A stretch of 64,000 bases of DNA from Dehalococcoidia bacterium (GCA_963665775.2 CAXXTF010000001.1:320001-384000), one strand, 5' to 3'. Counted from the stretch's first letter, positions 1 to 64,000 are shown. Numbers and translations are program-made. The notes: generated by a model from the sequence alone, not told the origin.

Positions 1-2
1 GG

Positions 3-1091
3 TGTCGGCGTCGGAGACGGCGAAGCCCCAGGCGTGGGGGATGCCGTGGGCGTGGGAGCGGGTGGGCCGGCCCGGAGTGTGGGAATTTGCTGTTGCACCG
101 TTGTCCCTGAGATTGCAAAGCCCAGCCCCTCGGTGGGCCTCCCACTCGGCGATTCCTCAACACGGCCGGTGTTGATGCCCAGGATTTTGCCCCACATCGA
201 GAGCAGTGGTCCGCCGCTGTTGCCGGGGTTGATGGCGGCGTCGGTCTGAATCAAATCGCGGCGGTGCGCTGAATCGTAACGCACTGCCGACACGATGCCG
301 CGGGTTACGGTGGCCTGGCCGCGAAAATTCAGGGCGTATCCGATGACCACCACTTCGTCACCGGGCTGTAGGGCTGCGGCATTGCCAAAGGGCAGGGTCT
401 GGAAGCTGCCGCAGCAGATGCTGACCACGGCCAGATCACGAACGCTGTCAGTGCCCAGGACGGAACCGCTATAAGTGGTGGAATCGTTTACTGTGACGCT
501 GACCTGTACGTCACCTTCGACGACGTGATGGTTGGTGACGACGTACCCAGTCCGGCCCTGCGTCTCGAAGATGACCCCGGAGCCCATCCTAGAACTGGTC
601 TGAATGCGCACCACGGCGGGCCTGACCTGCTTGATCATAGCGCTCAGCGCCGGTGCCGGGTCTTTGGTTGGCGTGGGTCTAGGCGTTGGAGTCGGGGGGC
701 TCGAGCCGATAGGCGGACAGTCAGCCGGCAGGTTCACCGGCAGCGCCACCACATGTCGCAGGATCGTGAGGGCGTCCACGGCGTCCGCGTCCCCATCGCA
801 ATCAATATCGCCCTTGGTTGGAGTCGGGGGGCTCGAGCCGATAGGCGGACAGTCAGCCGGCAGGTTCACCGGCAGCGCCACCACATGTCGCAGGATCGTG
901 AGGGCGTCCACGGCGTCCGCGTCCCCATCGCAATCAATATCGCCCTTGGTGTGTACAGACAGGGCGATGTTGACTGTAGCCTCTGTTAGGGGCGTTGGGA
1001 TCGACGTCGCGACAGGGGGCGAGCCTATGGCTGCCGACACCCCAATGAGAACAATCCCACTAACAATTCCTATAATCCATTTTGTACACAT
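3..1091 (-). CDS. Secreted trypsin-like (S1C/HtrA-type) serine protease with two N-terminal dockerin-like repeats; 3' end runs off the window
   Basis: Manual translation (not in ORF track): MCTKWIIGIVSGIVLIGVSAA signal, 2x KGDIDCDGDADAVDALTILRHVVALPVNLPADC, then GSGVIF, VTNHHVV, DLAVV, IQTDAAINPGNSGGPL, GLGFAI and a PT-rich tail. Confidence 0.9.
   Translation of the reverse strand, partial: MCTKWIIGIVSGIVLIGVSAAIGSPPVATSIPTPLTEATVNIALSVHTKGDIDCDGDADAVDALTILRHVVALPVNLPADCPPIGSSPPTPTKGDIDCDGDADAVDALTILRHVVALPVNLPADCPPIGSSPPTPTPRPTPTKDPAPALSAMIKQVRPAVVRIQTSSRMGSGVIFETQGRTGYVVTNHHVVEGDVQVSVTVNDSTTYSGSVLGTDSVRDLAVVSICCGSFQTLPFGNAAALQPGDEVVVIGYALNFRGQATVTRGIVSAVRYDSAHRRDLIQTDAAINPGNSGGPLLSMWGKILGINTGRVEESPSGRPTEGLGFAISGTTVQQQIPTLRAGPPAPTPTASPTPGASPSPTPT
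685..950. repeat. Exact 132-bp tandem duplication (44 aa dockerin-like unit)
   Basis: 685-816 is identical to 817-948 on direct comparison. Confidence 0.95.
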
Positions 1092-1392
1092 CTTCAAAGG
1101 AACCCCCTTGTGGCAAAGGACCGGCTGCTCTACCACATGCTGACCCGGTCCCGCACTTGCCTCAAGGGGGCATGATGCCGCCCCTAGAGCAGAACCTAAC
1201 TAATGCTATAGTAAGACTAGCATACCAAATAGGAAGAAGGCCTGGCGGTGGCTGACGATGTGACTGAGAGTGAGAGTATACCAAAGCTCTTCCAGATAGC
1301 GCGCCAGGTGCTTGCGGATGACCTTGCGTCAAGTATATAATTGCCGATCGAATCCATGCCTAGCACTGGTAGTATCGCTCTTGTCGGACGCT

Positions 1393-1613
1393 TCAGTGTT
1401 GGTCGAAGAGGTCCCGGATGTCCACGTTTAGAGCCTTGGCCAGCCTCTCAATATTGACCAGGGAGACGTTCCTCTCCCCCGCTCAGCCGAGCTCACATAG
1501 GTCCTGTGTAGACCTGCCCGGAAGGCAAGCTCCTCCTATGACAGCCCGCGCTCCAGCCTGAGTTGCCTGAGCCGTAGCCCGAATCTCCCCCTGATGTCTG
1601 TGCTCGGCGGCAT
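1393..1613 (-). pseudogene. XRE-family HTH / restriction-modification controller (C) protein pseudogene
   Basis: MPPSTDIRGRFGLRLRQLRLERGLS*EELAFRAGLHRTYVSSAERG[fs]ERNVSLVNIERLAKALNVDIRDLF; in-frame TAG at 1538-1536 and a 1-nt frameshift in the G run near 1476. Confidence 0.85.
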
Positions 1614-1642
1614 AGTAGCCCTCGTGGGGACAATGAGGGCTT

Positions 1643-1674
1643 GACTTCTTTGAGTCTACAGACTTATAAGTAGC
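1643..1674 (-). promoter_or_regulatory. C-box-like operator upstream of the C-protein pseudogene
   Basis: Minus strand GCTACTTATAAGTCTGTAGACTCAAAGAAGTC, resembling the tandem GACT-n-AGTC C-boxes of PvuII/AhdI-type controllers. Confidence 0.7.
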
Positions 1675-1734
1675 GATGGCTGGAGAGACCGATCGCTCGT
1701 CGCGTAGGGACGCTCGGACCGAAAGTAGGACGAA

Positions 1735-2229
1735 ATGCAGCCAGGACCTGGAAAGGCGGGCTCGCTAGTTGCGCTGGCGCTCTATTTGGTTGTTGTGCCG
1801 TTCGTTTGGTGGTTTTTGCTTTGGGCAGCCCTGAACTGGCCGGTCAGCATCATTTGGTGGCTCCTGCTAATTGGCTTCAGCCTGGGCATACTGCGCGGAT
1901 TGTCGGTGGCTATAAGCGACATCGCTGCCGCTTGGGCGCCAAACGAAGGTGCCGCTGGCTACACGACAGACACCGGGAACGCGCTCGCACAGCACAAGAA
2001 TAGTGGGGAGTTGTACATCGTGCGCTACCGCGGGAACGAGATTATTGCTGGCGCCGGGCCTATCGATCCGCGAGCCCTTCTGGGAGAGGATCCCGAGGAT
2101 GCGCTTGAACGCCCCACGCACGAGCTTTACGACAGGATCGGCGCGTGGGAGGTAGGCGCTGGCTACGCCTCATGGCTCCGGGCCGCTAGTGGAGCCGAGC
2201 TGCTAAGCTATCCGATAGGAGTGAGATAG
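1735..2229 (+). CDS. Hypothetical membrane protein
   Basis: 164 aa ORF with AGGA RBS and two N-terminal hydrophobic Trp-rich segments. Confidence 0.55.
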   Translation: MQPGPGKAGSLVALALYLVVVPFVWWFLLWAALNWPVSIIWWLLLIGFSLGILRGLSVAISDIAAAWAPNEGAAGYTTDTGNALAQHKNSGELYIVRYRGNEIIAGAGPIDPRALLGEDPEDALERPTHELYDRIGAWEVGAGYASWLRAASGAELLSYPIGVR

Positions 2230-2531
2230 GGGTCAGACCCCATGCAAGGCTAGATCCCGGCAGGGATCTGACGGTCGTTTGCCTCAACTGTCCCAGGATG
2301 CTTTACAGGGTTAATCCGCGCCTGACGATCGAGGAGTTGAGGAGTCGCATGGGCTACGCAAGCCTAGGCTGAGCGTGGCGCTTACCCGCGCATTAGCTCT
2401 GTGGTGCCGCGGCCAGTTCATCCTGCCAAGCCCCAGGAATTCTGAAAAATCTCGTAGATAGCACTCCACCCCTCCTAGGTCAGCAGCGGAAGTGGGGACG
2501 CTTCCTACCAGGCACCGATCCGGTTCAGCCT

Positions 2532-2615
2532 GACAGCAACGCGGACAGCAAGCTAGGCTGATCTGACCCCAATTCTGACCCCAACGCGGACGGACACTGG
2601 CGACTGCGGACGGAC
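2532..2615. repeat. Short direct-repeat pairs resembling integrase arm-binding sites
   Basis: GACAGCAA at 2532 and 2544; TCTGACCCCAA at 2562 and 2574; GCGGACGGAC at 2586 and 2606; inverted GGGGTCAGA at 2229. Confidence 0.6.
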
Positions 2616-2685
2616 TGCGGCGGCCATGAGGCGCCTAGCTTAGATACAGAGGGAGCCTCTGTGCACGCCTGTGGACCTCATGGGT

Positions 2686-2726
2686 CGGTTTACGAAACCG
2701 CTGCTCTACCGCTGAGCTACAGTGGC
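2686..2726 (-). pseudogene. Truncated tRNA-Thr(CGT), 5' half only
   Basis: GCCACTG TA GCTC AGCGGTA GAGC A GCGGT TTCGTAA ACCG, then no GGTTCGA T-arm. Confidence 0.85.
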
Positions 2727-2832
2727 CCCTGCGTCTTCATCTTAGAACCCTGTCGTCTCCGCGACAATGGTGACACAGGCGCCGCAGAAGCCCATAATAA
2801 TTACGTCATGCACTTCGAGAGGAAGGGACTGA

Positions 2833-3507
2833 ATGGCGTATCGAGTAGCGTTTCCCCTGGCCCTTCTATCGCTTGCCATCATCGCAGCGGCCTGCGGCGG
2901 TGGCGACAGCTCGCCCGCAGCCGAATCCCCTTCAGCCACCTTGTCACCTCAAGTCAACGCCTGCCCATCGCCGATAGGAGCGGCTCTCCAGCCTATGGCT
3001 AAGACCTACCCGAACCGGCCCAAGCTAGCCATCGATCCGGCCAAGACGTATCTGGCCGTGATCACTACCGTCCGCGGCGAGTTCACCATCGAGTTCCAAC
3101 CGGATGTCGCCCCGGAGACCGTCAACAGCTTCATCTTCCTGGCCCGCGACGGCTACTACGACGGCGTCACCTTCCACCGGGTCATTCCCGGCTTCATGGC
3201 CCAAGGCGGCGATCCCACCGGCACCGGCTCCGGCGGGCCCGGCTACACCCTTCCCGCCGAGTTCAGCGACCTACCGTACGAGCGCGGCACCGTGGGTGTC
3301 GCCCGCTCGGCCAGCCCGGACAGCGGCGGCAGCCAGTTCTTCATCGCCTTCGGGCCTCAGCCCAGCCTCAACGGCCAGTACACCGTCTTCGGCCAGGTGA
3401 CCGTGGGGATGGACGTCGTCGACTGCCTCACCGCCCGCGATCCGAGCAGAAACCCCGCCGCGCCCGCCGGCGACGCCATCGTCAGCATCGAGATCCGAGA
3501 GCAGTAG
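2833..3507 (+). CDS. Cyclophilin-type peptidyl-prolyl isomerase, lipoprotein
   Basis: IAAAC lipobox; GYYDGVTFHRVIPGFMAQGGDPTGTG, GSQFFI, YTVFGQV. Confidence 0.95.
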   Translation: MAYRVAFPLALLSLAIIAAACGGGDSSPAAESPSATLSPQVNACPSPIGAALQPMAKTYPNRPKLAIDPAKTYLAVITTVRGEFTIEFQPDVAPETVNSFIFLARDGYYDGVTFHRVIPGFMAQGGDPTGTGSGGPGYTLPAEFSDLPYERGTVGVARSASPDSGGSQFFIAFGPQPSLNGQYTVFGQVTVGMDVVDCLTARDPSRNPAAPAGDAIVSIEIREQ

Positions 3508-3712
3508 CCGGCTCCGCTAGCTCCCCGCAGGGTAGTCTCACCGCCGGCGGGCCTGCAGCGCCTGCGCCTCCTGGCTGGGCGCCCCGAACCGATGCAGCCT
3601 GTGGTTTACGAACTCCATCCCCACCTCGAACTCCCCATGCACCACCTCGGCGGCACCGTCAAGCATATCAGGGTCTGACGGGTGATCGCGGAGGTAGGAC
3701 TGGGCCTGGGTT

Positions 3713-4702
3713 CTATCGGCGCTGCAGGTCGACATCCCCTGCTGAAAGCAAGAGAGTCCGGTCTTCAAGCCATACCACGGCAGCCATGTAGTAGCGACCA
3801 TCGGGCAGTGAGTGGCCAAGGATTTCTGCCGTCGTCACAGTGACAATGAATTGCCTGGACTCTTCTGGGGCGAGGTAAAAGACTGACTTTTCCAAATAGC
3901 ACCTCGCCGCGGGTCTCCAGTCCGCCTTTCCTGCGGCATAAGCCGCGTCGCGGCGTCCGAGGTCGCGGTATACATACACAGTCAGCGGACATTCGCGTGC
4001 GACAGAGGCTGCCAAGCGCGTGTTGCTTGTATTGGTCACAGTCAATCTGGCCTCAATGGTAGGCGGTGAAATGCTTCCCGCGCCTGTCTCCACTCGATAG
4101 GGCAGGCCATCTGATATTCTTTGGCTCGGCAGCGGTGCCTGCTTCATGGCTAGCGCCACCTGTCCGGCGGGGATTTCGATCACGCGATCGTTCACCAGAA
4201 CCTGCGCTGCAAGAAAGTAGCTCCCGTCCGGAAGGAAGCGGCCAAGGAGCGGATGACCCACGATCTCGTACGTAGGGATCAGTAGTCGCAGCTCCTCTGG
4301 CGAAAACGACTCGTCTGGAGCAAGCTCACGATCAACCCGGTGGCTAGTGCAAGCAAAAAAACTTCCCGTCACAGGATCACGCCGATTTGCCGAGTCCCAC
4401 ATTGGAGCGCCTGAACGGGCAGGGTTGTCGAACATGAGCAGATGGGTGAAGGAACAGCCGCCGTACTTAACCTGTAGGATCTTAGCAGTCTCGTTGGTCA
4501 ACGTTACCGAGACATCTAGCATGGTCGGTGCTTCATCAACAAGCCTCGCCTCGGCTGTGTAGCTAAGGCCGTTAGCGGTCACTACGTTGGGTTGATCAGT
4601 AGCTTGTTGACAGCCTGCGCCCAACGCGATAGCGGCGATTAACAGCGACCCCATCGAAGGGATTCGTGGAGCTCCAAGACGGTTTTTCAAGTCCACGGTC
4701 AC
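3713..4702 (-). CDS. Hypothetical exported/lipoprotein with two internal beta-sandwich-like repeats (start may be ATG 4654)
   Basis: 329 aa ORF; LGAGC lipobox-like; duplicated motifs VTLTNET/LTVTNTS, LAPDES/LAPEES, LPDGSYF/LPDGRYY. Confidence 0.65.
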   Translation of the reverse strand: MTVDLKNRLGAPRIPSMGSLLIAAIALGAGCQQATDQPNVVTANGLSYTAEARLVDEAPTMLDVSVTLTNETAKILQVKYGGCSFTHLLMFDNPARSGAPMWDSANRRDPVTGSFFACTSHRVDRELAPDESFSPEELRLLIPTYEIVGHPLLGRFLPDGSYFLAAQVLVNDRVIEIPAGQVALAMKQAPLPSQRISDGLPYRVETGAGSISPPTIEARLTVTNTSNTRLAASVARECPLTVYVYRDLGRRDAAYAAGKADWRPAARCYLEKSVFYLAPEESRQFIVTVTTAEILGHSLPDGRYYMAAVVWLEDRTLLLSAGDVDLQRR

Positions 4703-4706
4703 GATC

Positions 4707-5630
4707 CTATCTTGTCACGGCGGGCCGGTTCCGCCGCCCCACGTGCCGCTCCGCGTGGTACGAGGAGCGCACCAGCGGCCCCGCCTCCACATGGCGGAGC
4801 CCCAGCCGGCGACCCGTCTCCGCCAGTGCCTCGAACTCTTCCGGGTGATAGAACCGAGCCACGGCCAGGTGCCTGCGGCTGGGCTGCAAGTATTGACCGA
4901 TGGTCAGAACATCGCAGCCAGCGTCCACCAGATCGGCCATGACCTGAAGCACCTCGGCCTGCGTTTCCCCCAGGCCTACAATCAGGCCACTCTTGATGAC
5001 CGTCCCGGCATCCATCTTCTTGGCCCGCCGCAGCAGCTCCAGGGAGCGCTCATAGCGGGCCCTTGGCTGCACCCGGCGGTGCAGCCGGGGCACCGTCTCC
5101 ATGTTATGGCTCAGGACCTCTGGACGGGCGTCCATCACCGTCGCTAGGGCCTCCTCGTCGCCTCTGAAGTCTGGAATCAGCACCTCAACCGTGGTCTCCG
5201 GCGAAAGCCTTCGAATCCAGCCGATGGTGGACGCGAACAGGGAGGCTCCGCCATCCGCTTCATCGTCCCGGTTGACGGACGTCACCACGGCATGCCCCAA
5301 CCCCAGCTCCCGCACAGCGCGGGCCACCCGCATCGGCTCCAGCTGGTCCAGCCGCGTGGGCCTGCCCGTCTTCACGGCGCAGAAGCCGCAGGCGCGGGTG
5401 CAAACGTCGCCCAGAATCATAAAGGTGGCGGTGCCGGCCTCCCAGCACTCCGCCACGTTGGGACAGTGAGCCTCCTCGCATACCGTATGCAGGCGGCCCT
5501 CCCGCATGATCCTCCGAAGCCGCTGATAGTTGGGGCCAGCGGGGAAGCGCACTCGGAGCCACGACGGCTTGCGCACCGGCGGGGAGTCGTCGTGGCTCCG
5601 GCCTTCAGGGCTCGCTTCTCGTCTCGCCAC
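4707..5630 (-). CDS. lipA: Lipoyl synthase
   Basis: [20 protein letters not shown] and C-terminal RSSYHA motifs. Confidence 0.97.
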
Positions 5631-5710
5631 TCGCCCATCTTACCATCCCCGACCGATGAGCTTTGCCTCCCGACGGCTGCTATACTCTGTAGGGCAGAAA
5701 GGAGAAGGCA

Positions 5711-6370
5711 GTGCGCAATCTCCTCATCATCGGCGACGAGAATATGGCAGCCTACGCTGAGGCCATGGAGGCCGAAGGCTACAGCGCCTGTCTGCGCCCG
5801 CCGGGCGCCTCGGGGCCGATCGAAGATAGCTTCGACGCCGTCATCCTGGACCTGACCACCCTGGGCGAGGACACCGCCACCAAGCGTCTGCTGGAGGAGG
5901 CCCGAGGGGAGGACTCGCCTGCCCTCATCGCCATCATCGGCCCCGACCAGGTGGCCGCCTTCGATCCCACCCGGAATCTGGACGACTTCCTCCTGGCCGG
6001 CGCCACTCCGAGGGAGCTCACCGCCCGCGTCCGTCAAGCCCTCTGGAAACGCTCCCGCGTGGACACCAAGAACATCCTCAAGTGCGGCGACCTGGTGATA
6101 GACCTGGCCAACTACACGGTCCATGTAGCCGGCAGGCCGGTAGAGATCACCTTTAAGGAATACGAGCTGCTGCGCTTTCTGGCCACCAACCGCGACCGCG
6201 TGTTCAACCGTGACACGCTCCTCAACAAGGTCTGGGGCTACGACTTCTATGGCGGCGCCCGCACCGTGGACGTTCACATCCGGCGGCTACGCTCGAAGAT
6301 CGAGGACCGCCAGCACACCTTTATCGAGACTGTGCGCAACGTCGGCTACCGCTTCCGGGTCATCTCGTAG
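5711..6370 (+). CDS. OmpR-family response regulator, GlnR-like
   Basis: Winged-helix LTxKEYELL, VWGYDFYGGARTVDVHIRRLRSK; directly upstream of amt/glnA. Confidence 0.85.
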   Translation: MRNLLIIGDENMAAYAEAMEAEGYSACLRPPGASGPIEDSFDAVILDLTTLGEDTATKRLLEEARGEDSPALIAIIGPDQVAAFDPTRNLDDFLLAGATPRELTARVRQALWKRSRVDTKNILKCGDLVIDLANYTVHVAGRPVEITFKEYELLRFLATNRDRVFNRDTLLNKVWGYDFYGGARTVDVHIRRLRSKIEDRQHTFIETVRNVGYRFRVIS

Positions 6371-6437
6371 ACCCGCCGCACACCATCCTTGCCGGCCCTA
6401 TGGCCTCACCTGCACCCTCGGCCTGGGAAAGGCCCTC

Positions 6438-6475
6438 GTAACATCGGCTTAACCGCCGCGTAACACGCCCGTAAC
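6438..6475 (+). promoter_or_regulatory. GlnR-box-like tandem array upstream of amtB
   Basis: GTAAC/TTAAC/GTAAC/GTAAC at 6438, 6449, 6460, 6471, exact 11-bp period. Confidence 0.75.
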
Positions 6476-6531
6476 ATGCCTCCCCCTGACCCCGTGATAA
6501 GTTGTCGCAAATAGATAAGGGAGGATCATCC

Positions 6532-7881
6532 ATGCTAGATACGGGCGATACGACCTGGATTCTCATCTCGGCCGCCCTGGTGATGCTTATGACGCCGGGG
6601 GTAGGCTTTTTCTACGGCGGCTTGGTGCGCAACAAGAACGCCAGCGCCACCATCATGCAGAGCTTCGCCATCCTGGCCGTCGTCAGCGTGGTCTGGGTGC
6701 TCTGGGGCTACAGCCTGGCCTTCGGCCCTGACCGAGGTGGCATCATCGGCGACCTCTCCTGGTTCGGCCTCCGAAACGTGGGGCTGGAGCCATCCGAGAT
6801 CTACGCCACGACTATCCCCCACCAAGCCTTCATGGTCTTCCAGATGATGTTCGCGGTTATCACCCCGGCCCTTATCATCGGCGCCTTCGCCGAGCGGGCC
6901 AAGTTCAGCACCCTCATGGTCTTCACCGTGCTCTGGGTGACCATAGTGTACGCGCCGGTCGCCCACTGGGTATGGGCCCTCGATGCCAATGGTGCCACCG
7001 GCTGGCTAGGCGAGCTGGGCGCCCTGGACTTCGCCGGCGGTACCGTGGTCCACATCAACGCCGGCGTGGCGGCGCTGGTAGCGGCCCTCATCTTCGGCAG
7101 GCGCTTAGGCTACGGCCGAGAGCCCATGGAGCCCCACAACGTGAGTATGGTGGTACTGGGCGCCGTGCTCCTCTGGTTCGGCTGGTTCGGCTTCAACGCC
7201 GGTAGCGCCCTGGCGGCGGGCGGCCTCGCCACCAACGCCTTCGTCGTCACCCATGTCGCCTCCGCTGCCGCCGCCCTCACCTGGGTCGGTCTGAGCTGGT
7301 ACTTCCACAAGAAGCCCAGCATAGTAGGGGCCGCCACCGGTGCCGTGGCCGGCCTGGTTGCCATCACCCCCGCCGCCGGCTTCATCGGCTCCTGGCCGGG
7401 CACTGACGGCTACCTGAACTCCGCCCCCGCCCTCCTCATCGGCATCGGCGCCGGCCTCTTCACCTATCTGGCCGTCCAGCTCCGAATTAAGCTCAACCTG
7501 GACGACTCCCTCGATGTCTGGGGCGTCCACGGCGTGGGCGGCACCTGGGGCGCCTTCGCCACCGGTATCTTCGCGGTCGCCGCTATAGGCGGAGGGGCCG
7601 GCCTCATCGATGGCGATGGTGGTGGCCAGCTAGCCAAGCAGCTGGCCGGCATCGGCGCCATCTGGGGCTTCTCCTTCGTCGGCACCGGCGTCATCCTCCT
7701 CGTGCTTGACAGAGTGATGGGGTTGCGTATAACAGAAGAGGAGGAGCAGCTGGGCCTGGACGTCTCCCAACACGGCGAGCGGGGCTACATCTTCGAGGAA
7801 GCGAGTCCCATCGCCCCCGCCGGAACGCCCGCCCCCACCCCCCAGCCCGCACCGCCGCAAGGCAGCAGCGAAGCCTCATAA
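6532..7881 (+). CDS. amtB: Ammonium transporter
   Basis: DTGDTTW, FQMMFAVITPAL, DFAGGTVVH, DDSLDVWGVHG; GGAGG RBS before ATG 6532. Confidence 0.97.
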   Translation: MLDTGDTTWILISAALVMLMTPGVGFFYGGLVRNKNASATIMQSFAILAVVSVVWVLWGYSLAFGPDRGGIIGDLSWFGLRNVGLEPSEIYATTIPHQAFMVFQMMFAVITPALIIGAFAERAKFSTLMVFTVLWVTIVYAPVAHWVWALDANGATGWLGELGALDFAGGTVVHINAGVAALVAALIFGRRLGYGREPMEPHNVSMVVLGAVLLWFGWFGFNAGSALAAGGLATNAFVVTHVASAAAALTWVGLSWYFHKKPSIVGAATGAVAGLVAITPAAGFIGSWPGTDGYLNSAPALLIGIGAGLFTYLAVQLRIKLNLDDSLDVWGVHGVGGTWGAFATGIFAVAAIGGGAGLIDGDGGGQLAKQLAGIGAIWGFSFVGTGVILLVLDRVMGLRITEEEEQLGLDVSQHGERGYIFEEASPIAPAGTPAPTPQPAPPQGSSEAS

Positions 7882-7896
7882 GGAGCGAACCGAAAC

Positions 7897-8150
7897 ATGC
7901 AGAAGATAGAAGCGATCATCCGCCCCGAGAAGCTGTGGGCCGCGGCGGCCAGACCTGCCAGAAAGACATGCTGCCAAAGGTCAAGATCGACGTCGACGTC
8001 ATAGTGAAAGACAGCCAGACCGACGAGGTGATCTCTGTGATCTGCAAGGCCGCCCAGACGGGAAACATAGGCGACGGCAAGATCTTCGTGATGCCGGTCA
8101 GCGATGCCATCCGTGTCCGCACCGGCGAAAGGGGGGAGAGCGTCGTCTAG
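7897..8150 (+). pseudogene. glnK: P-II nitrogen regulator (GlnK/GlnB) pseudogene
   Basis: MQKIEAIIRPEKL joined out of frame to VGRGGQT..DMLPKVKI..GNIGDGKIFV..RVRTGERG; about 30 codons missing. Confidence 0.85.
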
Positions 8151-8277
8151 AAGCGCTCCGGATCAGGGCACAGGCTCACCATCGTTAATAAACATGTAAC
8201 GTGAGCCCCGGTTAATTGGTAGCAGCTAGCCTTACGATTAGCCCCAGCAATTCCGCATCTCAAGGAGGAACAGAGAC

Positions 8278-9720
8278 TTGACGCCACAGGACGCCCAGAA
8301 AGTCAGCGATCTCATCAAGGAGCACAACATCCAGATCGTTGACTTCAAGTTCAACGACCTGCCGGGCCTCTGGCAGCACTTCTCCATCCCACCCTCACAG
8401 CTCACGGAGATGGAGGATCTCACCACCTCCATCTGGGTGGAGGGGATCGGCTTTGATGGATCCAGTATCCGCGGCTTCCAGAAGATCCAGGAATCGGACA
8501 TGCTCCTTATTCCGGACCCTGACACGGCCCGGCTGGACCCCGCCTGCTCTATACCTACCCTCTCCATCACCTGCGACATCTACGACCCGCTGACGAAGCA
8601 GCCCTATACCCGCGACCCCCGCTACATCGCCCGCAAGGCGGAGGAACACCTACGTAACTCCGGCGTCGCCGACACTTCCTACTGGGGGCCGGAGCTGGAG
8701 TTCTTCATCTTCGACGATATCCGCTTCGACCAGACCGAGAACTCCGGCTACTACTACATCGACTCCATCGAGGGCGCCTGGAACAGCGGCCGCGAGGAGA
8801 ACCCGAACCTGGGCTACAAGCCCCACTTCAAGGAGGGCTACTTCCCCGTCCCACCCCACGACTCCCTCCAGGACATCCGCAGCGAGATGATCCTCACCAT
8901 GATGGGTGTCGGCATCCCCATCGAAGTCCACCACCACGAGGTGGCCACCGCCGGCCAGGGCGAGATCGACATGAAATTCGATACCCTCACCAGCATGGCT
9001 GACAAGGTACTCTGGTACAAATACATCGTCAAGAACGTCGCCCGCAAGCACAACATGGTCGCCACCTTCATGCCCAAGCCCCTCTTCGGCGACAACGGCT
9101 CCGGCATGCACGTCCACCAGTCCCTCTGGAAGAACGGCACCAACCTCTTCTACGACCCCGAGGGTTACGCCCTGATCAGCAAAACAGCCCTCTACTACAT
9201 CGGCGGCCTGCTGAAGCACGCCCCCGCTCTCATGGCCTTCTGCGCCCCCACCACCAACTCGTACAAGCGGTTGGTTCCCGGCTATGAGGCGCCTGTGAAT
9301 CTCGTCTATTCCGCCCGCAACCGCTCCGCCGCCGCCCGCATCCCGGTCTACAACACTAACCCTAAGGCCAAGCGCATAGAGTTCCGCCCCCCAGACCCCT
9401 CCTGCAACCCTTACCTGGCTTTTCCGGCCCTGCTCTTGGCCGGACTGGACGGTATTAAGAACGAGATCGATCCCGGTCCGCCCCTGGATAAGAACACCTA
9501 CGACCTCACCCCAGAGGAGCAAGCCTCCCTCCGGACCGTCCCCGGCTCCCTGGAAGAGTCCCTGCGCGCCCTTGAGGAAGACCACGACTTCCTCCTCGAT
9601 GGCGGCGTCTTCACCGGCGACGTCCTGGATGTCTGGCAGGAGTACAAGCGCGAGGCTGAAATCGACCCCGTCCGGCTGCGGCCCCACCCGTGGGAGTTCT
9701 ATCTCTACTTCGACGTCTAG
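8278..9720 (+). CDS. glnA: Type I glutamine synthetase (GSI-beta-like, with adenylylation Tyr)
   Basis: [35 protein letters not shown]. Confidence 0.97.
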
Positions 9721-9833
9721 GGCCGCCTCGCCCGGCCTCCGTGAGCCGGCCGGCCCGGGCGCGTTGCTCCCGAGGGTGCAGGCTCCTGCTTATGGTTTGA
9801 TCAAGATCGGGGCCAGCCAGGGGATTGAACCAG

Positions 9834-11168
9834 ATGAATAACCGCCGCCAGAGCATCGATTACGTGCTACAGATGGCCAAAGAGCACGACGTCAAGTTCA
9901 TCCGCCTCTGGTTTACCGATATCCTCGGCTTCCTCAAGAGCGTCGCCATTACGGTGGAGGAGCTGCCCCAGGCCCTCGAGGAAGGCACCGGCTTCGACGG
10001 CTCCTCGATCGAAGGCTTCGCCCGCATCGACGAGTCCGACATGATGGCGATGCCGGACCCATCTACCTTCGCCATCCTCCCCTGGCGCCCCCAGGAGCGC
10101 AGCGTTGCCCGCATGTTCTGTGACATCCTTCACCCGGACGGAAGCCCCTTCCAAGGCGACCCCCGCTTCGTCCTACGCTGCAGCCTCCAGCGCGCCGCAG
10201 ACCTAGGATATACCTTCTACGTAGGCCCAGAGCTGGAGTACTTCTATTTCGCTAGGCAAGACAGCACGGAGCTCCTGGATACCGGCGGCTACTTTGACCT
10301 CACCCCCCTGGACGCCGCCACCGATCTGCGCCGGGAGACCGTTCTCACCCTGGAAGAGTTGGGCATCGCTGTCGTGGCCTCTCATCACGAGGTCGCCCCC
10401 TCCCAGCACGAGATCGATCTCCGCTACACAGACGCCCTCACAATGGCCGATAACACCATGACCTATCGGCTCGTCGTCAAAGAGGTGGCCCTCAAGAACA
10501 ACGTTTACGCTACCTTCATGCCGAAGCCCCTGGCCGACCAGAACGGCTCCAGCATGCACGTTCACCAGTCCCTGTTCAAGGGCGAGCGCAACGCCTTCTT
10601 CGATGCCGACGATCCCTACCACCTGTCCGCCCTCGCCCGCAGCTACGTCGGCGGCATCCTCCACCACGCCAAGGAGATCACCCTGGTCACCAACCAGTGG
10701 GTCAACTCCTACAAGCGCCTCGTCCCCGGATTTGAGGCCCCGGTATATCTCTCCTGGGCCCGCCGCAATCGCTCCGATCTGGTCCGCATACCTGAGTACA
10801 AGCCCGGCAAGGAGAGCGCCACCCGCATCGAATACAGAGCCCCGGACCCGGCTTGCAACCCGTACCTGGCCTTCGCCGCCATGCTCGCCGCCGGCCTAGA
10901 GGGAATCGAGAAGGAGTATCCCTGCCCGCAGCCGGTGGAGAGGAACGTCTTCGCGATGACAGATGAGGAACGCAAGCAGGATGGCATCAGCCACTTGCCG
11001 GGCAGCCTCTGGGAGGCGATCGAGTACGCCGAGGGGAGCGAGCTGTTGCGCCGCTGCCTGGGCGACCACCTCTTCGAGAGCCTGCTCACCAACAAGAAGA
11101 TCGAGTGGAGCAACTTCCGCCGCCACGTAACCGACTACGAGCTGAAGCGCTATTTGCCGATACTGTAG
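9834..11168 (+). CDS. glnA: Glutamine synthetase family protein (GSI-alpha-like)
   Basis: FDGSSIEGFARIDESDM, SHHEVAPSQHEID, RIEYRAPDPACNPY. Confidence 0.9.
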   Translation: MNNRRQSIDYVLQMAKEHDVKFIRLWFTDILGFLKSVAITVEELPQALEEGTGFDGSSIEGFARIDESDMMAMPDPSTFAILPWRPQERSVARMFCDILHPDGSPFQGDPRFVLRCSLQRAADLGYTFYVGPELEYFYFARQDSTELLDTGGYFDLTPLDAATDLRRETVLTLEELGIAVVASHHEVAPSQHEIDLRYTDALTMADNTMTYRLVVKEVALKNNVYATFMPKPLADQNGSSMHVHQSLFKGERNAFFDADDPYHLSALARSYVGGILHHAKEITLVTNQWVNSYKRLVPGFEAPVYLSWARRNRSDLVRIPEYKPGKESATRIEYRAPDPACNPYLAFAAMLAAGLEGIEKEYPCPQPVERNVFAMTDEERKQDGISHLPGSLWEAIEYAEGSELLRRCLGDHLFESLLTNKKIEWSNFRRHVTDYELKRYLPIL

Positions 11169-11201
11169 CCCCTCCGGGAACGTATCCTTCTTACAGTAGG
11201 C

Positions 11202-13523
11202 CTAAGGCGCGGGGATAGGTGGGGGCGTCGGCAGTGGTGTAGGGGTCGGCGGTATCGACGGAATTGGGGTGGCCGTCGGCGTTGGGGTCGCGGGGCTCGA
11301 GCCGATGGGCGGACAGCCAGCCGGCAGGTTCACCGGCAGCCCCGCCACATGTAGCAGGATCACGAGGGCGTCCACGGCGTCCTCATCCCCATCGCAATCA
11401 ACATCGCCCTTGGCATGTACAGACAGGGAGAGGCTGACTGTAGCCTCAGCTATAGCCGTTGGGGTCGCCGTCGCGACAGGGGGCGAGCCTATGGCCGCGC
11501 AGCCGGAAGGCAGGTCCACCGGCAGCGCCGCCACGTAGCGTAGAAGCGTGAGGGCATCCACAGCGTCCTCATCTCCATCGCAATCAACATCGCCCTTGAT
11601 GGGCACGTACGGCGTGGGGACCGGCGTAGGCGTCGGCTGCGGGCAGATCGCGTCGGCGGAGGCGAGGGCGTCCGCGAGCCCTGCGCCGAAGGTATTGTCT
11701 GCACCGACCGAACCCAGCTCGACCGCACGGTCGAGCAAGACCCCTCGCAGTGCGCTTCGGTCAGCCGAGGGGTCATCCCCTAACTCACCCGCTCTCAGGT
11801 TGGGCTGACACTGCAGGAGAAGGGCCGCGATGCCCGCTATATGGGGAGCGGCCGCCGATGTGCCGTAGAAGGGCGAGGAGAAGCCGCCGGCGCCCGATAT
11901 GCCGACCCCGTCAATGCCCGTGATGTCAGGCTTGGTCCTTCCGTCGTTCGTTGGTCCGCGGCTGCTGTAGAAGGCGATGGTGTCGTGGCCGGGATCGGAG
12001 GCGTTGATGGCGCCCACCGATATCACATCGCCACCGGCGTCGCTCTGGTTCGTCACGCTGCTGCTGGGGGTAACGAAGTTAGGGGAGGAGTCCACGGTAA
12101 ACAGATCAAACATGCGGACCGCAGCAAGGCCCAACGAATTGTTTATGACCAAGTCCACCACGACATCGACGTCCAGAGGGTTCTCCCAGACCAAGTGCTC
12201 TGTCGGGTCCTGAAAGCAGGTCTGGGGATTCGTACTCGTGGCCAGAAGAACGCTTCCCTCGAACACGTACAGGTACATGTCATAGTCGTTACAGGAGGCG
12301 CCAAAGGGGTCGTCCCACTGAAGATACACGTTGGCAGTCGAGCCGGCGGGCACGGTAAAGGGGGTGCGGCACTGAGGACCGAAGCCACCAAGGTCCAGAG
12401 TGGTGACCGTTGCCGCGAAGGCATGGAAAGTCGACTGGCTGCAGAAGGAGAAGGACTCTTGGTAGTGCCGTCTCGCCATGTTGCCGACAGTCGTTACGTA
12501 GGCACGGATTCGGTTGCCGGGTTCGGCTAGCTGTGCCACGGTGTTGGTTGAGACGTTGCTGCTACCGTCGTACGAGCCGTCGTTCAGCCAGCCCACATCA
12601 TCCACGACGACGTCAACATTAGCGGCCAGGCACTCTACCGCCGCATTGAAATCCAGAGACGTGCCGCCGCTCCAGAAGTGACCGAACCAAAGCTCGGCCC
12701 CGGGCGCCACATCGTGCACCACCTCCAGCATCGCCGTGCCCTCGGCACCGGACTGCTCGGGATCGGAGCCCGGAATAACGTTACAGGTAGTGGTGTTGAC
12801 GGCCGGGAGGTCGCCGCTGGCCTGACTATCGGCCAGTCCCCTCATGCCATCAGAGATCACGCCGATCCTGACGCCGGTGCCGTCCACACCAAAATCGGCC
12901 CGCACGAGGTTGGCCTGCAGGATGGCATCACCTTCCGAAGTCACCGATCCAGACTGAGTAATGCCATAGTTAGGCAACCGGATAACCTTGATAGATGGCT
13001 GGCCGGCCAACCTCTCCAACTGGTTTATCGGGATCCGAGCCTGGACGATCCCTGCGGCCTCATCGAAGCGCTCCACCAGCCCTTGCGCCAGGCCGATGTC
13101 AGCCTCAACCTCCGGAACGGTGGTGGCAACGTCGACGAAAACCTGAAGCCTACCCTGCCCATCGATGCGCATGAGCCCCGCGTCCACCATAGCCTGCATG
13201 TCCAACTCTAGCAGCGAGAAGTTCAGGGCCGTTATCTCGTCGCCAGCGGCGAACGCCTGACGCTCTGCCCGAGCGAGGCGTGCCACGTGCGACGACAGCC
13301 GGGGGTTCTTAGCGGGGGGTGGAGGGGGCGTCCTCTGGGGCTTCAGGCCGCTCCCCATCGACGGCGCGTCCGCGGAGGTGGAGCCGGGCGTGGGTATCGC
13401 CAGCGGCACCGGGGCACTCCCTGCATCCTGGTGGCCGCCGTCGCCGAAAGCGCTGGCGGCTAACGCTCCCAGTAACGCCAGCGGCGCGAACAAGCCGATG
13501 AGCAGCCATCGCGCATATCTCAT
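11202..13523 (-). CDS. Secreted S8 (subtilase) peptidase with two C-terminal dockerin-like repeats
   Basis: Signal peptide, GVRIGVISDG, SSRGPT..KPDI, FYGTSAAAPH, 2x KGDVDCDGDEDAVDAL. Confidence 0.9.
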   Translation of the reverse strand: MRYARWLLIGLFAPLALLGALAASAFGDGGHQDAGSAPVPLAIPTPGSTSADAPSMGSGLKPQRTPPPPPAKNPRLSSHVARLARAERQAFAAGDEITALNFSLLELDMQAMVDAGLMRIDGQGRLQVFVDVATTVPEVEADIGLAQGLVERFDEAAGIVQARIPINQLERLAGQPSIKVIRLPNYGITQSGSVTSEGDAILQANLVRADFGVDGTGVRIGVISDGMRGLADSQASGDLPAVNTTTCNVIPGSDPEQSGAEGTAMLEVVHDVAPGAELWFGHFWSGGTSLDFNAAVECLAANVDVVVDDVGWLNDGSYDGSSNVSTNTVAQLAEPGNRIRAYVTTVGNMARRHYQESFSFCSQSTFHAFAATVTTLDLGGFGPQCRTPFTVPAGSTANVYLQWDDPFGASCNDYDMYLYVFEGSVLLATSTNPQTCFQDPTEHLVWENPLDVDVVVDLVINNSLGLAAVRMFDLFTVDSSPNFVTPSSSVTNQSDAGGDVISVGAINASDPGHDTIAFYSSRGPTNDGRTKPDITGIDGVGISGAGGFSSPFYGTSAAAPHIAGIAALLLQCQPNLRAGELGDDPSADRSALRGVLLDRAVELGSVGADNTFGAGLADALASADAICPQPTPTPVPTPYVPIKGDVDCDGDEDAVDALTLLRYVAALPVDLPSGCAAIGSPPVATATPTAIAEATVSLSLSVHAKGDVDCDGDEDAVDALVILLHVAGLPVNLPAGCPPIGSSPATPTPTATPIPSIPPTPTPLPTPPPIPAP

Positions 13524-13685
13524 ACCGCACCTTCCCCCACGTTATCCCATTATACGACCGCCCGTTAGTCTAGTGCTCCAACCTGACAGATCGTTAACCT
13601 CAAGCGTTCAAACAGCACTCTGGTCCCACCAAGGTATAACGTCAACGGGGAACCGATCGATCTGTAATCGCAGGCAGGGCGTGGC

Positions 13686-15161
13686 CTAGGGTTTGCCGAC
13701 CGCCCCCGCCGCCTGCGACCCGCTAAAGATCACCGCCGTCCCCTGCTCCACCACATCGAACAGGGGCTGTGGATAGAGCCCCACCAGGAACACACCGGCC
13801 ACCAGAGTCGCCAGCACCCCGTACTCCAGCCAGGGCGTCGGAAACCGCGTCTCCTCCTCCGGCTTCCCCAGGTACATCTGCCTGACGATCGTCAGGTAGT
13901 AGTAGAGCGAGACGAAGCTCATGAGCACGGCTACCCCCGCCAGCCACAACAGATCCTCCTGAGCCGCAGCCTGAAAGAGGATGAACTTGGTGGCGAATCC
14001 GGCGAACAGGGGCATCCCAGCCAGAGAGAAGAGGGCCACGCTCAGCGATAGCGCCACGAAGGGGGCCCGCTCCGCCAGCCCCGCGTACTCCTCGATCTCC
14101 TCTTTGCCCGTCCAGTTGTAGAAGATTATCACGCAGACGAAGGCGGCCAGGTTCGTAATGACGTACCCCACCAGGTGCAGCACCAGAGCGCTTCCCGCCT
14201 CCGGCGAGAGGGCAGCGATCCCCACGAGCAGGAACCCCACCTGGCCGATGCTAGAGTAGGCCAGCAGCCGCTTGATGTTGTGCTGCTGAATCGCCACTAG
14301 ATTGCCCAGGATCATGGTGGCTGCCGCGAGGACGGCGATGAACAGGCGCCATTCGTCCAGAAGCGGCAGGAAAGCCTCCGCGAACAGCTTCAGGAAGAGG
14401 GCGAACCCTGCCGCCTTGGATATAGCCGCTACCAGCGCCGTAACCGGCAGGGGCGCTCCCTCATACGCATCTGGCGTCCACATGTGGAAGGGGACGGCCG
14501 CTACCTTGAACCCCAGCCCGGCGATTATCAGCGCCAGCCCCAGGAACAGCGCCATGTCGAAGCTGCTGGTGTCTCCCGTAAGCTGGGCGCCGATCTCGGC
14601 GAAGTGGGTGCTCCCGGTGACGCCGTAGATCAGGCCTATCCCGTACAGCAAGATGGCCGAGGAGAAAGCGCCCAGCAGCATGTACTTCAGGCCGCCCTCG
14701 TTTGAACGGTGGTCGAACTTAGCGAAGGAGACCAGAACGTAGAGGCTGAAGCTCAGCAGCTCCAGCGACACGTAGGCCGTCAGCAGCTCCCCGGACGCCG
14801 CCATCCCGTTGGCGCCCACGACGGCGAGGAGGATCAGCGCATAATACTCGCCCGCGTGGAGGAGCCGGTCCCTCACGTAGCGAGCGGAGGCTAGGATGGC
14901 GAAGAAGCCGATGAGCCCAAAGAAGACCCGGAACAGGGTGGTGTAGTTGTTAATCTGAATGAGGTTCGCGAAGTCGGTGTCGTCGTTGATCCAGATGAGG
15001 GACACGAGGGTGGCAGCCAGCGCCCCCGCAGCGGCCACGTAGCCCAGTTGATCCTTGCGCAGGCCGCCCCAGAACAGGTCCAGGAGCACCACCATGCCGG
15101 CCCATCCCACCAGGATGTACTCCGGCGCCAGGAGCGACCATTGCAGATTCAGATCGTCCAT
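13686..15161 (-). CDS. nuoN: NADH-quinone oxidoreductase subunit N
   Basis: FKVAAVPFHMWTPDAYEGAP, KRLLAYSSI. Confidence 0.95.
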   Translation of the reverse strand: MDDLNLQWSLLAPEYILVGWAGMVVLLDLFWGGLRKDQLGYVAAAGALAATLVSLIWINDDTDFANLIQINNYTTLFRVFFGLIGFFAILASARYVRDRLLHAGEYYALILLAVVGANGMAASGELLTAYVSLELLSFSLYVLVSFAKFDHRSNEGGLKYMLLGAFSSAILLYGIGLIYGVTGSTHFAEIGAQLTGDTSSFDMALFLGLALIIAGLGFKVAAVPFHMWTPDAYEGAPLPVTALVAAISKAAGFALFLKLFAEAFLPLLDEWRLFIAVLAAATMILGNLVAIQQHNIKRLLAYSSIGQVGFLLVGIAALSPEAGSALVLHLVGYVITNLAAFVCVIIFYNWTGKEEIEEYAGLAERAPFVALSLSVALFSLAGMPLFAGFATKFILFQAAAQEDLLWLAGVAVLMSFVSLYYYLTIVRQMYLGKPEEETRFPTPWLEYGVLATLVAGVFLVGLYPQPLFDVVEQGTAVIFSGSQAAGAVGKP

Positions 15162-16663
15162 TAGCCAATCCCCGGCAGGTTATTGACGGTCTCGCTGATG
15201 CGATCGATGAACGGCTTCGGCCACATCCCCATGAAGACGATGAAGAAGATGAGCAGGACGCTCGCGGACTGCTCGCGAAAGCGCATCTCCTTCAGGCTCG
15301 CCCAGCGCTCGTTGAAGGGGCCGAAGTAGGCGCTAGCCAGCATCCGCAGAATATAGGTGGCGGTGATAGCGGCAGCCAGGATGCCCAGAGCCCCCGCCCA
15401 GTAGTAGCCTGCCTGGAACGTGCCCACAAAGATGTGGATCTCAGCGATGAAGCCGGCCAGGCCCGGCAGGCCAAGGGACGAGAGCCCGGCTATCGTCCAG
15501 AAGGCAGTGTGCCGAGGCATCTTATTGGCCAGTCCCCCGAACGCGGTCATATCCCGCGTGTGGGTCTGGTCGTAGACGGCACCCACGTTGGCGAACATGA
15601 GGGCGGTCATGACCCCGTGGGCGAACATCTGGAGGACAGCCCCGGTGACTCCAATGCTATTCATGGAGGCCAGCCCCATCATGACGAATCCCATGTGGCT
15701 TACGCTGGAGTAGCCCACCATGTACTTGAGGTCTTTCTGGCCCAGAGCGGAGACGGCGCCGTAGAGGGCGCCGGTCACGCCCAGGGTCATGAGGACCGGC
15801 GACCAGAATTGGGCACCCTCAGGGAACAGACCTATCCCTACCCGGAGGATGCCGAACGCCCCCAGCTTCATAAGGACACCGGCGTGCAGCATGGAGACCG
15901 CCGTGGGGGCGGCCACGTGGCCGTCTGGCGACCAGGTGTGGAAGGGCCAGAGGCCGGCCAGGATCCCGAACCCGATCATGTAGAACGGGAAGAAGGTCTT
16001 CTGGAACGTCTCCCCGTAGGTCGCCTCGCCCAGCACCGGCAGGTCAAACGTCCCCTGCCCGGCCTCCGTGAAGGTGGCGAAGATGGCGATGAATATGAGT
16101 ACGCTGCCGGCCACCAGGTAGAGCACCAGCTTCATCGCGCCGTACTCCTTGGTTCGGACGAACGTACCAAAGTTGCTGCTGGCACCCCACACAGCGATGA
16201 GCAAGTACATGGGCAGAACCGCCACCTCGTAGAAGAAGAAGAGGAAGAAGAGGTCCTGAGAGACGAATACGCCGAAGACACCGGCTACCAGCGCGAACAG
16301 GAGGATGAAGTAGTCCTTGTTCCGGTAGTCGATGTTCCAGGATATGAAGACGCCGGCCAGGATGACGATGCCCGTGAGCAGCACCATCGGCGCCGCAATC
16401 CCGTCCACCGCCAGGTGCAGGGTGATCCCGTTCTCGCCCAAGAAAGCGATATTCTCCAGCCAGTCCAGCTGGAGGTCGAAGCGTAGCCCGCTGCCACCCT
16501 CGAACTCGTACCTGATGAAGACGAGCAGCGACATGAGGAACATGGCGGCGGCGGCGGCCAGAGCGGTATACCGCACGAGCTGCGAGTAGCGCGACGGGAT
16601 GAGCATGAACACCAGCGTCGTGCCGAGCGGCAGGGCGATCAGGGCAAAGAGAACCCACTCCAC
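15161..16663 (-). CDS. nuoM: NADH-quinone oxidoreductase subunit M
   Basis: WPFHTWSPDGHVAAPT, YSSVSHMG. Confidence 0.95.
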   Translation of the reverse strand: MEWVLFALIALPLGTTLVFMLIPSRYSQLVRYTALAAAAAMFLMSLLVFIRYEFEGGSGLRFDLQLDWLENIAFLGENGITLHLAVDGIAAPMVLLTGIVILAGVFISWNIDYRNKDYFILLFALVAGVFGVFVSQDLFFLFFFYEVAVLPMYLLIAVWGASSNFGTFVRTKEYGAMKLVLYLVAGSVLIFIAIFATFTEAGQGTFDLPVLGEATYGETFQKTFFPFYMIGFGILAGLWPFHTWSPDGHVAAPTAVSMLHAGVLMKLGAFGILRVGIGLFPEGAQFWSPVLMTLGVTGALYGAVSALGQKDLKYMVGYSSVSHMGFVMMGLASMNSIGVTGAVLQMFAHGVMTALMFANVGAVYDQTHTRDMTAFGGLANKMPRHTAFWTIAGLSSLGLPGLAGFIAEIHIFVGTFQAGYYWAGALGILAAAITATYILRMLASAYFGPFNERWASLKEMRFREQSASVLLIFFIVFMGMWPKPFIDRISETVNNLPGIG

Positions 16664-16665
16664 AG

Positions 16666-18564
16666 CTAGACGCTCACTACCAGGAACACAATAGAGATGA
16701 CGATGACGCCCAGGGAGATCGCCAGGGCGTAGTTGGGCAGCTTACCGGTCTCCAGAAACTTCATCCCGAAGCCGGCGAACACGCCCAGCCCGGCCGACCC
16801 GTCCACAGCGGTGTCGTTCACCACATTGCGGTCAAACCAGCCGATGACAGCGCCGCCCGCGAGGACGACATGATTGATGACCCACTGGTAGGCGTCATCC
16901 AGGTAATAGTTGTTCGCCAGAGTACGGTAGACGGGACGCAGCGACTGCGCCGCCCGCCGGGCCGGCGCTGCCTCGCCGGACCAGAAATACACCCCAGCGG
17001 CGATGCCCCCTATCGCGATCAGCGTGGAGAGGATCGCTACGTCCCAGGGGAAGTGGAAAGCCTCTGCCTCCTCAAGGAAGACAAACTCGCCGAAGCCGCC
17101 GGGGAAGCCCAGCGCCTCTCCCACGCTGCCGAAGGCCACGAATCCGCCCACCAGGGTCAGGGCCGCCAGCAGCAACAGCGGCACGGTCATCATCGGCTCC
17201 GCGTCGTGGGCGTGCTCCTGAGCGTGGTGATTCCGGGGACGGCCGGTGAACGTTCGCACGAACAGTCTGGTCATATACAGAGCGGTGATGAACACGCTGA
17301 GCATCATGAAAACGTAGACCACCCAGTTCTGGTTATCGCCGGAAACGTTGAGGATCTCGTCTTTGGCCCAGAATCCGGCCAGGGGAAAGATCCCGGCCAT
17401 GGATAGAGCTCCGATACCGAACACCACCGACGTCACCGGCATCTTAGAGGAGAGGCCACCCAGCTCGGTCAGATCCTGTCGCTCAGTAGCATGGATAATG
17501 GAGCCGGCGGAGAGGAAGAGGAGCGCCTTAAAGAAGGCGTGCGCGAACAGATAGAGCATGGCGGCGGTGACGGAGCCCGACCCCAGGGCCACCATCATCA
17601 GGCCAAGGCTATTGAGGGTAGAGTAGGCGATCACCCGTTTGATGTCGGTGGCCGTCAGGCCCATGGTGACCGACATCATTACGGTGGTGAGGCCGATGGC
17701 GGTCACCACGCTGAGGGCGACCGGATCGGCCAGCTCGAAGAGGGGAAGCATGCGGGCCACCAGATAGATCCCGGCCACCACCATGGTGGCGGCGTGGATC
17801 AGGGCGGAGACGGGCGTGGGGCCCTCCATGGCATCGGGAAGCCAGACGTGCAGAGGGAACTGTGCGGACTTCCCAACGGCGCCAGCGAAGAGCAACAGCA
17901 CGGCCAGGGTCAGGTACTCGGCGCTGTAGCCACCCCCCTCGGCAAACTCGAATATCTCCGATATGTCGAATGTGCCGGCCTCCCGCCAGAGGAGGATGAT
18001 GCCGATGAGCAGCCCCACATCGCCGATGCGGGTCGTGATGAACGCCTTCTTGGCCGCCTCAGCGGCGGAGCGGCGCTCATGCCAGAAGCCGATGAGTATG
18101 TAGGAGCCGAAGCCCACACCCTCCCAGGCCACGTACAGAAGGAGGAGGTTATCGGCCAGCACTAGGGTCAGCATGGCGGCGGCGAAGAAGGACATCATGG
18201 CGAAGTACCAGCCGTAGCGGGGATCGCCGCGCATGTATGCCACGGAGTAGACCTGCACCATCAGCGCCACGAAGCTGACGACGGCCAACATGACGATGGT
18301 CAGCTGGTCCACGTGGAAGCCGAGCTGGATGTTGAAGGCGTCGAGAGACACCCATTCCCAGGCACGCCCACCACCGGTGAAGTCGGGTTGGTCCAGATTG
18401 TCCAGGAGGTCTATCAGGACCGGGAAGAAGATGACGAAAGAGGCGGCGATGGCGCCGATGGCCAGCCAGTCGCCCCTGCGGGGCAGATACTTACCGAACA
18501 GAAGGAGAGCGACGAAGGCAGCCGCAGGAATCGCGGGTATCAGCCAGACCTCACCCATGCCCAC
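16666..18564 (-). CDS. nuoL: NADH-quinone oxidoreductase subunit L
   Basis: GKSAQFPLHVWLPDAMEGPTPVSALIHAATMV. Confidence 0.97.
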   Translation of the reverse strand: MGMGEVWLIPAIPAAAFVALLLFGKYLPRRGDWLAIGAIAASFVIFFPVLIDLLDNLDQPDFTGGGRAWEWVSLDAFNIQLGFHVDQLTIVMLAVVSFVALMVQVYSVAYMRGDPRYGWYFAMMSFFAAAMLTLVLADNLLLLYVAWEGVGFGSYILIGFWHERRSAAEAAKKAFITTRIGDVGLLIGIILLWREAGTFDISEIFEFAEGGGYSAEYLTLAVLLLFAGAVGKSAQFPLHVWLPDAMEGPTPVSALIHAATMVVAGIYLVARMLPLFELADPVALSVVTAIGLTTVMMSVTMGLTATDIKRVIAYSTLNSLGLMMVALGSGSVTAAMLYLFAHAFFKALLFLSAGSIIHATERQDLTELGGLSSKMPVTSVVFGIGALSMAGIFPLAGFWAKDEILNVSGDNQNWVVYVFMMLSVFITALYMTRLFVRTFTGRPRNHHAQEHAHDAEPMMTVPLLLLAALTLVGGFVAFGSVGEALGFPGGFGEFVFLEEAEAFHFPWDVAILSTLIAIGGIAAGVYFWSGEAAPARRAAQSLRPVYRTLANNYYLDDAYQWVINHVVLAGGAVIGWFDRNVVNDTAVDGSAGLGVFAGFGMKFLETGKLPNYALAISLGVIVISIVFLVVSV

Positions 18565-18577
18565 TGCTACGTCACCC

Positions 18578-18886
18578 CTACCATTTCAGAATGTCAACCT
18601 CGTCAACGTTGGCCGTGGCCCTGTTTCTAAAGAGGCGGAGAACGATGGCCAGGGCCAGCCCCACCTCCGCGGCAGCGATGGTGATGACGAAGATAGCGAA
18701 GATGAGGCCCCGGAACTGATCGGGGTAGAGAAAGACGGCGAAGGCGATGAAGTTGATGCTGACCGCCTGCAGCATCAGCTCCACCGACATGATGATGAGG
18801 ATGGCGCTGCGTCGGGCCAGAACCCCGTACATCCCCAGCGAGAAGAGGATGGCGCTGAGCACCAGGAAGTTCTCGATGGGGATCAT
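18578..18886 (-). CDS. nuoK: NADH-quinone oxidoreductase subunit K
   Basis: MSVELML, IAAAEVGLALA. Confidence 0.95.
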   Translation of the reverse strand: MIPIENFLVLSAILFSLGMYGVLARRSAILIIMSVELMLQAVSINFIAFAVFLYPDQFRGLIFAIFVITIAAAEVGLALAIVLRLFRNRATANVDEVDILKW

Positions 18887-19380
18887 TCCCCCTCCTCGCT
18901 CCGAGCCAGGATGATGCCCCCTATCAGGGCCACCAGGAGAACCAGGGAAGCTATCTCAAAAGGGATGGCCCAGGTGCGGAATAGCGCCTCCCCCAGCTCA
19001 TTGAGGGTCACGACGGTGATCTTCTCCGTCTCACCCGGCCAATCGGTAGCCACGGCGGCCAGGACGGAGATACCCAGGAAAGCGCCGGCGGCCAGGGCGG
19101 CGAAGGGCCGTTGGGCCCCGTCTGAGGGCTGGGGCAGATCCCGGACGCGCGTGAGCATCATAGCGAAGAGGACGAGAATGGTGACAGCGCCCCCGTAAAT
19201 GAGCACCTGGACGATGGCCAGGAACTCCGCCGAGAGAAGGATGAACACGGCAGCCACAGACAACAAGGCCAGGATAAGAAAGAGGGCGGCGTGAACGACG
19301 CTCCGGGCCAACACTACCCCTAAAGCGCCGGCGACCGTTACCACCGCTACGACGTAAAATATGCCTTCTTCGTAGGTCAT
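18883..19380 (-). CDS. nuoJ: NADH-quinone oxidoreductase subunit J
   Basis: QVLIYGGAVTILVLFAMML, PFEIASL. Confidence 0.95.
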   Translation of the reverse strand: MTYEEGIFYVVAVVTVAGALGVVLARSVVHAALFLILALLSVAAVFILLSAEFLAIVQVLIYGGAVTILVLFAMMLTRVRDLPQPSDGAQRPFAALAAGAFLGISVLAAVATDWPGETEKITVVTLNELGEALFRTWAIPFEIASLVLLVALIGGIILARSEEGE

Positions 19381-19416
19381 ACGGTCAGCGGACTCTCGAC
19401 CACTGCAACGTCGTTG

Positions 19417-19971
19417 TTACCCCTCGCCACCTTCCCGTTTGGCCTCCTCCGCCTCCGCCTTCCCAGTCTGCTCCTTTGGCGCCCCGCCCGAGTGCGCTAT
19501 CCCCATCGGCTCTCGGAAGTGGTCCTTTACGCGGCCGCTCTTGACGTCGTCCAGGAGGGCCGGCAGGTCCATCACCAGCTCCTGCCGATCATACCGAGAC
19601 AGCTCGACACCGGTCCATGAGTTGTTCATTACGATAGCGTCGAAGTTGCACACCTCAACGCAGATGTCGCAGCGCATGCAGCGGGCGTAATCGATGTAGA
19701 ACCGGTCGACGATCTTACGCCGCTTGGACGTCCCCTCCGCGTACTTGGGGTTGTCCTTCATCGTGATGGTCATACAGTCCGACGGACAGTAGCGGGCGCA
19801 GACCTGGCAACCAGTGCAGAACGGCTCATCCACCTCGAAGTCATAGAGGAGAATGGGAAGCCCCCGCGAGCGGTGTGGCAGCTTCTTCTTCTCCGTCGGA
19901 TACTCCACGGTGACCGGCTTCCGCAGCGCGGACCGCATCGTAACGGCGATCGACTTCAACATGCCCAGCAT
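19417..19971 (-). CDS. nuoI: NADH-quinone oxidoreductase subunit I
   Basis: Two 4Fe-4S motifs CTGCQVCARYCP and CMRCDICVEVC. Confidence 0.93.
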   Translation of the reverse strand: MLGMLKSIAVTMRSALRKPVTVEYPTEKKKLPHRSRGLPILLYDFEVDEPFCTGCQVCARYCPSDCMTITMKDNPKYAEGTSKRRKIVDRFYIDYARCMRCDICVEVCNFDAIVMNNSWTGVELSRYDRQELVMDLPALLDDVKSGRVKDHFREPMGIAHSGGAPKEQTGKAEAEEAKREGGEG

Positions 19972-21102
19972 CTACACTGCCCCCCTTGCACGACGCAGGC
20001 GCGGCGAGGGCACGCCCGCCCGGTGAGCGCCACGGTAGGTGATGTAAACAGCAGCCAGGGCGGCGATCCCAGAGAGGACGCCAAGGGTCCAGTCAGGCCA
20101 ACCGTAAACGAGCACCAGCCCATTGATTATGATTTGCAGGAAGGCTAAGGGCAACAACACCTGCCAGCAGAAGGCCATCAACTGGTCGATGCGCAGCCTG
20201 GGCATGCTGACCCGCATCCACATGAAGAACAGGATAAATCCCGATGCCTTCACGACTATCAAGAATACCTGAAGCGCGGGCCCCACTTCGTTACCGCCGG
20301 GCCAGTTCCAACCACCCAGGAAGATCAGGGAGCCCAGAACCGATATGAGCACCAGATTCAGGTACTCCGCCATCTGGAACAGGGACCAGCGGATGCCCGA
20401 GTACTCTACGAAGGGGCCACCCACCACTTCCGACTCGGCGACGGGGATGTCGAAGGGCTGGCGGTAGAGTTCCGCCAGGCCGGCGATGACGAAGATGAAG
20501 AAGGCCAGGGGTTGCCAGGCGATGTACGGAACCTTGTCCTGCCCATCAACCAGCTCCACCAGGTTCAGGCTCTGTCCCACCATGGCCACGGCCAAGACGG
20601 ACAGGACGAACGGAATCGCGTAGCTGATGAGCTGGGCCGCCGCCCGCACGCCCCCCAGGAGGGCGTACTTGTTGTCCGAGCCCCAGCCAGCCATGAGGAA
20701 GCCGACGATGGAGACCCCGGAGACAGCCAAAATAAAGAACAGCCCCAGCTCCAGGTTGCGCACGAACAGATCGGCGGTGAAGGGGAGGGTGACGAACGCC
20801 AGAAACACCGGCACCACGACCACGAAGGGCGCCAGCTCGAAGGTCCAGCGGTCCGCTGTCTGGGGACGAAGGTCCTCCTTGGTGAGGAGCTTCACCGTGT
20901 CGGCCACACCCTGAAGGGTTCCGTAGGGCCCGACCCGCATAGGCCCGAGCCGCATCTGGAAACGCCCAATGACCTTGCGCTCCAGATAGGTGAGAACGAT
21001 CACCGCCAAGGGGATGAGAGCCGCTATTATGCCCATACGGACCAGGGCGTCCACCCAGGCGTTATCGTTTTGGAAAATGAAGCGGAGCGAATCGGCGATC
21101 AA
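19972..21102 (-). CDS. nuoH: NADH-quinone oxidoreductase subunit H
   Basis: ERKVIGRFQMRLGPMRVGPYG, PFDIPVAESE, PRLRIDQL. Confidence 0.95.
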   Translation of the reverse strand: MIADSLRFIFQNDNAWVDALVRMGIIAALIPLAVIVLTYLERKVIGRFQMRLGPMRVGPYGTLQGVADTVKLLTKEDLRPQTADRWTFELAPFVVVVPVFLAFVTLPFTADLFVRNLELGLFFILAVSGVSIVGFLMAGWGSDNKYALLGGVRAAAQLISYAIPFVLSVLAVAMVGQSLNLVELVDGQDKVPYIAWQPLAFFIFVIAGLAELYRQPFDIPVAESEVVGGPFVEYSGIRWSLFQMAEYLNLVLISVLGSLIFLGGWNWPGGNEVGPALQVFLIVVKASGFILFFMWMRVSMPRLRIDQLMAFCWQVLLPLAFLQIIINGLVLVYGWPDWTLGVLSGIAALAAVYITYRGAHRAGVPSPRLRRARGAV

Positions 21103-22235
21103 CGGTCTACCTCACAGAGGACGATGTCCAGGGAGCCCAGGATGATGATAGCGTCCGCCACGTAGTAGCCGACGGCCATGTTCCTGAGGGCGGACAGGTT
21201 GGAGAAGCAGGAGGAGCGGATCTTGAGCCGGTACGGCTTATCGGCGCCCTTGGAGACGATGTAGACGCCGTACTCGCCCCGGGGGTTCTCCGCGCGCATG
21301 TACACCTCGCCCGGCGGCACGCGAAGGATGCGCTTCATCCCTTCCGCCATGATGGGCCCCGCCGGCAGCTGGTCAAGTGCCTGCTCCACGATACGGACCG
21401 ACTCCCTCATCTCCGCGATGCGAACCGTCAGCCGGTCGTATATGTCCCCTTGAATGCCGGTGGGGATATCGAACTGGAAGCGGTCGTAGATGGAGTAGGG
21501 CTCCGCCCGGCGCAGGTCGTGCTTGAGGCCGGTGGCCCGCAGCATGGGCCCGGTCAGGCCCCAGTTGATGGCTTCCTCCGGCTTAATGGGGCTGATGCCC
21601 CGGCAGCGGGCCAAGACGACCTCGTTATCGAGGAGGAGATCCTCGAGGTCTTTGATGCCGCCGTTGACCGCCTGCAGCACCTGCTGGCAGCGCTCCTCGA
21701 AGTCGTCCGGCACGTCCCAAGCCAGGCCGCCGGGCCGGAAGTAAGCGTACATCATCCGTTCGCCGGTGATCTCCTCGAAGAAATCCTGGATGGTCTCCCG
21801 ATCGCGGAAGGCGTACATGAACGACGTTCCGAACACCCCGATGTCCGTGCCAAAGGCGCCCACGAACATCAGGTGGCTGGCGATGCGGTTCAGTTCGGCC
21901 AGAATGATGCGTATGTACTCGGCCCGCTCCGGGACCTCCAGGCCGGCTAGCTTCTCCACGGCCATCACGAAACAATGCTCCGCGTTGAACTGGGCCAGGT
22001 ACTCTGACCGGTCCTGATAGCCGATGCACTGGCGGTAATCGCAGTTCTCGGACAGCTTCTCGGCGCCCCGGTGCATGTATCCGATGACTGGGTCCACGTC
22101 GACAACCTCTTCGCCGTCGATAGTCAGGACCATGCGAAAGACGCCGTGGGTGGCCGGATGCTGTGGCCCCACGTTGACGTTGATGTCAACGGTGTCTAGC
22201 TCGCGCTCGCTGGGGAGCTCGTAGTCAAGGGTCAT
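21099..22235 (-). CDS. nuoD: NADH-quinone oxidoreductase subunit D
   Basis: NVGPQHPATHGVFR, GYMHRGAEK, C-terminal EVDR. Confidence 0.95.
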   Translation of the reverse strand: MTLDYELPSERELDTVDINVNVGPQHPATHGVFRMVLTIDGEEVVDVDPVIGYMHRGAEKLSENCDYRQCIGYQDRSEYLAQFNAEHCFVMAVEKLAGLEVPERAEYIRIILAELNRIASHLMFVGAFGTDIGVFGTSFMYAFRDRETIQDFFEEITGERMMYAYFRPGGLAWDVPDDFEERCQQVLQAVNGGIKDLEDLLLDNEVVLARCRGISPIKPEEAINWGLTGPMLRATGLKHDLRRAEPYSIYDRFQFDIPTGIQGDIYDRLTVRIAEMRESVRIVEQALDQLPAGPIMAEGMKRILRVPPGEVYMRAENPRGEYGVYIVSKGADKPYRLKIRSSCFSNLSALRNMAVGYYVADAIIILGSLDIVLCEVDR

Positions 22236-22237
22236 GC

Positions 22238-23170
22238 TTAGCCGCCGTTCCCCGCTTCGGCCAGAGCCTTCAACGCCTCGGCCACAGCCTTGCGTTCGTC
22301 CTCCAGAGAGAGGCCCTTTGCCCGTGCCTCATCGCGGGTCTTCTTGATGAGAGCGGCCTTCTGCTGCGCCAGGGCTACCTTGGCTGCCCGATCGCCGGCC
22401 TCCGGCTTGGCAGGAGGGGGCGGCGGCGGAGCGGCGACGGCCTCCTGCGCCTCCTCGAACTGCTTGATCGCCGCCTGCACGGCGGCCCTCTCGTCCTCGC
22501 GGGAGAGGCCCTTGGCCCGCGCCTCGTCCCGCACCTGCTTCATTACGACCGCCTTTTTCTGGGCCATCACCACCCTGGCCGCCTTCTCGTCGAGGGGAGC
22601 CTCTGGGGTAACCTCGCCGGGTGCGGCTTCCGCCTGCGCCTTAGCCTGCTCGACGGCCATGAGGTAGTCCTCCTGCCAATCCTCGATCTCGGCCAGGGGG
22701 TGGCTCTTGCGCAGGGGGAAATAGCCCAGCCCTTCTTCGGTCAAGAGGGGCCGCAGGTCGGGGTGCCCATCGAAGACGACGCCCATCAGATCGTGCGCCT
22801 CCCTTTCGTGCCAGTTAGCCGTCTGCCAGAGGTGGCTCACAGTCGGCATGTGGGCGTCCTCGTAGGGGAAGTGGACCTTGATCGCCACGGAGTGCTGGCG
22901 CTGGTAGGAGTACAGATGGTATACGACCTCCAGGCCGTCCATGTGATCCACGCCGGTGAGCGAGCGCAGGAAATCGAAGGCCAGACGCTCATCCTCCTTG
23001 GCCTTCTGCATCACCGGCAGGAAGTCTTCCCGCCGCACGGTAAGGGCGACGTCGATCGCGGTCTGGCCAGCCTGAAACTCGGTGCCGGCCATGACATCTC
23101 GAAAGGTGTCGGCGATGGAGCCAGAGGGCGGCTCGGGTAGAGCGGGGTCCTGGACGCGCTCCTGGGCCAT
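22238..23170 (-). CDS. nuoC: NADH-quinone oxidoreductase subunit C with long repeat-containing C-terminal extension
   Basis: LTGVD, ANWHEREAHDLMGVVFDGHPDLR, FPLRK; ATG at 23170. Confidence 0.9.
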   Translation of the reverse strand: MAQERVQDPALPEPPSGSIADTFRDVMAGTEFQAGQTAIDVALTVRREDFLPVMQKAKEDERLAFDFLRSLTGVDHMDGLEVVYHLYSYQRQHSVAIKVHFPYEDAHMPTVSHLWQTANWHEREAHDLMGVVFDGHPDLRPLLTEEGLGYFPLRKSHPLAEIEDWQEDYLMAVEQAKAQAEAAPGEVTPEAPLDEKAARVVMAQKKAVVMKQVRDEARAKGLSREDERAAVQAAIKQFEEAQEAVAAPPPPPPAKPEAGDRAAKVALAQQKAALIKKTRDEARAKGLSLEDERKAVAEALKALAEAGNGG

Positions 23171-23172
23171 TG

Positions 23173-23787
23173 CTAGGCGCCGACCTTCCCCCGCTCCTCC
23201 ATAATCTTCTTCTGGAGGGCCAGGAAGGCGTCCATCAGCGCCTCGGGCCGCGGCGGGCAACCGGGCACGTAGACGTCTACCGGTATGATCTTATCGACAC
23301 CCTGGAGGACACGGTCGTAACGCGTGTAGGGGCCGCCGTTAGTGGCGCAGGCGCCCATCGAGATCACCCACTTGGGGCTGGGCATCTGCTCATAAAGGAG
23401 CTTAACGGCCGGGGCCATCTTTTTGGTCACCGTGCCGGATACGATCATGACGTCGGCCTGGCGGGGTGACGGCCAGGGGACGATACCGAAGCGGTCCAGG
23501 TCATGCCGGGCCATGAAGGTCGAGATCATCTCGATAGCGCAACAGGCGAGGCCAAAGGTGAGGGGCCAAAGGGAGGATTTCCGGCCCCAGGCGATAACCA
23601 CGTCGGCGGGCATCTGGAGGATGCCGGGCAGAAGCTGGCGATAGAGCGCCTTTCCCTGGCCGGGATCGATCGGTGCCGCCTCCAGACTCTTGATATCGTG
23701 TCGCAGCTCGTCAGTAACGGCGTCCGTGATGGTTAGCTGAGGGTCGTCCCGGACCTCGTAGATCTCAACAGTCTTCTTCTCGGCCAT
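23173..23787 (-). CDS. nuoB: NADH-quinone oxidoreductase subunit B
   Basis: [25 protein letters not shown]. Confidence 0.95.
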
Positions 23788-23795
23788 CCGTTCAC

Positions 23796-24164
23796 CTACC
23801 TCCAGAGAAGTACGCCCTTCTTCCAGGCGTAGAGAAGGCCGAAGCCTAGGATACCTATGAACACTAGCATCTCATAGAAGGCAGTCTTCCCGATCTCCAG
23901 GAAGGAGATCGCCCAGGGGAAAAGGAAGACGGCCTCGATATCGAAGATCAGGAAAAGGATAGCGAAGAGGTAGTAACGGAAGTGCACCTGCGTGCGGCTG
24001 CGTCCGATGGGCAGCATGCCGCACTCATAGGTGACCGCCTTTGCGCGGCTGGGCTGACGCGGGGCCAGCATCCGGTTACCCATGAGGGCGGTTCCCACCA
24101 GGAGAAGGCCAAGGATGACAGCGATGAGGGCAGCCACATAGTCAGCGAAGTGTTCGGTAATCAC
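23796..24164 (-). CDS. nuoA: NADH-quinone oxidoreductase subunit A
   Basis: [25 protein letters not shown]. Confidence 0.95.
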
Positions 24165-24220
24165 GTCTGTGGCCCCTGGCAGACAAGAAGGTTACGCATC
24201 TGTTCCATTAGACACAAGCG

Positions 24221-24249
24221 ATGCTAGCACGGGCCCGCTCTACTGTCAA
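24221..24249 (-). promoter_or_regulatory. Sigma70-type promoter for the nuo operon
   Basis: TTGACA-17 bp-TAGCAT with extended TG on the minus strand. Confidence 0.65.
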
Positions 24250-24276
24250 AAACCAAGCGACCACTTCCTTAACCGT

Positions 24277-26934
<2,658 letters not shown>

Positions 26935-27146
26935 CTCTTCTGATCGATTCGGAGGCACCGTGGAAGCGTCCTTCAGAGAACAGGCCCGCGAGGGCGGAGG
27001 ATGATGCCTGAATTGTAGGATGCGCCAAGGCTGCGGGCAAGGGAGCCTTATTCATAATTCGATAGTCGGTTTCAGCGTAATGGAGTTATCTAATGGACAC
27101 TGATAGACTGCATCCATCGGAGTTGCTGCTGAGAGGAGCACCGAGG

Positions 27147-27761
27147 ATGCACAAGGACTTCCGATTCACAAGTACACTACATTGGCTGAATTTCCAGCCC
27201 GTTCCTGCGGCCACATATCGCTGCGGATACTGCGGCTCAGCAGTAGGGTCTAGCAGCGGATGGAGAGTCGAGAACGATCCCGTGACAGTCTTAATACGCA
27301 TTTGCCCTAGCTGCAATGGCCCAACATTCTTTGATGCTAAAAAGAGCCAATGGCCCGGACCTCTACTAGGGATGTCAATCAAAAACCTACCGTCTGATGT
27401 CCTGTCGATCTATGAGGAAGCGAGAAGGAGTGTGGCAGCAACGGCCTTCACCGGGGCGGTCATGCTCTGTCGCAAGATATTGATGCACGTTGCCGTCGAG
27501 AAAAAAGCGGAAAGAGACAAGAGCTTTCAGTATTACGTCCAATGGCTCATTGAAGAGCGATATGCCCCCAGAGGGGCCGAGGAATGGCTCAACTATATTC
27601 GCAGTCGTGGCAATGAGGCTAACCACGAGATAGTTGTGATGACGAAAGAGGATGCAACCGGCGTGCTACTCTTCACGGAAGCACTAGCCCGCGGCATATA
27701 CGAATTGCCCTCGCTGGTTCCGCAGGTGCCGACCGATGACGATCAGGAAAAGGGAAGCTAG
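27147..27761 (+). CDS. DUF4145-like (HEPN-like) protein with N-terminal zinc ribbon
   Basis: CGYC..CPSC, YEEARRS, GAVMLCRKIL, IRSRGNEANHE; GAGGAG RBS; visibly lower GC. Confidence 0.75.
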   Translation: MHKDFRFTSTLHWLNFQPVPAATYRCGYCGSAVGSSSGWRVENDPVTVLIRICPSCNGPTFFDAKKSQWPGPLLGMSIKNLPSDVLSIYEEARRSVAATAFTGAVMLCRKILMHVAVEKKAERDKSFQYYVQWLIEERYAPRGAEEWLNYIRSRGNEANHEIVVMTKEDATGVLLFTEALARGIYELPSLVPQVPTDDDQEKGS

Positions 27762-27998
27762 CAAAGGCTTCGATGGGCTAGGCTATGCCACCGCCCTCAC
27801 GCAACCTAACGCTGGGTGGCGATCCCCTACCCCCACCGTTGACTTCCCCTTGAGGCTCGCCTATCGTGGGTCGTAGCCTCACGCTTCCCGGCTAACAGCT
27901 TCCATCCCCCCTATCTCGATGGGTCACCGGCTCCACCCTCACAACCTCGAACCGCCGGCGGTTCGCGACGGCGGACTGGCGCCTGCGGTCATCTCGCC

Positions 27999-29114
27999 GT
28001 GAGCGACCAGCCAGCCACCGACGCCCTCCGTCGCACCTGCCTCCACGAGGAGCACCTGCGGCTGGAGGGGCGGATGGTTCCCTTCGCCGGCTGGGAGATG
28101 CCGGTGCAGTACGGGGGCATCGTGGAGGAGCACCAGGCCGTGCGGCAGCGGGCGGGGATGTTCGACGTCTCTCATATGGGGCGACTCGAGGTGCGGGGGC
28201 CGCAGGCCGGCCGCCTCCTGCGATACCTATGCACCTGGGACATCGCCGGGCTAGGGCCCGGCGAGGGCCACTACACCGCCGTCTGCCGGGACGATGGTGG
28301 CATCCTGGACGACGTCTACGTCTTCTGTTTGACGCCTGAACGCTACCTCCTGGTGGCCAACGCCGCCAACGCCGACAAGATCCACCGCTGGCTCCAGGCC
28401 CACGCCGGTGGCTTCCAGGCCGAGCTGGTGGACAGGCAGATGTCGACGGCCATGATCGCCGTGCAGGGGCCGCAGAGCCTGGCCCGGCTGGGCGAGGTGA
28501 TCGGCCCCGAGTTCGTGAGCTCGCTGCGTCCACGCCGCTGCGGCGAGACCGCCTGGCGCGACCAGACGCTGTTCGCATCGCGCACCGGCTATACCGGCGA
28601 GGACGGCCTGGAGCTGATAGCCGATCGGTCCGGCGGGCCGGGCCTGTGGCGGGCGTTGCTGGAGGCGGGGGTCCAACCCTGCGGCCTGGGCGCCCGCGAT
28701 ACGCTCCGGCGGGAGGCGGCACTCCTCCTCTACGGTAACGATATCGATGAGAGCACGATCCCCTGGGAGGTTGGCCTGGGCTGGGTGGTGACCCTGGACG
28801 ACGGCGCGGAGTTCGTCGGTCGGGAGGCGCTGCTCGGATTGCGTGACGCCGGTCCACAGCGGCTCTCGGTCTGCCTACGCGCCCGGGAGCGGGGGATCAT
28901 GCGGGCCGGCTGCGCCATCTTGCGTTCGGGCCGGGAGGTCGGTAAAGTCACCAGCGGCGGCCACTCGCCCACCCTGTCGGTCAGCATCGGCCTGGGCTTC
29001 GTCCCAACGGAGCTGGCGACGGAGGGGACGGAGCTGACGGTCGACGTGCGGGGCAAGTCGCTGCCCGTGCGGGTGGTGCCCCGGCCGTTCTACAAGGCGC
29101 CCAAACAGAGATAA
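27999..29114 (+). CDS. gcvT: Glycine cleavage aminomethyltransferase T
   Basis: FAGWEMPVQY, FDVSHMG, SRTGYTGEDG, GLGARDTLR. Confidence 0.96.
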   Translation: MSDQPATDALRRTCLHEEHLRLEGRMVPFAGWEMPVQYGGIVEEHQAVRQRAGMFDVSHMGRLEVRGPQAGRLLRYLCTWDIAGLGPGEGHYTAVCRDDGGILDDVYVFCLTPERYLLVANAANADKIHRWLQAHAGGFQAELVDRQMSTAMIAVQGPQSLARLGEVIGPEFVSSLRPRRCGETAWRDQTLFASRTGYTGEDGLELIADRSGGPGLWRALLEAGVQPCGLGARDTLRREAALLLYGNDIDESTIPWEVGLGWVVTLDDGAEFVGREALLGLRDAGPQRLSVCLRARERGIMRAGCAILRSGREVGKVTSGGHSPTLSVSIGLGFVPTELATEGTELTVDVRGKSLPVRVVPRPFYKAPKQR

Positions 29115-29138
29115 CAGAGAGAGATAGGAGAGGGAGCC

Positions 29139-29528
29139 GTGTCCAGCCCTCCGGAGCTGAAGTACACCGAGGATCACGAGTGGGTAAGGGTCGTGGACGA
29201 CGTGGGGACGGTAGGAATCACGGAGTTCGCCCAGGACCAGCTGGGCGACATCGTCTTCGTCGAGCTACCGGCCCCTGGCGCCCAGCTCACGCAGCGAGAG
29301 AAGTTCGGCGAGATCGAGTCAGTCAAGGCGGTCTCGGAGCTGTTCTCGGCGGTGTCGGGGGAGGTAGTGGAAGCGAACGCTGCCCTGGCCGACAAGCCGG
29401 AGCTGGTGAACGAATCGCCCTACGATGAGGGCTGGATGATCCGCCTGCGCCTCAGCAGCCCCGGCGAGCTGGACAGCCTCATGACGGCCGAGCAGTACGA
29501 CGAGTACACCGCCCAGGGGACCGGATGA
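29139..29528 (+). CDS. gcvH: Glycine cleavage H protein
   Basis: HEW, GITEFAQDQLGD, lipoyl-Lys ESVKA. Confidence 0.97.
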   Translation: MSSPPELKYTEDHEWVRVVDDVGTVGITEFAQDQLGDIVFVELPAPGAQLTQREKFGEIESVKAVSELFSAVSGEVVEANAALADKPELVNESPYDEGWMIRLRLSSPGELDSLMTAEQYDEYTAQGTG

Positions 29529-30868
29529 GCGGCTCCGCGCCCCATCCCTACATCCCGAACACCGATGACGACCGCCGCGCCATGCTGGAGGCTATCGGCG
29601 TATCGTCCGTCGACGAGCTGTTCGCGGACATCCCCTCCGATCTGCGCATCGAGGGGCTCGATCTGCCCCCAGCCCTATCGGAGGCCGAGCTGGTGCGGGA
29701 GATGTCGGCCCTGGCCGCCGTTAACGGCGTGCCCGGCAACGGCCCTTCGACCAGCTCAGGACCCGGCCTCGCCTGCTTCCTGGGAGCGGGCGCTTACCGC
29801 CACCTGATTCCCAGCGTCGTCGCCCACGTCGTCGGCCGCAGCGAGTTCTCCACCGCCTACACGCCCTACCAGCCGGAGATCAGCCAGGGGACGCTGCAGA
29901 CCATGTTCGAACTCCAGTCCATGACCTGCGAGTTGATGGCGATGGACGCCGCTAACGCCGGCATGTACGACGGCGCCAGCGCCCTGGCCGAGGCCTGCCT
30001 CATGGCCTGCCGCATCACCGGTCGCGGACGCATCGCCCTGCACGCCAGCCTGAACCCGGCCTACGTCGCCGTCGTGCGGACATACGCCGCCGGCTCCGGC
30101 CTGACCGTCGCGGTGATGGACGCGCCGCGTCTGACGTCCGAGCACGCCTGCCTGGCCGTCCAGCAGCCCGGTTTTCTCGGCGGTCTGGAGGACGTATGGG
30201 CCCTGAGCGAGACGGCCCACGCCGCCGGCGCCCTCTACCTCGCCGTCGTCGATCCCGTATCCCTGGGGCTGCTGGCCCCGCCCGGCGGGTACAGGGCCGA
30301 CATCGCCGTAGCCGAGGGTCAGGGGCTGGGCTGGCCCGTGAGCTTCGGCGGGCCCTACCTGGGGCTTTTCGCCTGCCGCCAGGAGCACCTGCGCCAGATG
30401 CCGGGCCGCATCGTGGGCCGTACCAGGGACCAGGCGGGCCGCGCGGGCTACGTCCTCACCCTACAGACCCGCGAGCAGCATATCCGCCGCGAGCGGGCCA
30501 CCTCCAACATCTGCACCAGTCAGCAGCTCGTGGGGCTGGCGGCGACCGTCTACCTGGCCACGATGGGAAAGCACGGCCTGCGGCAGGTGGCCGAGGCCTG
30601 CTATCACAAGGCCCACTACGCCGCCGAGCGCATCGACGCCCTGCCGGGTTACTCTCTAGCCCTGGATCAGCCCTTCTTCCAGGAGTTCGTCGTCCACTGC
30701 CCCCGGCCCCCTGCCGAGATCAACGCCACGCTCCTGGAGCGGGGATTCACCGGCGGCCTTGACGTGTCGGATCGCATCGAGAGCGGCATGCTGATCTGCG
30801 TCACGGAGGCGAACAGGCGGGAGGAGATCGAGCGGCTGGTGGCGGCGCTGGGAGAGGCCGGGCGGTGA
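29525..30868 (+). CDS. gcvPA: Glycine dehydrogenase subunit 1
   Basis: YTPYQPEISQG, TREQHIRRERATSNICT. Confidence 0.96.
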   Translation: MSGSAPHPYIPNTDDDRRAMLEAIGVSSVDELFADIPSDLRIEGLDLPPALSEAELVREMSALAAVNGVPGNGPSTSSGPGLACFLGAGAYRHLIPSVVAHVVGRSEFSTAYTPYQPEISQGTLQTMFELQSMTCELMAMDAANAGMYDGASALAEACLMACRITGRGRIALHASLNPAYVAVVRTYAAGSGLTVAVMDAPRLTSEHACLAVQQPGFLGGLEDVWALSETAHAAGALYLAVVDPVSLGLLAPPGGYRADIAVAEGQGLGWPVSFGGPYLGLFACRQEHLRQMPGRIVGRTRDQAGRAGYVLTLQTREQHIRRERATSNICTSQQLVGLAATVYLATMGKHGLRQVAEACYHKAHYAAERIDALPGYSLALDQPFFQEFVVHCPRPPAEINATLLERGFTGGLDVSDRIESGMLICVTEANRREEIERLVAALGEAGR

Positions 30869-32370
30869 CAACGATCGACCAGCAAGGGCAGGGATCGCCG
30901 CCGGGGCCCGACATCGGCGCCCGCCTGACCTTCGACCTGAGCCGGCCGGGGCGAAAGGGGGTTCTCCTGCCGCCCTTGGACGTGCCTCCGGCCCCGCTGC
31001 CGCCCTCTCGCTTCCTGCGCTCGGAGCTGAACCTGCCGGAGATGGCCCAGAACGACGTGATCCGCTACTTCCTGGGGCTCAGCCGCCTCAACTACAGCAT
31101 CGACACCGGCTTCTACCCCCTGGGCTCCTGCACCATGAAGTACAACCCTAAGGTAAACGAGGACGTGGCGGGCTTGCCCGGCTTCCTCCTGGCCCACCCC
31201 TTGCAGCCGCCGGAGACGGTCCAGGGCGCCCTGGCTGTCCTGCATGAGCTACAGGGCGCGCTGGCGGAGATCACCGGCATGGACGCCGTGAGTCTGGCCC
31301 CGGCGGCCGGCGCTCAGGGCGAGCTGTGCGGCATCCTGATGATCAGAGCCTACCTGGCCGACCAGAGGCGGGGCGACCGCCGGACGGTGCTCGTGCCGGA
31401 CTCCGCCCACGGCACGAACCCGGCCACCGCCGCCATGGGTGGCTTCCGGGTGGTCACCATCCCCTCGGACGCAAAGGGAAACATGGACCTCGACTCTCTG
31501 GAGCGAGCCCTGGACGACGGCGTGGCGGCGATGATGCTAACCCTGCCCTCCACCCTCGGCCTGTTCGACCCGAACATCAGGCGTATCGCGGAGACGCTGC
31601 ACCGGCGCGGGGCGCTGCTCTACGGCGACGGCGCTAATCAGAACGCCTTCCTGGGCCGCGCCCGCTTCGGCGACATGGGGTTCGACGTGGTACACCTCAA
31701 CCTGCACAAGACGTTCTCCACCCCCCACGGAGGGGGCGGCCCCGGCGCCGGCCCCGTCTGCGCCACGACCGAACTCGCTCCCTACCTGCCAGCGCCCATC
31801 GCCGAAAGAGCGGCAGAGTCGTACCGCCTGTCCACTCCGGAGCGCAGCATCGGCAAGACGCTAGCCTTTCATGGCAACTTCGGCGTGCTGGTGCGGGCCC
31901 TGACCTACATCCGCTCGCTCGGTGCCGAGGGGCTGCGCGCCGCCAGCGAGAACGCCGTCGTCAACGCCAACTACGTGCAGGCCCGGCTGCGCGGCGCCTA
32001 CCACCTCCCCTACGACCGCCGCTGCCTGCACGAGGCGGTGCTCTCCGGCAGCAAGCAGCGGGCTAAGGAGGTCAAGACCCTGGATATCGCCAAACGGCTC
32101 ATCGACTACGGCTTTCACCCCCCCACGATATACTTCCCCCTCATTGTGGACGAGGCGCTGATGATCGAGCCCACGGAGACGGAGGGGAAAGAGGCGCTGG
32201 ACGCCTTCTGCGAGGCGATGCTGGCGATAGCGAGAGAGTCAGAGGAGGAGCCGGAGCTGGTGAGGGGCGCGCCCCATACGGCGCCCCTGCGCCGCCTGGA
32301 CGAGGCGACGGCGGCCCGGCGGCCGGTCCTCAGATGGCAGCCTACAGAGGAGCGCGACGATGACCGGTGA
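30865..32370 (+). CDS. gcvPB: Glycine dehydrogenase subunit 2
   Basis: PLGSCTMKYNPK, HLNLHKTFSTPHGGGGPG. Confidence 0.96.
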   Translation: MTTIDQQGQGSPPGPDIGARLTFDLSRPGRKGVLLPPLDVPPAPLPPSRFLRSELNLPEMAQNDVIRYFLGLSRLNYSIDTGFYPLGSCTMKYNPKVNEDVAGLPGFLLAHPLQPPETVQGALAVLHELQGALAEITGMDAVSLAPAAGAQGELCGILMIRAYLADQRRGDRRTVLVPDSAHGTNPATAAMGGFRVVTIPSDAKGNMDLDSLERALDDGVAAMMLTLPSTLGLFDPNIRRIAETLHRRGALLYGDGANQNAFLGRARFGDMGFDVVHLNLHKTFSTPHGGGGPGAGPVCATTELAPYLPAPIAERAAESYRLSTPERSIGKTLAFHGNFGVLVRALTYIRSLGAEGLRAASENAVVNANYVQARLRGAYHLPYDRRCLHEAVLSGSKQRAKEVKTLDIAKRLIDYGFHPPTIYFPLIVDEALMIEPTETEGKEALDAFCEAMLAIARESEEEPELVRGAPHTAPLRRLDEATAARRPVLRWQPTEERDDDR

Positions 32371-33547
32371 CTTCAGCGAGCTGAACGTCCCCTCGCGGCT
32401 GCTGCTGGGGCCTGGCCCCAGCAACGTCCACCCCCGCGTCTACCGGGCGATGATGACACCGGTCATCGGCTACCTGGACCCCCAATTCCTGCAACTCCTG
32501 GACGACACCCAGCGGCCCCTGCGCAGCCTCTTCCGCACCGAGAGCGATCTGACCATCGCCATCTCCGGCACGGGTAGCGCGGGGATGGAGGCGTCCATAT
32601 ACAACGTCTTAGAGCCTGGAGACAGAGCCGTGGTCTGCGTTAACGGCTTCTTCGGCACGCGGATGGCGGAGATGGCCCGCCGCTGCGGGGCCGAGGTGAC
32701 CACGGTGGAGGCCGACTGGGGCCGCATCATCGAGCCGGATCAGGTAAAGGCAGCGCTACGGGCCAACCCCGGCACCAAGGCCGTGACGATCGTCCACGGC
32801 GAGACCAGCACCGGCGTCCTCCAGCCCCTGGAGGAGATCTCGCGCATCGTCCACGAACACGGCGCCCTCCTGGTGGTGGACACCGTGACCACCCTGTCCG
32901 GATGCGAGCTCCACGTCGACGAGTGGGGGATCGACGTCTGCTTCAGCGGCACCCAGAAGTGCCTGTCGGCGCCGCCGGGGTTATCGCCGATCACCTTCAG
33001 CCCCCAGGCGATGGCAGTCCTCGCCGCCCGCAAGGAGCCGGTGCGTAGCTGGTACCTGGACATCTCCCTGCTGCATCGATACTGGGGCGGCGGCGAGACT
33101 CGAGTCTACCACCACACACCGCCGATGACGATGCTGTACGCCCTCCGAGAGGCCCTACGCATCGCCCTGGAAGAGGGGTTGGAGACGCGCATCGCCCGTC
33201 ATCGGCGCCACGCGGAGGCGCTGGCGGCCGGTCTGGAGGCGATGGGCCTGCGTCTGCACGCCCAGGAGGGCTACCGGCTGCCCCCGCTGACCACCGTGCG
33301 CATCCCGGAGGGGGTGGACGACCTGGCCCTGCGCCGCGGCCTGCTTCAGGAACACAACATCGAGGTCGGCGGCGGCATCGGGGCCATGCAGGGGCAGGTG
33401 CTGCGCATCGGGCTCATGGGGTTCGGCTCCAGCGAGGCGAACCTGCTGGCGCTGCTCTACGCCCTGGAGACAGGACTGCTCAAGCAGGGCTTCCGGCTGG
33501 AGCCGGGGGCCGGGGTGAGCGCCGCCGCCAGCGCCCTCAACGCCTAA
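32360..33547 (+). CDS. Alanine--glyoxylate / serine--pyruvate aminotransferase (class V PLP)
   Basis: LLGPGPS, HGETSTG, SGTQKCLSAPPG, YHHT. Confidence 0.92.
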   Translation: MTGDFSELNVPSRLLLGPGPSNVHPRVYRAMMTPVIGYLDPQFLQLLDDTQRPLRSLFRTESDLTIAISGTGSAGMEASIYNVLEPGDRAVVCVNGFFGTRMAEMARRCGAEVTTVEADWGRIIEPDQVKAALRANPGTKAVTIVHGETSTGVLQPLEEISRIVHEHGALLVVDTVTTLSGCELHVDEWGIDVCFSGTQKCLSAPPGLSPITFSPQAMAVLAARKEPVRSWYLDISLLHRYWGGGETRVYHHTPPMTMLYALREALRIALEEGLETRIARHRRHAEALAAGLEAMGLRLHAQEGYRLPPLTTVRIPEGVDDLALRRGLLQEHNIEVGGGIGAMQGQVLRIGLMGFGSSEANLLALLYALETGLLKQGFRLEPGAGVSAAASALNA

Positions 33548-33657
33548 CGTCAGCTAGGCTCGCGCCCGGCCAGCCTAACACCCTCCACCGCTGAACTCAC
33601 AAGTACGCCTTTCAGCACTCAGAAACCGTAAGCGACGACATCCCCTCCTTCCATTTA

Positions 33658-33677
33658 TAGAACATACATCCTACTAT
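33658..33677 (+). promoter_or_regulatory. Degenerate LexA (GAAC-N4-GTTC type) box overlapping a -10 element
   Basis: TAGAACATACATCCTA is 13/16 to the palindrome TAGAACATATGTTCTA and overlaps TACTAT. Confidence 0.4.
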
Positions 33678-33721
33678 TGCCCTTGCCAACGTTCCCTGAA
33701 CCAGAAGGAGGTACCAGCCCC

Positions 33722-34608
33722 ATGGCCCTCACCCTCGCCGAATCCGCCAAGCTCTCCAACGATACGCTCCTCACCGGCGTCATCGAGACCATCGTCAAGG
33801 ACTCCCCCGTCCTCCAGCGCCTGCCCTTCATCGAGATCGTGGGCAACGGCCTCACCTACAACCGGGAGGCCACAGCCCCCTCCGCCGCCTTCTTCGACGT
33901 GGGCGACAGCTGGACCGAGTCCACACCGACGTTCACTCAGCAGACCGTCACCCTGAAGATCATGGGCGGCGATGCCGACATCGACAACTTCATCCTAGCC
34001 ACCCGCTCCAACCTCCAGGACATGGAGACGGCAATCGTCCAGCTAAAGGCGAAAGCCGTCCGCGACCTGTTCGAGGACACCTTCATCACCGGCGACGCCA
34101 CCGCCGACCCCAAGACCTTCGACGGCCTGGACCAGCTCGTCGACGCCAGCCAAACGCTCTCAATGGGCGTCGCCGCGGCTCCCTCACCCTGGACAAGCTG
34201 GACAAGCTAATCGACACCGTCCTGGGAGGCAAGCCGGACCTGCTCCTCATGAGCCGGCGCTCCCGCCGCATCATCAACAAGCTGGCCCGCACCTCCGGCT
34301 CCTTCCTGGAAGCCGACCGCGACGAGTTCGGCCAGATGCTCCAGTTCTACGACGGCATCCCCATCGGCGTCTCCGACTACATCTCCGATACCCAGACCGT
34401 CGGCACAAGCACCGATTGCTCCACCATCTACGCCTTCCAGACCGGCGAGGGCGCCCTGTTGGGACTGACCTCCCCCGGCGGCCTCCAGGTGGAGCGCGTG
34501 GGTAGTCTGGAGACCAAGGACGCCACCCGCACCCGCATCAAGTGGTACTCCACACTGGCCCTCTTCAACACCGTGAAGCTGGCCTCGCTCACAGGCGTCC
34601 GCCCGTAG
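33722..34608 (+). pseudogene. Phage major capsid protein (HK97-like), split by a 1-nt frameshift near 34175
   Basis: AAGGAGG RBS; MALTLAESAKLSND..GVIETI..LPFIEIVGNGLTYNRE..GGDADID..FDGL, continuing in another frame as GSLTLDKLDKLID..LLLMSRR..YDGIPI..STIYA..RTRIKWY..LASLTGV; about 295 aa when repaired. Confidence 0.8.
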
Positions 34609-34625
34609 TCTTCCCCTCCGGCCAA

Positions 34626-34664
34626 GCTGGCGGGGCCCGGCCTGACCTCCCGGACCCCGCCAGC
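34626..34664 (+). other. Strong stem-loop after the capsid gene (no U-tract)
   Basis: GCTGGCGGGGcCCGG-loop-CCGGaCCCCGCCAGC. Confidence 0.6.
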
Positions 34665-34696
34665 GCCCCTTCACCCTGACTCAGGAGACCAACACC

Positions 34697-35038
34697 GTGA
34701 CCACCATCAAGAAGGCGATCATCAAGACCTACGACCCCGCTGCACACGAGGCCGCCATCCAGATAGCGGGCTCCCTCGCCGTCTGGCTGGAGGCCGTTGC
34801 CGTCGCCGCCGACATCCCGGCCGGCGAAGTCCTGGCCGGCCGCGAGTGCAGCGTCCTCTTTTTCACTGACGACAACCCAGACGACGCCGTCGTCTTCACC
34901 ATCCACGGCGTCGTACCCATCCCCACAGGCCCTCTCGATATCGAGGTACTAGAAGGCGGCGTCACCGTCGGCACTACCACCTGCGTAGGCACGATCCAAG
35001 TCTACGAAGACGGAATCCTAGTAGGGAGCACACCGTGA
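34697..35038 (+). CDS. Small phage-like structural protein (possible OB-fold baseplate/spike protein)
   Basis: AGGAG RBS; beta-rich KAIIKTYDPAAHEAAIQI..GRECSVLF..DAVVFTI pattern; position in the cluster. Confidence 0.55.
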   Translation: MTTIKKAIIKTYDPAAHEAAIQIAGSLAVWLEAVAVAADIPAGEVLAGRECSVLFFTDDNPDDAVVFTIHGVVPIPTGPLDIEVLEGGVTVGTTTCVGTIQVYEDGILVGSTP

Positions 35039-35874
35039 GCACCTTCAAAATCGACTTCGGCTCAGGTTTCGACGTCACCGAGTCCCCCGCCGACGAGTTC
35101 AACATTGTTCTCGACCTGTCAGAGCTCACCGCCGCGGGCGAGCTCGGGGGCACCCTCGACGCCCCGACAGTAGACGCTACCCACTCCGGCTCTGCGCACC
35201 ACCTGGCAAGCGACCCTGGTCCGCCTAACGGTGCCGCAGGTGGCGAACTGGGCGGCACCTACCCCAGCCCAACCGTCGACGCCACCCACGCCGGCTCTAC
35301 CCACCACGCCGAAGGCCATACCATCCCCAGCCACTCCGATACGACAGCCACCGGTGCCGAGCTAGAGGAGCTGACCGACGGCAGCCAAACCGCTCTCCAC
35401 TCCCACGCTGGCGGGGGCGGCCCCACGAAAGTTCACAAAGCGGCCGATGAAAGCGTCACCTCTTCAACCACCCTCCAAAATGACGACGACTTCTCCTTCG
35501 CCGTCTCCGCCAACACCGACTACATCTTTGAAATACACGCTGCAATCACCTGCGACTTCCGGAATGGCTCCATCAAAGTGGCTATTACTGTTCCCTCCGG
35601 AGCCACCATGCTACTCATGGCTCAACTCCTGCAGAACAAGCAAAGCGAGGTCGACAACGCATCGCGTGCAGGCTGGACAACCATCAGCGGAACCGCCATC
35701 TCCCTTCGCACCAGCATCGTCAACGCCGGCTCGGGTAACGGCCTGCTCAGCATTTACGGCCGCGTAAGCGTCGGCGGCACCGCCGGAACCGTGCAACTGC
35801 AGTGGGCCCAAGAAATCAGCGACACAGACCCTACAACTCTAAAGGCTAATTCGTGGATGCTCGTGTTCTCCTAA
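35035..35874 (+). CDS. Phage fibre/decoration-like protein
   Basis: GTGA overlap; 2x GELGGTxxxPTVDATHxGSxHH repeats, His motifs, C-terminal beta-rich domain (DESVTSSTTLQNDDDF..GTVQLQWAQ). Confidence 0.65.
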   Translation: MSTFKIDFGSGFDVTESPADEFNIVLDLSELTAAGELGGTLDAPTVDATHSGSAHHLASDPGPPNGAAGGELGGTYPSPTVDATHAGSTHHAEGHTIPSHSDTTATGAELEELTDGSQTALHSHAGGGGPTKVHKAADESVTSSTTLQNDDDFSFAVSANTDYIFEIHAAITCDFRNGSIKVAITVPSGATMLLMAQLLQNKQSEVDNASRAGWTTISGTAISLRTSIVNAGSGNGLLSIYGRVSVGGTAGTVQLQWAQEISDTDPTTLKANSWMLVFS

Positions 35875-36036
35875 TCAACCTACCTCCATCAATCCAGAGC
35901 AGGGCCCTACGACGACACCATCATCGTCGGCGGCACAGCCGGAACCGTACAGATGCGATGGGCCCAGAAGGTCGCCCACGCCAGCGATGCCAAAATCCTC
36001 AAAGGCTCCTACCTCATAGGCTGGAAGTTGTCCTAA
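35875..36036 (+). pseudogene. Orphan alternative C-terminal tip of the fibre-like gene, in frame after its stop
   Basis: ..IIVGGTAGTVQMRWAQKVAHASDAKILKGSYLIGWKLS* vs gene end VSVGGTAGTVQLQWAQEISDTDPTTLKANSWMLVFS*. Confidence 0.75.
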
Positions 36037-36145
36037 GCCCCACCCTCACACCGAGGACCGGCCTGTTATCGGCATCGGCCAGCGTGCTGGCGCAGTCCGC
36101 AGCGTATGACATCAGCAACCCTTCGCCCAGATAGGAGGACAGAAG

Positions 36146-36781
36146 ATGAACTTGAGTGATATGCGGGGCCGGCTACGCCAAGACCTGCATGACGAAGACG
36201 CTACCAACGAGCGCTGGACGGACGCCGAGCTGGATCGCCACATCGAGCGCTCCGTCCGCGAGTTCAGTCTCGCCGTCCCCCTGGAGACTAAGTCCACCCT
36301 CATCACCACTGCCGACAGCCGCGACCTGTCCATCTCCGGCCTCACGGAGCTTGTTTCCATCGCGGCGGTGGAGTATCCGGTGGACCAGTACCCACCGGCC
36401 TACGTGCGATTCTCCGTCTGGGAGTCCACCCTGACCCTGCTGGTCGACTCGGAGCCAGCAGCCTCCGAGAACGTCAACGTCTACTACACGAAGCTGCACA
36501 CCATCGACATCAGCTCATCGACGGCGCCGCCGCGATTCGAGGGCGTCATCGCCACCGGTGCCGCAGGCTATGCCGCCCTGGAGTGGGCCTCCTTCGCCAC
36601 CAACCGGGTGAACGTGGGTGGGCAGGACGTGTGGCAGGAGTATCTGACCTGGGGAGAGGAGAGGCTGGCCGATTTCCAGCGGGAGCTGGCCCGCCACGGC
36701 AGGCGCAACGCCCTGCGCGCCCGCCGCCTGTATCCGCCCGCAACACCGTCTGTCGATCAGTCAACCGTAGTGGGGCCGTAG
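36146..36781 (+). CDS. Phage head-tail adaptor-like protein
   Basis: AGGAGG RBS; N-terminal MNLSDMRGRLRQDLHD..RWTDAELDRHIERSV helical pattern typical of adaptors. Confidence 0.6.
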   Translation: MNLSDMRGRLRQDLHDEDATNERWTDAELDRHIERSVREFSLAVPLETKSTLITTADSRDLSISGLTELVSIAAVEYPVDQYPPAYVRFSVWESTLTLLVDSEPAASENVNVYYTKLHTIDISSSTAPPRFEGVIATGAAGYAALEWASFATNRVNVGGQDVWQEYLTWGEERLADFQRELARHGRRNALRARRLYPPATPSVDQSTVVGP

Positions 36782-36786
36782 CCCTC

Positions 36787-38745
36787 ATGCGCACCCTTGC
36801 TTCGCCGCTCCTGGACGCCCAAAAGAGTGACTCCGCCGTTCCCTACCTCAAGGTGGTGATCTCCGACCGCATCGGCGGCGTGCGGCGGCTGGACTTCACC
36901 CGACTGTACACAGGCAGCGAGCCGGACGGCTACCACGCCGCCGCTATGCCCGGCGACGGCTCCCTGCTGCGGGCCCGCGTCTCCTCCGGGCGGCTGTACT
37001 ACCAGCGCGTCGCCACCCCCGGCGCAAGCAGCGACTTCTCCACCTGGACGGACCTCAGCGCCGCCGCCAGTGCCGATGTCGCCCTCTGCGCCGACGGATC
37101 GCGCGCTCTTCTGTTCTACGTCGACAGCGACGGGCTGACCCTGAAGGTACGGGAAAGCACCGATAACGGGATCACCCTGGGCTCGGCGGTGACCGTGGCC
37201 ACCGCCTCCGACACCGTCGGCTGGCTGGCGGCGGACGTCAAGTCCAGCGGCGACACCCTCCTGCTGTACTCGGTGGGCGCCACGGTCTTCTCCGTAAAGC
37301 GCAGCGGCGGCAGCTGGGGGTCGGCCACAGCCTGGAGCAACAGCGTTGCCTCAGTGGCCGGGTTGGCCTGCTTCCACCAGGGCGATTTCAACGCCGTGGT
37401 GACGGGCACCGACAGCTCGGGCGACGCCTTCGTATGGACATCCATCTTCGGCGACGGCTTCTCCCAGGCCCCCAACACCTGGTCGTCGCTGCGGGAGGTC
37501 ACCCGTGCCAGCAGCGGCTCCGGCGTCAGCCTCCAGGCCCCCTTTCTGGCCCAACCGGACACCTACCGGCTCACCTTCGTAGAGAAGTATACGGGGAGCC
37601 TCTCGTACAGCCGGCCCTACCACAGCTACTCGCCCGCCACGGCCGATTTCGCGACGAACCTGTGGCGAGAGCCCGTCCCCTTCAATCTGACCTCCGATTT
37701 CGGCCTGGCCCTGGCCTTCAGCAGCGGCGCCGCCTGGTTAAGCACACCGGCCGGGGTCTGGACGGCCTCGCTTTCCTTCCCTTCCCTGGACGTGACGACC
37801 GACGTTCTGGAGGCTACGACCCGGGTCCGGCCGTTCGAGGGTCGACTGCGGTTGGTGCTGCGGAACGATGATGGTCGCTACTCGTCCCTCCCGCCCGCCG
37901 TGAAGCTGGCCGCGGAGGTGCGGGTCAGCCCCGGCTACATTACCGCCACCGGCTCCCAAGCATCCGATGGCCCGGCCTACTGGATCGAGGGGATCGAGTG
38001 GGCCTCCGGAGCCGGAAAAGGGACGCTGGCGCTGGAGACGAGAAACGCCTGGAGCCTGCTGGACGGCTGGCGCGCCCGCCGCCAGTATAGCTGGGCCGCC
38101 GGCCAGAAGAACGTCTTCGGCATCCTGCAGTTCCTATTCGCCCGCGCTGGGCTGGAGTTCTCGTCCGCCGGCAGCAGCGCCGCCGCCGGCAACCTCTACC
38201 CCACCTTCACGGTGCACCCCGGCGACTCCGGCCTGACGGCCGTGCAGCGGCTCCTGACCATGCTCCCGGACGTCGTACTCGTTCGGGGCGAGTTCGGCTA
38301 CCTGGTGGAGCCGACCGCCAGCCAGGCGTCCGACTATGTCTACGGCACCGATCACTCGCTGCTGACCGGACGCTACGCCGACCTCCTGCCCGGGGCCAAC
38401 CGGGCGCAGGTCTTCGGCGCTGGCGTGTTCGCCGAGGGGTTCGACTGGCCAGGAGTGGAGTCGGTCTACGATCTGCTGCGACAGGTTCACGACGCCAACC
38501 TGACCACGACGGGCCAGGCCCAGGACCGGGCCGACGCCTTGCTCCGCCACGAGCTGTTAGCGGCCAGGGGCGGCGAGATCGTGGTACCGGTAAACTGCGG
38601 CCAGGAGCTGTACGACGTCGTGGAGGTGACAGACGTCGGCGCGGGCCTAGCGGCAGCGAAGCGGCGGGTGCTGGGGCTGTCGCTGCGCTACTCCACAGGG
38701 GAGCGGCCTCTGTACGAACAGCGCATCACCCTGGGCGGGGTGTAG
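36787..38745 (+). CDS. Phage tail / baseplate hub-like protein (652 aa)
   Basis: ATG 36787 five nt after the previous stop; beta-rich N half; C-terminal EIVVPVNCGQELYDVVEVTD..RRVLGL..YEQRITL resembles tail hub ends. Confidence 0.6.
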   Translation: MRTLASPLLDAQKSDSAVPYLKVVISDRIGGVRRLDFTRLYTGSEPDGYHAAAMPGDGSLLRARVSSGRLYYQRVATPGASSDFSTWTDLSAAASADVALCADGSRALLFYVDSDGLTLKVRESTDNGITLGSAVTVATASDTVGWLAADVKSSGDTLLLYSVGATVFSVKRSGGSWGSATAWSNSVASVAGLACFHQGDFNAVVTGTDSSGDAFVWTSIFGDGFSQAPNTWSSLREVTRASSGSGVSLQAPFLAQPDTYRLTFVEKYTGSLSYSRPYHSYSPATADFATNLWREPVPFNLTSDFGLALAFSSGAAWLSTPAGVWTASLSFPSLDVTTDVLEATTRVRPFEGRLRLVLRNDDGRYSSLPPAVKLAAEVRVSPGYITATGSQASDGPAYWIEGIEWASGAGKGTLALETRNAWSLLDGWRARRQYSWAAGQKNVFGILQFLFARAGLEFSSAGSSAAAGNLYPTFTVHPGDSGLTAVQRLLTMLPDVVLVRGEFGYLVEPTASQASDYVYGTDHSLLTGRYADLLPGANRAQVFGAGVFAEGFDWPGVESVYDLLRQVHDANLTTTGQAQDRADALLRHELLAARGGEIVVPVNCGQELYDVVEVTDVGAGLAAAKRRVLGLSLRYSTGERPLYEQRITLGGV

Positions 38746-38864
38746 AGGCCCAATGTTGAACGTCCCACCCCCCGCTTCGCCATCCTAACGGAGATGGACG
38801 GGTGCCGGTTCCGCCCGTATAATGGCCCCCAGTAGCACAAGTATTCCACAGAGATCGGACGGCG

Positions 38865-39887
38865 ATGCCCGAACGGATCATCTCCGGCGAGATCCAGGAC
38901 GCGGACCTGACCCTGGACACCACCCTCCGCCCCAGGCGGATCGATGAGTTCATCGGCCAGGAGAAGATAAAGGATAACCTGGCCATCGCCATCGCCGCCG
39001 CCCAGCAGCGGCAGGAGCCCCTGGACCATATCATGCTCTACGGCCCGCCGGGCCTGGGCAAGACCACCCTGGGCCACATCATCGCCCACGAGATGTCCGT
39101 CTCGATCCGTGTCACCTCCGGCCCGGCGATCGAGCGGGCGGGGGACCTGGCCGCCATCCTCACCAACCTCCAGGAGAACGACGTCCTGTTCATCGACGAG
39201 GTACACCGACTGCCGCGGGCGGCGGAGGAGGTGCTCTACCCAGCCCTGGAAGACTTCGCCCTGGACATCGTCCTCGGGCGGGGGCCCGGAGCCCGCAGCG
39301 TGCGCCTCTCGGTGCCCCGTTTCACGCTTGTGGGCGCCACTACCCGTTACGCCATGCTCAGCCCACCCCTGCGGGACCGCTTCGGCGCCGTTTACCGGCT
39401 GGACTTCTACGACCAGGAAGCGATCGCCGCCATCATCCGTCGCAACGCCACCATCTTACAGGTGCCCCTAGAAGCGGAGGGCGCCGAAGAGATCGCCCGG
39501 CGCTCCCGGGGCACGCCGCGGGTCGCCAACCGACTGCTACGGCGGGTGCGGGACTACGCCCAGGTGCGGGCCGACGGCGTCATCACATCGGAGGTGGCCA
39601 AGCAGGCCCTGGCCCGGCTGGACATAGACGACTTGGGGCTCGACGAGGTGGATCACAAGGTCCTGCGCACGATTATCGAGAAGTTTGACGGCGGCCCTGT
39701 GGGGATCGAGACGATCGCCGCTTCCATCTCCGAAGAGGCGGATACGATCATGGACGTATACGAGCCTTACCTGATGCAGGTGGGGTTCCTTCAGCGCACC
39801 GCCCGCGGCCGGATGGCGACACGCCACGCCTACGCCCACCTGGGCATCGAGGCGCCGCAGTCTCTCCAGGGAGGCCTGTGGGAGTGA
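38865..39887 (+). CDS. ruvB: Holliday junction DNA helicase RuvB
   Basis: [40 protein letters not shown]. Confidence 0.97.
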
Positions 39888-39918
39888 GCGGGCGACAGCA
39901 GCTGGGGTCCTCGTTGCC

Positions 39919-41832
39919 TCAGCCAGCGGGCAGCGAGGACGGCGAGAGCCTGGTGTCCGGCGAGCGACCGTCGTCGCCGGGAGCCGCCTGCTCATACGTC
40001 ATACGGTAGAGCCGAGCGTATAGGCCGTCGAGGGCCAGGAGCTGATCGTGGCTCCCCTCCTCAGCAATGCGGCCCTGCTCCACTACCACCACCCGGTCGA
40101 CGTCGCGGATTGTGGAGAGCCGGTGGGCTATGACGAAGGACGTGCGCCCCTTGAGCAGCCGCTTGAGGGCTTTCTGGATTACCACCTCCGTGCGGGTGTC
40201 CACGTTCGCCGTCGCCTCGTCCAAAATGAGGATTCGCGGGTCGGCCAGGACGGCGCGGGCGAAGGCGACGAGCTGGCGCTGGCCCTGGGAAAGGTTCTGG
40301 CCACGCTCTTGGAGGACCGTGTCGTAACCGTCGGCCAAGCGCTCGATGAAATCGTGGGCCCCTACCGTACTGGCCGCCTGTCTGACCTCATCGTCGCTGG
40401 CCTCCAGCCGGCCGTACCGGATGTTCTCGCGCACGCTGCCTGAGAATACGAAGGGGTCCTGGAGCACGATGCCCAGACGGCGGGCCAGAGAGCGGTGCTC
40501 AATCTGACGGATGTCCGTGCCGTCTATGCGGAGACTGCCCTCGCTGACATCGTAGAAGCGGGCGACGAGGGCGGTGAGGGTGCTCTTACCGGCACCGGTG
40601 GGCCCCACCAGGGCCAGGCTCTCGCCGGGGCGGATGTGCAGGTTGATGTCCTGCAGCACCGGCACCCCGGGCACGTATTGGAAGCTGACGTGGTCGAACA
40701 CGATGTCGCCCCGGACGTCGGGCAGCTCGATGGCGTCCTCGGCGTCCACGATCTCCGGCTTCGTATCCAGCACCTCGAAGATGCGCTGGCCCCCGGCCAT
40801 CGCCCGCTGTAGCTGCGTATACTGCATGACGAGGCTCCGTACGGGATCGAAGAATCGCTGGACGTAGAGGGCAAAGGCGACGAGGATGCCGATGGTCAGG
40901 GTCTCTTCAAACACCCGTATCCCACCGAATACGATGATCAGGGCCGTGGCCGCTGCCATCAGCAGTTCCACCACGGGCAGGACGGCCGCCGTGAGGCGGC
41001 CAGCCTCCACGTTAGCGCTCCAGTTATCGGCGTTCACCGCGTCGAAGCGGCGCAAGTTCTCGCCCTCTCGGGAGAGACTCTGGATAACGCGCACCCCGGA
41101 GACGTTCTCCTGAAGGTTGGCGTTGACGATGGCGATCTTCTGCCGGGCCCGGCTGAACACCCGGCGAGCGCGGACCTGCCATATGGCCATGATCACGATG
41201 AGCACAGGCATGAAGGTGAAGGTGATGAGAGCGAGCGGCACGTCCATGACTAACATGAAGATGACTATCATGCCGAGGCCGACGAACTCCGACATGATCA
41301 AGAGGATGCCGCTGGTAAGGAGCTCCTGCAGGACGGTGACGTCGTTCTGGACGCGGGACATCACGCGGCCCACCTCGTTCCGGTCCAGGAAGCTAACCGA
41401 GAGCTTCTGGATGTGATCGAACATGTCCGTGCGCAGCTTCCGCAGCACGCTGTGCCCCATGTAGGCGGTCGTGATCTGCTGAATGAACTGTCCGATCCAG
41501 CCCATGATGGCCAGCCCCACCAGGGCAGCGCCGATAAGGGCTACCCCCTGAAGATCGCCGTCCTTGAAGATGTAGCTGTCGATGGCCAGACCGATGAGGA
41601 AAGGCTGGCTGGCGCCGGCCCCGGCGAACAGGAGCATACCAAGAAAGGCCAGGGCAACCTGCCTCTTATACGGCTTAACATAGGGGATCAGCCGCCGCAC
41701 AACCCTATGGTCGTAAGCGCTGCCCAACTCCTCGTCGTCCCAGCCGTCGGCGCTAGGCTGACCGCTGCCTCGCCGCATTGCGTTGGCCCCCCAGCCCCCG
41801 CCGCCCCCGTGTCCACCACCCCAGTGACCCAC
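39919..41832 (-). CDS. ABC exporter TMD-NBD subunit
   Basis: GPTGAGKS, LSQGQRQ, ILDEATA. Confidence 0.93.
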   Translation of the reverse strand: MGHWGGGHGGGGGWGANAMRRGSGQPSADGWDDEELGSAYDHRVVRRLIPYVKPYKRQVALAFLGMLLFAGAGASQPFLIGLAIDSYIFKDGDLQGVALIGAALVGLAIMGWIGQFIQQITTAYMGHSVLRKLRTDMFDHIQKLSVSFLDRNEVGRVMSRVQNDVTVLQELLTSGILLIMSEFVGLGMIVIFMLVMDVPLALITFTFMPVLIVIMAIWQVRARRVFSRARQKIAIVNANLQENVSGVRVIQSLSREGENLRRFDAVNADNWSANVEAGRLTAAVLPVVELLMAAATALIIVFGGIRVFEETLTIGILVAFALYVQRFFDPVRSLVMQYTQLQRAMAGGQRIFEVLDTKPEIVDAEDAIELPDVRGDIVFDHVSFQYVPGVPVLQDINLHIRPGESLALVGPTGAGKSTLTALVARFYDVSEGSLRIDGTDIRQIEHRSLARRLGIVLQDPFVFSGSVRENIRYGRLEASDDEVRQAASTVGAHDFIERLADGYDTVLQERGQNLSQGQRQLVAFARAVLADPRILILDEATANVDTRTEVVIQKALKRLLKGRTSFVIAHRLSTIRDVDRVVVVEQGRIAEEGSHDQLLALDGLYARLYRMTYEQAAPGDDGRSPDTRLSPSSLPAG

Positions 41833-41834
41833 GA

Positions 41835-43649
41835 CTAACTTCCTGCCGCCGAGGCCGCCACCTGTTCAGAGGTGCGCCTTGTGTCCAGCGCCTCCTCCTG
41901 GTCTCGCAGCTCCAGGTCGTATATCTGCCGATAGAGGCCGCCTTTGCTCAGGAGCTGATCATGCCGGCCCCGCTCCACGATCTGGCCATCTTCCAGAACC
42001 AATATCTGATCGGCCATCTTCACGGTGCGCAGCCGTTGGGCGATGACGAACGTGGTGCGGCCCTTCATAAGCTCCGCCAGTGTCTGCTGGATCAGGTACT
42101 CTGTCTCCGTATCCACGCTGGAGGTAGAATCGTCCAGAATGAGGATGCGAGGGTCCATCAGCATCGTCCGGGCCAGAGCGATGCGCTGCTTCTGGCCGCC
42201 GGAGAGGGTGATGCCCCGCTCTCCCACCCAGGTGTCGTAGCCATCGGGCAGGCCGACGATGAAGTCGTGGATATAGGCCGCCTTGGCCGCTGCCTCGATC
42301 TGCTCCTGGCTGGTGCCTACGGCACCGTACGCGATGTTGTCCCGGACGGTAGCGGAGAAGAGGAAGACCTCTTGCTGGACGGTGCCGATGGCCGCGCGCA
42401 GGGACGCTAGGGTGGTGTCCCGAATGTCCACGCCGTCGATTGTGATGCGACCGTTGGTGACGTCGTAGAAGCGCGGCATCAGGTTGACAACGGTCGTCTT
42501 ACCGCTGCCCGTGGGGCCCATGAGGGCCACCACCTGGCCCGGTCGAGCATCGATGTCGATCCCGCTCAGGACCGGACTGATCGAGTCGTAGCCAAAGGAC
42601 ACGTCCTCGAACCGGAGGTGGCCCTTCACCGCCGCCAGATCGGCGGCGCCGGCCGTCTCCTGGACCGCCGACTCAGCGTCCAGGATCTCGATGATGCGCT
42701 GGCCGGCCGACTGGGCGCGCGTCGCGATCATGATGATCCAGCCCAGGCTTCGCACCGGCACCTGCAAGATCGTCAGATAGAGGAGGAAGAGAACCAGACC
42801 TCCCTCTCCCAGATCGCCGGAGATCACCTGCCGCCCGCCGAACCAGAGAACGGCAGCCGCCGCCCCCAGCCACAACCCCGACATGATGGGGGCGTTCACG
42901 GCTTGAACGCGACTGGATTGGTAGGAGTCCTGGAACAGGGCATCGGCCTCTACGCGGAACTTTCGGCCCTCGTGCTCTTCACGGGCGAAGGCCTTGACCA
43001 CGCGGGCACCGGTGAGGGCCTCCTGAAGGACCGTGGTCATGCGCGCTAGGCCCTCTTGCACCCTCATCCACAGAGGCCTGAGCGTAAGGGACATGACTGC
43101 GGCGCGCCAGGCGATGAAGGGCAGGAAGGCCCACACGACCAACGCCAGCTTCCAATTTACAATGAGCATGATGGTCAGAACGGCGATCAGCAGGATAAAA
43201 ACGTAGACGAAGCGCAGCACGCCCATCTGGATGAACTGGCGGACCGCTTCCACATCCTGCGTCGCCCGCGACATCAGCTGGCCGGTCTGCTGCTGGTCGT
43301 GGTAGGCGTAGGAGAGCCGCTGTAGCCGGTCGTAGATGCTATTTCGGAGGTCGTAGGCCACCCGCTGACCGAGCCACTCACCCAGATAGGTCTGACCGAA
43401 GGCGAACACCCCGCGCAGAAGGGCAACGGCCACGATCGCCGCAGCCGCTATCAGCAAGAGGCTGCGATTGCCGGTGGCAATCTGTAGCCCATCCTCATCG
43501 AATTCGGGCGCCAGGCCGTAATCGATGGCCCAGGCAATGATCAGGGGCATGGCGAGCATGAAGGCGCCGGCGGCGAACACACAGAAGAGGGCCAGGGCCG
43601 TTCGCCGCTTATAGATGCCGAGGAAGCTGATCAGGCGTATTGCGTACAT
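41835..43649 (-). CDS. ABC exporter TMD-NBD subunit (degenerate Walker B, heterodimer partner)
   Basis: GPTGSGKT, LSGGQKQR, ILDDSTS, AQR in place of AHR. Confidence 0.93.
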   Translation of the reverse strand: MYAIRLISFLGIYKRRTALALFCVFAAGAFMLAMPLIIAWAIDYGLAPEFDEDGLQIATGNRSLLLIAAAAIVAVALLRGVFAFGQTYLGEWLGQRVAYDLRNSIYDRLQRLSYAYHDQQQTGQLMSRATQDVEAVRQFIQMGVLRFVYVFILLIAVLTIMLIVNWKLALVVWAFLPFIAWRAAVMSLTLRPLWMRVQEGLARMTTVLQEALTGARVVKAFAREEHEGRKFRVEADALFQDSYQSSRVQAVNAPIMSGLWLGAAAAVLWFGGRQVISGDLGEGGLVLFLLYLTILQVPVRSLGWIIMIATRAQSAGQRIIEILDAESAVQETAGAADLAAVKGHLRFEDVSFGYDSISPVLSGIDIDARPGQVVALMGPTGSGKTTVVNLMPRFYDVTNGRITIDGVDIRDTTLASLRAAIGTVQQEVFLFSATVRDNIAYGAVGTSQEQIEAAAKAAYIHDFIVGLPDGYDTWVGERGITLSGGQKQRIALARTMLMDPRILILDDSTSSVDTETEYLIQQTLAELMKGRTTFVIAQRLRTVKMADQILVLEDGQIVERGRHDQLLSKGGLYRQIYDLELRDQEEALDTRRTSEQVAASAAGS

Positions 43650-43789
43650 ATAGTCTGAACTAGATATTAGTGACGACTTAGCCCATTGTAGCTACATCTT
43701 ACGCTAACGTAAAGGGCGCAGATGGCCCGCTCTCCCTCGCCGTTTCGGACGGCGCTCCGCCGAAGGGCTATGCTAAAATTAGCGCTGAG

Positions 43790-44485
43790 ATGATAACGGC
43801 GGCTGGACGGTACCATATCCGCCCCATGAACCTGTCAGATATCCATCAGGTGATGGAGGTGGAAAAGCAGTCCTTTCCCACCATGTGGCCCCAGACTGCC
43901 TTCAAGCACGAGCTGGAGGAGAACCGGCTGGCGCGCTACCTGGTCGTCGTAGAGCGCGACGATCCCCCCACGCGAGAAGCGGCGCCATCGTCCAAGCTGC
44001 CGGACGCCGGAGCCGCGCCGGGCGCCCTCGGCCGCTTCCGCTTCCTGGGAAAGCTCCGGCACAACCTGGGCGGATCCGAGGGGAGGAGTCCGCCACCGCC
44101 AGAGGAACGGCCTGAGGCAATCCTAGGATTCATCGGCGTATGGCTGCTGCCGGACGATGCCCACATCGTCACCGTGGCCGTGCGCGAGAGCCACCGCCGG
44201 CGCGGCATCGGCGAGCTTCTCGTCATCGCAGCCATCGAGCTGGCCCAGGAGGATCAGCATTCGCAGGTCAGCCTGGAGTGCCGTGTCTCCAACACGCCGG
44301 CCCTCGCCCTCTACGAGAAGTACGGGTTCCGCCAGGTGGGGCTCCGCCCCCGCTACTATTCCGACAATCACGAAGACGCCTACATCCTGGCCGTCCGCTC
44401 CGTCACCTCTCCTCAGTACCGCAGCGAGTTCCAGCGTCTGAAGATAGCGCACCAACAACGCCGCGACAACGAGCCCGATCTGTAG
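43790..44485 (+). CDS. rimI: Ribosomal-protein-alanine N-acetyltransferase
   Basis: VEKQSFP, HIVTVAV..RRRGIG, LECRVSN..ALYEKYGF..RYYSDNHEDA. Confidence 0.88.
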   Translation: MITAAGRYHIRPMNLSDIHQVMEVEKQSFPTMWPQTAFKHELEENRLARYLVVVERDDPPTREAAPSSKLPDAGAAPGALGRFRFLGKLRHNLGGSEGRSPPPPEERPEAILGFIGVWLLPDDAHIVTVAVRESHRRRGIGELLVIAAIELAQEDQHSQVSLECRVSNTPALALYEKYGFRQVGLRPRYYSDNHEDAYILAVRSVTSPQYRSEFQRLKIAHQQRRDNEPDL

Positions 44486-44513
44486 CTCGTATCCCCCAGG
44501 CCAACCCCACCAG

Positions 44514-45245
44514 CTACTGGGGGATCACCAGGACATCGCCGGGATGGAGGAGATCATCCTCCGTGAGGCCGTTGACAGCGAGCAGGTCTTCTATGCTCAC
44601 GCCGAACGAATCGGCGATCCCGTAGAGAGTGTCGCCCTCAACGACGGTGTACTCAAGAGGGCCGTCGGCGGTGGGCACAGGGGTTGCGGTGGGAGATGGG
44701 GCCGGCGTGGCGGTAGGGGTGGCTTCTGAAGCGACGGTGGGAATCACAAGTATCTGGCCGACCTGTATCAGGCTCTCCAGGGTGAGTCCGTTAACGGTGG
44801 CCAGCTCCTCGGCATCGACTCCGAAGACGTCTGCGATGCCGTAAAAGGTGTCCCCTTCGACAACGGTGTACGCGATGGGGGTAGGCTCAGGAGTTGGTGT
44901 GGGAGTCAGCGTGGGAGTCGGCGTGGCCGGTGGAGGCAGCGTAGGTATGGGAGTGGGAGTAGCGGTAGGGCTGGACACGCTGGGCCCGGGGCCGGGCGTG
45001 GGGTCTGGCAGGCTAACCTCTGAGAGCTGGCCCGGGATCGAGGGCGGCCGAACGAGCAGCCAAAGAGCCAGGACGCTGGCGAAGAGAAGAGCCAAGATGG
45101 AGATGCGGAAGACGGCGCCGGAAGGGGCAGCGTTAACGGGATTCAAGCAATCGGCGCAAATATCGTCGCCGTGGGCACCGCAGTAGAGGTTCCCACAGAG
45201 GGAACAGGACGCGGTCGCCTCTTGGTCGCAGGCGTAGCAGTCCAT
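44514..45245 (-). CDS. Membrane-anchored protein with N-terminal Zn finger and two LysM domains
   Basis: CYAC..CSLC..CGAH..CADC, one TM, PT linkers, 2x YTVVEGDTxYGIA. Confidence 0.85.
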   Translation of the reverse strand: MDCYACDQEATASCSLCGNLYCGAHGDDICADCLNPVNAAPSGAVFRISILALLFASVLALWLLVRPPSIPGQLSEVSLPDPTPGPGPSVSSPTATPTPIPTLPPPATPTPTLTPTPTPEPTPIAYTVVEGDTFYGIADVFGVDAEELATVNGLTLESLIQVGQILVIPTVASEATPTATPAPSPTATPVPTADGPLEYTVVEGDTLYGIADSFGVSIEDLLAVNGLTEDDLLHPGDVLVIPQ

Positions 45246-45258
45246 CTTCGTTTATCAC

Positions 45259-45291
45259 GGGTCGGGTCGGCAAGAGGTACCGACCCGACCC
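45259..45291. terminator. Stem-loop downstream of rplL
   Basis: GGGTCGGGTCGG-9-CCGACCCGACCC perfect 12-bp stem. Confidence 0.6.
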
Positions 45292-45302
45292 AATTTTACT
45301 CG

Positions 45303-45716
45303 CTATTCAAGTTCGACGGTAGCTCCGGCCTCCCGCAGCTTGCCGACCACATCCTCCGCATCGACCTTCGTGACACCCTCCTTCACGTTAGTCGGGGCGG
45401 CCTCCACCAGGTCCTTGGCCTCCTTGAGGCCCAGCGTTGTGACCTCCCGGACGACCTTGATGACGTTGATCTTCTTGTCGCCGATGTCCTTGAGCACCAC
45501 AGCCCACTCGGTCTTCTCCTCCTCGGCGGCCGGTAACTCGCCCGCCGAGGCAGCGGCAGCGGGGGCAGCGGCCACCGCCACAGGGGCGGCGGCGGTGATG
45601 CCAAACTGGTCCTTCATGCGCTCGTTGAGGTCGTGCAGCTCCAGCATCGTCATCTGCCCGATCAGGTCGACAACTTGATCCACTCGCTTCTGATCGTCGG
45701 TTGCTCCTTTAGCCAT
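45303..45716 (-). CDS. rplL: 50S ribosomal protein L7/L12
   Basis: EEKTE, KINVIKVVRE..LGLKEAKDLVE. Confidence 0.97.
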   Translation of the reverse strand: MAKGATDDQKRVDQVVDLIGQMTMLELHDLNERMKDQFGITAAAPVAVAAAPAAAASAGELPAAEEEKTEWAVVLKDIGDKKINVIKVVREVTTLGLKEAKDLVEAAPTNVKEGVTKVDAEDVVGKLREAGATVELE

Positions 45717-45734
45717 TGCAGGTCTCCTTTCTTC

Positions 45735-46295
45735 CTATTGCGCTTCTTCGAGCTGATTCGCTCTGGCTTCTATAAGGCCTGGAAATTCCGAGAGAGCGGA
45801 GTGTAAGAGGCCGGAGAGCTCCTGGAGGGGTGCGTCCAGGAGGCCCAGGAACCCCGCCAGCGGCGACTGGATCTGGCCCAGGATATTGGCCAGCATGACG
45901 GGCCGGGCGGGCAGGCGCACCAGCTCGCGGAGCTCCGCCGCCGAGACGACCTGCCCATCCAGGAAGGCGCCGCGTACAGCGAAGGCGGAAGGGGCGCCCT
46001 GGGCGTACTCTGTGACCGCCTTGGCGGCCTCGACGGAGTCGCCGTAGGAGAAGGCGAGGGCGGTGGGCCCCTCCACGATGCTCATGAGCTCCGCCTGCCC
46101 GGCCTCCTGAGCGGCGAGGCGGAGGAGGGAGTTCTTGATCACCTTGACCTCCACGCCGCCGGCCCGCAAGCGGCGGCGCATCTGGTCCACCTCCCTCACG
46201 GTAAGGCCGCGGTAGTCCGCGCTGACGACGATCGAGGCCCGCTCTATACGGTCCTTCAGATCGGCGACCGTCTCGATCTTCTTCTGGGTGGGCAT
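45735..46295 (-). CDS. rplJ: 50S ribosomal protein L10
   Basis: DYRGLTV, VIKNSLL, GPTA. Confidence 0.95.
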   Translation of the reverse strand: MPTQKKIETVADLKDRIERASIVVSADYRGLTVREVDQMRRRLRAGGVEVKVIKNSLLRLAAQEAGQAELMSIVEGPTALAFSYGDSVEAAKAVTEYAQGAPSAFAVRGAFLDGQVVSAAELRELVRLPARPVMLANILGQIQSPLAGFLGLLDAPLQELSGLLHSALSEFPGLIEARANQLEEAQ

Positions 46296-46335
46296 TGGCC
46301 CTCCTCGATTCAGAGGCCCGAAGGCCCCCTATCCA

Positions 46336-46482
46336 CAACAAAAAGCCCTTGCCGTAAGAGGCAAGGGACACCAACTCTCGTCTTTGCTTCCAGCCTTAAG
46401 GCTGGGGCAGCGGACGGTGATCGATCCGGTTGCCTCGGCGGGCCAGCGATTAAGCCCCAAAGGGCGCCCGCTATCTGCGGCG
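46336..46482 (-). ncRNA. L10 leader with attenuator hairpin
   Basis: CCGCAGATAGCGGG..GCTTAA..CCCGCCGAGG core; CCCTTGCC-loop-GGCAAGGGCTTTTT terminator before rplJ. Confidence 0.7.
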
Positions 46483-46494
46483 GTTCGTCTGGTA

Positions 46495-47217
46495 TTATAC
46501 GGCAGCGTCGCCGCTTAGGGAAAGGGCGGCGGGGATATCCAGCTTGATGCCGGGACCCATCGTCGCGGTCAGAGTCATAGAGCGAATATACTGCCCCTTG
46601 GCGCCGGAAGGCTTCTCGTGGACAACGGCATCGATGAGCGCCGTCAGGTTCTCCAGGAGAGCGTCCTCTGTGAAACCGACCTTGCCCAGGGGCACGTGGA
46701 TCAGGGAGGTACGATCCGTGCGGAACTCTACCCGGCCCTGCTTGGCGTCACGGATCGCCTTGGGGAGGTCTTCATCCTGGACCACCGTGTTCGTGCGGGG
46801 GTTGGGCATGAGACCGCGCGGGCCGAGGACGCGGCCCAACCGTCCAACCTTGGGCATAACTTCCTTGACGGCAAGGGCAACTTCGAACTCCATCCAGCCA
46901 CCCTCGATCTTCTTCGCCAGCTCGTCGGTGCCCACGTAGTCGGCGCCCGCCCCCTCAGCGATACTAGCAGCCTCCCCTTCGGCGAACACGAGGACGCGCT
47001 GCTCCTTACCCAGTCCGTTAGGGAGGACGAGTGTGCCCCGAATCTGCTGATCGGCGTGGCGGGTATCCAGGCCGGTGCGGATATGCAGCTCCACCGTCTC
47101 GTCGAACTTGGCGAAGGCGGTCTCCTTCAAGAGGCTGACAGCCTCACGTGGCTCATAATTGCTGAGGCGGTCGATCCTTTCCACGGCGGCTTGGTACTTT
47201 TTCCCAGGTCGGGGCAT
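46495..47217 (-). CDS. rplA: 50S ribosomal protein L1
   Basis: KFDETVE, LGPRGLMPNP, TMGPG. Confidence 0.97.
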   Translation of the reverse strand: MPRPGKKYQAAVERIDRLSNYEPREAVSLLKETAFAKFDETVELHIRTGLDTRHADQQIRGTLVLPNGLGKEQRVLVFAEGEAASIAEGAGADYVGTDELAKKIEGGWMEFEVALAVKEVMPKVGRLGRVLGPRGLMPNPRTNTVVQDEDLPKAIRDAKQGRVEFRTDRTSLIHVPLGKVGFTEDALLENLTALIDAVVHEKPSGAKGQYIRSMTLTATMGPGIKLDIPAALSLSGDAAV

Positions 47218-47229
47218 GCTAACGTCTCC

Positions 47230-47652
47230 TTACGCTACCTCAACGCCCATGGAGCGGGCGGTGCCCTCCACCATGTGCATGGCGGCCTCGATATCGTTGG
47301 CGTTGAGATCTTTCATCTTGATCTCGGCGATCTGCCGGACCTGCTCCCGGCTGAGGGTGCCCACCTTCTCCCGCTTTTGGGCGGGGCTCCCCTTCTCTAT
47401 GCCCAGGGCCTTGCGGATAAGGTCCGAGGCCGGCGAGGTCTTGAGCACGAAGCCGAAGGAGCGATCCTCGTAGATGCTAATCTCCACGGGAACGATGCTG
47501 CCGGCCTGGGCGATGGTGCGCTCGTTATACTCCTTGCAGAAGGCCATGATATTGGCCCCGTGCTGTCCCAGGGCGGGCCCCACCGGCGGCGCCGGGGTAG
47601 CCTTACCGGCCTCCAGCTGAAGCTTGACGACGGCGCGGATCTTCTTAGCCAT
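47230..47652 (-). CDS. rplK: 50S ribosomal protein L11
   Basis: [25 protein letters not shown]. Confidence 0.98.
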
Positions 47653-47717
47653 GCTGATACACCCTCTCCATCACTGCCCGGACTCCCCTTCTCAATAGAG
47701 CCCCGTCGGCGCCCCGG

Positions 47718-48395
47718 CTATAGACGCTCCACCTGGAGGAAGTCCAGCTCCACCGGAGTCTCGCGACCGAAGAAGGAGACGAGAACCTTAACCTTCCCCT
47801 TCTCCGGGTTGATCTCGTCGACGGTGCCCACGAAGTCGGTAAAGGGGCCGTCAACGATGCGGATGCTCTGGTTGAGGGTGAAGCCTACCTTGACGCGAGG
47901 CTCCTCTGAGCGCATCTGCCGCAGGATGGAGCGCAGTTCCGGCTCGTCCAGGGGGGTAGGCGCGGTGCCGGAGCCCACGAAGCCGGTGACGCCCGGCGAG
48001 TTGCGGACGACTGTCCAGGCCTTGCTGGAGTAGGCCTTGTCCTGGTCTGAGGCTGCGGGGTCCTCCTGCTTGAGCTCGATCATCTGAACGAGGACATAGC
48101 CGGGGAAGATCTTGCGGAGGACGGTGCGGCGCTGGCCGTCTCGAACCTCAACCTCCTCCACGGAGGGCACTATGACGTGGAAAACCAGATCCTCCGCATC
48201 CATTGACCGGATGCGCTGCTCCAGGTTGGTCTTGACCTTGTCCTCGTAGCCGGAGTAGGTATGGATGACGTACCAGCAGCGGTCCGCCCGGAAAACCTCG
48301 TCCTCACTGAGGCCGGGATCGCGGGGCTTGTCCTCGCGGACTTCGCCGGGGGTCTCCTCCAGAAGGGGCTGTGCGCTTCTCTTCCTTTTCGCCAC
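47718..48395 (-). CDS. nusG: Transcription factor NusG
   Basis: WYVIHTYSGYE, FPGYVLV, GPF, FGRETPVEL. Confidence 0.96.
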   Translation of the reverse strand: MAKRKRSAQPLLEETPGEVREDKPRDPGLSEDEVFRADRCWYVIHTYSGYEDKVKTNLEQRIRSMDAEDLVFHVIVPSVEEVEVRDGQRRTVLRKIFPGYVLVQMIELKQEDPAASDQDKAYSSKAWTVVRNSPGVTGFVGSGTAPTPLDEPELRSILRQMRSEEPRVKVGFTLNQSIRIVDGPFTDFVGTVDEINPEKGKVKVLVSFFGRETPVELDFLQVERL

Positions 48396-48407
48396 TGCAA
48401 ATCCCCC

Positions 48408-48737
48408 TTAGCGCAGGAGTGTGTTATCGACGAGCCAACCGAAGCCGATGTCTATGGCGCCGAGGAGGGCACCCAGAATGAGGGCGACGACGACGACAAC
48501 GCCAGTTAAGTGGACGACATCGTCTCGGCTGGGCCAGGCAACCTTGCGCAACTCGTTGAAGATATCCATGAAGAAACGGGGACGCCAGCTCCGGAGCCCG
48601 ACCGACCCCGAACCGCCATCGCGACGGGGGGGAGCCCGACCGGCACCTTGGCGGGACCCGGGGAGAGCGGCGGCCCTGGCGCCCCTGCCCTCCTTGGCCT
48701 GCCTGGTGGGATGTCGTCTGACGGAACGATTACTCAT
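48408..48737 (-). CDS. secE: Preprotein translocase SecE
   Basis: ELRKVAWPSR followed by one TM; position. Confidence 0.92.
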   Translation of the reverse strand: MSNRSVRRHPTRQAKEGRGARAAALPGSRQGAGRAPPRRDGGSGSVGLRSWRPRFFMDIFNELRKVAWPSRDDVVHLTGVVVVVALILGALLGAIDIGFGWLVDNTLLR

Positions 48738-48757
48738 GGTACTGCCCCAGCGCCTGT

Positions 48758-48922
48758 TTACCTGGACTCCCTGTGTGAACGATGGGCGCGGCAGCGCGGA
48801 CAGTACTTACGCAGTTCGATACGATCCGGATCGTTGCGCCGGTTCTTCTGCGTGCTGTAATTCCGGGACCGGCACTCCGTGCAGGCCAGGTCTACCACTA
48901 CCCGGTCTTCCTTTCTTGCCAC
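48758..48922 (-). CDS. rpmG: 50S ribosomal protein L33 (Zn-binding type)
   Basis: Manual translation [54 protein letters not shown]. Confidence 0.95.
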
Positions 48923-48948
48923 GTTACTCGGTTACCTTCCTTGCCATG

Positions 48949-50148
48949 TTACTCCGTTATCTTTGTGATCACCCCGGCGCCCACGGTTCGCCCCCCCTCC
49001 CGGATTGCGAAGCGAACACCCTCCTCCAGAGCGACAGGGGTGATAAGATTTACGTCCATCTTTACGTTGTCGCCGGGCATCACCATCTCTACCCCCTCCG
49101 GCAGGGTAACATCGCCGGTGACGTCGGTGGTGCGGATGTAGAACTGGGGCCGGTAGCCCTGGAAGAACGGCGTATGGCGGCCACCCTCGTCCTTCGCCAG
49201 AATGTAGACCTCCCCCTCAAACTTCGTGCGGGGGCTAATAGAGCCGGGAACAGCCAACACCTGGCCGCGCTCTACCTCGTCTCGCTCGAGGCCGCGGAGG
49301 AGGCAGCCGACGTTGTCGCCGGGCTCCCCGGAGTCCAGTGTCTTGCGGAACATCTCCACGCCGGTGCAAACCGTCTTGCGAGTCTCACCGAAACCGACGA
49401 TCTCGACCTCCTCGCCGGGCTTGACGACACCCCGCTCGATGCGACCGGTGACGACGGTACCCCGCCCCTTAATACCGAAGACGTCCTCAATCGGCATGAG
49501 GAAGGGCAAGTCCCGCGGGCGGGCAGGCTCCGGAATGTACTCATCCAGGGCCTTGAGCAGCTCCCAGATGCTCTGGAACTCCGGCGCACTGGCGTCCGTG
49601 CTGGTGCTCTCCATGGCCTGGAGGGCGCTGCCACGAATGATGGGGATATCATCGCCGGGAAAGCCGTACTTGCTGAGGAGCTCCCGGACCTCCAGCTCGA
49701 TCAGGTCTAGGAGCTCCGGATCTTCCATCATGTCTACCTTGTTGAGGTAGACCACCATCGCGGGGACCTCCACCTGGCGCGCCAGCAGCACGTGCTCGCG
49801 GGTCTGGGGCATCGGTCCGTCATTGGCCGCGACGACCAGAATCGCTCCGTCCATCTGGGCGGCACCGGTGATCATATTCTTGATGTAGTCCGCGTGGCCG
49901 GGACAGTCGATGTGGGCGTAATGGCGCTTTTCCGTTTCGTACTCTACGTGCGCGATGGCGATCGTGATTCCGCGCTCACGCTCCTCGGGAGCCTTGTCGA
50001 TGCTGCCGAAGTCAACATATTCGGCCATTTGACTGACAGACATGGCTTTAGTCATCGCTGAGGTAAGGGTCGTCTTGCCATGATCGATATGGCCGATAGT
50101 ACCCACATTCACGTGCGGCTTGGTACGCACAAACTTCTGCTTGGCCAT
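48949..50148 (-). CDS. tuf: Elongation factor Tu
   Basis: [37 protein letters not shown]. Confidence 0.98.
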
Positions 50149-50235
50149 GTAGAGGTTCCTCCTATACCTGTGGCTCGTGGGCCAGATCCCGGTTTTCCAG
50201 CGGAACCCACCCACCCCATAATAGCGCCACTATAC

Positions 50236-50264
50236 GGAACTGGGAACTGGGAACTGGGAACTGG
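50236..50264. repeat. Heptamer tandem repeat (GGAACTG)x4
   Basis: Seen directly between tRNA-Thr and tuf. Confidence 0.9.
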
Positions 50265-50314
50265 CTCCGACTGAGCCTGCTCCCCTCCGGCTCCTTTTTC
50301 CATCTCCCTGCATC

Positions 50315-50390
50315 TGGAGCCCACGACCGGATTCGAACCGGTGACCCCGTTCTTACCAAGAACGTGCTCTACCTGCTGAGCTACGTGGGC
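50315..50390 (-). tRNA. tRNA-Thr(GGT)
   Basis: Cloverleaf with anticodon GGT, GGTTCGAATCC and CCA end. Confidence 0.95.
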
Positions 50391-50404
50391 TTTTAAGCAT
50401 CAGC

Positions 50405-50492
50405 TGGTGGCGGGGGCAGGATTCGAACCTGCGTAGCCCGTCAGGGCGCCGGGTTTACAGCCCGGTGGTATTAACCACTCACCCACCCCGCC
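50405..50492 (-). tRNA. tRNA-Tyr(GTA)
   Basis: Anticodon GTA, long variable arm, CCA end. Confidence 0.95.
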
Positions 50493-50505
50493 TAATTCCA
50501 GATTC

Positions 50506-50580
50506 TGGAGCCGAAGGGGGGAGTCGAACCCCCAACCTAGCGATTACAAATCGCTTGCGCTACCGTTGCGCCACTTCGGC
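50506..50580 (-). tRNA. tRNA-Thr(TGT)
   Basis: Anticodon TGT, GGTTCGACTCC, CCA end. Confidence 0.95.
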
Positions 50581-50642
50581 CTCGCCTCCCCGGCGGGCGC
50601 CTATAATTCAAAGCTCGCTCCCAAAGGAGCGACACCTACCGT

Positions 50643-50672
50643 AGTATAGTCATGTAGAAAGGCCAAAGTCAA
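50643..50672 (-). promoter_or_regulatory. Sigma70-type promoter of the tRNA-tuf operon
   Basis: TTGACT-18 bp-TATACT. Confidence 0.65.
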
Positions 50673-50848
50673 GAATTCCCGTCTCCACAGGGAACCCCGG
50701 GGCTCCCGCTTCTTTGATAGTTTGGAAAGCCCCCTATCATCCTCCCCACATTGACATAAGCTAGTTGACTCCCCTGCCTACCCCTTGGTATTGTTCCGCC
50801 GTCTGCTCCCCCCAGCCACCCTAATGTACCGTACTTGGAGGGGTCCAA

Positions 50849-52183
50849 ATGGTCGAGCCCGCCGCCCAGCGGATCTGGGAAGCTGCCCTAGGCCAGCTTC
50901 AGATTCACGTCACGAAACCCAACTACGAGACCTGGCTCAAGGACACCGTGGGCCTACACTTTGCTGACGGCCGGTTCGTCGTCGGCGCCCCTACCGAGTT
51001 CGTCAAGGAATGGCTGTCCACACGGATGCGCAGCCTCGTCTCGCAGACCGTGGGGGGCATCGTAGGACAGCCTACGGAGGTGTCCTTCCAGATCATCACG
51101 CATGAAAACGGCGGCACTGGAAACGGCGCCACAGCTTCACCCGCCCAGACCGCAAAGCCGACGCCATATCCACACCCCAACCCAAAGCTCACCTTCACCA
51201 GCTTCATCGTTGGCCCCTCCAATCACCTGGCCGCTTCCGCCGCGCTGGCCGCAGCGGAGCAGCCGGGCAAGGGCTACAACCCCCTGTTCATCTACAGCGC
51301 CCCAGGCCTCGGTAAAACACACCTTCTGCAAGCCATCGCCCAGCGTGCGGCCAGCACGAACTACAACACGCTGTACGTGACCTCAGAGCGATTTACCAAC
51401 GACTTCGTCACGGCCATTACTCAGAGCCGCAGCGATGAGTTCCGCCAGCGCTACCGATCCCTGCAGCTCCTCCTCGTCGACGACGTTCAGTTTCTAGCCG
51501 GAAAAGAGCGGACCCAGGAAGAGTTCTTCTACACGTTCAATGAACTCCACGCCGCCGGATGCCAGCTCGTCCTGGCCAACGACCGCCCACCATCCGACAT
51601 CTGCGGCATCGAAAGTCGCCTCAGCTCCCGCTTCCAGTGGGGCCTTATCGCCGATATCCAGCCCCCAGACCTCCCGACACGCCTCACTATCCTTCAACGC
51701 AAGGCCCGCGAGCAACAGGTTGACCTGCATCCAGACGTAAGCCTATTCCTGGCCAACCGCACGCGTAACAATATCCGGGAGCTAGAGGGATCACTCAACC
51801 GGGTTATCGCCTACGCCCACCTCCCTGGTGTCGCCCCGATCACCCTCAGCATCACGCATCAGGCTCTCGCCGCACTCACCCCCGCACCAGACACCTCCTC
51901 AGACCCAGACCAGATTCTCCAAGCCGTCGCCTCCTACTTCCGAATCTCCTCTAAGACTCTCACCAGTAAGCTGCGGACCCAGGCCGTCGCCAACGCTCGC
52001 CACATCGCTATGTACCTCCTCCGCGAGGACTCTCAACTCCCGCTCAAACGCATCGGTCTTCTCCTCGGCCACCGCGATCACGCCACCGTTATTCACGGTG
52101 TTCAGAAGATAACCCGCGCCATCAACAATGACCCCCAACTTCTCACACAGATCGCTGAAATCCGCACCTCTGTTCGCCGTTAG
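50849..52183 (+). CDS. dnaA: Chromosomal replication initiator DnaA
   Basis: YNPLFIY..GLGKTHL, DDVQF, NIRELEG, RDHATVIH. Confidence 0.97.
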   Translation: MVEPAAQRIWEAALGQLQIHVTKPNYETWLKDTVGLHFADGRFVVGAPTEFVKEWLSTRMRSLVSQTVGGIVGQPTEVSFQIITHENGGTGNGATASPAQTAKPTPYPHPNPKLTFTSFIVGPSNHLAASAALAAAEQPGKGYNPLFIYSAPGLGKTHLLQAIAQRAASTNYNTLYVTSERFTNDFVTAITQSRSDEFRQRYRSLQLLLVDDVQFLAGKERTQEEFFYTFNELHAAGCQLVLANDRPPSDICGIESRLSSRFQWGLIADIQPPDLPTRLTILQRKAREQQVDLHPDVSLFLANRTRNNIRELEGSLNRVIAYAHLPGVAPITLSITHQALAALTPAPDTSSDPDQILQAVASYFRISSKTLTSKLRTQAVANARHIAMYLLREDSQLPLKRIGLLLGHRDHATVIHGVQKITRAINNDPQLLTQIAEIRTSVRR

Positions 52184-52400
52184 CCATAGCAGGACCTCAA
52201 CCCCTCACCCAGAGTAGCGTTACCCCCTTGGGTTCCTAATTCCTTATGAACGAATATGCCACACCTCATCCCCCTCTCTCCACATAATCCCCACAGCCCC
52301 GCTGTAGCCATACAGTCAGGCCTCACCACACTATCCACACACCTACGACTAATACTCCGCATCCACACTCTTCAACCACTTGCTTATAATAAGAATTACT
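52184..52400. other. Probable oriC
   Basis: DnaA-box-like CTATCCACA (52331), GCATCCACA (52359), CTCTCCACA (52276), ATCCCCACA (52287); AT-rich patch; switch from C-rich to G-rich + strand. Confidence 0.7.
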
Positions 52401-53666
52401 ATGATCGATCGTATTGATATCACAGTTACTGGCGGCAATGGGGGCGCTGGCTGTGTGAGCTTCCGGCGGGAGAAGTATGTTCCACTGGGTGGCCCTGATG
52501 GAGGTGATGGTGGGCGTGGGGGGTCAGTTCTATTGATAGTGGTGGGGTCCGTGAGAACGCTGAAGGAGATAGGCCGAAAGAGAACATATACCGCTGGGAA
52601 AGGCAGAAATGGTGCGGGGGGTAACCGTATTGGACGCGGAGGAGGGGATGTAGTGATCCAGGTGCCACGAGGCACGGAGGTATGGTGTGTGGGAGCGGAG
52701 CCAGGCGAATGGAACAGGTTAGCTGATCTTTTGGATGCGGGTCAGGTGCTCTCTGTAGCGAGAGGGGGAAGGGGGGGGTGGGGTAACGGGCGGTTCGCAA
52801 CGTCAATACATAGAGCACCCAGAATAGCCCAACGGGGGCAGGACGGTGAGCGGCGGCTACTACGGCTAGAACTCAAGCTGCTGGCGGATATCGGCCTTAT
52901 CGGCCAGCCGAATGCGGGCAAGTCAACGTTGCTGAGGTCGATGTCACAGGCTCGTCCAAAGGTGGCGGATTATCCATTCACAACGTTGGAGCCGGTGCTT
53001 GGCGTCGTGGACTGTGGTTGGCAAACGTTCGTGGCAGCGGATTTGCCGGGCTTGATTGAGGGGGCGCACAGCGGGGTCGGTCTAGGCCTCGAGTTCCTGA
53101 GGCATGTCGAGAGGACGAAAGTGATTGTGCACTTGGTCGACGGCAGTGTTGAGGAGCCGCTCCAAGGGATGGAGCTCGTCAACGAGGAGTTAAGGCGATA
53201 TGGCAAGAGGCTAGGCGACAGACGGCAAATCGTAGTGGTAAGCAAGATTGACATCTCAGAAGTGAGCGAGAGACAGGAGGAGCTGACACGGCAGTTCGCG
53301 GCGAGGAATGTAGAGCTGCTATTCGTGTCTGGTGTGACCGGTAAGGGGGTTGCTGACCTGATCCAGCGGCTTGCGGCGGTGCTCCACGAGCTGGAAGATG
53401 CGCCGACGGAGGTGAGACTAGAGGTCAAGCGACCAGCTCCCATCCAGCGTGGGGTCCAGATTCGCCGAGAGGATGACGTGTTTTGTGTGGAGGGTGAGCG
53501 GGTAGTGGTCTTCGCGGAGATGATGCCCGTAGAGGAGGAGGAGGGGAGAGCCGAGCTGTGGCGAAGGCTGAAGAGGTGGGGAGTAAACAGCGCCCTGCGT
53601 CGGGCGGGAGCGAAGCCGGGGGACCGCGTGCGACTGGGTGCGGTCGAGCTGGAGTACTTGGGGTGA
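52401..53666 (+). CDS. obgE: GTPase ObgE
   Basis: SFRREKYVPLGGPDGGDGG, GQPNAGKS, DYPFTT, DLPGLIEGA. Confidence 0.96.
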   Translation: MIDRIDITVTGGNGGAGCVSFRREKYVPLGGPDGGDGGRGGSVLLIVVGSVRTLKEIGRKRTYTAGKGRNGAGGNRIGRGGGDVVIQVPRGTEVWCVGAEPGEWNRLADLLDAGQVLSVARGGRGGWGNGRFATSIHRAPRIAQRGQDGERRLLRLELKLLADIGLIGQPNAGKSTLLRSMSQARPKVADYPFTTLEPVLGVVDCGWQTFVAADLPGLIEGAHSGVGLGLEFLRHVERTKVIVHLVDGSVEEPLQGMELVNEELRRYGKRLGDRRQIVVVSKIDISEVSERQEELTRQFAARNVELLFVSGVTGKGVADLIQRLAAVLHELEDAPTEVRLEVKRPAPIQRGVQIRREDDVFCVEGERVVVFAEMMPVEEEEGRAELWRRLKRWGVNSALRRAGAKPGDRVRLGAVELEYLG

Positions 53667-54256
53667 GGCTAGGTATTCTGGGGGGAACCTTTGATCCGGT
53701 TCATCTGGGACACCTGGTTCTGGCAACGATGGCCGGCGAGCAGCTCTCCTTGGATCGGGTGCTGTTCGTCCCGGCGGGTCAGTCCTGGCGGAAGGCGGGG
53801 CGGCCTGTCGCGTCCGCGGAGCACCGGCTCCAGATGTTACGGCTGGCGACCGCGCACAACTCCGGCTTCGACGTTGTTCCCGTAGAGCTGGAACGGCCGG
53901 GCCCTTCCTACACGGTCGATACCCTGAAGTGGTTTCGGGAGCAGCAGGCCACCGCAGAGCTGTTCTTCATCGTGGGGCAGGACGCCCTGGCTGACCTGCC
54001 GAGCTGGCATCAGCCGGGCCAAATCCTGGAGCTGGCGGGTCTAGCTGTGGCGCACCGGCCCGGAGTGGAAGGTAGCCTGGAGCAGGCTGGTATCTCCCTG
54101 CCGATGCTTGAGGGACGTGTGGAATGGGTAACGATGCCACAGATTGAGATAAGCGCTACGATGATAAGGGAGCGAGTGAAGGATCGCCTTCCGATCCGGT
54201 ACCTCGTGCTGGATACGGTCGAGGCCTACATCCGTGAGCACGGGCTTTACCGATAG
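53663..54256 (+). CDS. nadD: Nicotinate-nucleotide adenylyltransferase
   Basis: GGTFDPVHLGH, SYTVDTL, ISATMIR; GTGA overlap with obgE. Confidence 0.95.
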   Translation: MRLGILGGTFDPVHLGHLVLATMAGEQLSLDRVLFVPAGQSWRKAGRPVASAEHRLQMLRLATAHNSGFDVVPVELERPGPSYTVDTLKWFREQQATAELFFIVGQDALADLPSWHQPGQILELAGLAVAHRPGVEGSLEQAGISLPMLEGRVEWVTMPQIEISATMIRERVKDRLPIRYLVLDTVEAYIREHGLYR

Positions 54257-54274
54257 TCCGGGGCTGGCTCCGAT

Positions 54275-54718
54275 TCAGATGACGTAGGTCAGCCGGACCT
54301 GAGCCGCCCGCTGAGCCGCCCAGTCGGCCATGTCGGTCAGCTCCCGTAGCCGCTCTGGTAGCTCCGGGAAGTCAGTCGTGATTGCGCTCAGCTCCGGCTG
54401 CTCCTCAATCGCCCCGGCTACCTGTCGGGCGCACTCAGCGAGGGGAGCTGCCTCCTGCCAGACGTCCGCCAGCAGCCGCTCGTCGTCGTCGTTCTCGGCG
54501 CGCGCGTCGGCGAAGGTGAGGAGGGGTGAGAGGTTGAGGTGGAGTCGGCGCTTCATGATGGAGGCGGCCCTGGAGAGGGGATGGTCGGCCCCGTAGCGCT
54601 CCGAATGGGCGAAGGAGATGAAGTAGACCAGATCCGCGCTATCCCCCATGAAATCTATGGGGCACTCTTCGTCGTCGGTGGTCTCGACGATGAGGATGGT
54701 AGGGGATGGCTGCGTCAT
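54275..54718 (-). CDS. Hypothetical protein
   Basis: 147 aa ORF, GAGAGG RBS, host-like codon usage, directly after gyrB. Confidence 0.7.
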   Translation of the reverse strand: MTQPSPTILIVETTDDEECPIDFMGDSADLVYFISFAHSERYGADHPLSRAASIMKRRLHLNLSPLLTFADARAENDDDERLLADVWQEAAPLAECARQVAGAIEEQPELSAITTDFPELPERLRELTDMADWAAQRAAQVRLTYVI

Positions 54719-54746
54719 TCCGCCTCTCGTTCAGGGCTGGAGCGGA

Positions 54747-56690
<1,944 letters not shown>

Positions 56691-56952
56691 CTATCATATC
56701 TGAACGTATTTGGCATGCCTCACGTTAACTGAGTGCTCCCTGAGTGATCTCCTCCGGCCCGCGCTGGCGAGTTCAGCCTGGAGATCGACGAGGTGAGGAA
56801 GGGTGATCGGGTGGTCAGACCCGGCGGTTATTCGGCCGCCGGAGGGAGCGCAGCTGACCCTCCGCCTGCCCAGGGGCGCATAGAGATCGCAACTTCGCTG
56901 CCGGTAATCCATCGTTGGGCTCTCCGCCGGCGTATGACTAGGGGAGGATACC

Positions 56953-57138
56953 GTGTCTGATTCGTCGCCAGAGGCCGACTTGCGGCCCTCCTGGAGCCGG
57001 GCTGCCCTCATCGCCTTCCTGATAGTAGTTGTGATCCTGCCCGTAGCGGTGGGCATCAACGCGGTCATCGGCAGCACGATTCACTGGGATATGGTCTCTC
57101 TCGTGGCTGCGGTGGCTTCCTGGGCCTCACGCTGGTGA
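56953..57138 (+). CDS. Small two-TM hypothetical protein
   Basis: GGAGG RBS, 61 aa hydrophobic ORF. Confidence 0.4.
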   Translation: MSDSSPEADLRPSWSRAALIAFLIVVVILPVAVGINAVIGSTIHWDMVSLVAAVASWASRW

Positions 57139-57253
57139 TCCGCTACTCGCGCTGATAGCGGCGCCACCTCGCATGGCGGAGGCGCTGCCGATTCGCCTAT
57201 AATGGGGGGCACGAGCAGGATAAGCGCGTCGCGGCGCGCCTGTGCCGACAATC

Positions 57254-57784
57254 ATGCTGGATCGCCTCCGTCGCCTTTTCGCCCGTGAGCACGAGCGGTT
57301 CGCGGAGCTGGCGGAGATCACGCTCAGGCCCATCGGCGTGGTCCGCAACCGGGTCCGGCAGCCCATGCCCTCGGGCTGGCGGGAGGTCACCTCCCGCATC
57401 GTCGTGCGCCCGGAGGTGGAGGGTGCCCTCCTTGGGCTGGACGCCTACTCGCACATCCTGGTCCTGTTCTGGCCTCACCTGGTGGCGGAGGATGTGCGCG
57501 GCTCCAAGCAGCGCCTGCACCCCCTGGACGACCCCCAGTACCCTCTACAGGGTGTTCTGGCTACCCGCAGTCAGATACGATTCAATCCCCTCCTGGTCAG
57601 CGCTGTACCCCTGCTAGGGGTGAGGCGCAACGTCCTTCAAGTGCGCGGCCTTGATGCTGTGGACGGGACACCGGTGCTGGACGTCAAGCCGTACATCCCC
57701 CACTACGATGCGGTGGCCGATGCTCAGGTGCCCCAATGGGTGCTGGAGCGGGCGGAAGGGCCGCCGCCAGCACCGCAACGCTGA
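57254..57784 (+). CDS. tsaA: TrmO/TsaA-like SAM-binding methyltransferase
   Basis: PIGVV, GLDAYSH, GVLATRS..RFNP, GLDAVDGTPVLDVKPY. Confidence 0.85.
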   Translation: MLDRLRRLFAREHERFAELAEITLRPIGVVRNRVRQPMPSGWREVTSRIVVRPEVEGALLGLDAYSHILVLFWPHLVAEDVRGSKQRLHPLDDPQYPLQGVLATRSQIRFNPLLVSAVPLLGVRRNVLQVRGLDAVDGTPVLDVKPYIPHYDAVADAQVPQWVLERAEGPPPAPQR

Positions 57785-57795
57785 GAGATGGAGCG

Positions 57796-58479
57796 GTGAC
57801 CTGTCGCGAACGTCTTCTCGATATATACGAGCGGCTGTACGCGGTTCACGGGCCCCAGCGCTGGTGGCCGGGGGAGACGCCGTTCGAGGTTATCGTAGGG
57901 GCGATCCTTACTCAGTCCACGGCCTGGCGCAATGTCGAGGGGGCCATCACTAATCTAAAGGCGGCCGGAGCGCTTTCGCCGGAGGGGCTGAGCCGCCTCA
58001 GTGAGGGGGAACTGGCCCGCCTCATCTATCCCAGCGGCTACTTCAATGACAAGGCCCGGAAGCTTAAGGCTTTTCTGGCGCTGCTGTCTGAGCGGTTCCA
58101 GGGCGATCTCGAGGCGCTGCTGGCGTCCCCTAGCGAGGCGCTACGACCCCTGCTCCGGGCTACCCACGGGATCGGGCCGGAGACAGCCGACTCGATTCTG
58201 CTGTACGCCGCTGGACGGCCGGCCTTCGTCGTGGACGCCTATACGCGGCGGCTCTTCTCCAGGCTGGAACTGGCACCCCAGAGGGACACCTATGAAGGGT
58301 GGCAGCGGCTGTTCATGGACGCCCTGCCGCCGGAGGCGCCGCTGTTCAACGAGTACCACGGTCTGATCGTGCGCCACGGCAAGGAGGTGTGCCGCCGGCG
58401 GCCTCTATGTACGGAGTGTCCCCTCCTTGCCGTGTGCCCGGCAGGCCGGGCGCAGGTCGCCGGAGCGGGCAGCCAATAG
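57796..58479 (+). CDS. Endonuclease III-related HhH-GPD protein
   Basis: WWPGETPFEVIVGAILTQ, GIGPETAD, CRRRPLCTECPLLAVC. Confidence 0.9.
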   Translation: MTCRERLLDIYERLYAVHGPQRWWPGETPFEVIVGAILTQSTAWRNVEGAITNLKAAGALSPEGLSRLSEGELARLIYPSGYFNDKARKLKAFLALLSERFQGDLEALLASPSEALRPLLRATHGIGPETADSILLYAAGRPAFVVDAYTRRLFSRLELAPQRDTYEGWQRLFMDALPPEAPLFNEYHGLIVRHGKEVCRRRPLCTECPLLAVCPAGRAQVAGAGSQ

Positions 58480-58543
58480 CAGGTGTAACAGCAGGCGCCG
58501 TATTGCGTCTACATATACAGTCCCAAACCCTCCCTTTTGGGCG

Positions 58544-58586
58544 CATCACAGGAAAGCTCCGGCAGGCTTTCCTGTGATGTCTTTTT
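58544..58586 (+). terminator. Intrinsic terminator between convergent genes
   Basis: CATCACAGGAAAGC-loop-GCTTTCCTGTGATG followed by TCTTTTT. Confidence 0.75.
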
Positions 58587-58627
58587 GGGGCCATAGCGCA
58601 CTGCCCGCGAAGACGCCGGGCGGTGCG

Positions 58628-59980
58628 TCAGTCGATCCCCAGCTGCCGCTTGAAGTCCGGGTCCAGGGCGGCCAGGGCGCCCATCTCTAGAAGCGTTTCG
58701 AGGGGCCACTCGAGGTCCGTGCGTATAGCCTCGATGGGAGCTTCGAACAGGGGCGTATCGCCGATAGCCTTCTCCGCTTCGAGGTCGGCGAGCTCTTCGT
58801 CGCTTAGGCCGAGAAGCCCCTGGAGCACCTCGCGGTTGTGCTCCCCCAGCTTCGGGGCTGGGCCGCGGCTGGCCGCCTCGAAGGCGGAGAAGCGGGCGCC
58901 GAGCTGCCTGGGAACAGGCCTGGGCCCGATGCCGGGCTGATCGATCGTCTCGAAGTGGTCGCGCTCTCGCAGGTGTGGGTTCAGGAGGACCTGCTTGGGG
59001 TCCAGGACGGCGGCGGCGATGATCCCGGCTCCCTGGAGGAGGCTCATCGCCTCGATATGGTCCTGCTGGCGGGTCCAGGCGGCGATGAGTTCGTCCAACT
59101 GGTCGTGGTGGCGGAGGCGGCCCAGGACATCGCCGAAGCGCTCGTCCTCGGCCCACTGGGGCTGGTCACTGGCGTCGCAGAAGGCCCGCCATTCGGCGTC
59201 GCCACGGATGGTGAGGACGAGCCAGCGGTCATCGCCGCGGCAGGGGTAGCAGCCCTGCGGAGCGAACCAGGGGCTGCGGTTGCCCCGGCGCGAGGGGAGG
59301 CGCTGGTTGAGGATGTAGTCCATGAGGGCGTAGCCGACGACCGGGATAGCCGCTTCCTGCTCCGAGAGGTCGATGTACTGGCCCTTGCCGGTGCGGCGGC
59401 GGTAGTGGAGGGCGGTCAGGACGGCCCCTGCCCCCAGGATGCCGCTATAGGGGTCGGTGAAGGAGATGCCGGTGCGTGCGGGATCGCCGCCGGGGTAGCC
59501 GGTCAGTGAGGAGATGCCGGAGGCGGGCTCCAGCCCCATGCCGTAGGCGGAGTAATCGCGCCAGGGGCCGTCCTGGCCGTAGCCGGAGAGGCTGATCATG
59601 ATGAGGTCCGGCTTGATGCGACGAAGGGATTGGTAGTCGAGGCCGTGCTGGGCCATGACGCGCGGGGTAAAGCTCTCCACGACCACGTCGGCGTGGGGGA
59701 CGAGCCGTTTGAACAGCGCCACGGCTTGTGGGGTGGCGAAGTCCAGGGTGAGGGACTTCTTGCCGGCGTTGCGATAGAGGAAATAGCCCATCCGGTTCCA
59801 GAAGTCGCCCTCGGCGTTGTTATCGGCGATGACGAGGCCGCGGGTGACGTCGACCCGCTTGAGGCCCTCGATCTTGATGACCTCGGCGCCCAGGTTGCCG
59901 AGGATGCGGGTGCAGGTGGGCCCAGCGTAGACCTGGGCCAGGTCCAGGACGCGGACACCGGAGAGGGGGAGGTCAGACAT
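58628..59980 (-). CDS. CaiB/BaiF family (class III) CoA transferase
   Basis: [35 protein letters not shown]; ATG 59980. Confidence 0.92.
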   Translation of the reverse strand: MSDLPLSGVRVLDLAQVYAGPTCTRILGNLGAEVIKIEGLKRVDVTRGLVIADNNAEGDFWNRMGYFLYRNAGKKSLTLDFATPQAVALFKRLVPHADVVVESFTPRVMAQHGLDYQSLRRIKPDLIMISLSGYGQDGPWRDYSAYGMGLEPASGISSLTGYPGGDPARTGISFTDPYSGILGAGAVLTALHYRRRTGKGQYIDLSEQEAAIPVVGYALMDYILNQRLPSRRGNRSPWFAPQGCYPCRGDDRWLVLTIRGDAEWRAFCDASDQPQWAEDERFGDVLGRLRHHDQLDELIAAWTRQQDHIEAMSLLQGAGIIAAAVLDPKQVLLNPHLRERDHFETIDQPGIGPRPVPRQLGARFSAFEAASRGPAPKLGEHNREVLQGLLGLSDEELADLEAEKAIGDTPLFEAPIEAIRTDLEWPLETLLEMGALAALDPDFKRQLGID

Positions 59981-61179
59981 CAGGTGATCCCCCGCTCGCG
60001 CAGAATAACCGTGTCTTCCGGGCTGTAGTCCAGCTCCAGGAGGAGTTCCTGGGTATGCTGGCCCAGGAGGGGAGCGGCCCCGTGGCGCAGGGGTGTCTCG
60101 CTCATCCGAAAAGGGGGGCCGGCCAGGGGTAGGCGGCCCAGTTCCGGCTGCTCGATCTCCCGGAAGAATTCGCGCTCCTTCAGGTGCGCATTCTGGAGGA
60201 GCGTCTTCGGGTCGAGGACGGCGGCGAAGGGCATGCGGAGCTCTTGGGCGCGGGTCAGGATCTCCTGCCAGTCGTGCTCCAGCAGATAGGGGCGGGCGAT
60301 CTCCTCGAACTGGCGCCACTCGATGGCACGCATCCATAGGTTCTGGAACAGAATCAGCTGTTCCAGAACCGGCTGCTCCAGGAGAATGGCCATTCCGGTG
60401 GGGAAGCCGCTGACGCCGCCTATGACAACGATGTGGCCGTCCTTGCAGGGGAAGATGTCGGCTGGGTAGGCCGCGACGTGATGTCGTGAGTAGAAGCGCT
60501 TGCGGACGGCGCCCAGGAAGGAGTACATGGTGGTGTTGTACTCGTCGGCGGCGCCCATCGACTCCAGCATCGAGACGTCCAGGTGCTGGCCCTGGCCGGT
60601 GCTCTCCCGGTGCTCCAGGGCGGCGAGGACGGCCACCCAGCCGTTAAGGGCTGCGAAGTACTCGGCCGGCTCGCCGCCGGTGCAGAGGGGCTCTTTGTCC
60701 GGGTCGCCGGTGACGTACATGAGGCCGGAGAGGGCCATGCAGGCCAGGGAGTTGCCCACGAAGTCTCGGTAGGGCCCGGTCTGGCCGAAGGGGGTGATGG
60801 AGCAATAGACGAGCTGCGGAAATTCGGACTTCAGGTCGTCGTAGCCCAGATCGAGGCCGGCGAGATGGCCGGGCGCATCGTTCTCAACCAGGACATCGGC
60901 CTTGGCCAAGAGCTTGCGGAGGACGACGCGGCCGCTTTGGGTCTGGAGGTCCAGGGTGATGCCCTTCTTGCTGGCGTTGAGGTGGACGAAGAGGCCGGCC
61001 CTATCGGGGTCGGGTATATCGTCTGGGAAGGGACCCAGGTTGCGGGCGTAGTCCCCCCCGGGCGGCTCGACCTTGATCACATCCGCGCCCGAGTCGGCCA
61101 GGAGACGGGTGCAGTAGGGGCCGGCGATCCCCTGGCTGAGGTCGATTACGCGGAGCCCCTCAAGGGCGAGGTCTGACAT
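59980..61179 (-). CDS. CaiB/BaiF family (class III) CoA transferase
   Basis: LEGLRVIDL..AGPYC, GADVIKVEPP, NASKK, APLLGQHT. Confidence 0.92.
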   Translation of the reverse strand: MSDLALEGLRVIDLSQGIAGPYCTRLLADSGADVIKVEPPGGDYARNLGPFPDDIPDPDRAGLFVHLNASKKGITLDLQTQSGRVVLRKLLAKADVLVENDAPGHLAGLDLGYDDLKSEFPQLVYCSITPFGQTGPYRDFVGNSLACMALSGLMYVTGDPDKEPLCTGGEPAEYFAALNGWVAVLAALEHRESTGQGQHLDVSMLESMGAADEYNTTMYSFLGAVRKRFYSRHHVAAYPADIFPCKDGHIVVIGGVSGFPTGMAILLEQPVLEQLILFQNLWMRAIEWRQFEEIARPYLLEHDWQEILTRAQELRMPFAAVLDPKTLLQNAHLKEREFFREIEQPELGRLPLAGPPFRMSETPLRHGAAPLLGQHTQELLLELDYSPEDTVILRERGIT

Positions 61180-61344
61180 GGGTTGTTCTCCTCAAGTGAG
61201 GCAGTTTCGAGGGAGATGATACTATAGGGAAGCGGCAACCCGGAACACGGCTACCCAATCTGGGGGAAGATGCGGCCTCCCGCCCCCGGTTTCTTGTTCG
61301 CAGTTGCTTTGCTACAATGCGGGTCGCTGGAGGTATGCCTGACC

Positions 61345-62118
61345 GTGCGCAGTCTGTCCCTGGAGAAGCGAGGCCGCATCGCCCATCTGCTGTTGAGGAG
61401 GCCCGAGAAGCGGAACGCAATCGACGGCGCGATGCTGCGGGAGTTGGCTGACGCCTGCGAGGCGATGAGCGGAGACGAGGAGATATGGGCAGTGATCGTG
61501 AGGGGAGAGGGGTCGGTCTTCTCCTGTGGCTGGGACAGGGAAGCCCTGGCCGGGGACGACCCCCTGGCGGCGGCCGGTCGCCAAGGGCTGTCGAACGACC
61601 CCTTCGGCTGCCTGGCGGAGCTATTACGACCGGTCATATGTGCCATGAATGGTGATGCCTTGGGTGCTGGACTGGAGCTTGCCCTGGCCTGCGACATCCG
61701 TGTGGCGGCGGAGGAGGCGCGAATGGGCCTGCCGGAGACGGCGATGGGGATGGTCCCGATGGGGGGCGGCACCCAGCGACTGCCCCGACAGGTGGGTCGG
61801 GGGAAGGCGCTGGAGATGATCCTGACGGCCGAAACCATCAGCGCGCAGGAGGCGCTCCGTACCGGCCTGGTGAGCGCTGTCGTGCCGCGAGATAAGCTCG
61901 AGGCCGAGACGGACGCGATCGCTCGGCGGATAGCGGAGCGGGGGCCGCTGGCGGTGCGCTATGCCAAGGAGGCGGTGCGGCGAGGGATGGAGATGCCCCT
62001 GGAGCAGGCGCTCCGCTATGAGACGGATCTGACGGTTATCATGCAGACTACGGAGGACCGGGCTGAGGGAGTGCGGGCCTTCTTGGAGAAGAGGAAACCG
62101 GAGTTCCACGGACGTTAA
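61345..62118 (+). CDS. Enoyl-CoA hydratase/isomerase family protein
   Basis: RPEKRNAI, GAGLELALACDIR, GLPE..PMGGGTQRLPR; start uncertain. Confidence 0.9.
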   Translation: MRSLSLEKRGRIAHLLLRRPEKRNAIDGAMLRELADACEAMSGDEEIWAVIVRGEGSVFSCGWDREALAGDDPLAAAGRQGLSNDPFGCLAELLRPVICAMNGDALGAGLELALACDIRVAAEEARMGLPETAMGMVPMGGGTQRLPRQVGRGKALEMILTAETISAQEALRTGLVSAVVPRDKLEAETDAIARRIAERGPLAVRYAKEAVRRGMEMPLEQALRYETDLTVIMQTTEDRAEGVRAFLEKRKPEFHGR

Positions 62119-62141
62119 TTCAGAGTCGGAGGTAGTAGCGA

Positions 62142-62414
62142 ATGCAAGTCATACTGGAGCCGGACGAGGCGGCGACGGTGATGTCCGCCGTGACCTCGAC
62201 GGTCATCGATCAGAGCGGAATCTCGCAGGGCGGCAAGCAGGCGATTCGCCGCTGGCGCAGCGACAGGCCCCCAGGGTCGGTGCCGATGGGAGAGCTTACG
62301 GAGGCTATCAACGGGGCACTGGAATCGCTCGTCGATACGAAGACGAATCGGACGGTGCGGAGGAAGGGGCGGCACATGTCATCGCGGGAACTGGCTAGCC
62401 GCCGCCGCGGATAG
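62142..62414 (+). CDS. Small hypothetical protein (paralog of the next gene)
   Basis: GGAGG RBS; shares the IxRWRS..GS..MxELT..N motif. Confidence 0.75.
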   Translation: MQVILEPDEAATVMSAVTSTVIDQSGISQGGKQAIRRWRSDRPPGSVPMGELTEAINGALESLVDTKTNRTVRRKGRHMSSRELASRRRG

Positions 62415-62424
62415 AGGAGGCCCC

Positions 62425-62664
62425 ATGAAGTTGGAACTGACACCGGAAGAGTCGCGCGAGATGCTGGATGCCGTCGTGGACACCCTGATCGAGGAGGTCG
62501 AGATGTCTGATGGGGATCTGGCGACGATCAAGCGTTGGCGGAGCGAAACCATGAAGATAGGTTCGGAGAGGATGCGCGAGCTAACCGATAAGATGAACTC
62601 TGACCTGGAACGAGTGCTGCGCACCAAGGAGAAGAGCGCCGTCCGCAAGCCGGACTGGACGTAG
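62425..62664 (+). CDS. Small hypothetical protein (paralog of the previous gene)
   Basis: AGGAGG RBS; IKRWRSETMKIGSERMRELTDKMN. Confidence 0.78.
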   Translation: MKLELTPEESREMLDAVVDTLIEEVEMSDGDLATIKRWRSETMKIGSERMRELTDKMNSDLERVLRTKEKSAVRKPDWT

Positions 62665-62684
62665 CGAGGCAGGGGGCGGGAGAG

Positions 62685-63476
62685 ACGAGTAGCGCCTTCG
62701 AGAGCATAGTCTACGAGAAGCGGGACGACGGCGTTGCCTGGGTGACGCTGAACCGACCGCAGCTGCTCAACGCCATCGACATGCGGATGCGGGATGAGCT
62801 CTGGGAGGTAACGCACGCCGTTCGAGATGATCCCGGTGTGCGGGTGGTGATCTTCAGAGGGGCGGGGGAGAGGGCGTTCTCTGCGGGGGCGGACATCGCT
62901 GAGTTCGGGACGGCACCGTCCTATGTGGAGTCCCGACGCGCCCGTCGTGAGCGTGACCTCTGGGGGTTCATCCTCTCCCTGGAGAAGCCGCTGTTGGCCG
63001 CCATTCAGGGTTACGCCCTGGGGGCGGGGATCGAGTTGCCGATGTGCTGTGACCTCCGTATCGCCTCTGAGGACGCGCTCCTTGGTCTGCCGGAGGTGGG
63101 TCTGGGCTATATCCCGTCTGCCGGGGGAACCCAGACGCTGCCGCGGCACCTGCCGCCCGGCGTGGCGATGCAGATGATCCTGACCGGGGATCCCATCGAT
63201 GCGGCGACGGCGCTGCGCTACGGCTTGGTGCAGCGGGTGGTGCCGCGGCAGCAGTTGTACGGGGAGGCGGAGGCGCTGGCGCGAGTGCTGTTGTCGCGGG
63301 GTCCGCTGGCCCTGCGGCTGGCGAAGCGAGCGGTGCGGGAGGGGCTGGAGATGCCCCTGGCGGAAGGGCTGGCCCTGGAATCGCGGCTGGCGGCGCGGGC
63401 GTTGGCCAGCGCCGATGCGCGCGAAGGGCTGGCGGCGGCGCTGGCGGGTCGAGAGCCGCAGTTCGTGGAGGCGTGA
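62685..63476 (+). CDS. Enoyl-CoA hydratase/isomerase family protein (start uncertain: ACG 62685 or GTG 62742)
   Basis: VAWVTLNRP..LNAI, AFSAGADI, GAGIEL..CDLR, GLPE..GGTQ. Confidence 0.9.
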   Translation, partial: TSSAFESIVYEKRDDGVAWVTLNRPQLLNAIDMRMRDELWEVTHAVRDDPGVRVVIFRGAGERAFSAGADIAEFGTAPSYVESRRARRERDLWGFILSLEKPLLAAIQGYALGAGIELPMCCDLRIASEDALLGLPEVGLGYIPSAGGTQTLPRHLPPGVAMQMILTGDPIDAATALRYGLVQRVVPRQQLYGEAEALARVLLSRGPLALRLAKRAVREGLEMPLAEGLALESRLAARALASADAREGLAAALAGREPQFVEA

Positions 63477-63477
63477 C

Positions 63478-63999
63478 GTGGGCAGCATACCGGTAGCAAA
63501 GTCTTCGCCGCCGCATCGCCTCACGCTGTCCCGCCGGGCGATCGCCGTGACGGCGATGGCGGCGGCGTTCGGGCTGCTCGCCGTGGTGGCGCTCTTCGCC
63601 TGGCCAACCGGTTCCAACGAGGTCGTCAGGCCGCCGCAATGGGTCGGCGTTGGCCAGGTCGAGGACTTCGCTCCGGGCAGCGTGACGACTTTTCAGGAGG
63701 CGGAGTTCCACCTGGTACGGCTGCCGGACGGCGAGTTTCTGGCCCTGTCTAGCAAGGACCCGCACCTGGGCTGCACCGTTCCCTGGAAGCCGGAATTCCA
63801 GACCATGGGCCAAAAGGGCTGGTTCCGCAACCCCTGCCATGGCGAGACGTACGACCTCGCGGGGCGCCACATCTTCGGCCCCGGTCCGCGCGGGCTGGAC
63901 CGCTTTCCGGTGACCGTTGTGGGGGGTGCTGTACGGGTGAATGTGAACGAGCTAATCCTGGGGCCACCGGCACGCTCAGGAGTCGAGCCGGTGAACCCC
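63478..63999 (+). CDS. Rieske-fold membrane-anchored protein with atypical motifs; 3' end off the window
   Basis: Manual translation: LSRRA + TM, DPHLGCTVPW, WFRNPCHGETYD, GPGPRGLDRF. Confidence 0.85.
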   Translation, partial: MGSIPVAKSSPPHRLTLSRRAIAVTAMAAAFGLLAVVALFAWPTGSNEVVRPPQWVGVGQVEDFAPGSVTTFQEAEFHLVRLPDGEFLALSSKDPHLGCTVPWKPEFQTMGQKGWFRNPCHGETYDLAGRHIFGPGPRGLDRFPVTVVGGAVRVNVNELILGPPARSGVEPVNP

Positions 64000-64000
64000 C

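Follow-up and report, generated by a model that had tools for sequence, protein, structure and literature searches.

The Dehalococcoidia, a mostly uncultured group of bacteria with small genomes, abound in the subsurface, in the sea and in soil. Among the described systems that come close to the genes reported here, the PBSX-like defective prophages and bacteriocins of Bacillus are fixed in the chromosome, do not replicate, are kept by their host and package host DNA. Capsid-forming phage-inducible chromosomal islands (cf-PICIs) carry packaging and capsid genes of their own and no long tail; as mobile elements they encode an integrase and replication functions, and they are distributed patchily. 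Finally, the alphaproteobacterial gene transfer agent (GTA) RcGTA (see among others the abstract of PMC10883770) is a phage-derived structural and packaging set devoid of replication and integration genes. It is chromosomally fixed at several loci, has passed down vertically through a large clade in which purifying selection maintains it, and has been lost in some lineages.

We analysed a stretch of 64,000 nucleotides (the window) of a Dehalococcoidia genome (G000). An initial annotation had singled out five co-oriented genes as a GTA-like set located between the gcv/aminotransferase genes and ruvB. Their position, orientation, close spacing and kinds stand, but the capsid (MCP) is divided between two ORFs in different frames, and 33677-38745 of the plus strand holds five to six ORFs. 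The features are as follows.

32360-33547: class-V aminotransferase, upstream host flank of the phage-like cluster
33722-34210, plus strand: 5′ part of an HK97-type MCP, matching residues 1 to ~150 of the 295-aa orthologues
34174-34608, plus strand: 3′ part of the MCP in the -1 frame, residues ~152-295
34697-35038, plus strand: small spike- or tip-like protein of 113 aa, family FIB/c1
35035-35874, plus strand: fibre-like protein of 279 aa, phrog_24062 (function unknown)
35912-35990, plus strand: non-coding remnant of the 3′ end of a second fibre gene, within the 35875-36145 gap
36146-36781, plus strand: head-to-tail adaptor of 211 aa, intact, PF24175 SU10_adaptor
36787-38745, plus strand: tail hub of 652 aa, intact, assigned by predicted fold (AlphaFold, Foldseek)
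38865-39887: ruvB, host flank on the other side of the cluster

The G+C content of the cluster is 0.61-0.68, against ~0.64 for the window. As annotated initially, the window contains no integrase, att site or tRNA target, terminase or portal: only short chance repeats were found in it, none of them att-like and flanking the cluster, no tRNA lies within 11 kb of the cluster (the window's only ones are at 50315-50580), and terminase and portal are absent from all 64 kb. Scans of the proteins of the window, of G000 and of relatives returned capsid, portal, terminase, adaptor and scaffold-like matches together with host enzymes, and no integrase, repressor or replication family; the small ORFs c9, c10, c39 and c20 belong to no family. 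The marks of an integrated prophage, namely an integrase, an att/tRNA target, and lysogeny and replication genes, are thus missing from what is a set of phage-derived genes.

The ATG at 33722 is preceded by AGGAGG. The two capsid ORFs (33677/33722-34210 and 34174/34249-34608) match different parts of a single profile, phrog_212 (major head protein): the 5′ ORF at positions 4-153 of 301 (E 1.3e-40) and the 3′ ORF at positions 174-294 (E 2.2e-19). The window's MCP yields no full-length match in one frame; the orthologue at L014 covers positions 4-293 (E 3.7e-68) and passes PF05065 Phage_capsid with 37.1 bits for a cut-off of 24.2. By tblastn, residues 1-150 are 75-85% identical to those of relatives, and past residue ~150 the 5′ ORF runs out of frame until the TAA at 34208-34210. 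The break is a deletion of one nucleotide at ~34176-34181, inside N151-G152-G153, all three invariant in the alignment of 13 orthologues (A1); the DNA alignment shows an additional base at this point in four relatives from the family. Logan contigs from four runs of four studies cover the deletion site with zero gaps and carry the deletion too, while differing in their SNPs, which is independent confirmation of the frameshift. The dN/dS of this MCP against relatives, 0.11-0.25, is not raised, so that inactivation must be recent, unless the gene could still be read somehow.

The 113-aa protein consists of a conserved 70-aa domain and a 43-aa extension (alignment A6). In families f2, f5 and f6 the domain is a free 70-aa protein encoded after the hub, and in f1 relatives it forms the N-terminus of longer proteins of 190-389 aa. 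The only leads towards a spike are a PDB profile match to 4jiw_D at E 0.046 and matches (scores 0.83-0.86) to clusters of the Atlas that contain PF18946 Apex and PF04717 Phage_base_V. The stop codon of this gene overlaps the start of the next one (GTGA), which encodes a 279-aa protein containing repeats rich in His and ending in a domain that varies; it has no Pfam family and matches phrog_24062 over residues 130-274 (E 3.2e-10). At this position relatives have unrelated C-terminal parts, and their fibre genes show dN/dS of 0.40-0.49. A direct repeat of 55 nt with 78% identity (35756-35810 and 35912-35966) touches the remnant at 35912-35990, whose translation resembles the C-terminus of the fibre-like protein; in f1 relatives the small gene c11 occupies the same place. 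Downstream, the adaptor passes the gathering threshold of PF24175 (31.9 bits, cut-off 27, E 2.3e-07, profile positions 1-184 of 194), matches its own family profile at E 1.2e-109 and is 52-74% identical to its relatives; in two other strains it is without an in-frame stretch of 45 nt (15 codons) at 36548-36594.

Neither the 652-aa hub nor the 720-aa and 655-aa proteins match a Pfam or PHROG family at E up to 0.1 or 0.05, and sequence does not place the hub in families such as Pfam Phage_GPD. The AlphaFold model (pLDDT 77.8, pTM 0.69) predicts an N-terminal β-propeller (approximately residues 1-290) of sialidase- or lectin-like kind in Foldseek, followed by a C-terminal half with the fold of gp27/Mu gp44/P2 gpD/VgrG-type hubs. 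Its Foldseek matches in the PDB are the baseplate hubs of eCIS, PVC and Mu (gp44), at E 1.7e-11 to 3e-10 over ~350 aligned columns, and in BFVD 'Phage protein D' and '43 kDa tail protein'; over both databases the hub fold is returned with a probability of 1.00 and E of 1e-11 to 1e-14. TM-scores are low (0.3 for the query) because the match covers half of the protein.

The packaging genes that the initial annotation had placed elsewhere are found on the same contig: the large terminase (TerL) and the portal lie at G000:C1:560702-564009, ~206 kb from the cluster of the window, and the structural-only set is indeed split over two loci. Host genes compared at both loci are all intact. Family matches of TerL are weak (Terminase_6C, E 5.5e-4; PHROG terminase, E 4e-4) and a PDB profile search with it returned nothing; it is 31% identical to a Bacillus phage terminase-like protein (E 4e-36). 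TerL is kept in genomes where MCP was not found, such as G019 and G085, and one genus has 4-5 copies of it; TerL may therefore have a life outside the particle system.

Further damage is found in G000. The portal has an in-frame TGA at a tryptophan conserved in relatives, and only ~30-33 N-terminal residues remain of the scaffold (both as seen in the assembly alone), while profile searches of the genome for c5, c11 and c15 returned nothing. The frames of adaptor, hub, TerL, c7, c9, c10 and c20 remain open, and these genes are conserved. G000 thus falls short of a complete open gene set by MCP, portal, scaffold, c5 and c11/c15, and this species' copy is a decaying member of a conserved set, at an early stage. 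Taken together, the MCP deletion, the portal TGA, the cut scaffold and the missing c5 and c11/c15 would make canonical particles impossible here; we infer that the lesions abolish function.

In contrast to this copy, the set as a whole is well kept, and the tests named in the initial annotation (orthologue search, synteny, dN/dS<1 and tree congruence) bear out a conserved, selected and vertically inherited system at the level of the lineage, if not an intact one in this genome. Within the order (41 genomes, 19 of high quality), the hub was found in 33 genomes and 17 of the high-quality ones, and the portal in 38 and in all 19. Within the class (301 genomes, 241 of high quality, 181 genera), the MCP profile matches 176 genomes, 144 high-quality genomes and 109 genera, nearly always as a single intact frame of 295 aa, and the TerL profile matches 214 of the 301. 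Similar capsids in Dehalococcoidia, mentioned in the initial annotation, fit the public species genomes, in which 478 stretches encode a relative; among the 80 titles listed, most are Dehalococcoidia, Chloroflexota or Tepidiformales. Families f1, f2, f5 and f6, and genomes beyond them, share the gene order c10-c9-TerL-c7-portal...scaffold-MCP-(c5)-...-adaptor-hub-spike. The HIT gene adjoins the TerL side in at least nine genomes, and ruvB is present in the same locus stretch for 11 of the 19 loci with a full-length hub. From genus to genus the cluster is split differently, with host genes (luciferase-like monooxygenase, polysaccharide deacetylase, phosphotriesterase) between portal and scaffold, and the f1 genomes G019, G021 and G013 keep fragments only.

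Within genera, dN/dS is 0.125-0.21 for MCP, 0.12-0.24 for scaffold, 0.09-0.22 for c5, 0.10-0.18 for adaptor, 0.27-0.28 for hub and 0.12 for portal, that is 0.09-0.28 for structural genes against 0.12-0.18 for ruvB; the dS of MCP, adaptor and hub is also close to that of the adjoining ruvB. In 14 genomes, the trees built from hub and from ruvB have 7 of 11 splits in common (mean of 0.23 and maximum of 4 in 5000 random relabellings) and their patristic distances correlate with r = 0.79, a value reached by none of 2000 Mantel permutations, with the reservation that ruvB is physically linked to the cluster and its tree not fully independent of it. Outside support for the tree agreement, beyond the linked ruvB, comes from family codes only. 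Purifying selection and tree agreement would likewise be seen in a co-speciating phage. Altogether, the HIT and ruvB flanks, the trees and the 176 of 301 class genomes point to fixed position and vertical inheritance.

We now propose that these genes are a phage-derived set inherited vertically in the Dehalococcoidia, of the domesticated-particle kind, and that the window holds its decaying capsid-to-tail half; on the observed homology, distribution, synteny, selection and lesions, we give this reading a probability of roughly 0.7. The core would comprise c10, (c9), TerL, c7 with its HTH domain, portal, scaffold, MCP, adaptor, propeller-hub and the 70-aa spike-like protein; accessory parts would be the jelly-roll protein c5, the fibre and the small helical protein c11/c15. 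In intact relatives, the products of the set would assemble into an HK97-type head filled with DNA and carrying a minimal tail, ordered from portal through adaptor and a trimeric gp27-like hub to the spike, and with fibres. Neither tail tube, tape measure nor recognised lysis genes were found in this gene set, which makes the proposed tail a conjecture. Such a particle would be domesticated, of the GTA or defective-phage kind, its genes being chromosomal with no replication or integration module, and would presumably have a GTA-like function in the intact relatives. In this species, a rearrangement would have truncated the scaffold gene and carried the TerL-portal half to a place ~206 kb distant, a deletion in the MCP would have become fixed and the portal would have gained its premature TGA. 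A more ambitious version, that of a class-old, independently domesticated GTA-like particle of Dehalococcoidia and a few other Chloroflexota, with an adaptor/propeller-hub/spike tail and ~10 scattered, repeatedly eroded genes, is tentative, and we rate it at somewhat under even odds.

A domesticated particle might also serve for something other than gene transfer, be it killing or adhesion (PBSX-type, bacteriocin) or another host task. Its hub fold is that of contractile injection systems and tailocins, the sialidase- or lectin-like propeller and the diversifying fibres would suit such a role, and the small membrane proteins c9 and c20 could act in release. We nonetheless find this unlikely, as TerL and portal are kept with the capsid class-wide, which points to DNA packaging, and no sheath, tube or toxin domain was found. 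The two readings overlap, since PBSX-type particles also package DNA.

It is very doubtful that the particle is still produced by this genome, with programmed frameshifting bypassing the MCP break and readthrough bypassing the portal TGA. The genes that are still open, the low MCP dN/dS and the fixation of the frameshift across strains of four studies would agree with it, the last also fitting a tolerated or recoded site. However, the break has neither a slippery heptamer nor a homopolymer, the MCP reads as a single frame in the 13 aligned orthologues and the 176 class matches, and the deleted base belongs to the invariant NGG motif; scaffold truncation, the failure to find c5 and c11, and the 15 codons missing from the adaptor in some strains add to this.

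More improbable still is a family of temperate phages or satellites, mobile to this day, that would have its insertion site close to ruvB in many Dehalococcoidia and diverge along with them. Active phages are under purifying selection as well, the fibre genes (dN/dS 0.40-0.49, swapped C-termini) vary in the manner of receptor-binding proteins, TerL is multi-copy in one genus, and 322 related stretches are classed as viral in IMG/VR. Yet these contigs are short (among the best 80 of 322, fragments of 2-11 kb and one contig of 27 kb); moreover, the scanned proteins include no integrase, repressor or replication family, no att site or nearby tRNA accompanies the cluster, its parts are split variously by genus with host metabolic genes between them, and the dS of MCP, adaptor and hub follows ruvB.

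A decayed prophage had been named initially as an alternative. Taken as an ordinary one, recently integrated in this lineage and with no function for the host, it describes the state of this copy, with its several lesions and missing genes, its fibre-gene remnant and the mere fragments in other genomes of family f1, but hardly the set itself, which is kept as intact single-copy frames throughout the order and in a large part of the class, has ruvB-like dN/dS, conserved host flanks, interspersed host genes and agreeing trees, and whose nearest MCP from a cultured phage is 40% identical, none of 290 matches reaching 60%; we see scarcely any chance for it. The capsid nanocompartment, also raised initially, finds no support: an encapsulin would be an HK97-fold shell with a cargo protein and with neither portal, terminase nor tail, and relatives co-conserve portal, TerL, adaptor and hub with the MCP.

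The titles and abstracts returned by a literature search describe no particle system across Dehalococcoidia, and this one is apparently undescribed so far. If the more ambitious version is true, the set would be the first GTA-type system in Chloroflexota, with a tail architecture undescribed for such particles. A selected, class-wide set of particle genes would give phage domestication a new, independent example to compare with the GTAs of Alphaproteobacteria, and would offer Dehalococcoidia an unnoticed route of DNA exchange or cell-to-cell interaction. The many lineages that retain part of the set, this species among them, form a natural series for studying the order in which parts are lost and the reason why TerL outlasts the capsid.

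With RcGTA, the Dehalococcoidia set has in common its gene content, vertical fixation, selection, dispersal over loci and losses. RcGTA resembles a siphovirus and possesses both tail tube and tape measure; here neither was found, the set is known from its genes, the conjectured tail is made of adaptor, gp27-like hub and spike, and the copy in G000 is broken. In PBSX the tail is contractile, genes for lysis and regulation are known, and the range is genus-level as opposed to class-wide. From the cf-PICIs the set differs in having no integrase or replication genes, a fixed position, and a hub and spike of its own. The adaptor and a weak SU10_MCP match of an orthologous MCP (E 1.1e-4, below the cut-off) are points of likeness to phage SU10 (Kuravirus), but SU10 is a lytic podophage with nozzle and needle, whereas a gp27-type hub gene follows the adaptor here. 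The hub, in turn, has in its C-terminal half the predicted fold of Mu gp44, P2 gpD, T4 gp27, VgrG and eCIS/PVC hubs; unlike these, it is fused to an N-terminal β-propeller, matches no Pfam or PHROG family at the thresholds above and is not accompanied by genes for a sheath, a tube or a baseplate wedge. As in those systems, where hub and spike are paired, a small spike-like protein adjoins it.

Between a class-V aminotransferase gene and ruvB, the window carries co-oriented structural genes of a phage-like particle, much as the initial annotation had described them, except that the capsid is not one open gene but is frameshifted.

Features of the cluster and its flanks in the window
32360-33547: class-V aminotransferase gene, downstream of gcvT, H, PA and PB; left flank
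33677-34210, plus strand: 5' part of the major capsid protein (MCP) ORF; phrog_212 positions 4-153, E 1.3e-40
34249-34608, plus strand: 3' part of the MCP ORF; phrog_212 positions 174-294, E 2.2e-19
34697-35038, plus strand: 113-aa ORF; no Pfam or PHROG family match
35035-35874, plus strand: 279-aa fibre-like ORF; sole match a PHROG of unknown function
36146-36781, plus strand: 211-aa adaptor ORF; above the Pfam threshold for the SU10 adaptor
36583/36787-38745, plus strand: tail hub ORF, 652 aa counted from the ATG at 36787; no family match
38865-39887: ruvB; right flank

Since the two phrog_212 ORFs cover separate parts of the profile, they represent a single broken capsid gene, its second part lying in the -1 frame. 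The G+C content of the cluster resembles that of its surroundings, which consist of core genes (nuoL/M/N-type, valS, gcv, ruvB and ABC exporter genes). Over three Proton_antipo_M genes of the nuoL/M/N type (13686-21102, minus strand), a strong AT skew (0.18-0.30) reflects the composition of membrane-protein genes and is unremarkable. The absence of att repeats and nearby tRNAs, noted initially, was borne out: a scan of the window placed the closest tRNA at 50.3 kb, and a repeat search of the window detected no att-like repeats flanking the cluster. A single longer ORF in some relatives of the same family (f1) raised the possibility of another frameshift, between the 113-aa and 279-aa ORFs. It was rejected because these ORFs meet in a GTGA stop/start overlap, relatives have unrelated C-terminal parts, and the conserved 70-aa domain, N-terminal in variable fibre-like proteins, also occurs as a free protein.

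At the MCP break, four same-family relatives read GGCGTCAACGGCGGCTCC and the window reads GGCGTC-GCCGCGGCTCC, one base fewer; the missing base falls within N151-G152-G153, invariant in 13 orthologues. Programmed frameshifting is unlikely, as there is no slippery site. Logan contigs from four sequencing runs, each of a different study, read across the site free of gaps: those of X1 and X4 differ from the window by 0 and 1 letters (33600-36800), that of X7 by 8 SNPs (33600-36548) and that of X8 by 4 SNPs (33834-35147). X1 is possibly the source sample; X4, X7 and X8 are independent assemblies of slightly different strains, and since they share the frameshift, it is real and fixed rather than an assembly error. 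The X7 and X8 strains also lack an in-frame stretch of 45 nt in the adaptor gene (36548-36594), with a short repeat at its borders, which makes this conserved structural gene polymorphic.

The prediction that terminase and portal would lie elsewhere proved correct. In the genome (G000; 2.35 Mb, two contigs), the window corresponds to C1:320001-384000. Searching G000 with proteins of relatives revealed a second locus on the minus strand of the same contig (C1:560217-565748), roughly 206 kb away from MCP. It reads: HIT-family gene, c39, c10 and c9 (small ORFs), large terminase (TerL), c7, portal, c20, scaffold stub and cytochrome b genes, c-numbers denoting protein families of the particle gene set.

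Features of the second locus
TerL, minus strand: 487 aa; weak Terminase_6C and PHROG terminase matches
c7, minus strand: 153 aa; HTH domain
c9, C1:564013-564349, minus strand: coiled coil and C-terminal hydrophobic helix
c20, C1:560493-560705, minus strand: small membrane protein with two hydrophobic stretches

TerL is 31% identical over 77% of its length to a Bacillus phage terminase-like protein (E 4e-36), and its profile has no match among PDB sequences. Its sequence contains what we take to be likenesses of Walker A, Walker B and nuclease acidic motifs. Neither c9 nor c20 matched a family; both are conserved, putative membrane proteins and possible candidates for release or lysis (holin-like) factors. 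For c10, neither a family nor a PDB relative was found.

Three further lesions were read from the assembly alone. The portal has an in-frame TGA at about C1:561464, where relatives have Trp (EA*TESDF versus EVWTEQEF); the scaffold keeps about 33 N-terminal residues and then diverges (breakpoint about 560217-560411); and the accessory profiles c5, c11 and c15, the last two small helical proteins, have no match in the six-frame translation of G000. That the portal TGA is common to another genome, G017, was rejected, the TGA there being that gene's own stop. At the expected position of c11, a 270-nt gap holds a remnant of the fibre-gene 3' end instead. This gap (35875-36145), which separates the fibre-like gene from the adaptor, contains a 55-nt copy of that end, 78% identical, one frame of which resembles the C-terminus of the 279-aa fibre-like protein; the remnant is probably the leftover of a fibre-cassette exchange. 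The adaptor, hub and TerL frames are open in G000, and all host genes compared at both loci are intact. The system has lost essential parts in this species and is decaying, as it is in four other f1 genomes (G019, G021, G013 and G007).

A deletion in G085, a complete 1.5-Mb genome, has linked the mid-part of the portal with the hub's C-terminal half. At this locus (L209, G085:C1:372600-377300), one 512-aa frame joins portal ~205-303 to hub ~248-652; the internal deletion removed scaffold, MCP and adaptor, and TerL, c7, c10 and the 70-aa gene are kept. TerL, c7, c9, c10 and c39 are intact in G019 (locus L212) and G007, with the portal cut down to an N-terminal piece. MCP was not found in G019, whose hub is a C-terminal remnant; G007 has a weak MCP remnant only, and its hub was not found. 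The packaging module outlasts the capsid in both genomes. Across f1 in the class sample, MCP occurs in only 4/8 genomes and TerL in 7/8. In the genus g43 (e.g. G057, G127, G144 and G160), there are 4-5 full-length TerL-like copies with one MCP match only; the terminase-like gene may also be part of another, multi-copy element. The most similar hub (71% identity) is that of G013 (locus L011); there the hub and the aminotransferase are 1.3 kb apart, and MCP, fibre and adaptor are missing from the interval. The portal of G013 is in pieces, and the aminotransferase gene is also broken in that assembly, so sequencing errors are possible.

Orthologues in Chloroflexota, proposed as a check at the outset, are widespread. 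The MCP profile matches 176 of the 301 genomes of the class (144/241 high-quality genomes; 109/181 genera), nearly always as a single open frame of ~295 aa (E 1e-110 to 1e-188), and TerL matches 214/301, both tallies taking in one unpublished genome (G255). Some class families have no MCP match (0/18, 0/8 and 0/7), and families without MCP are likewise empty or nearly so for TerL. Within the order, the hub is present in 33/41 genomes (41-72% identity, mostly intact frames) and the portal in 38/41, including 19/19 high-quality ones. Synteny is retained as well: across families, the TerL end is repeatedly flanked by the HIT gene and the hub end by ruvB. The set is contiguous in families f2 and f6, in the order TerL, small ORF, portal, one to three other genes, scaffold, MCP, c5, (fibre, c15), adaptor, hub and 70-aa protein; ruvB lies a few kb further downstream in f6. 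In f1, the distance between the two halves is 5-10 kb, or 206 kb as in G000, or they fall on separate contigs; the intervening genes encode host enzymes (luciferase-like monooxygenase, polysaccharide deacetylase, phosphotriesterase) and a BNR/dockerin protein. G123, a complete 1.7-Mb genome, has a compact intact set: c7-portal-scaffold-MCP-adaptor-hub-spike.

Public species genomes contain 478 stretches encoding a relative; among the 80 listed, most titles are Dehalococcoidia, Chloroflexota or Tepidiformales, with a few other groups, and the same gene order reaches beyond the order. Three public contigs (L070, L071 and L099) are titled Acidobacteriota, Aminicenantes and Hyphomicrobiales. The clusters of L070 and L071 show up to 91-97% protein identity to f6 genes, and L099 has an MCP at 75%; for all three, faulty binning is the most likely explanation, ahead of transfer. 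A 201-genome sample of the phylum takes in ~165 genomes of other classes, and 12 of these match MCP once each and more weakly (E 1e-85 to 1e-119). The element could predate the class, or it could have passed from one class to another.

The dN/dS values, which the initial annotation had expected to be below 1, are 0.09-0.28 for the structural genes other than the fibre in within-genus pairs (dS 0.12-0.48): 0.125-0.21 for MCP, 0.12-0.24 for the scaffold, 0.09-0.22 for c5, 0.10-0.18 for the adaptor, 0.27-0.28 for the hub and 0.12 for the portal. The fibre reaches 0.40-0.49, and ruvB shows 0.12-0.18; the dS of the cluster genes is similar in size to that of ruvB in the same pairs. The expected tree congruence held: the hub and ruvB trees of 14 genomes have 7/11 splits in common (random relabelling: mean 0.23, maximum 4 in 5000 relabellings) and their patristic distances correlate at r = 0.79, reached by 0/2000 permutations, but ruvB is physically linked to the cluster. 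These trees include only loci with both hub and ruvB matches at no less than 85% coverage (12/26 candidate loci, in which one of the two was lacking, were dropped), and their clades agree with the family codes.

Foldseek comparison was informative for the hub. In its model (pLDDT 77.8), a beta-propeller makes up the N-terminal part, and the C-terminal half matches baseplate hubs, among them eCIS and PVC hubs, Mu gp44, the MuSo2 43-kDa tail protein and VgrG (E ~1e-11 to 1e-10), as well as viral 'protein D' and 'tail protein' models. For the c5 model (pLDDT 86.8), the matches are all weak and to jelly-rolls of CBM, C1q or TNF type (best E 8e-4); as a guess, c5 could be a capsid decoration protein. 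Weak leads for the spike-like domain are a PDB profile match (E 0.046) and Atlas scores of 0.83-0.86 toward spike/apex proteins. No tube, sheath or tape-measure genes were seen in the gene set. Together with the hub fold and the spike-like domain, this suggests that the tail would be short, made of adaptor, hub and spike, plus fibres.

A recent prophage or mobile phage is poorly compatible with these lineage-level facts, which fit a domesticated particle system. Among cultured-phage MCPs, the nearest are ~40% identical and 0/290 matches reach 60%; the top IMG/VR relatives are short fragments. Full-text literature searches turned up no account of a system like this for either Dehalococcoidia or Chloroflexota. 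A preprint on the IME1 elements of Dehalococcoides concerns something unrelated: filamentous-virus-like elements without tailed-phage genes. As for the domesticated particle system, the retention of TerL and portal along with the capsid suggests that DNA packaging is probably part of its function; on that basis our best guess, at a probability of roughly 0.4, would be a role like that of gene transfer agents or of PBSX.
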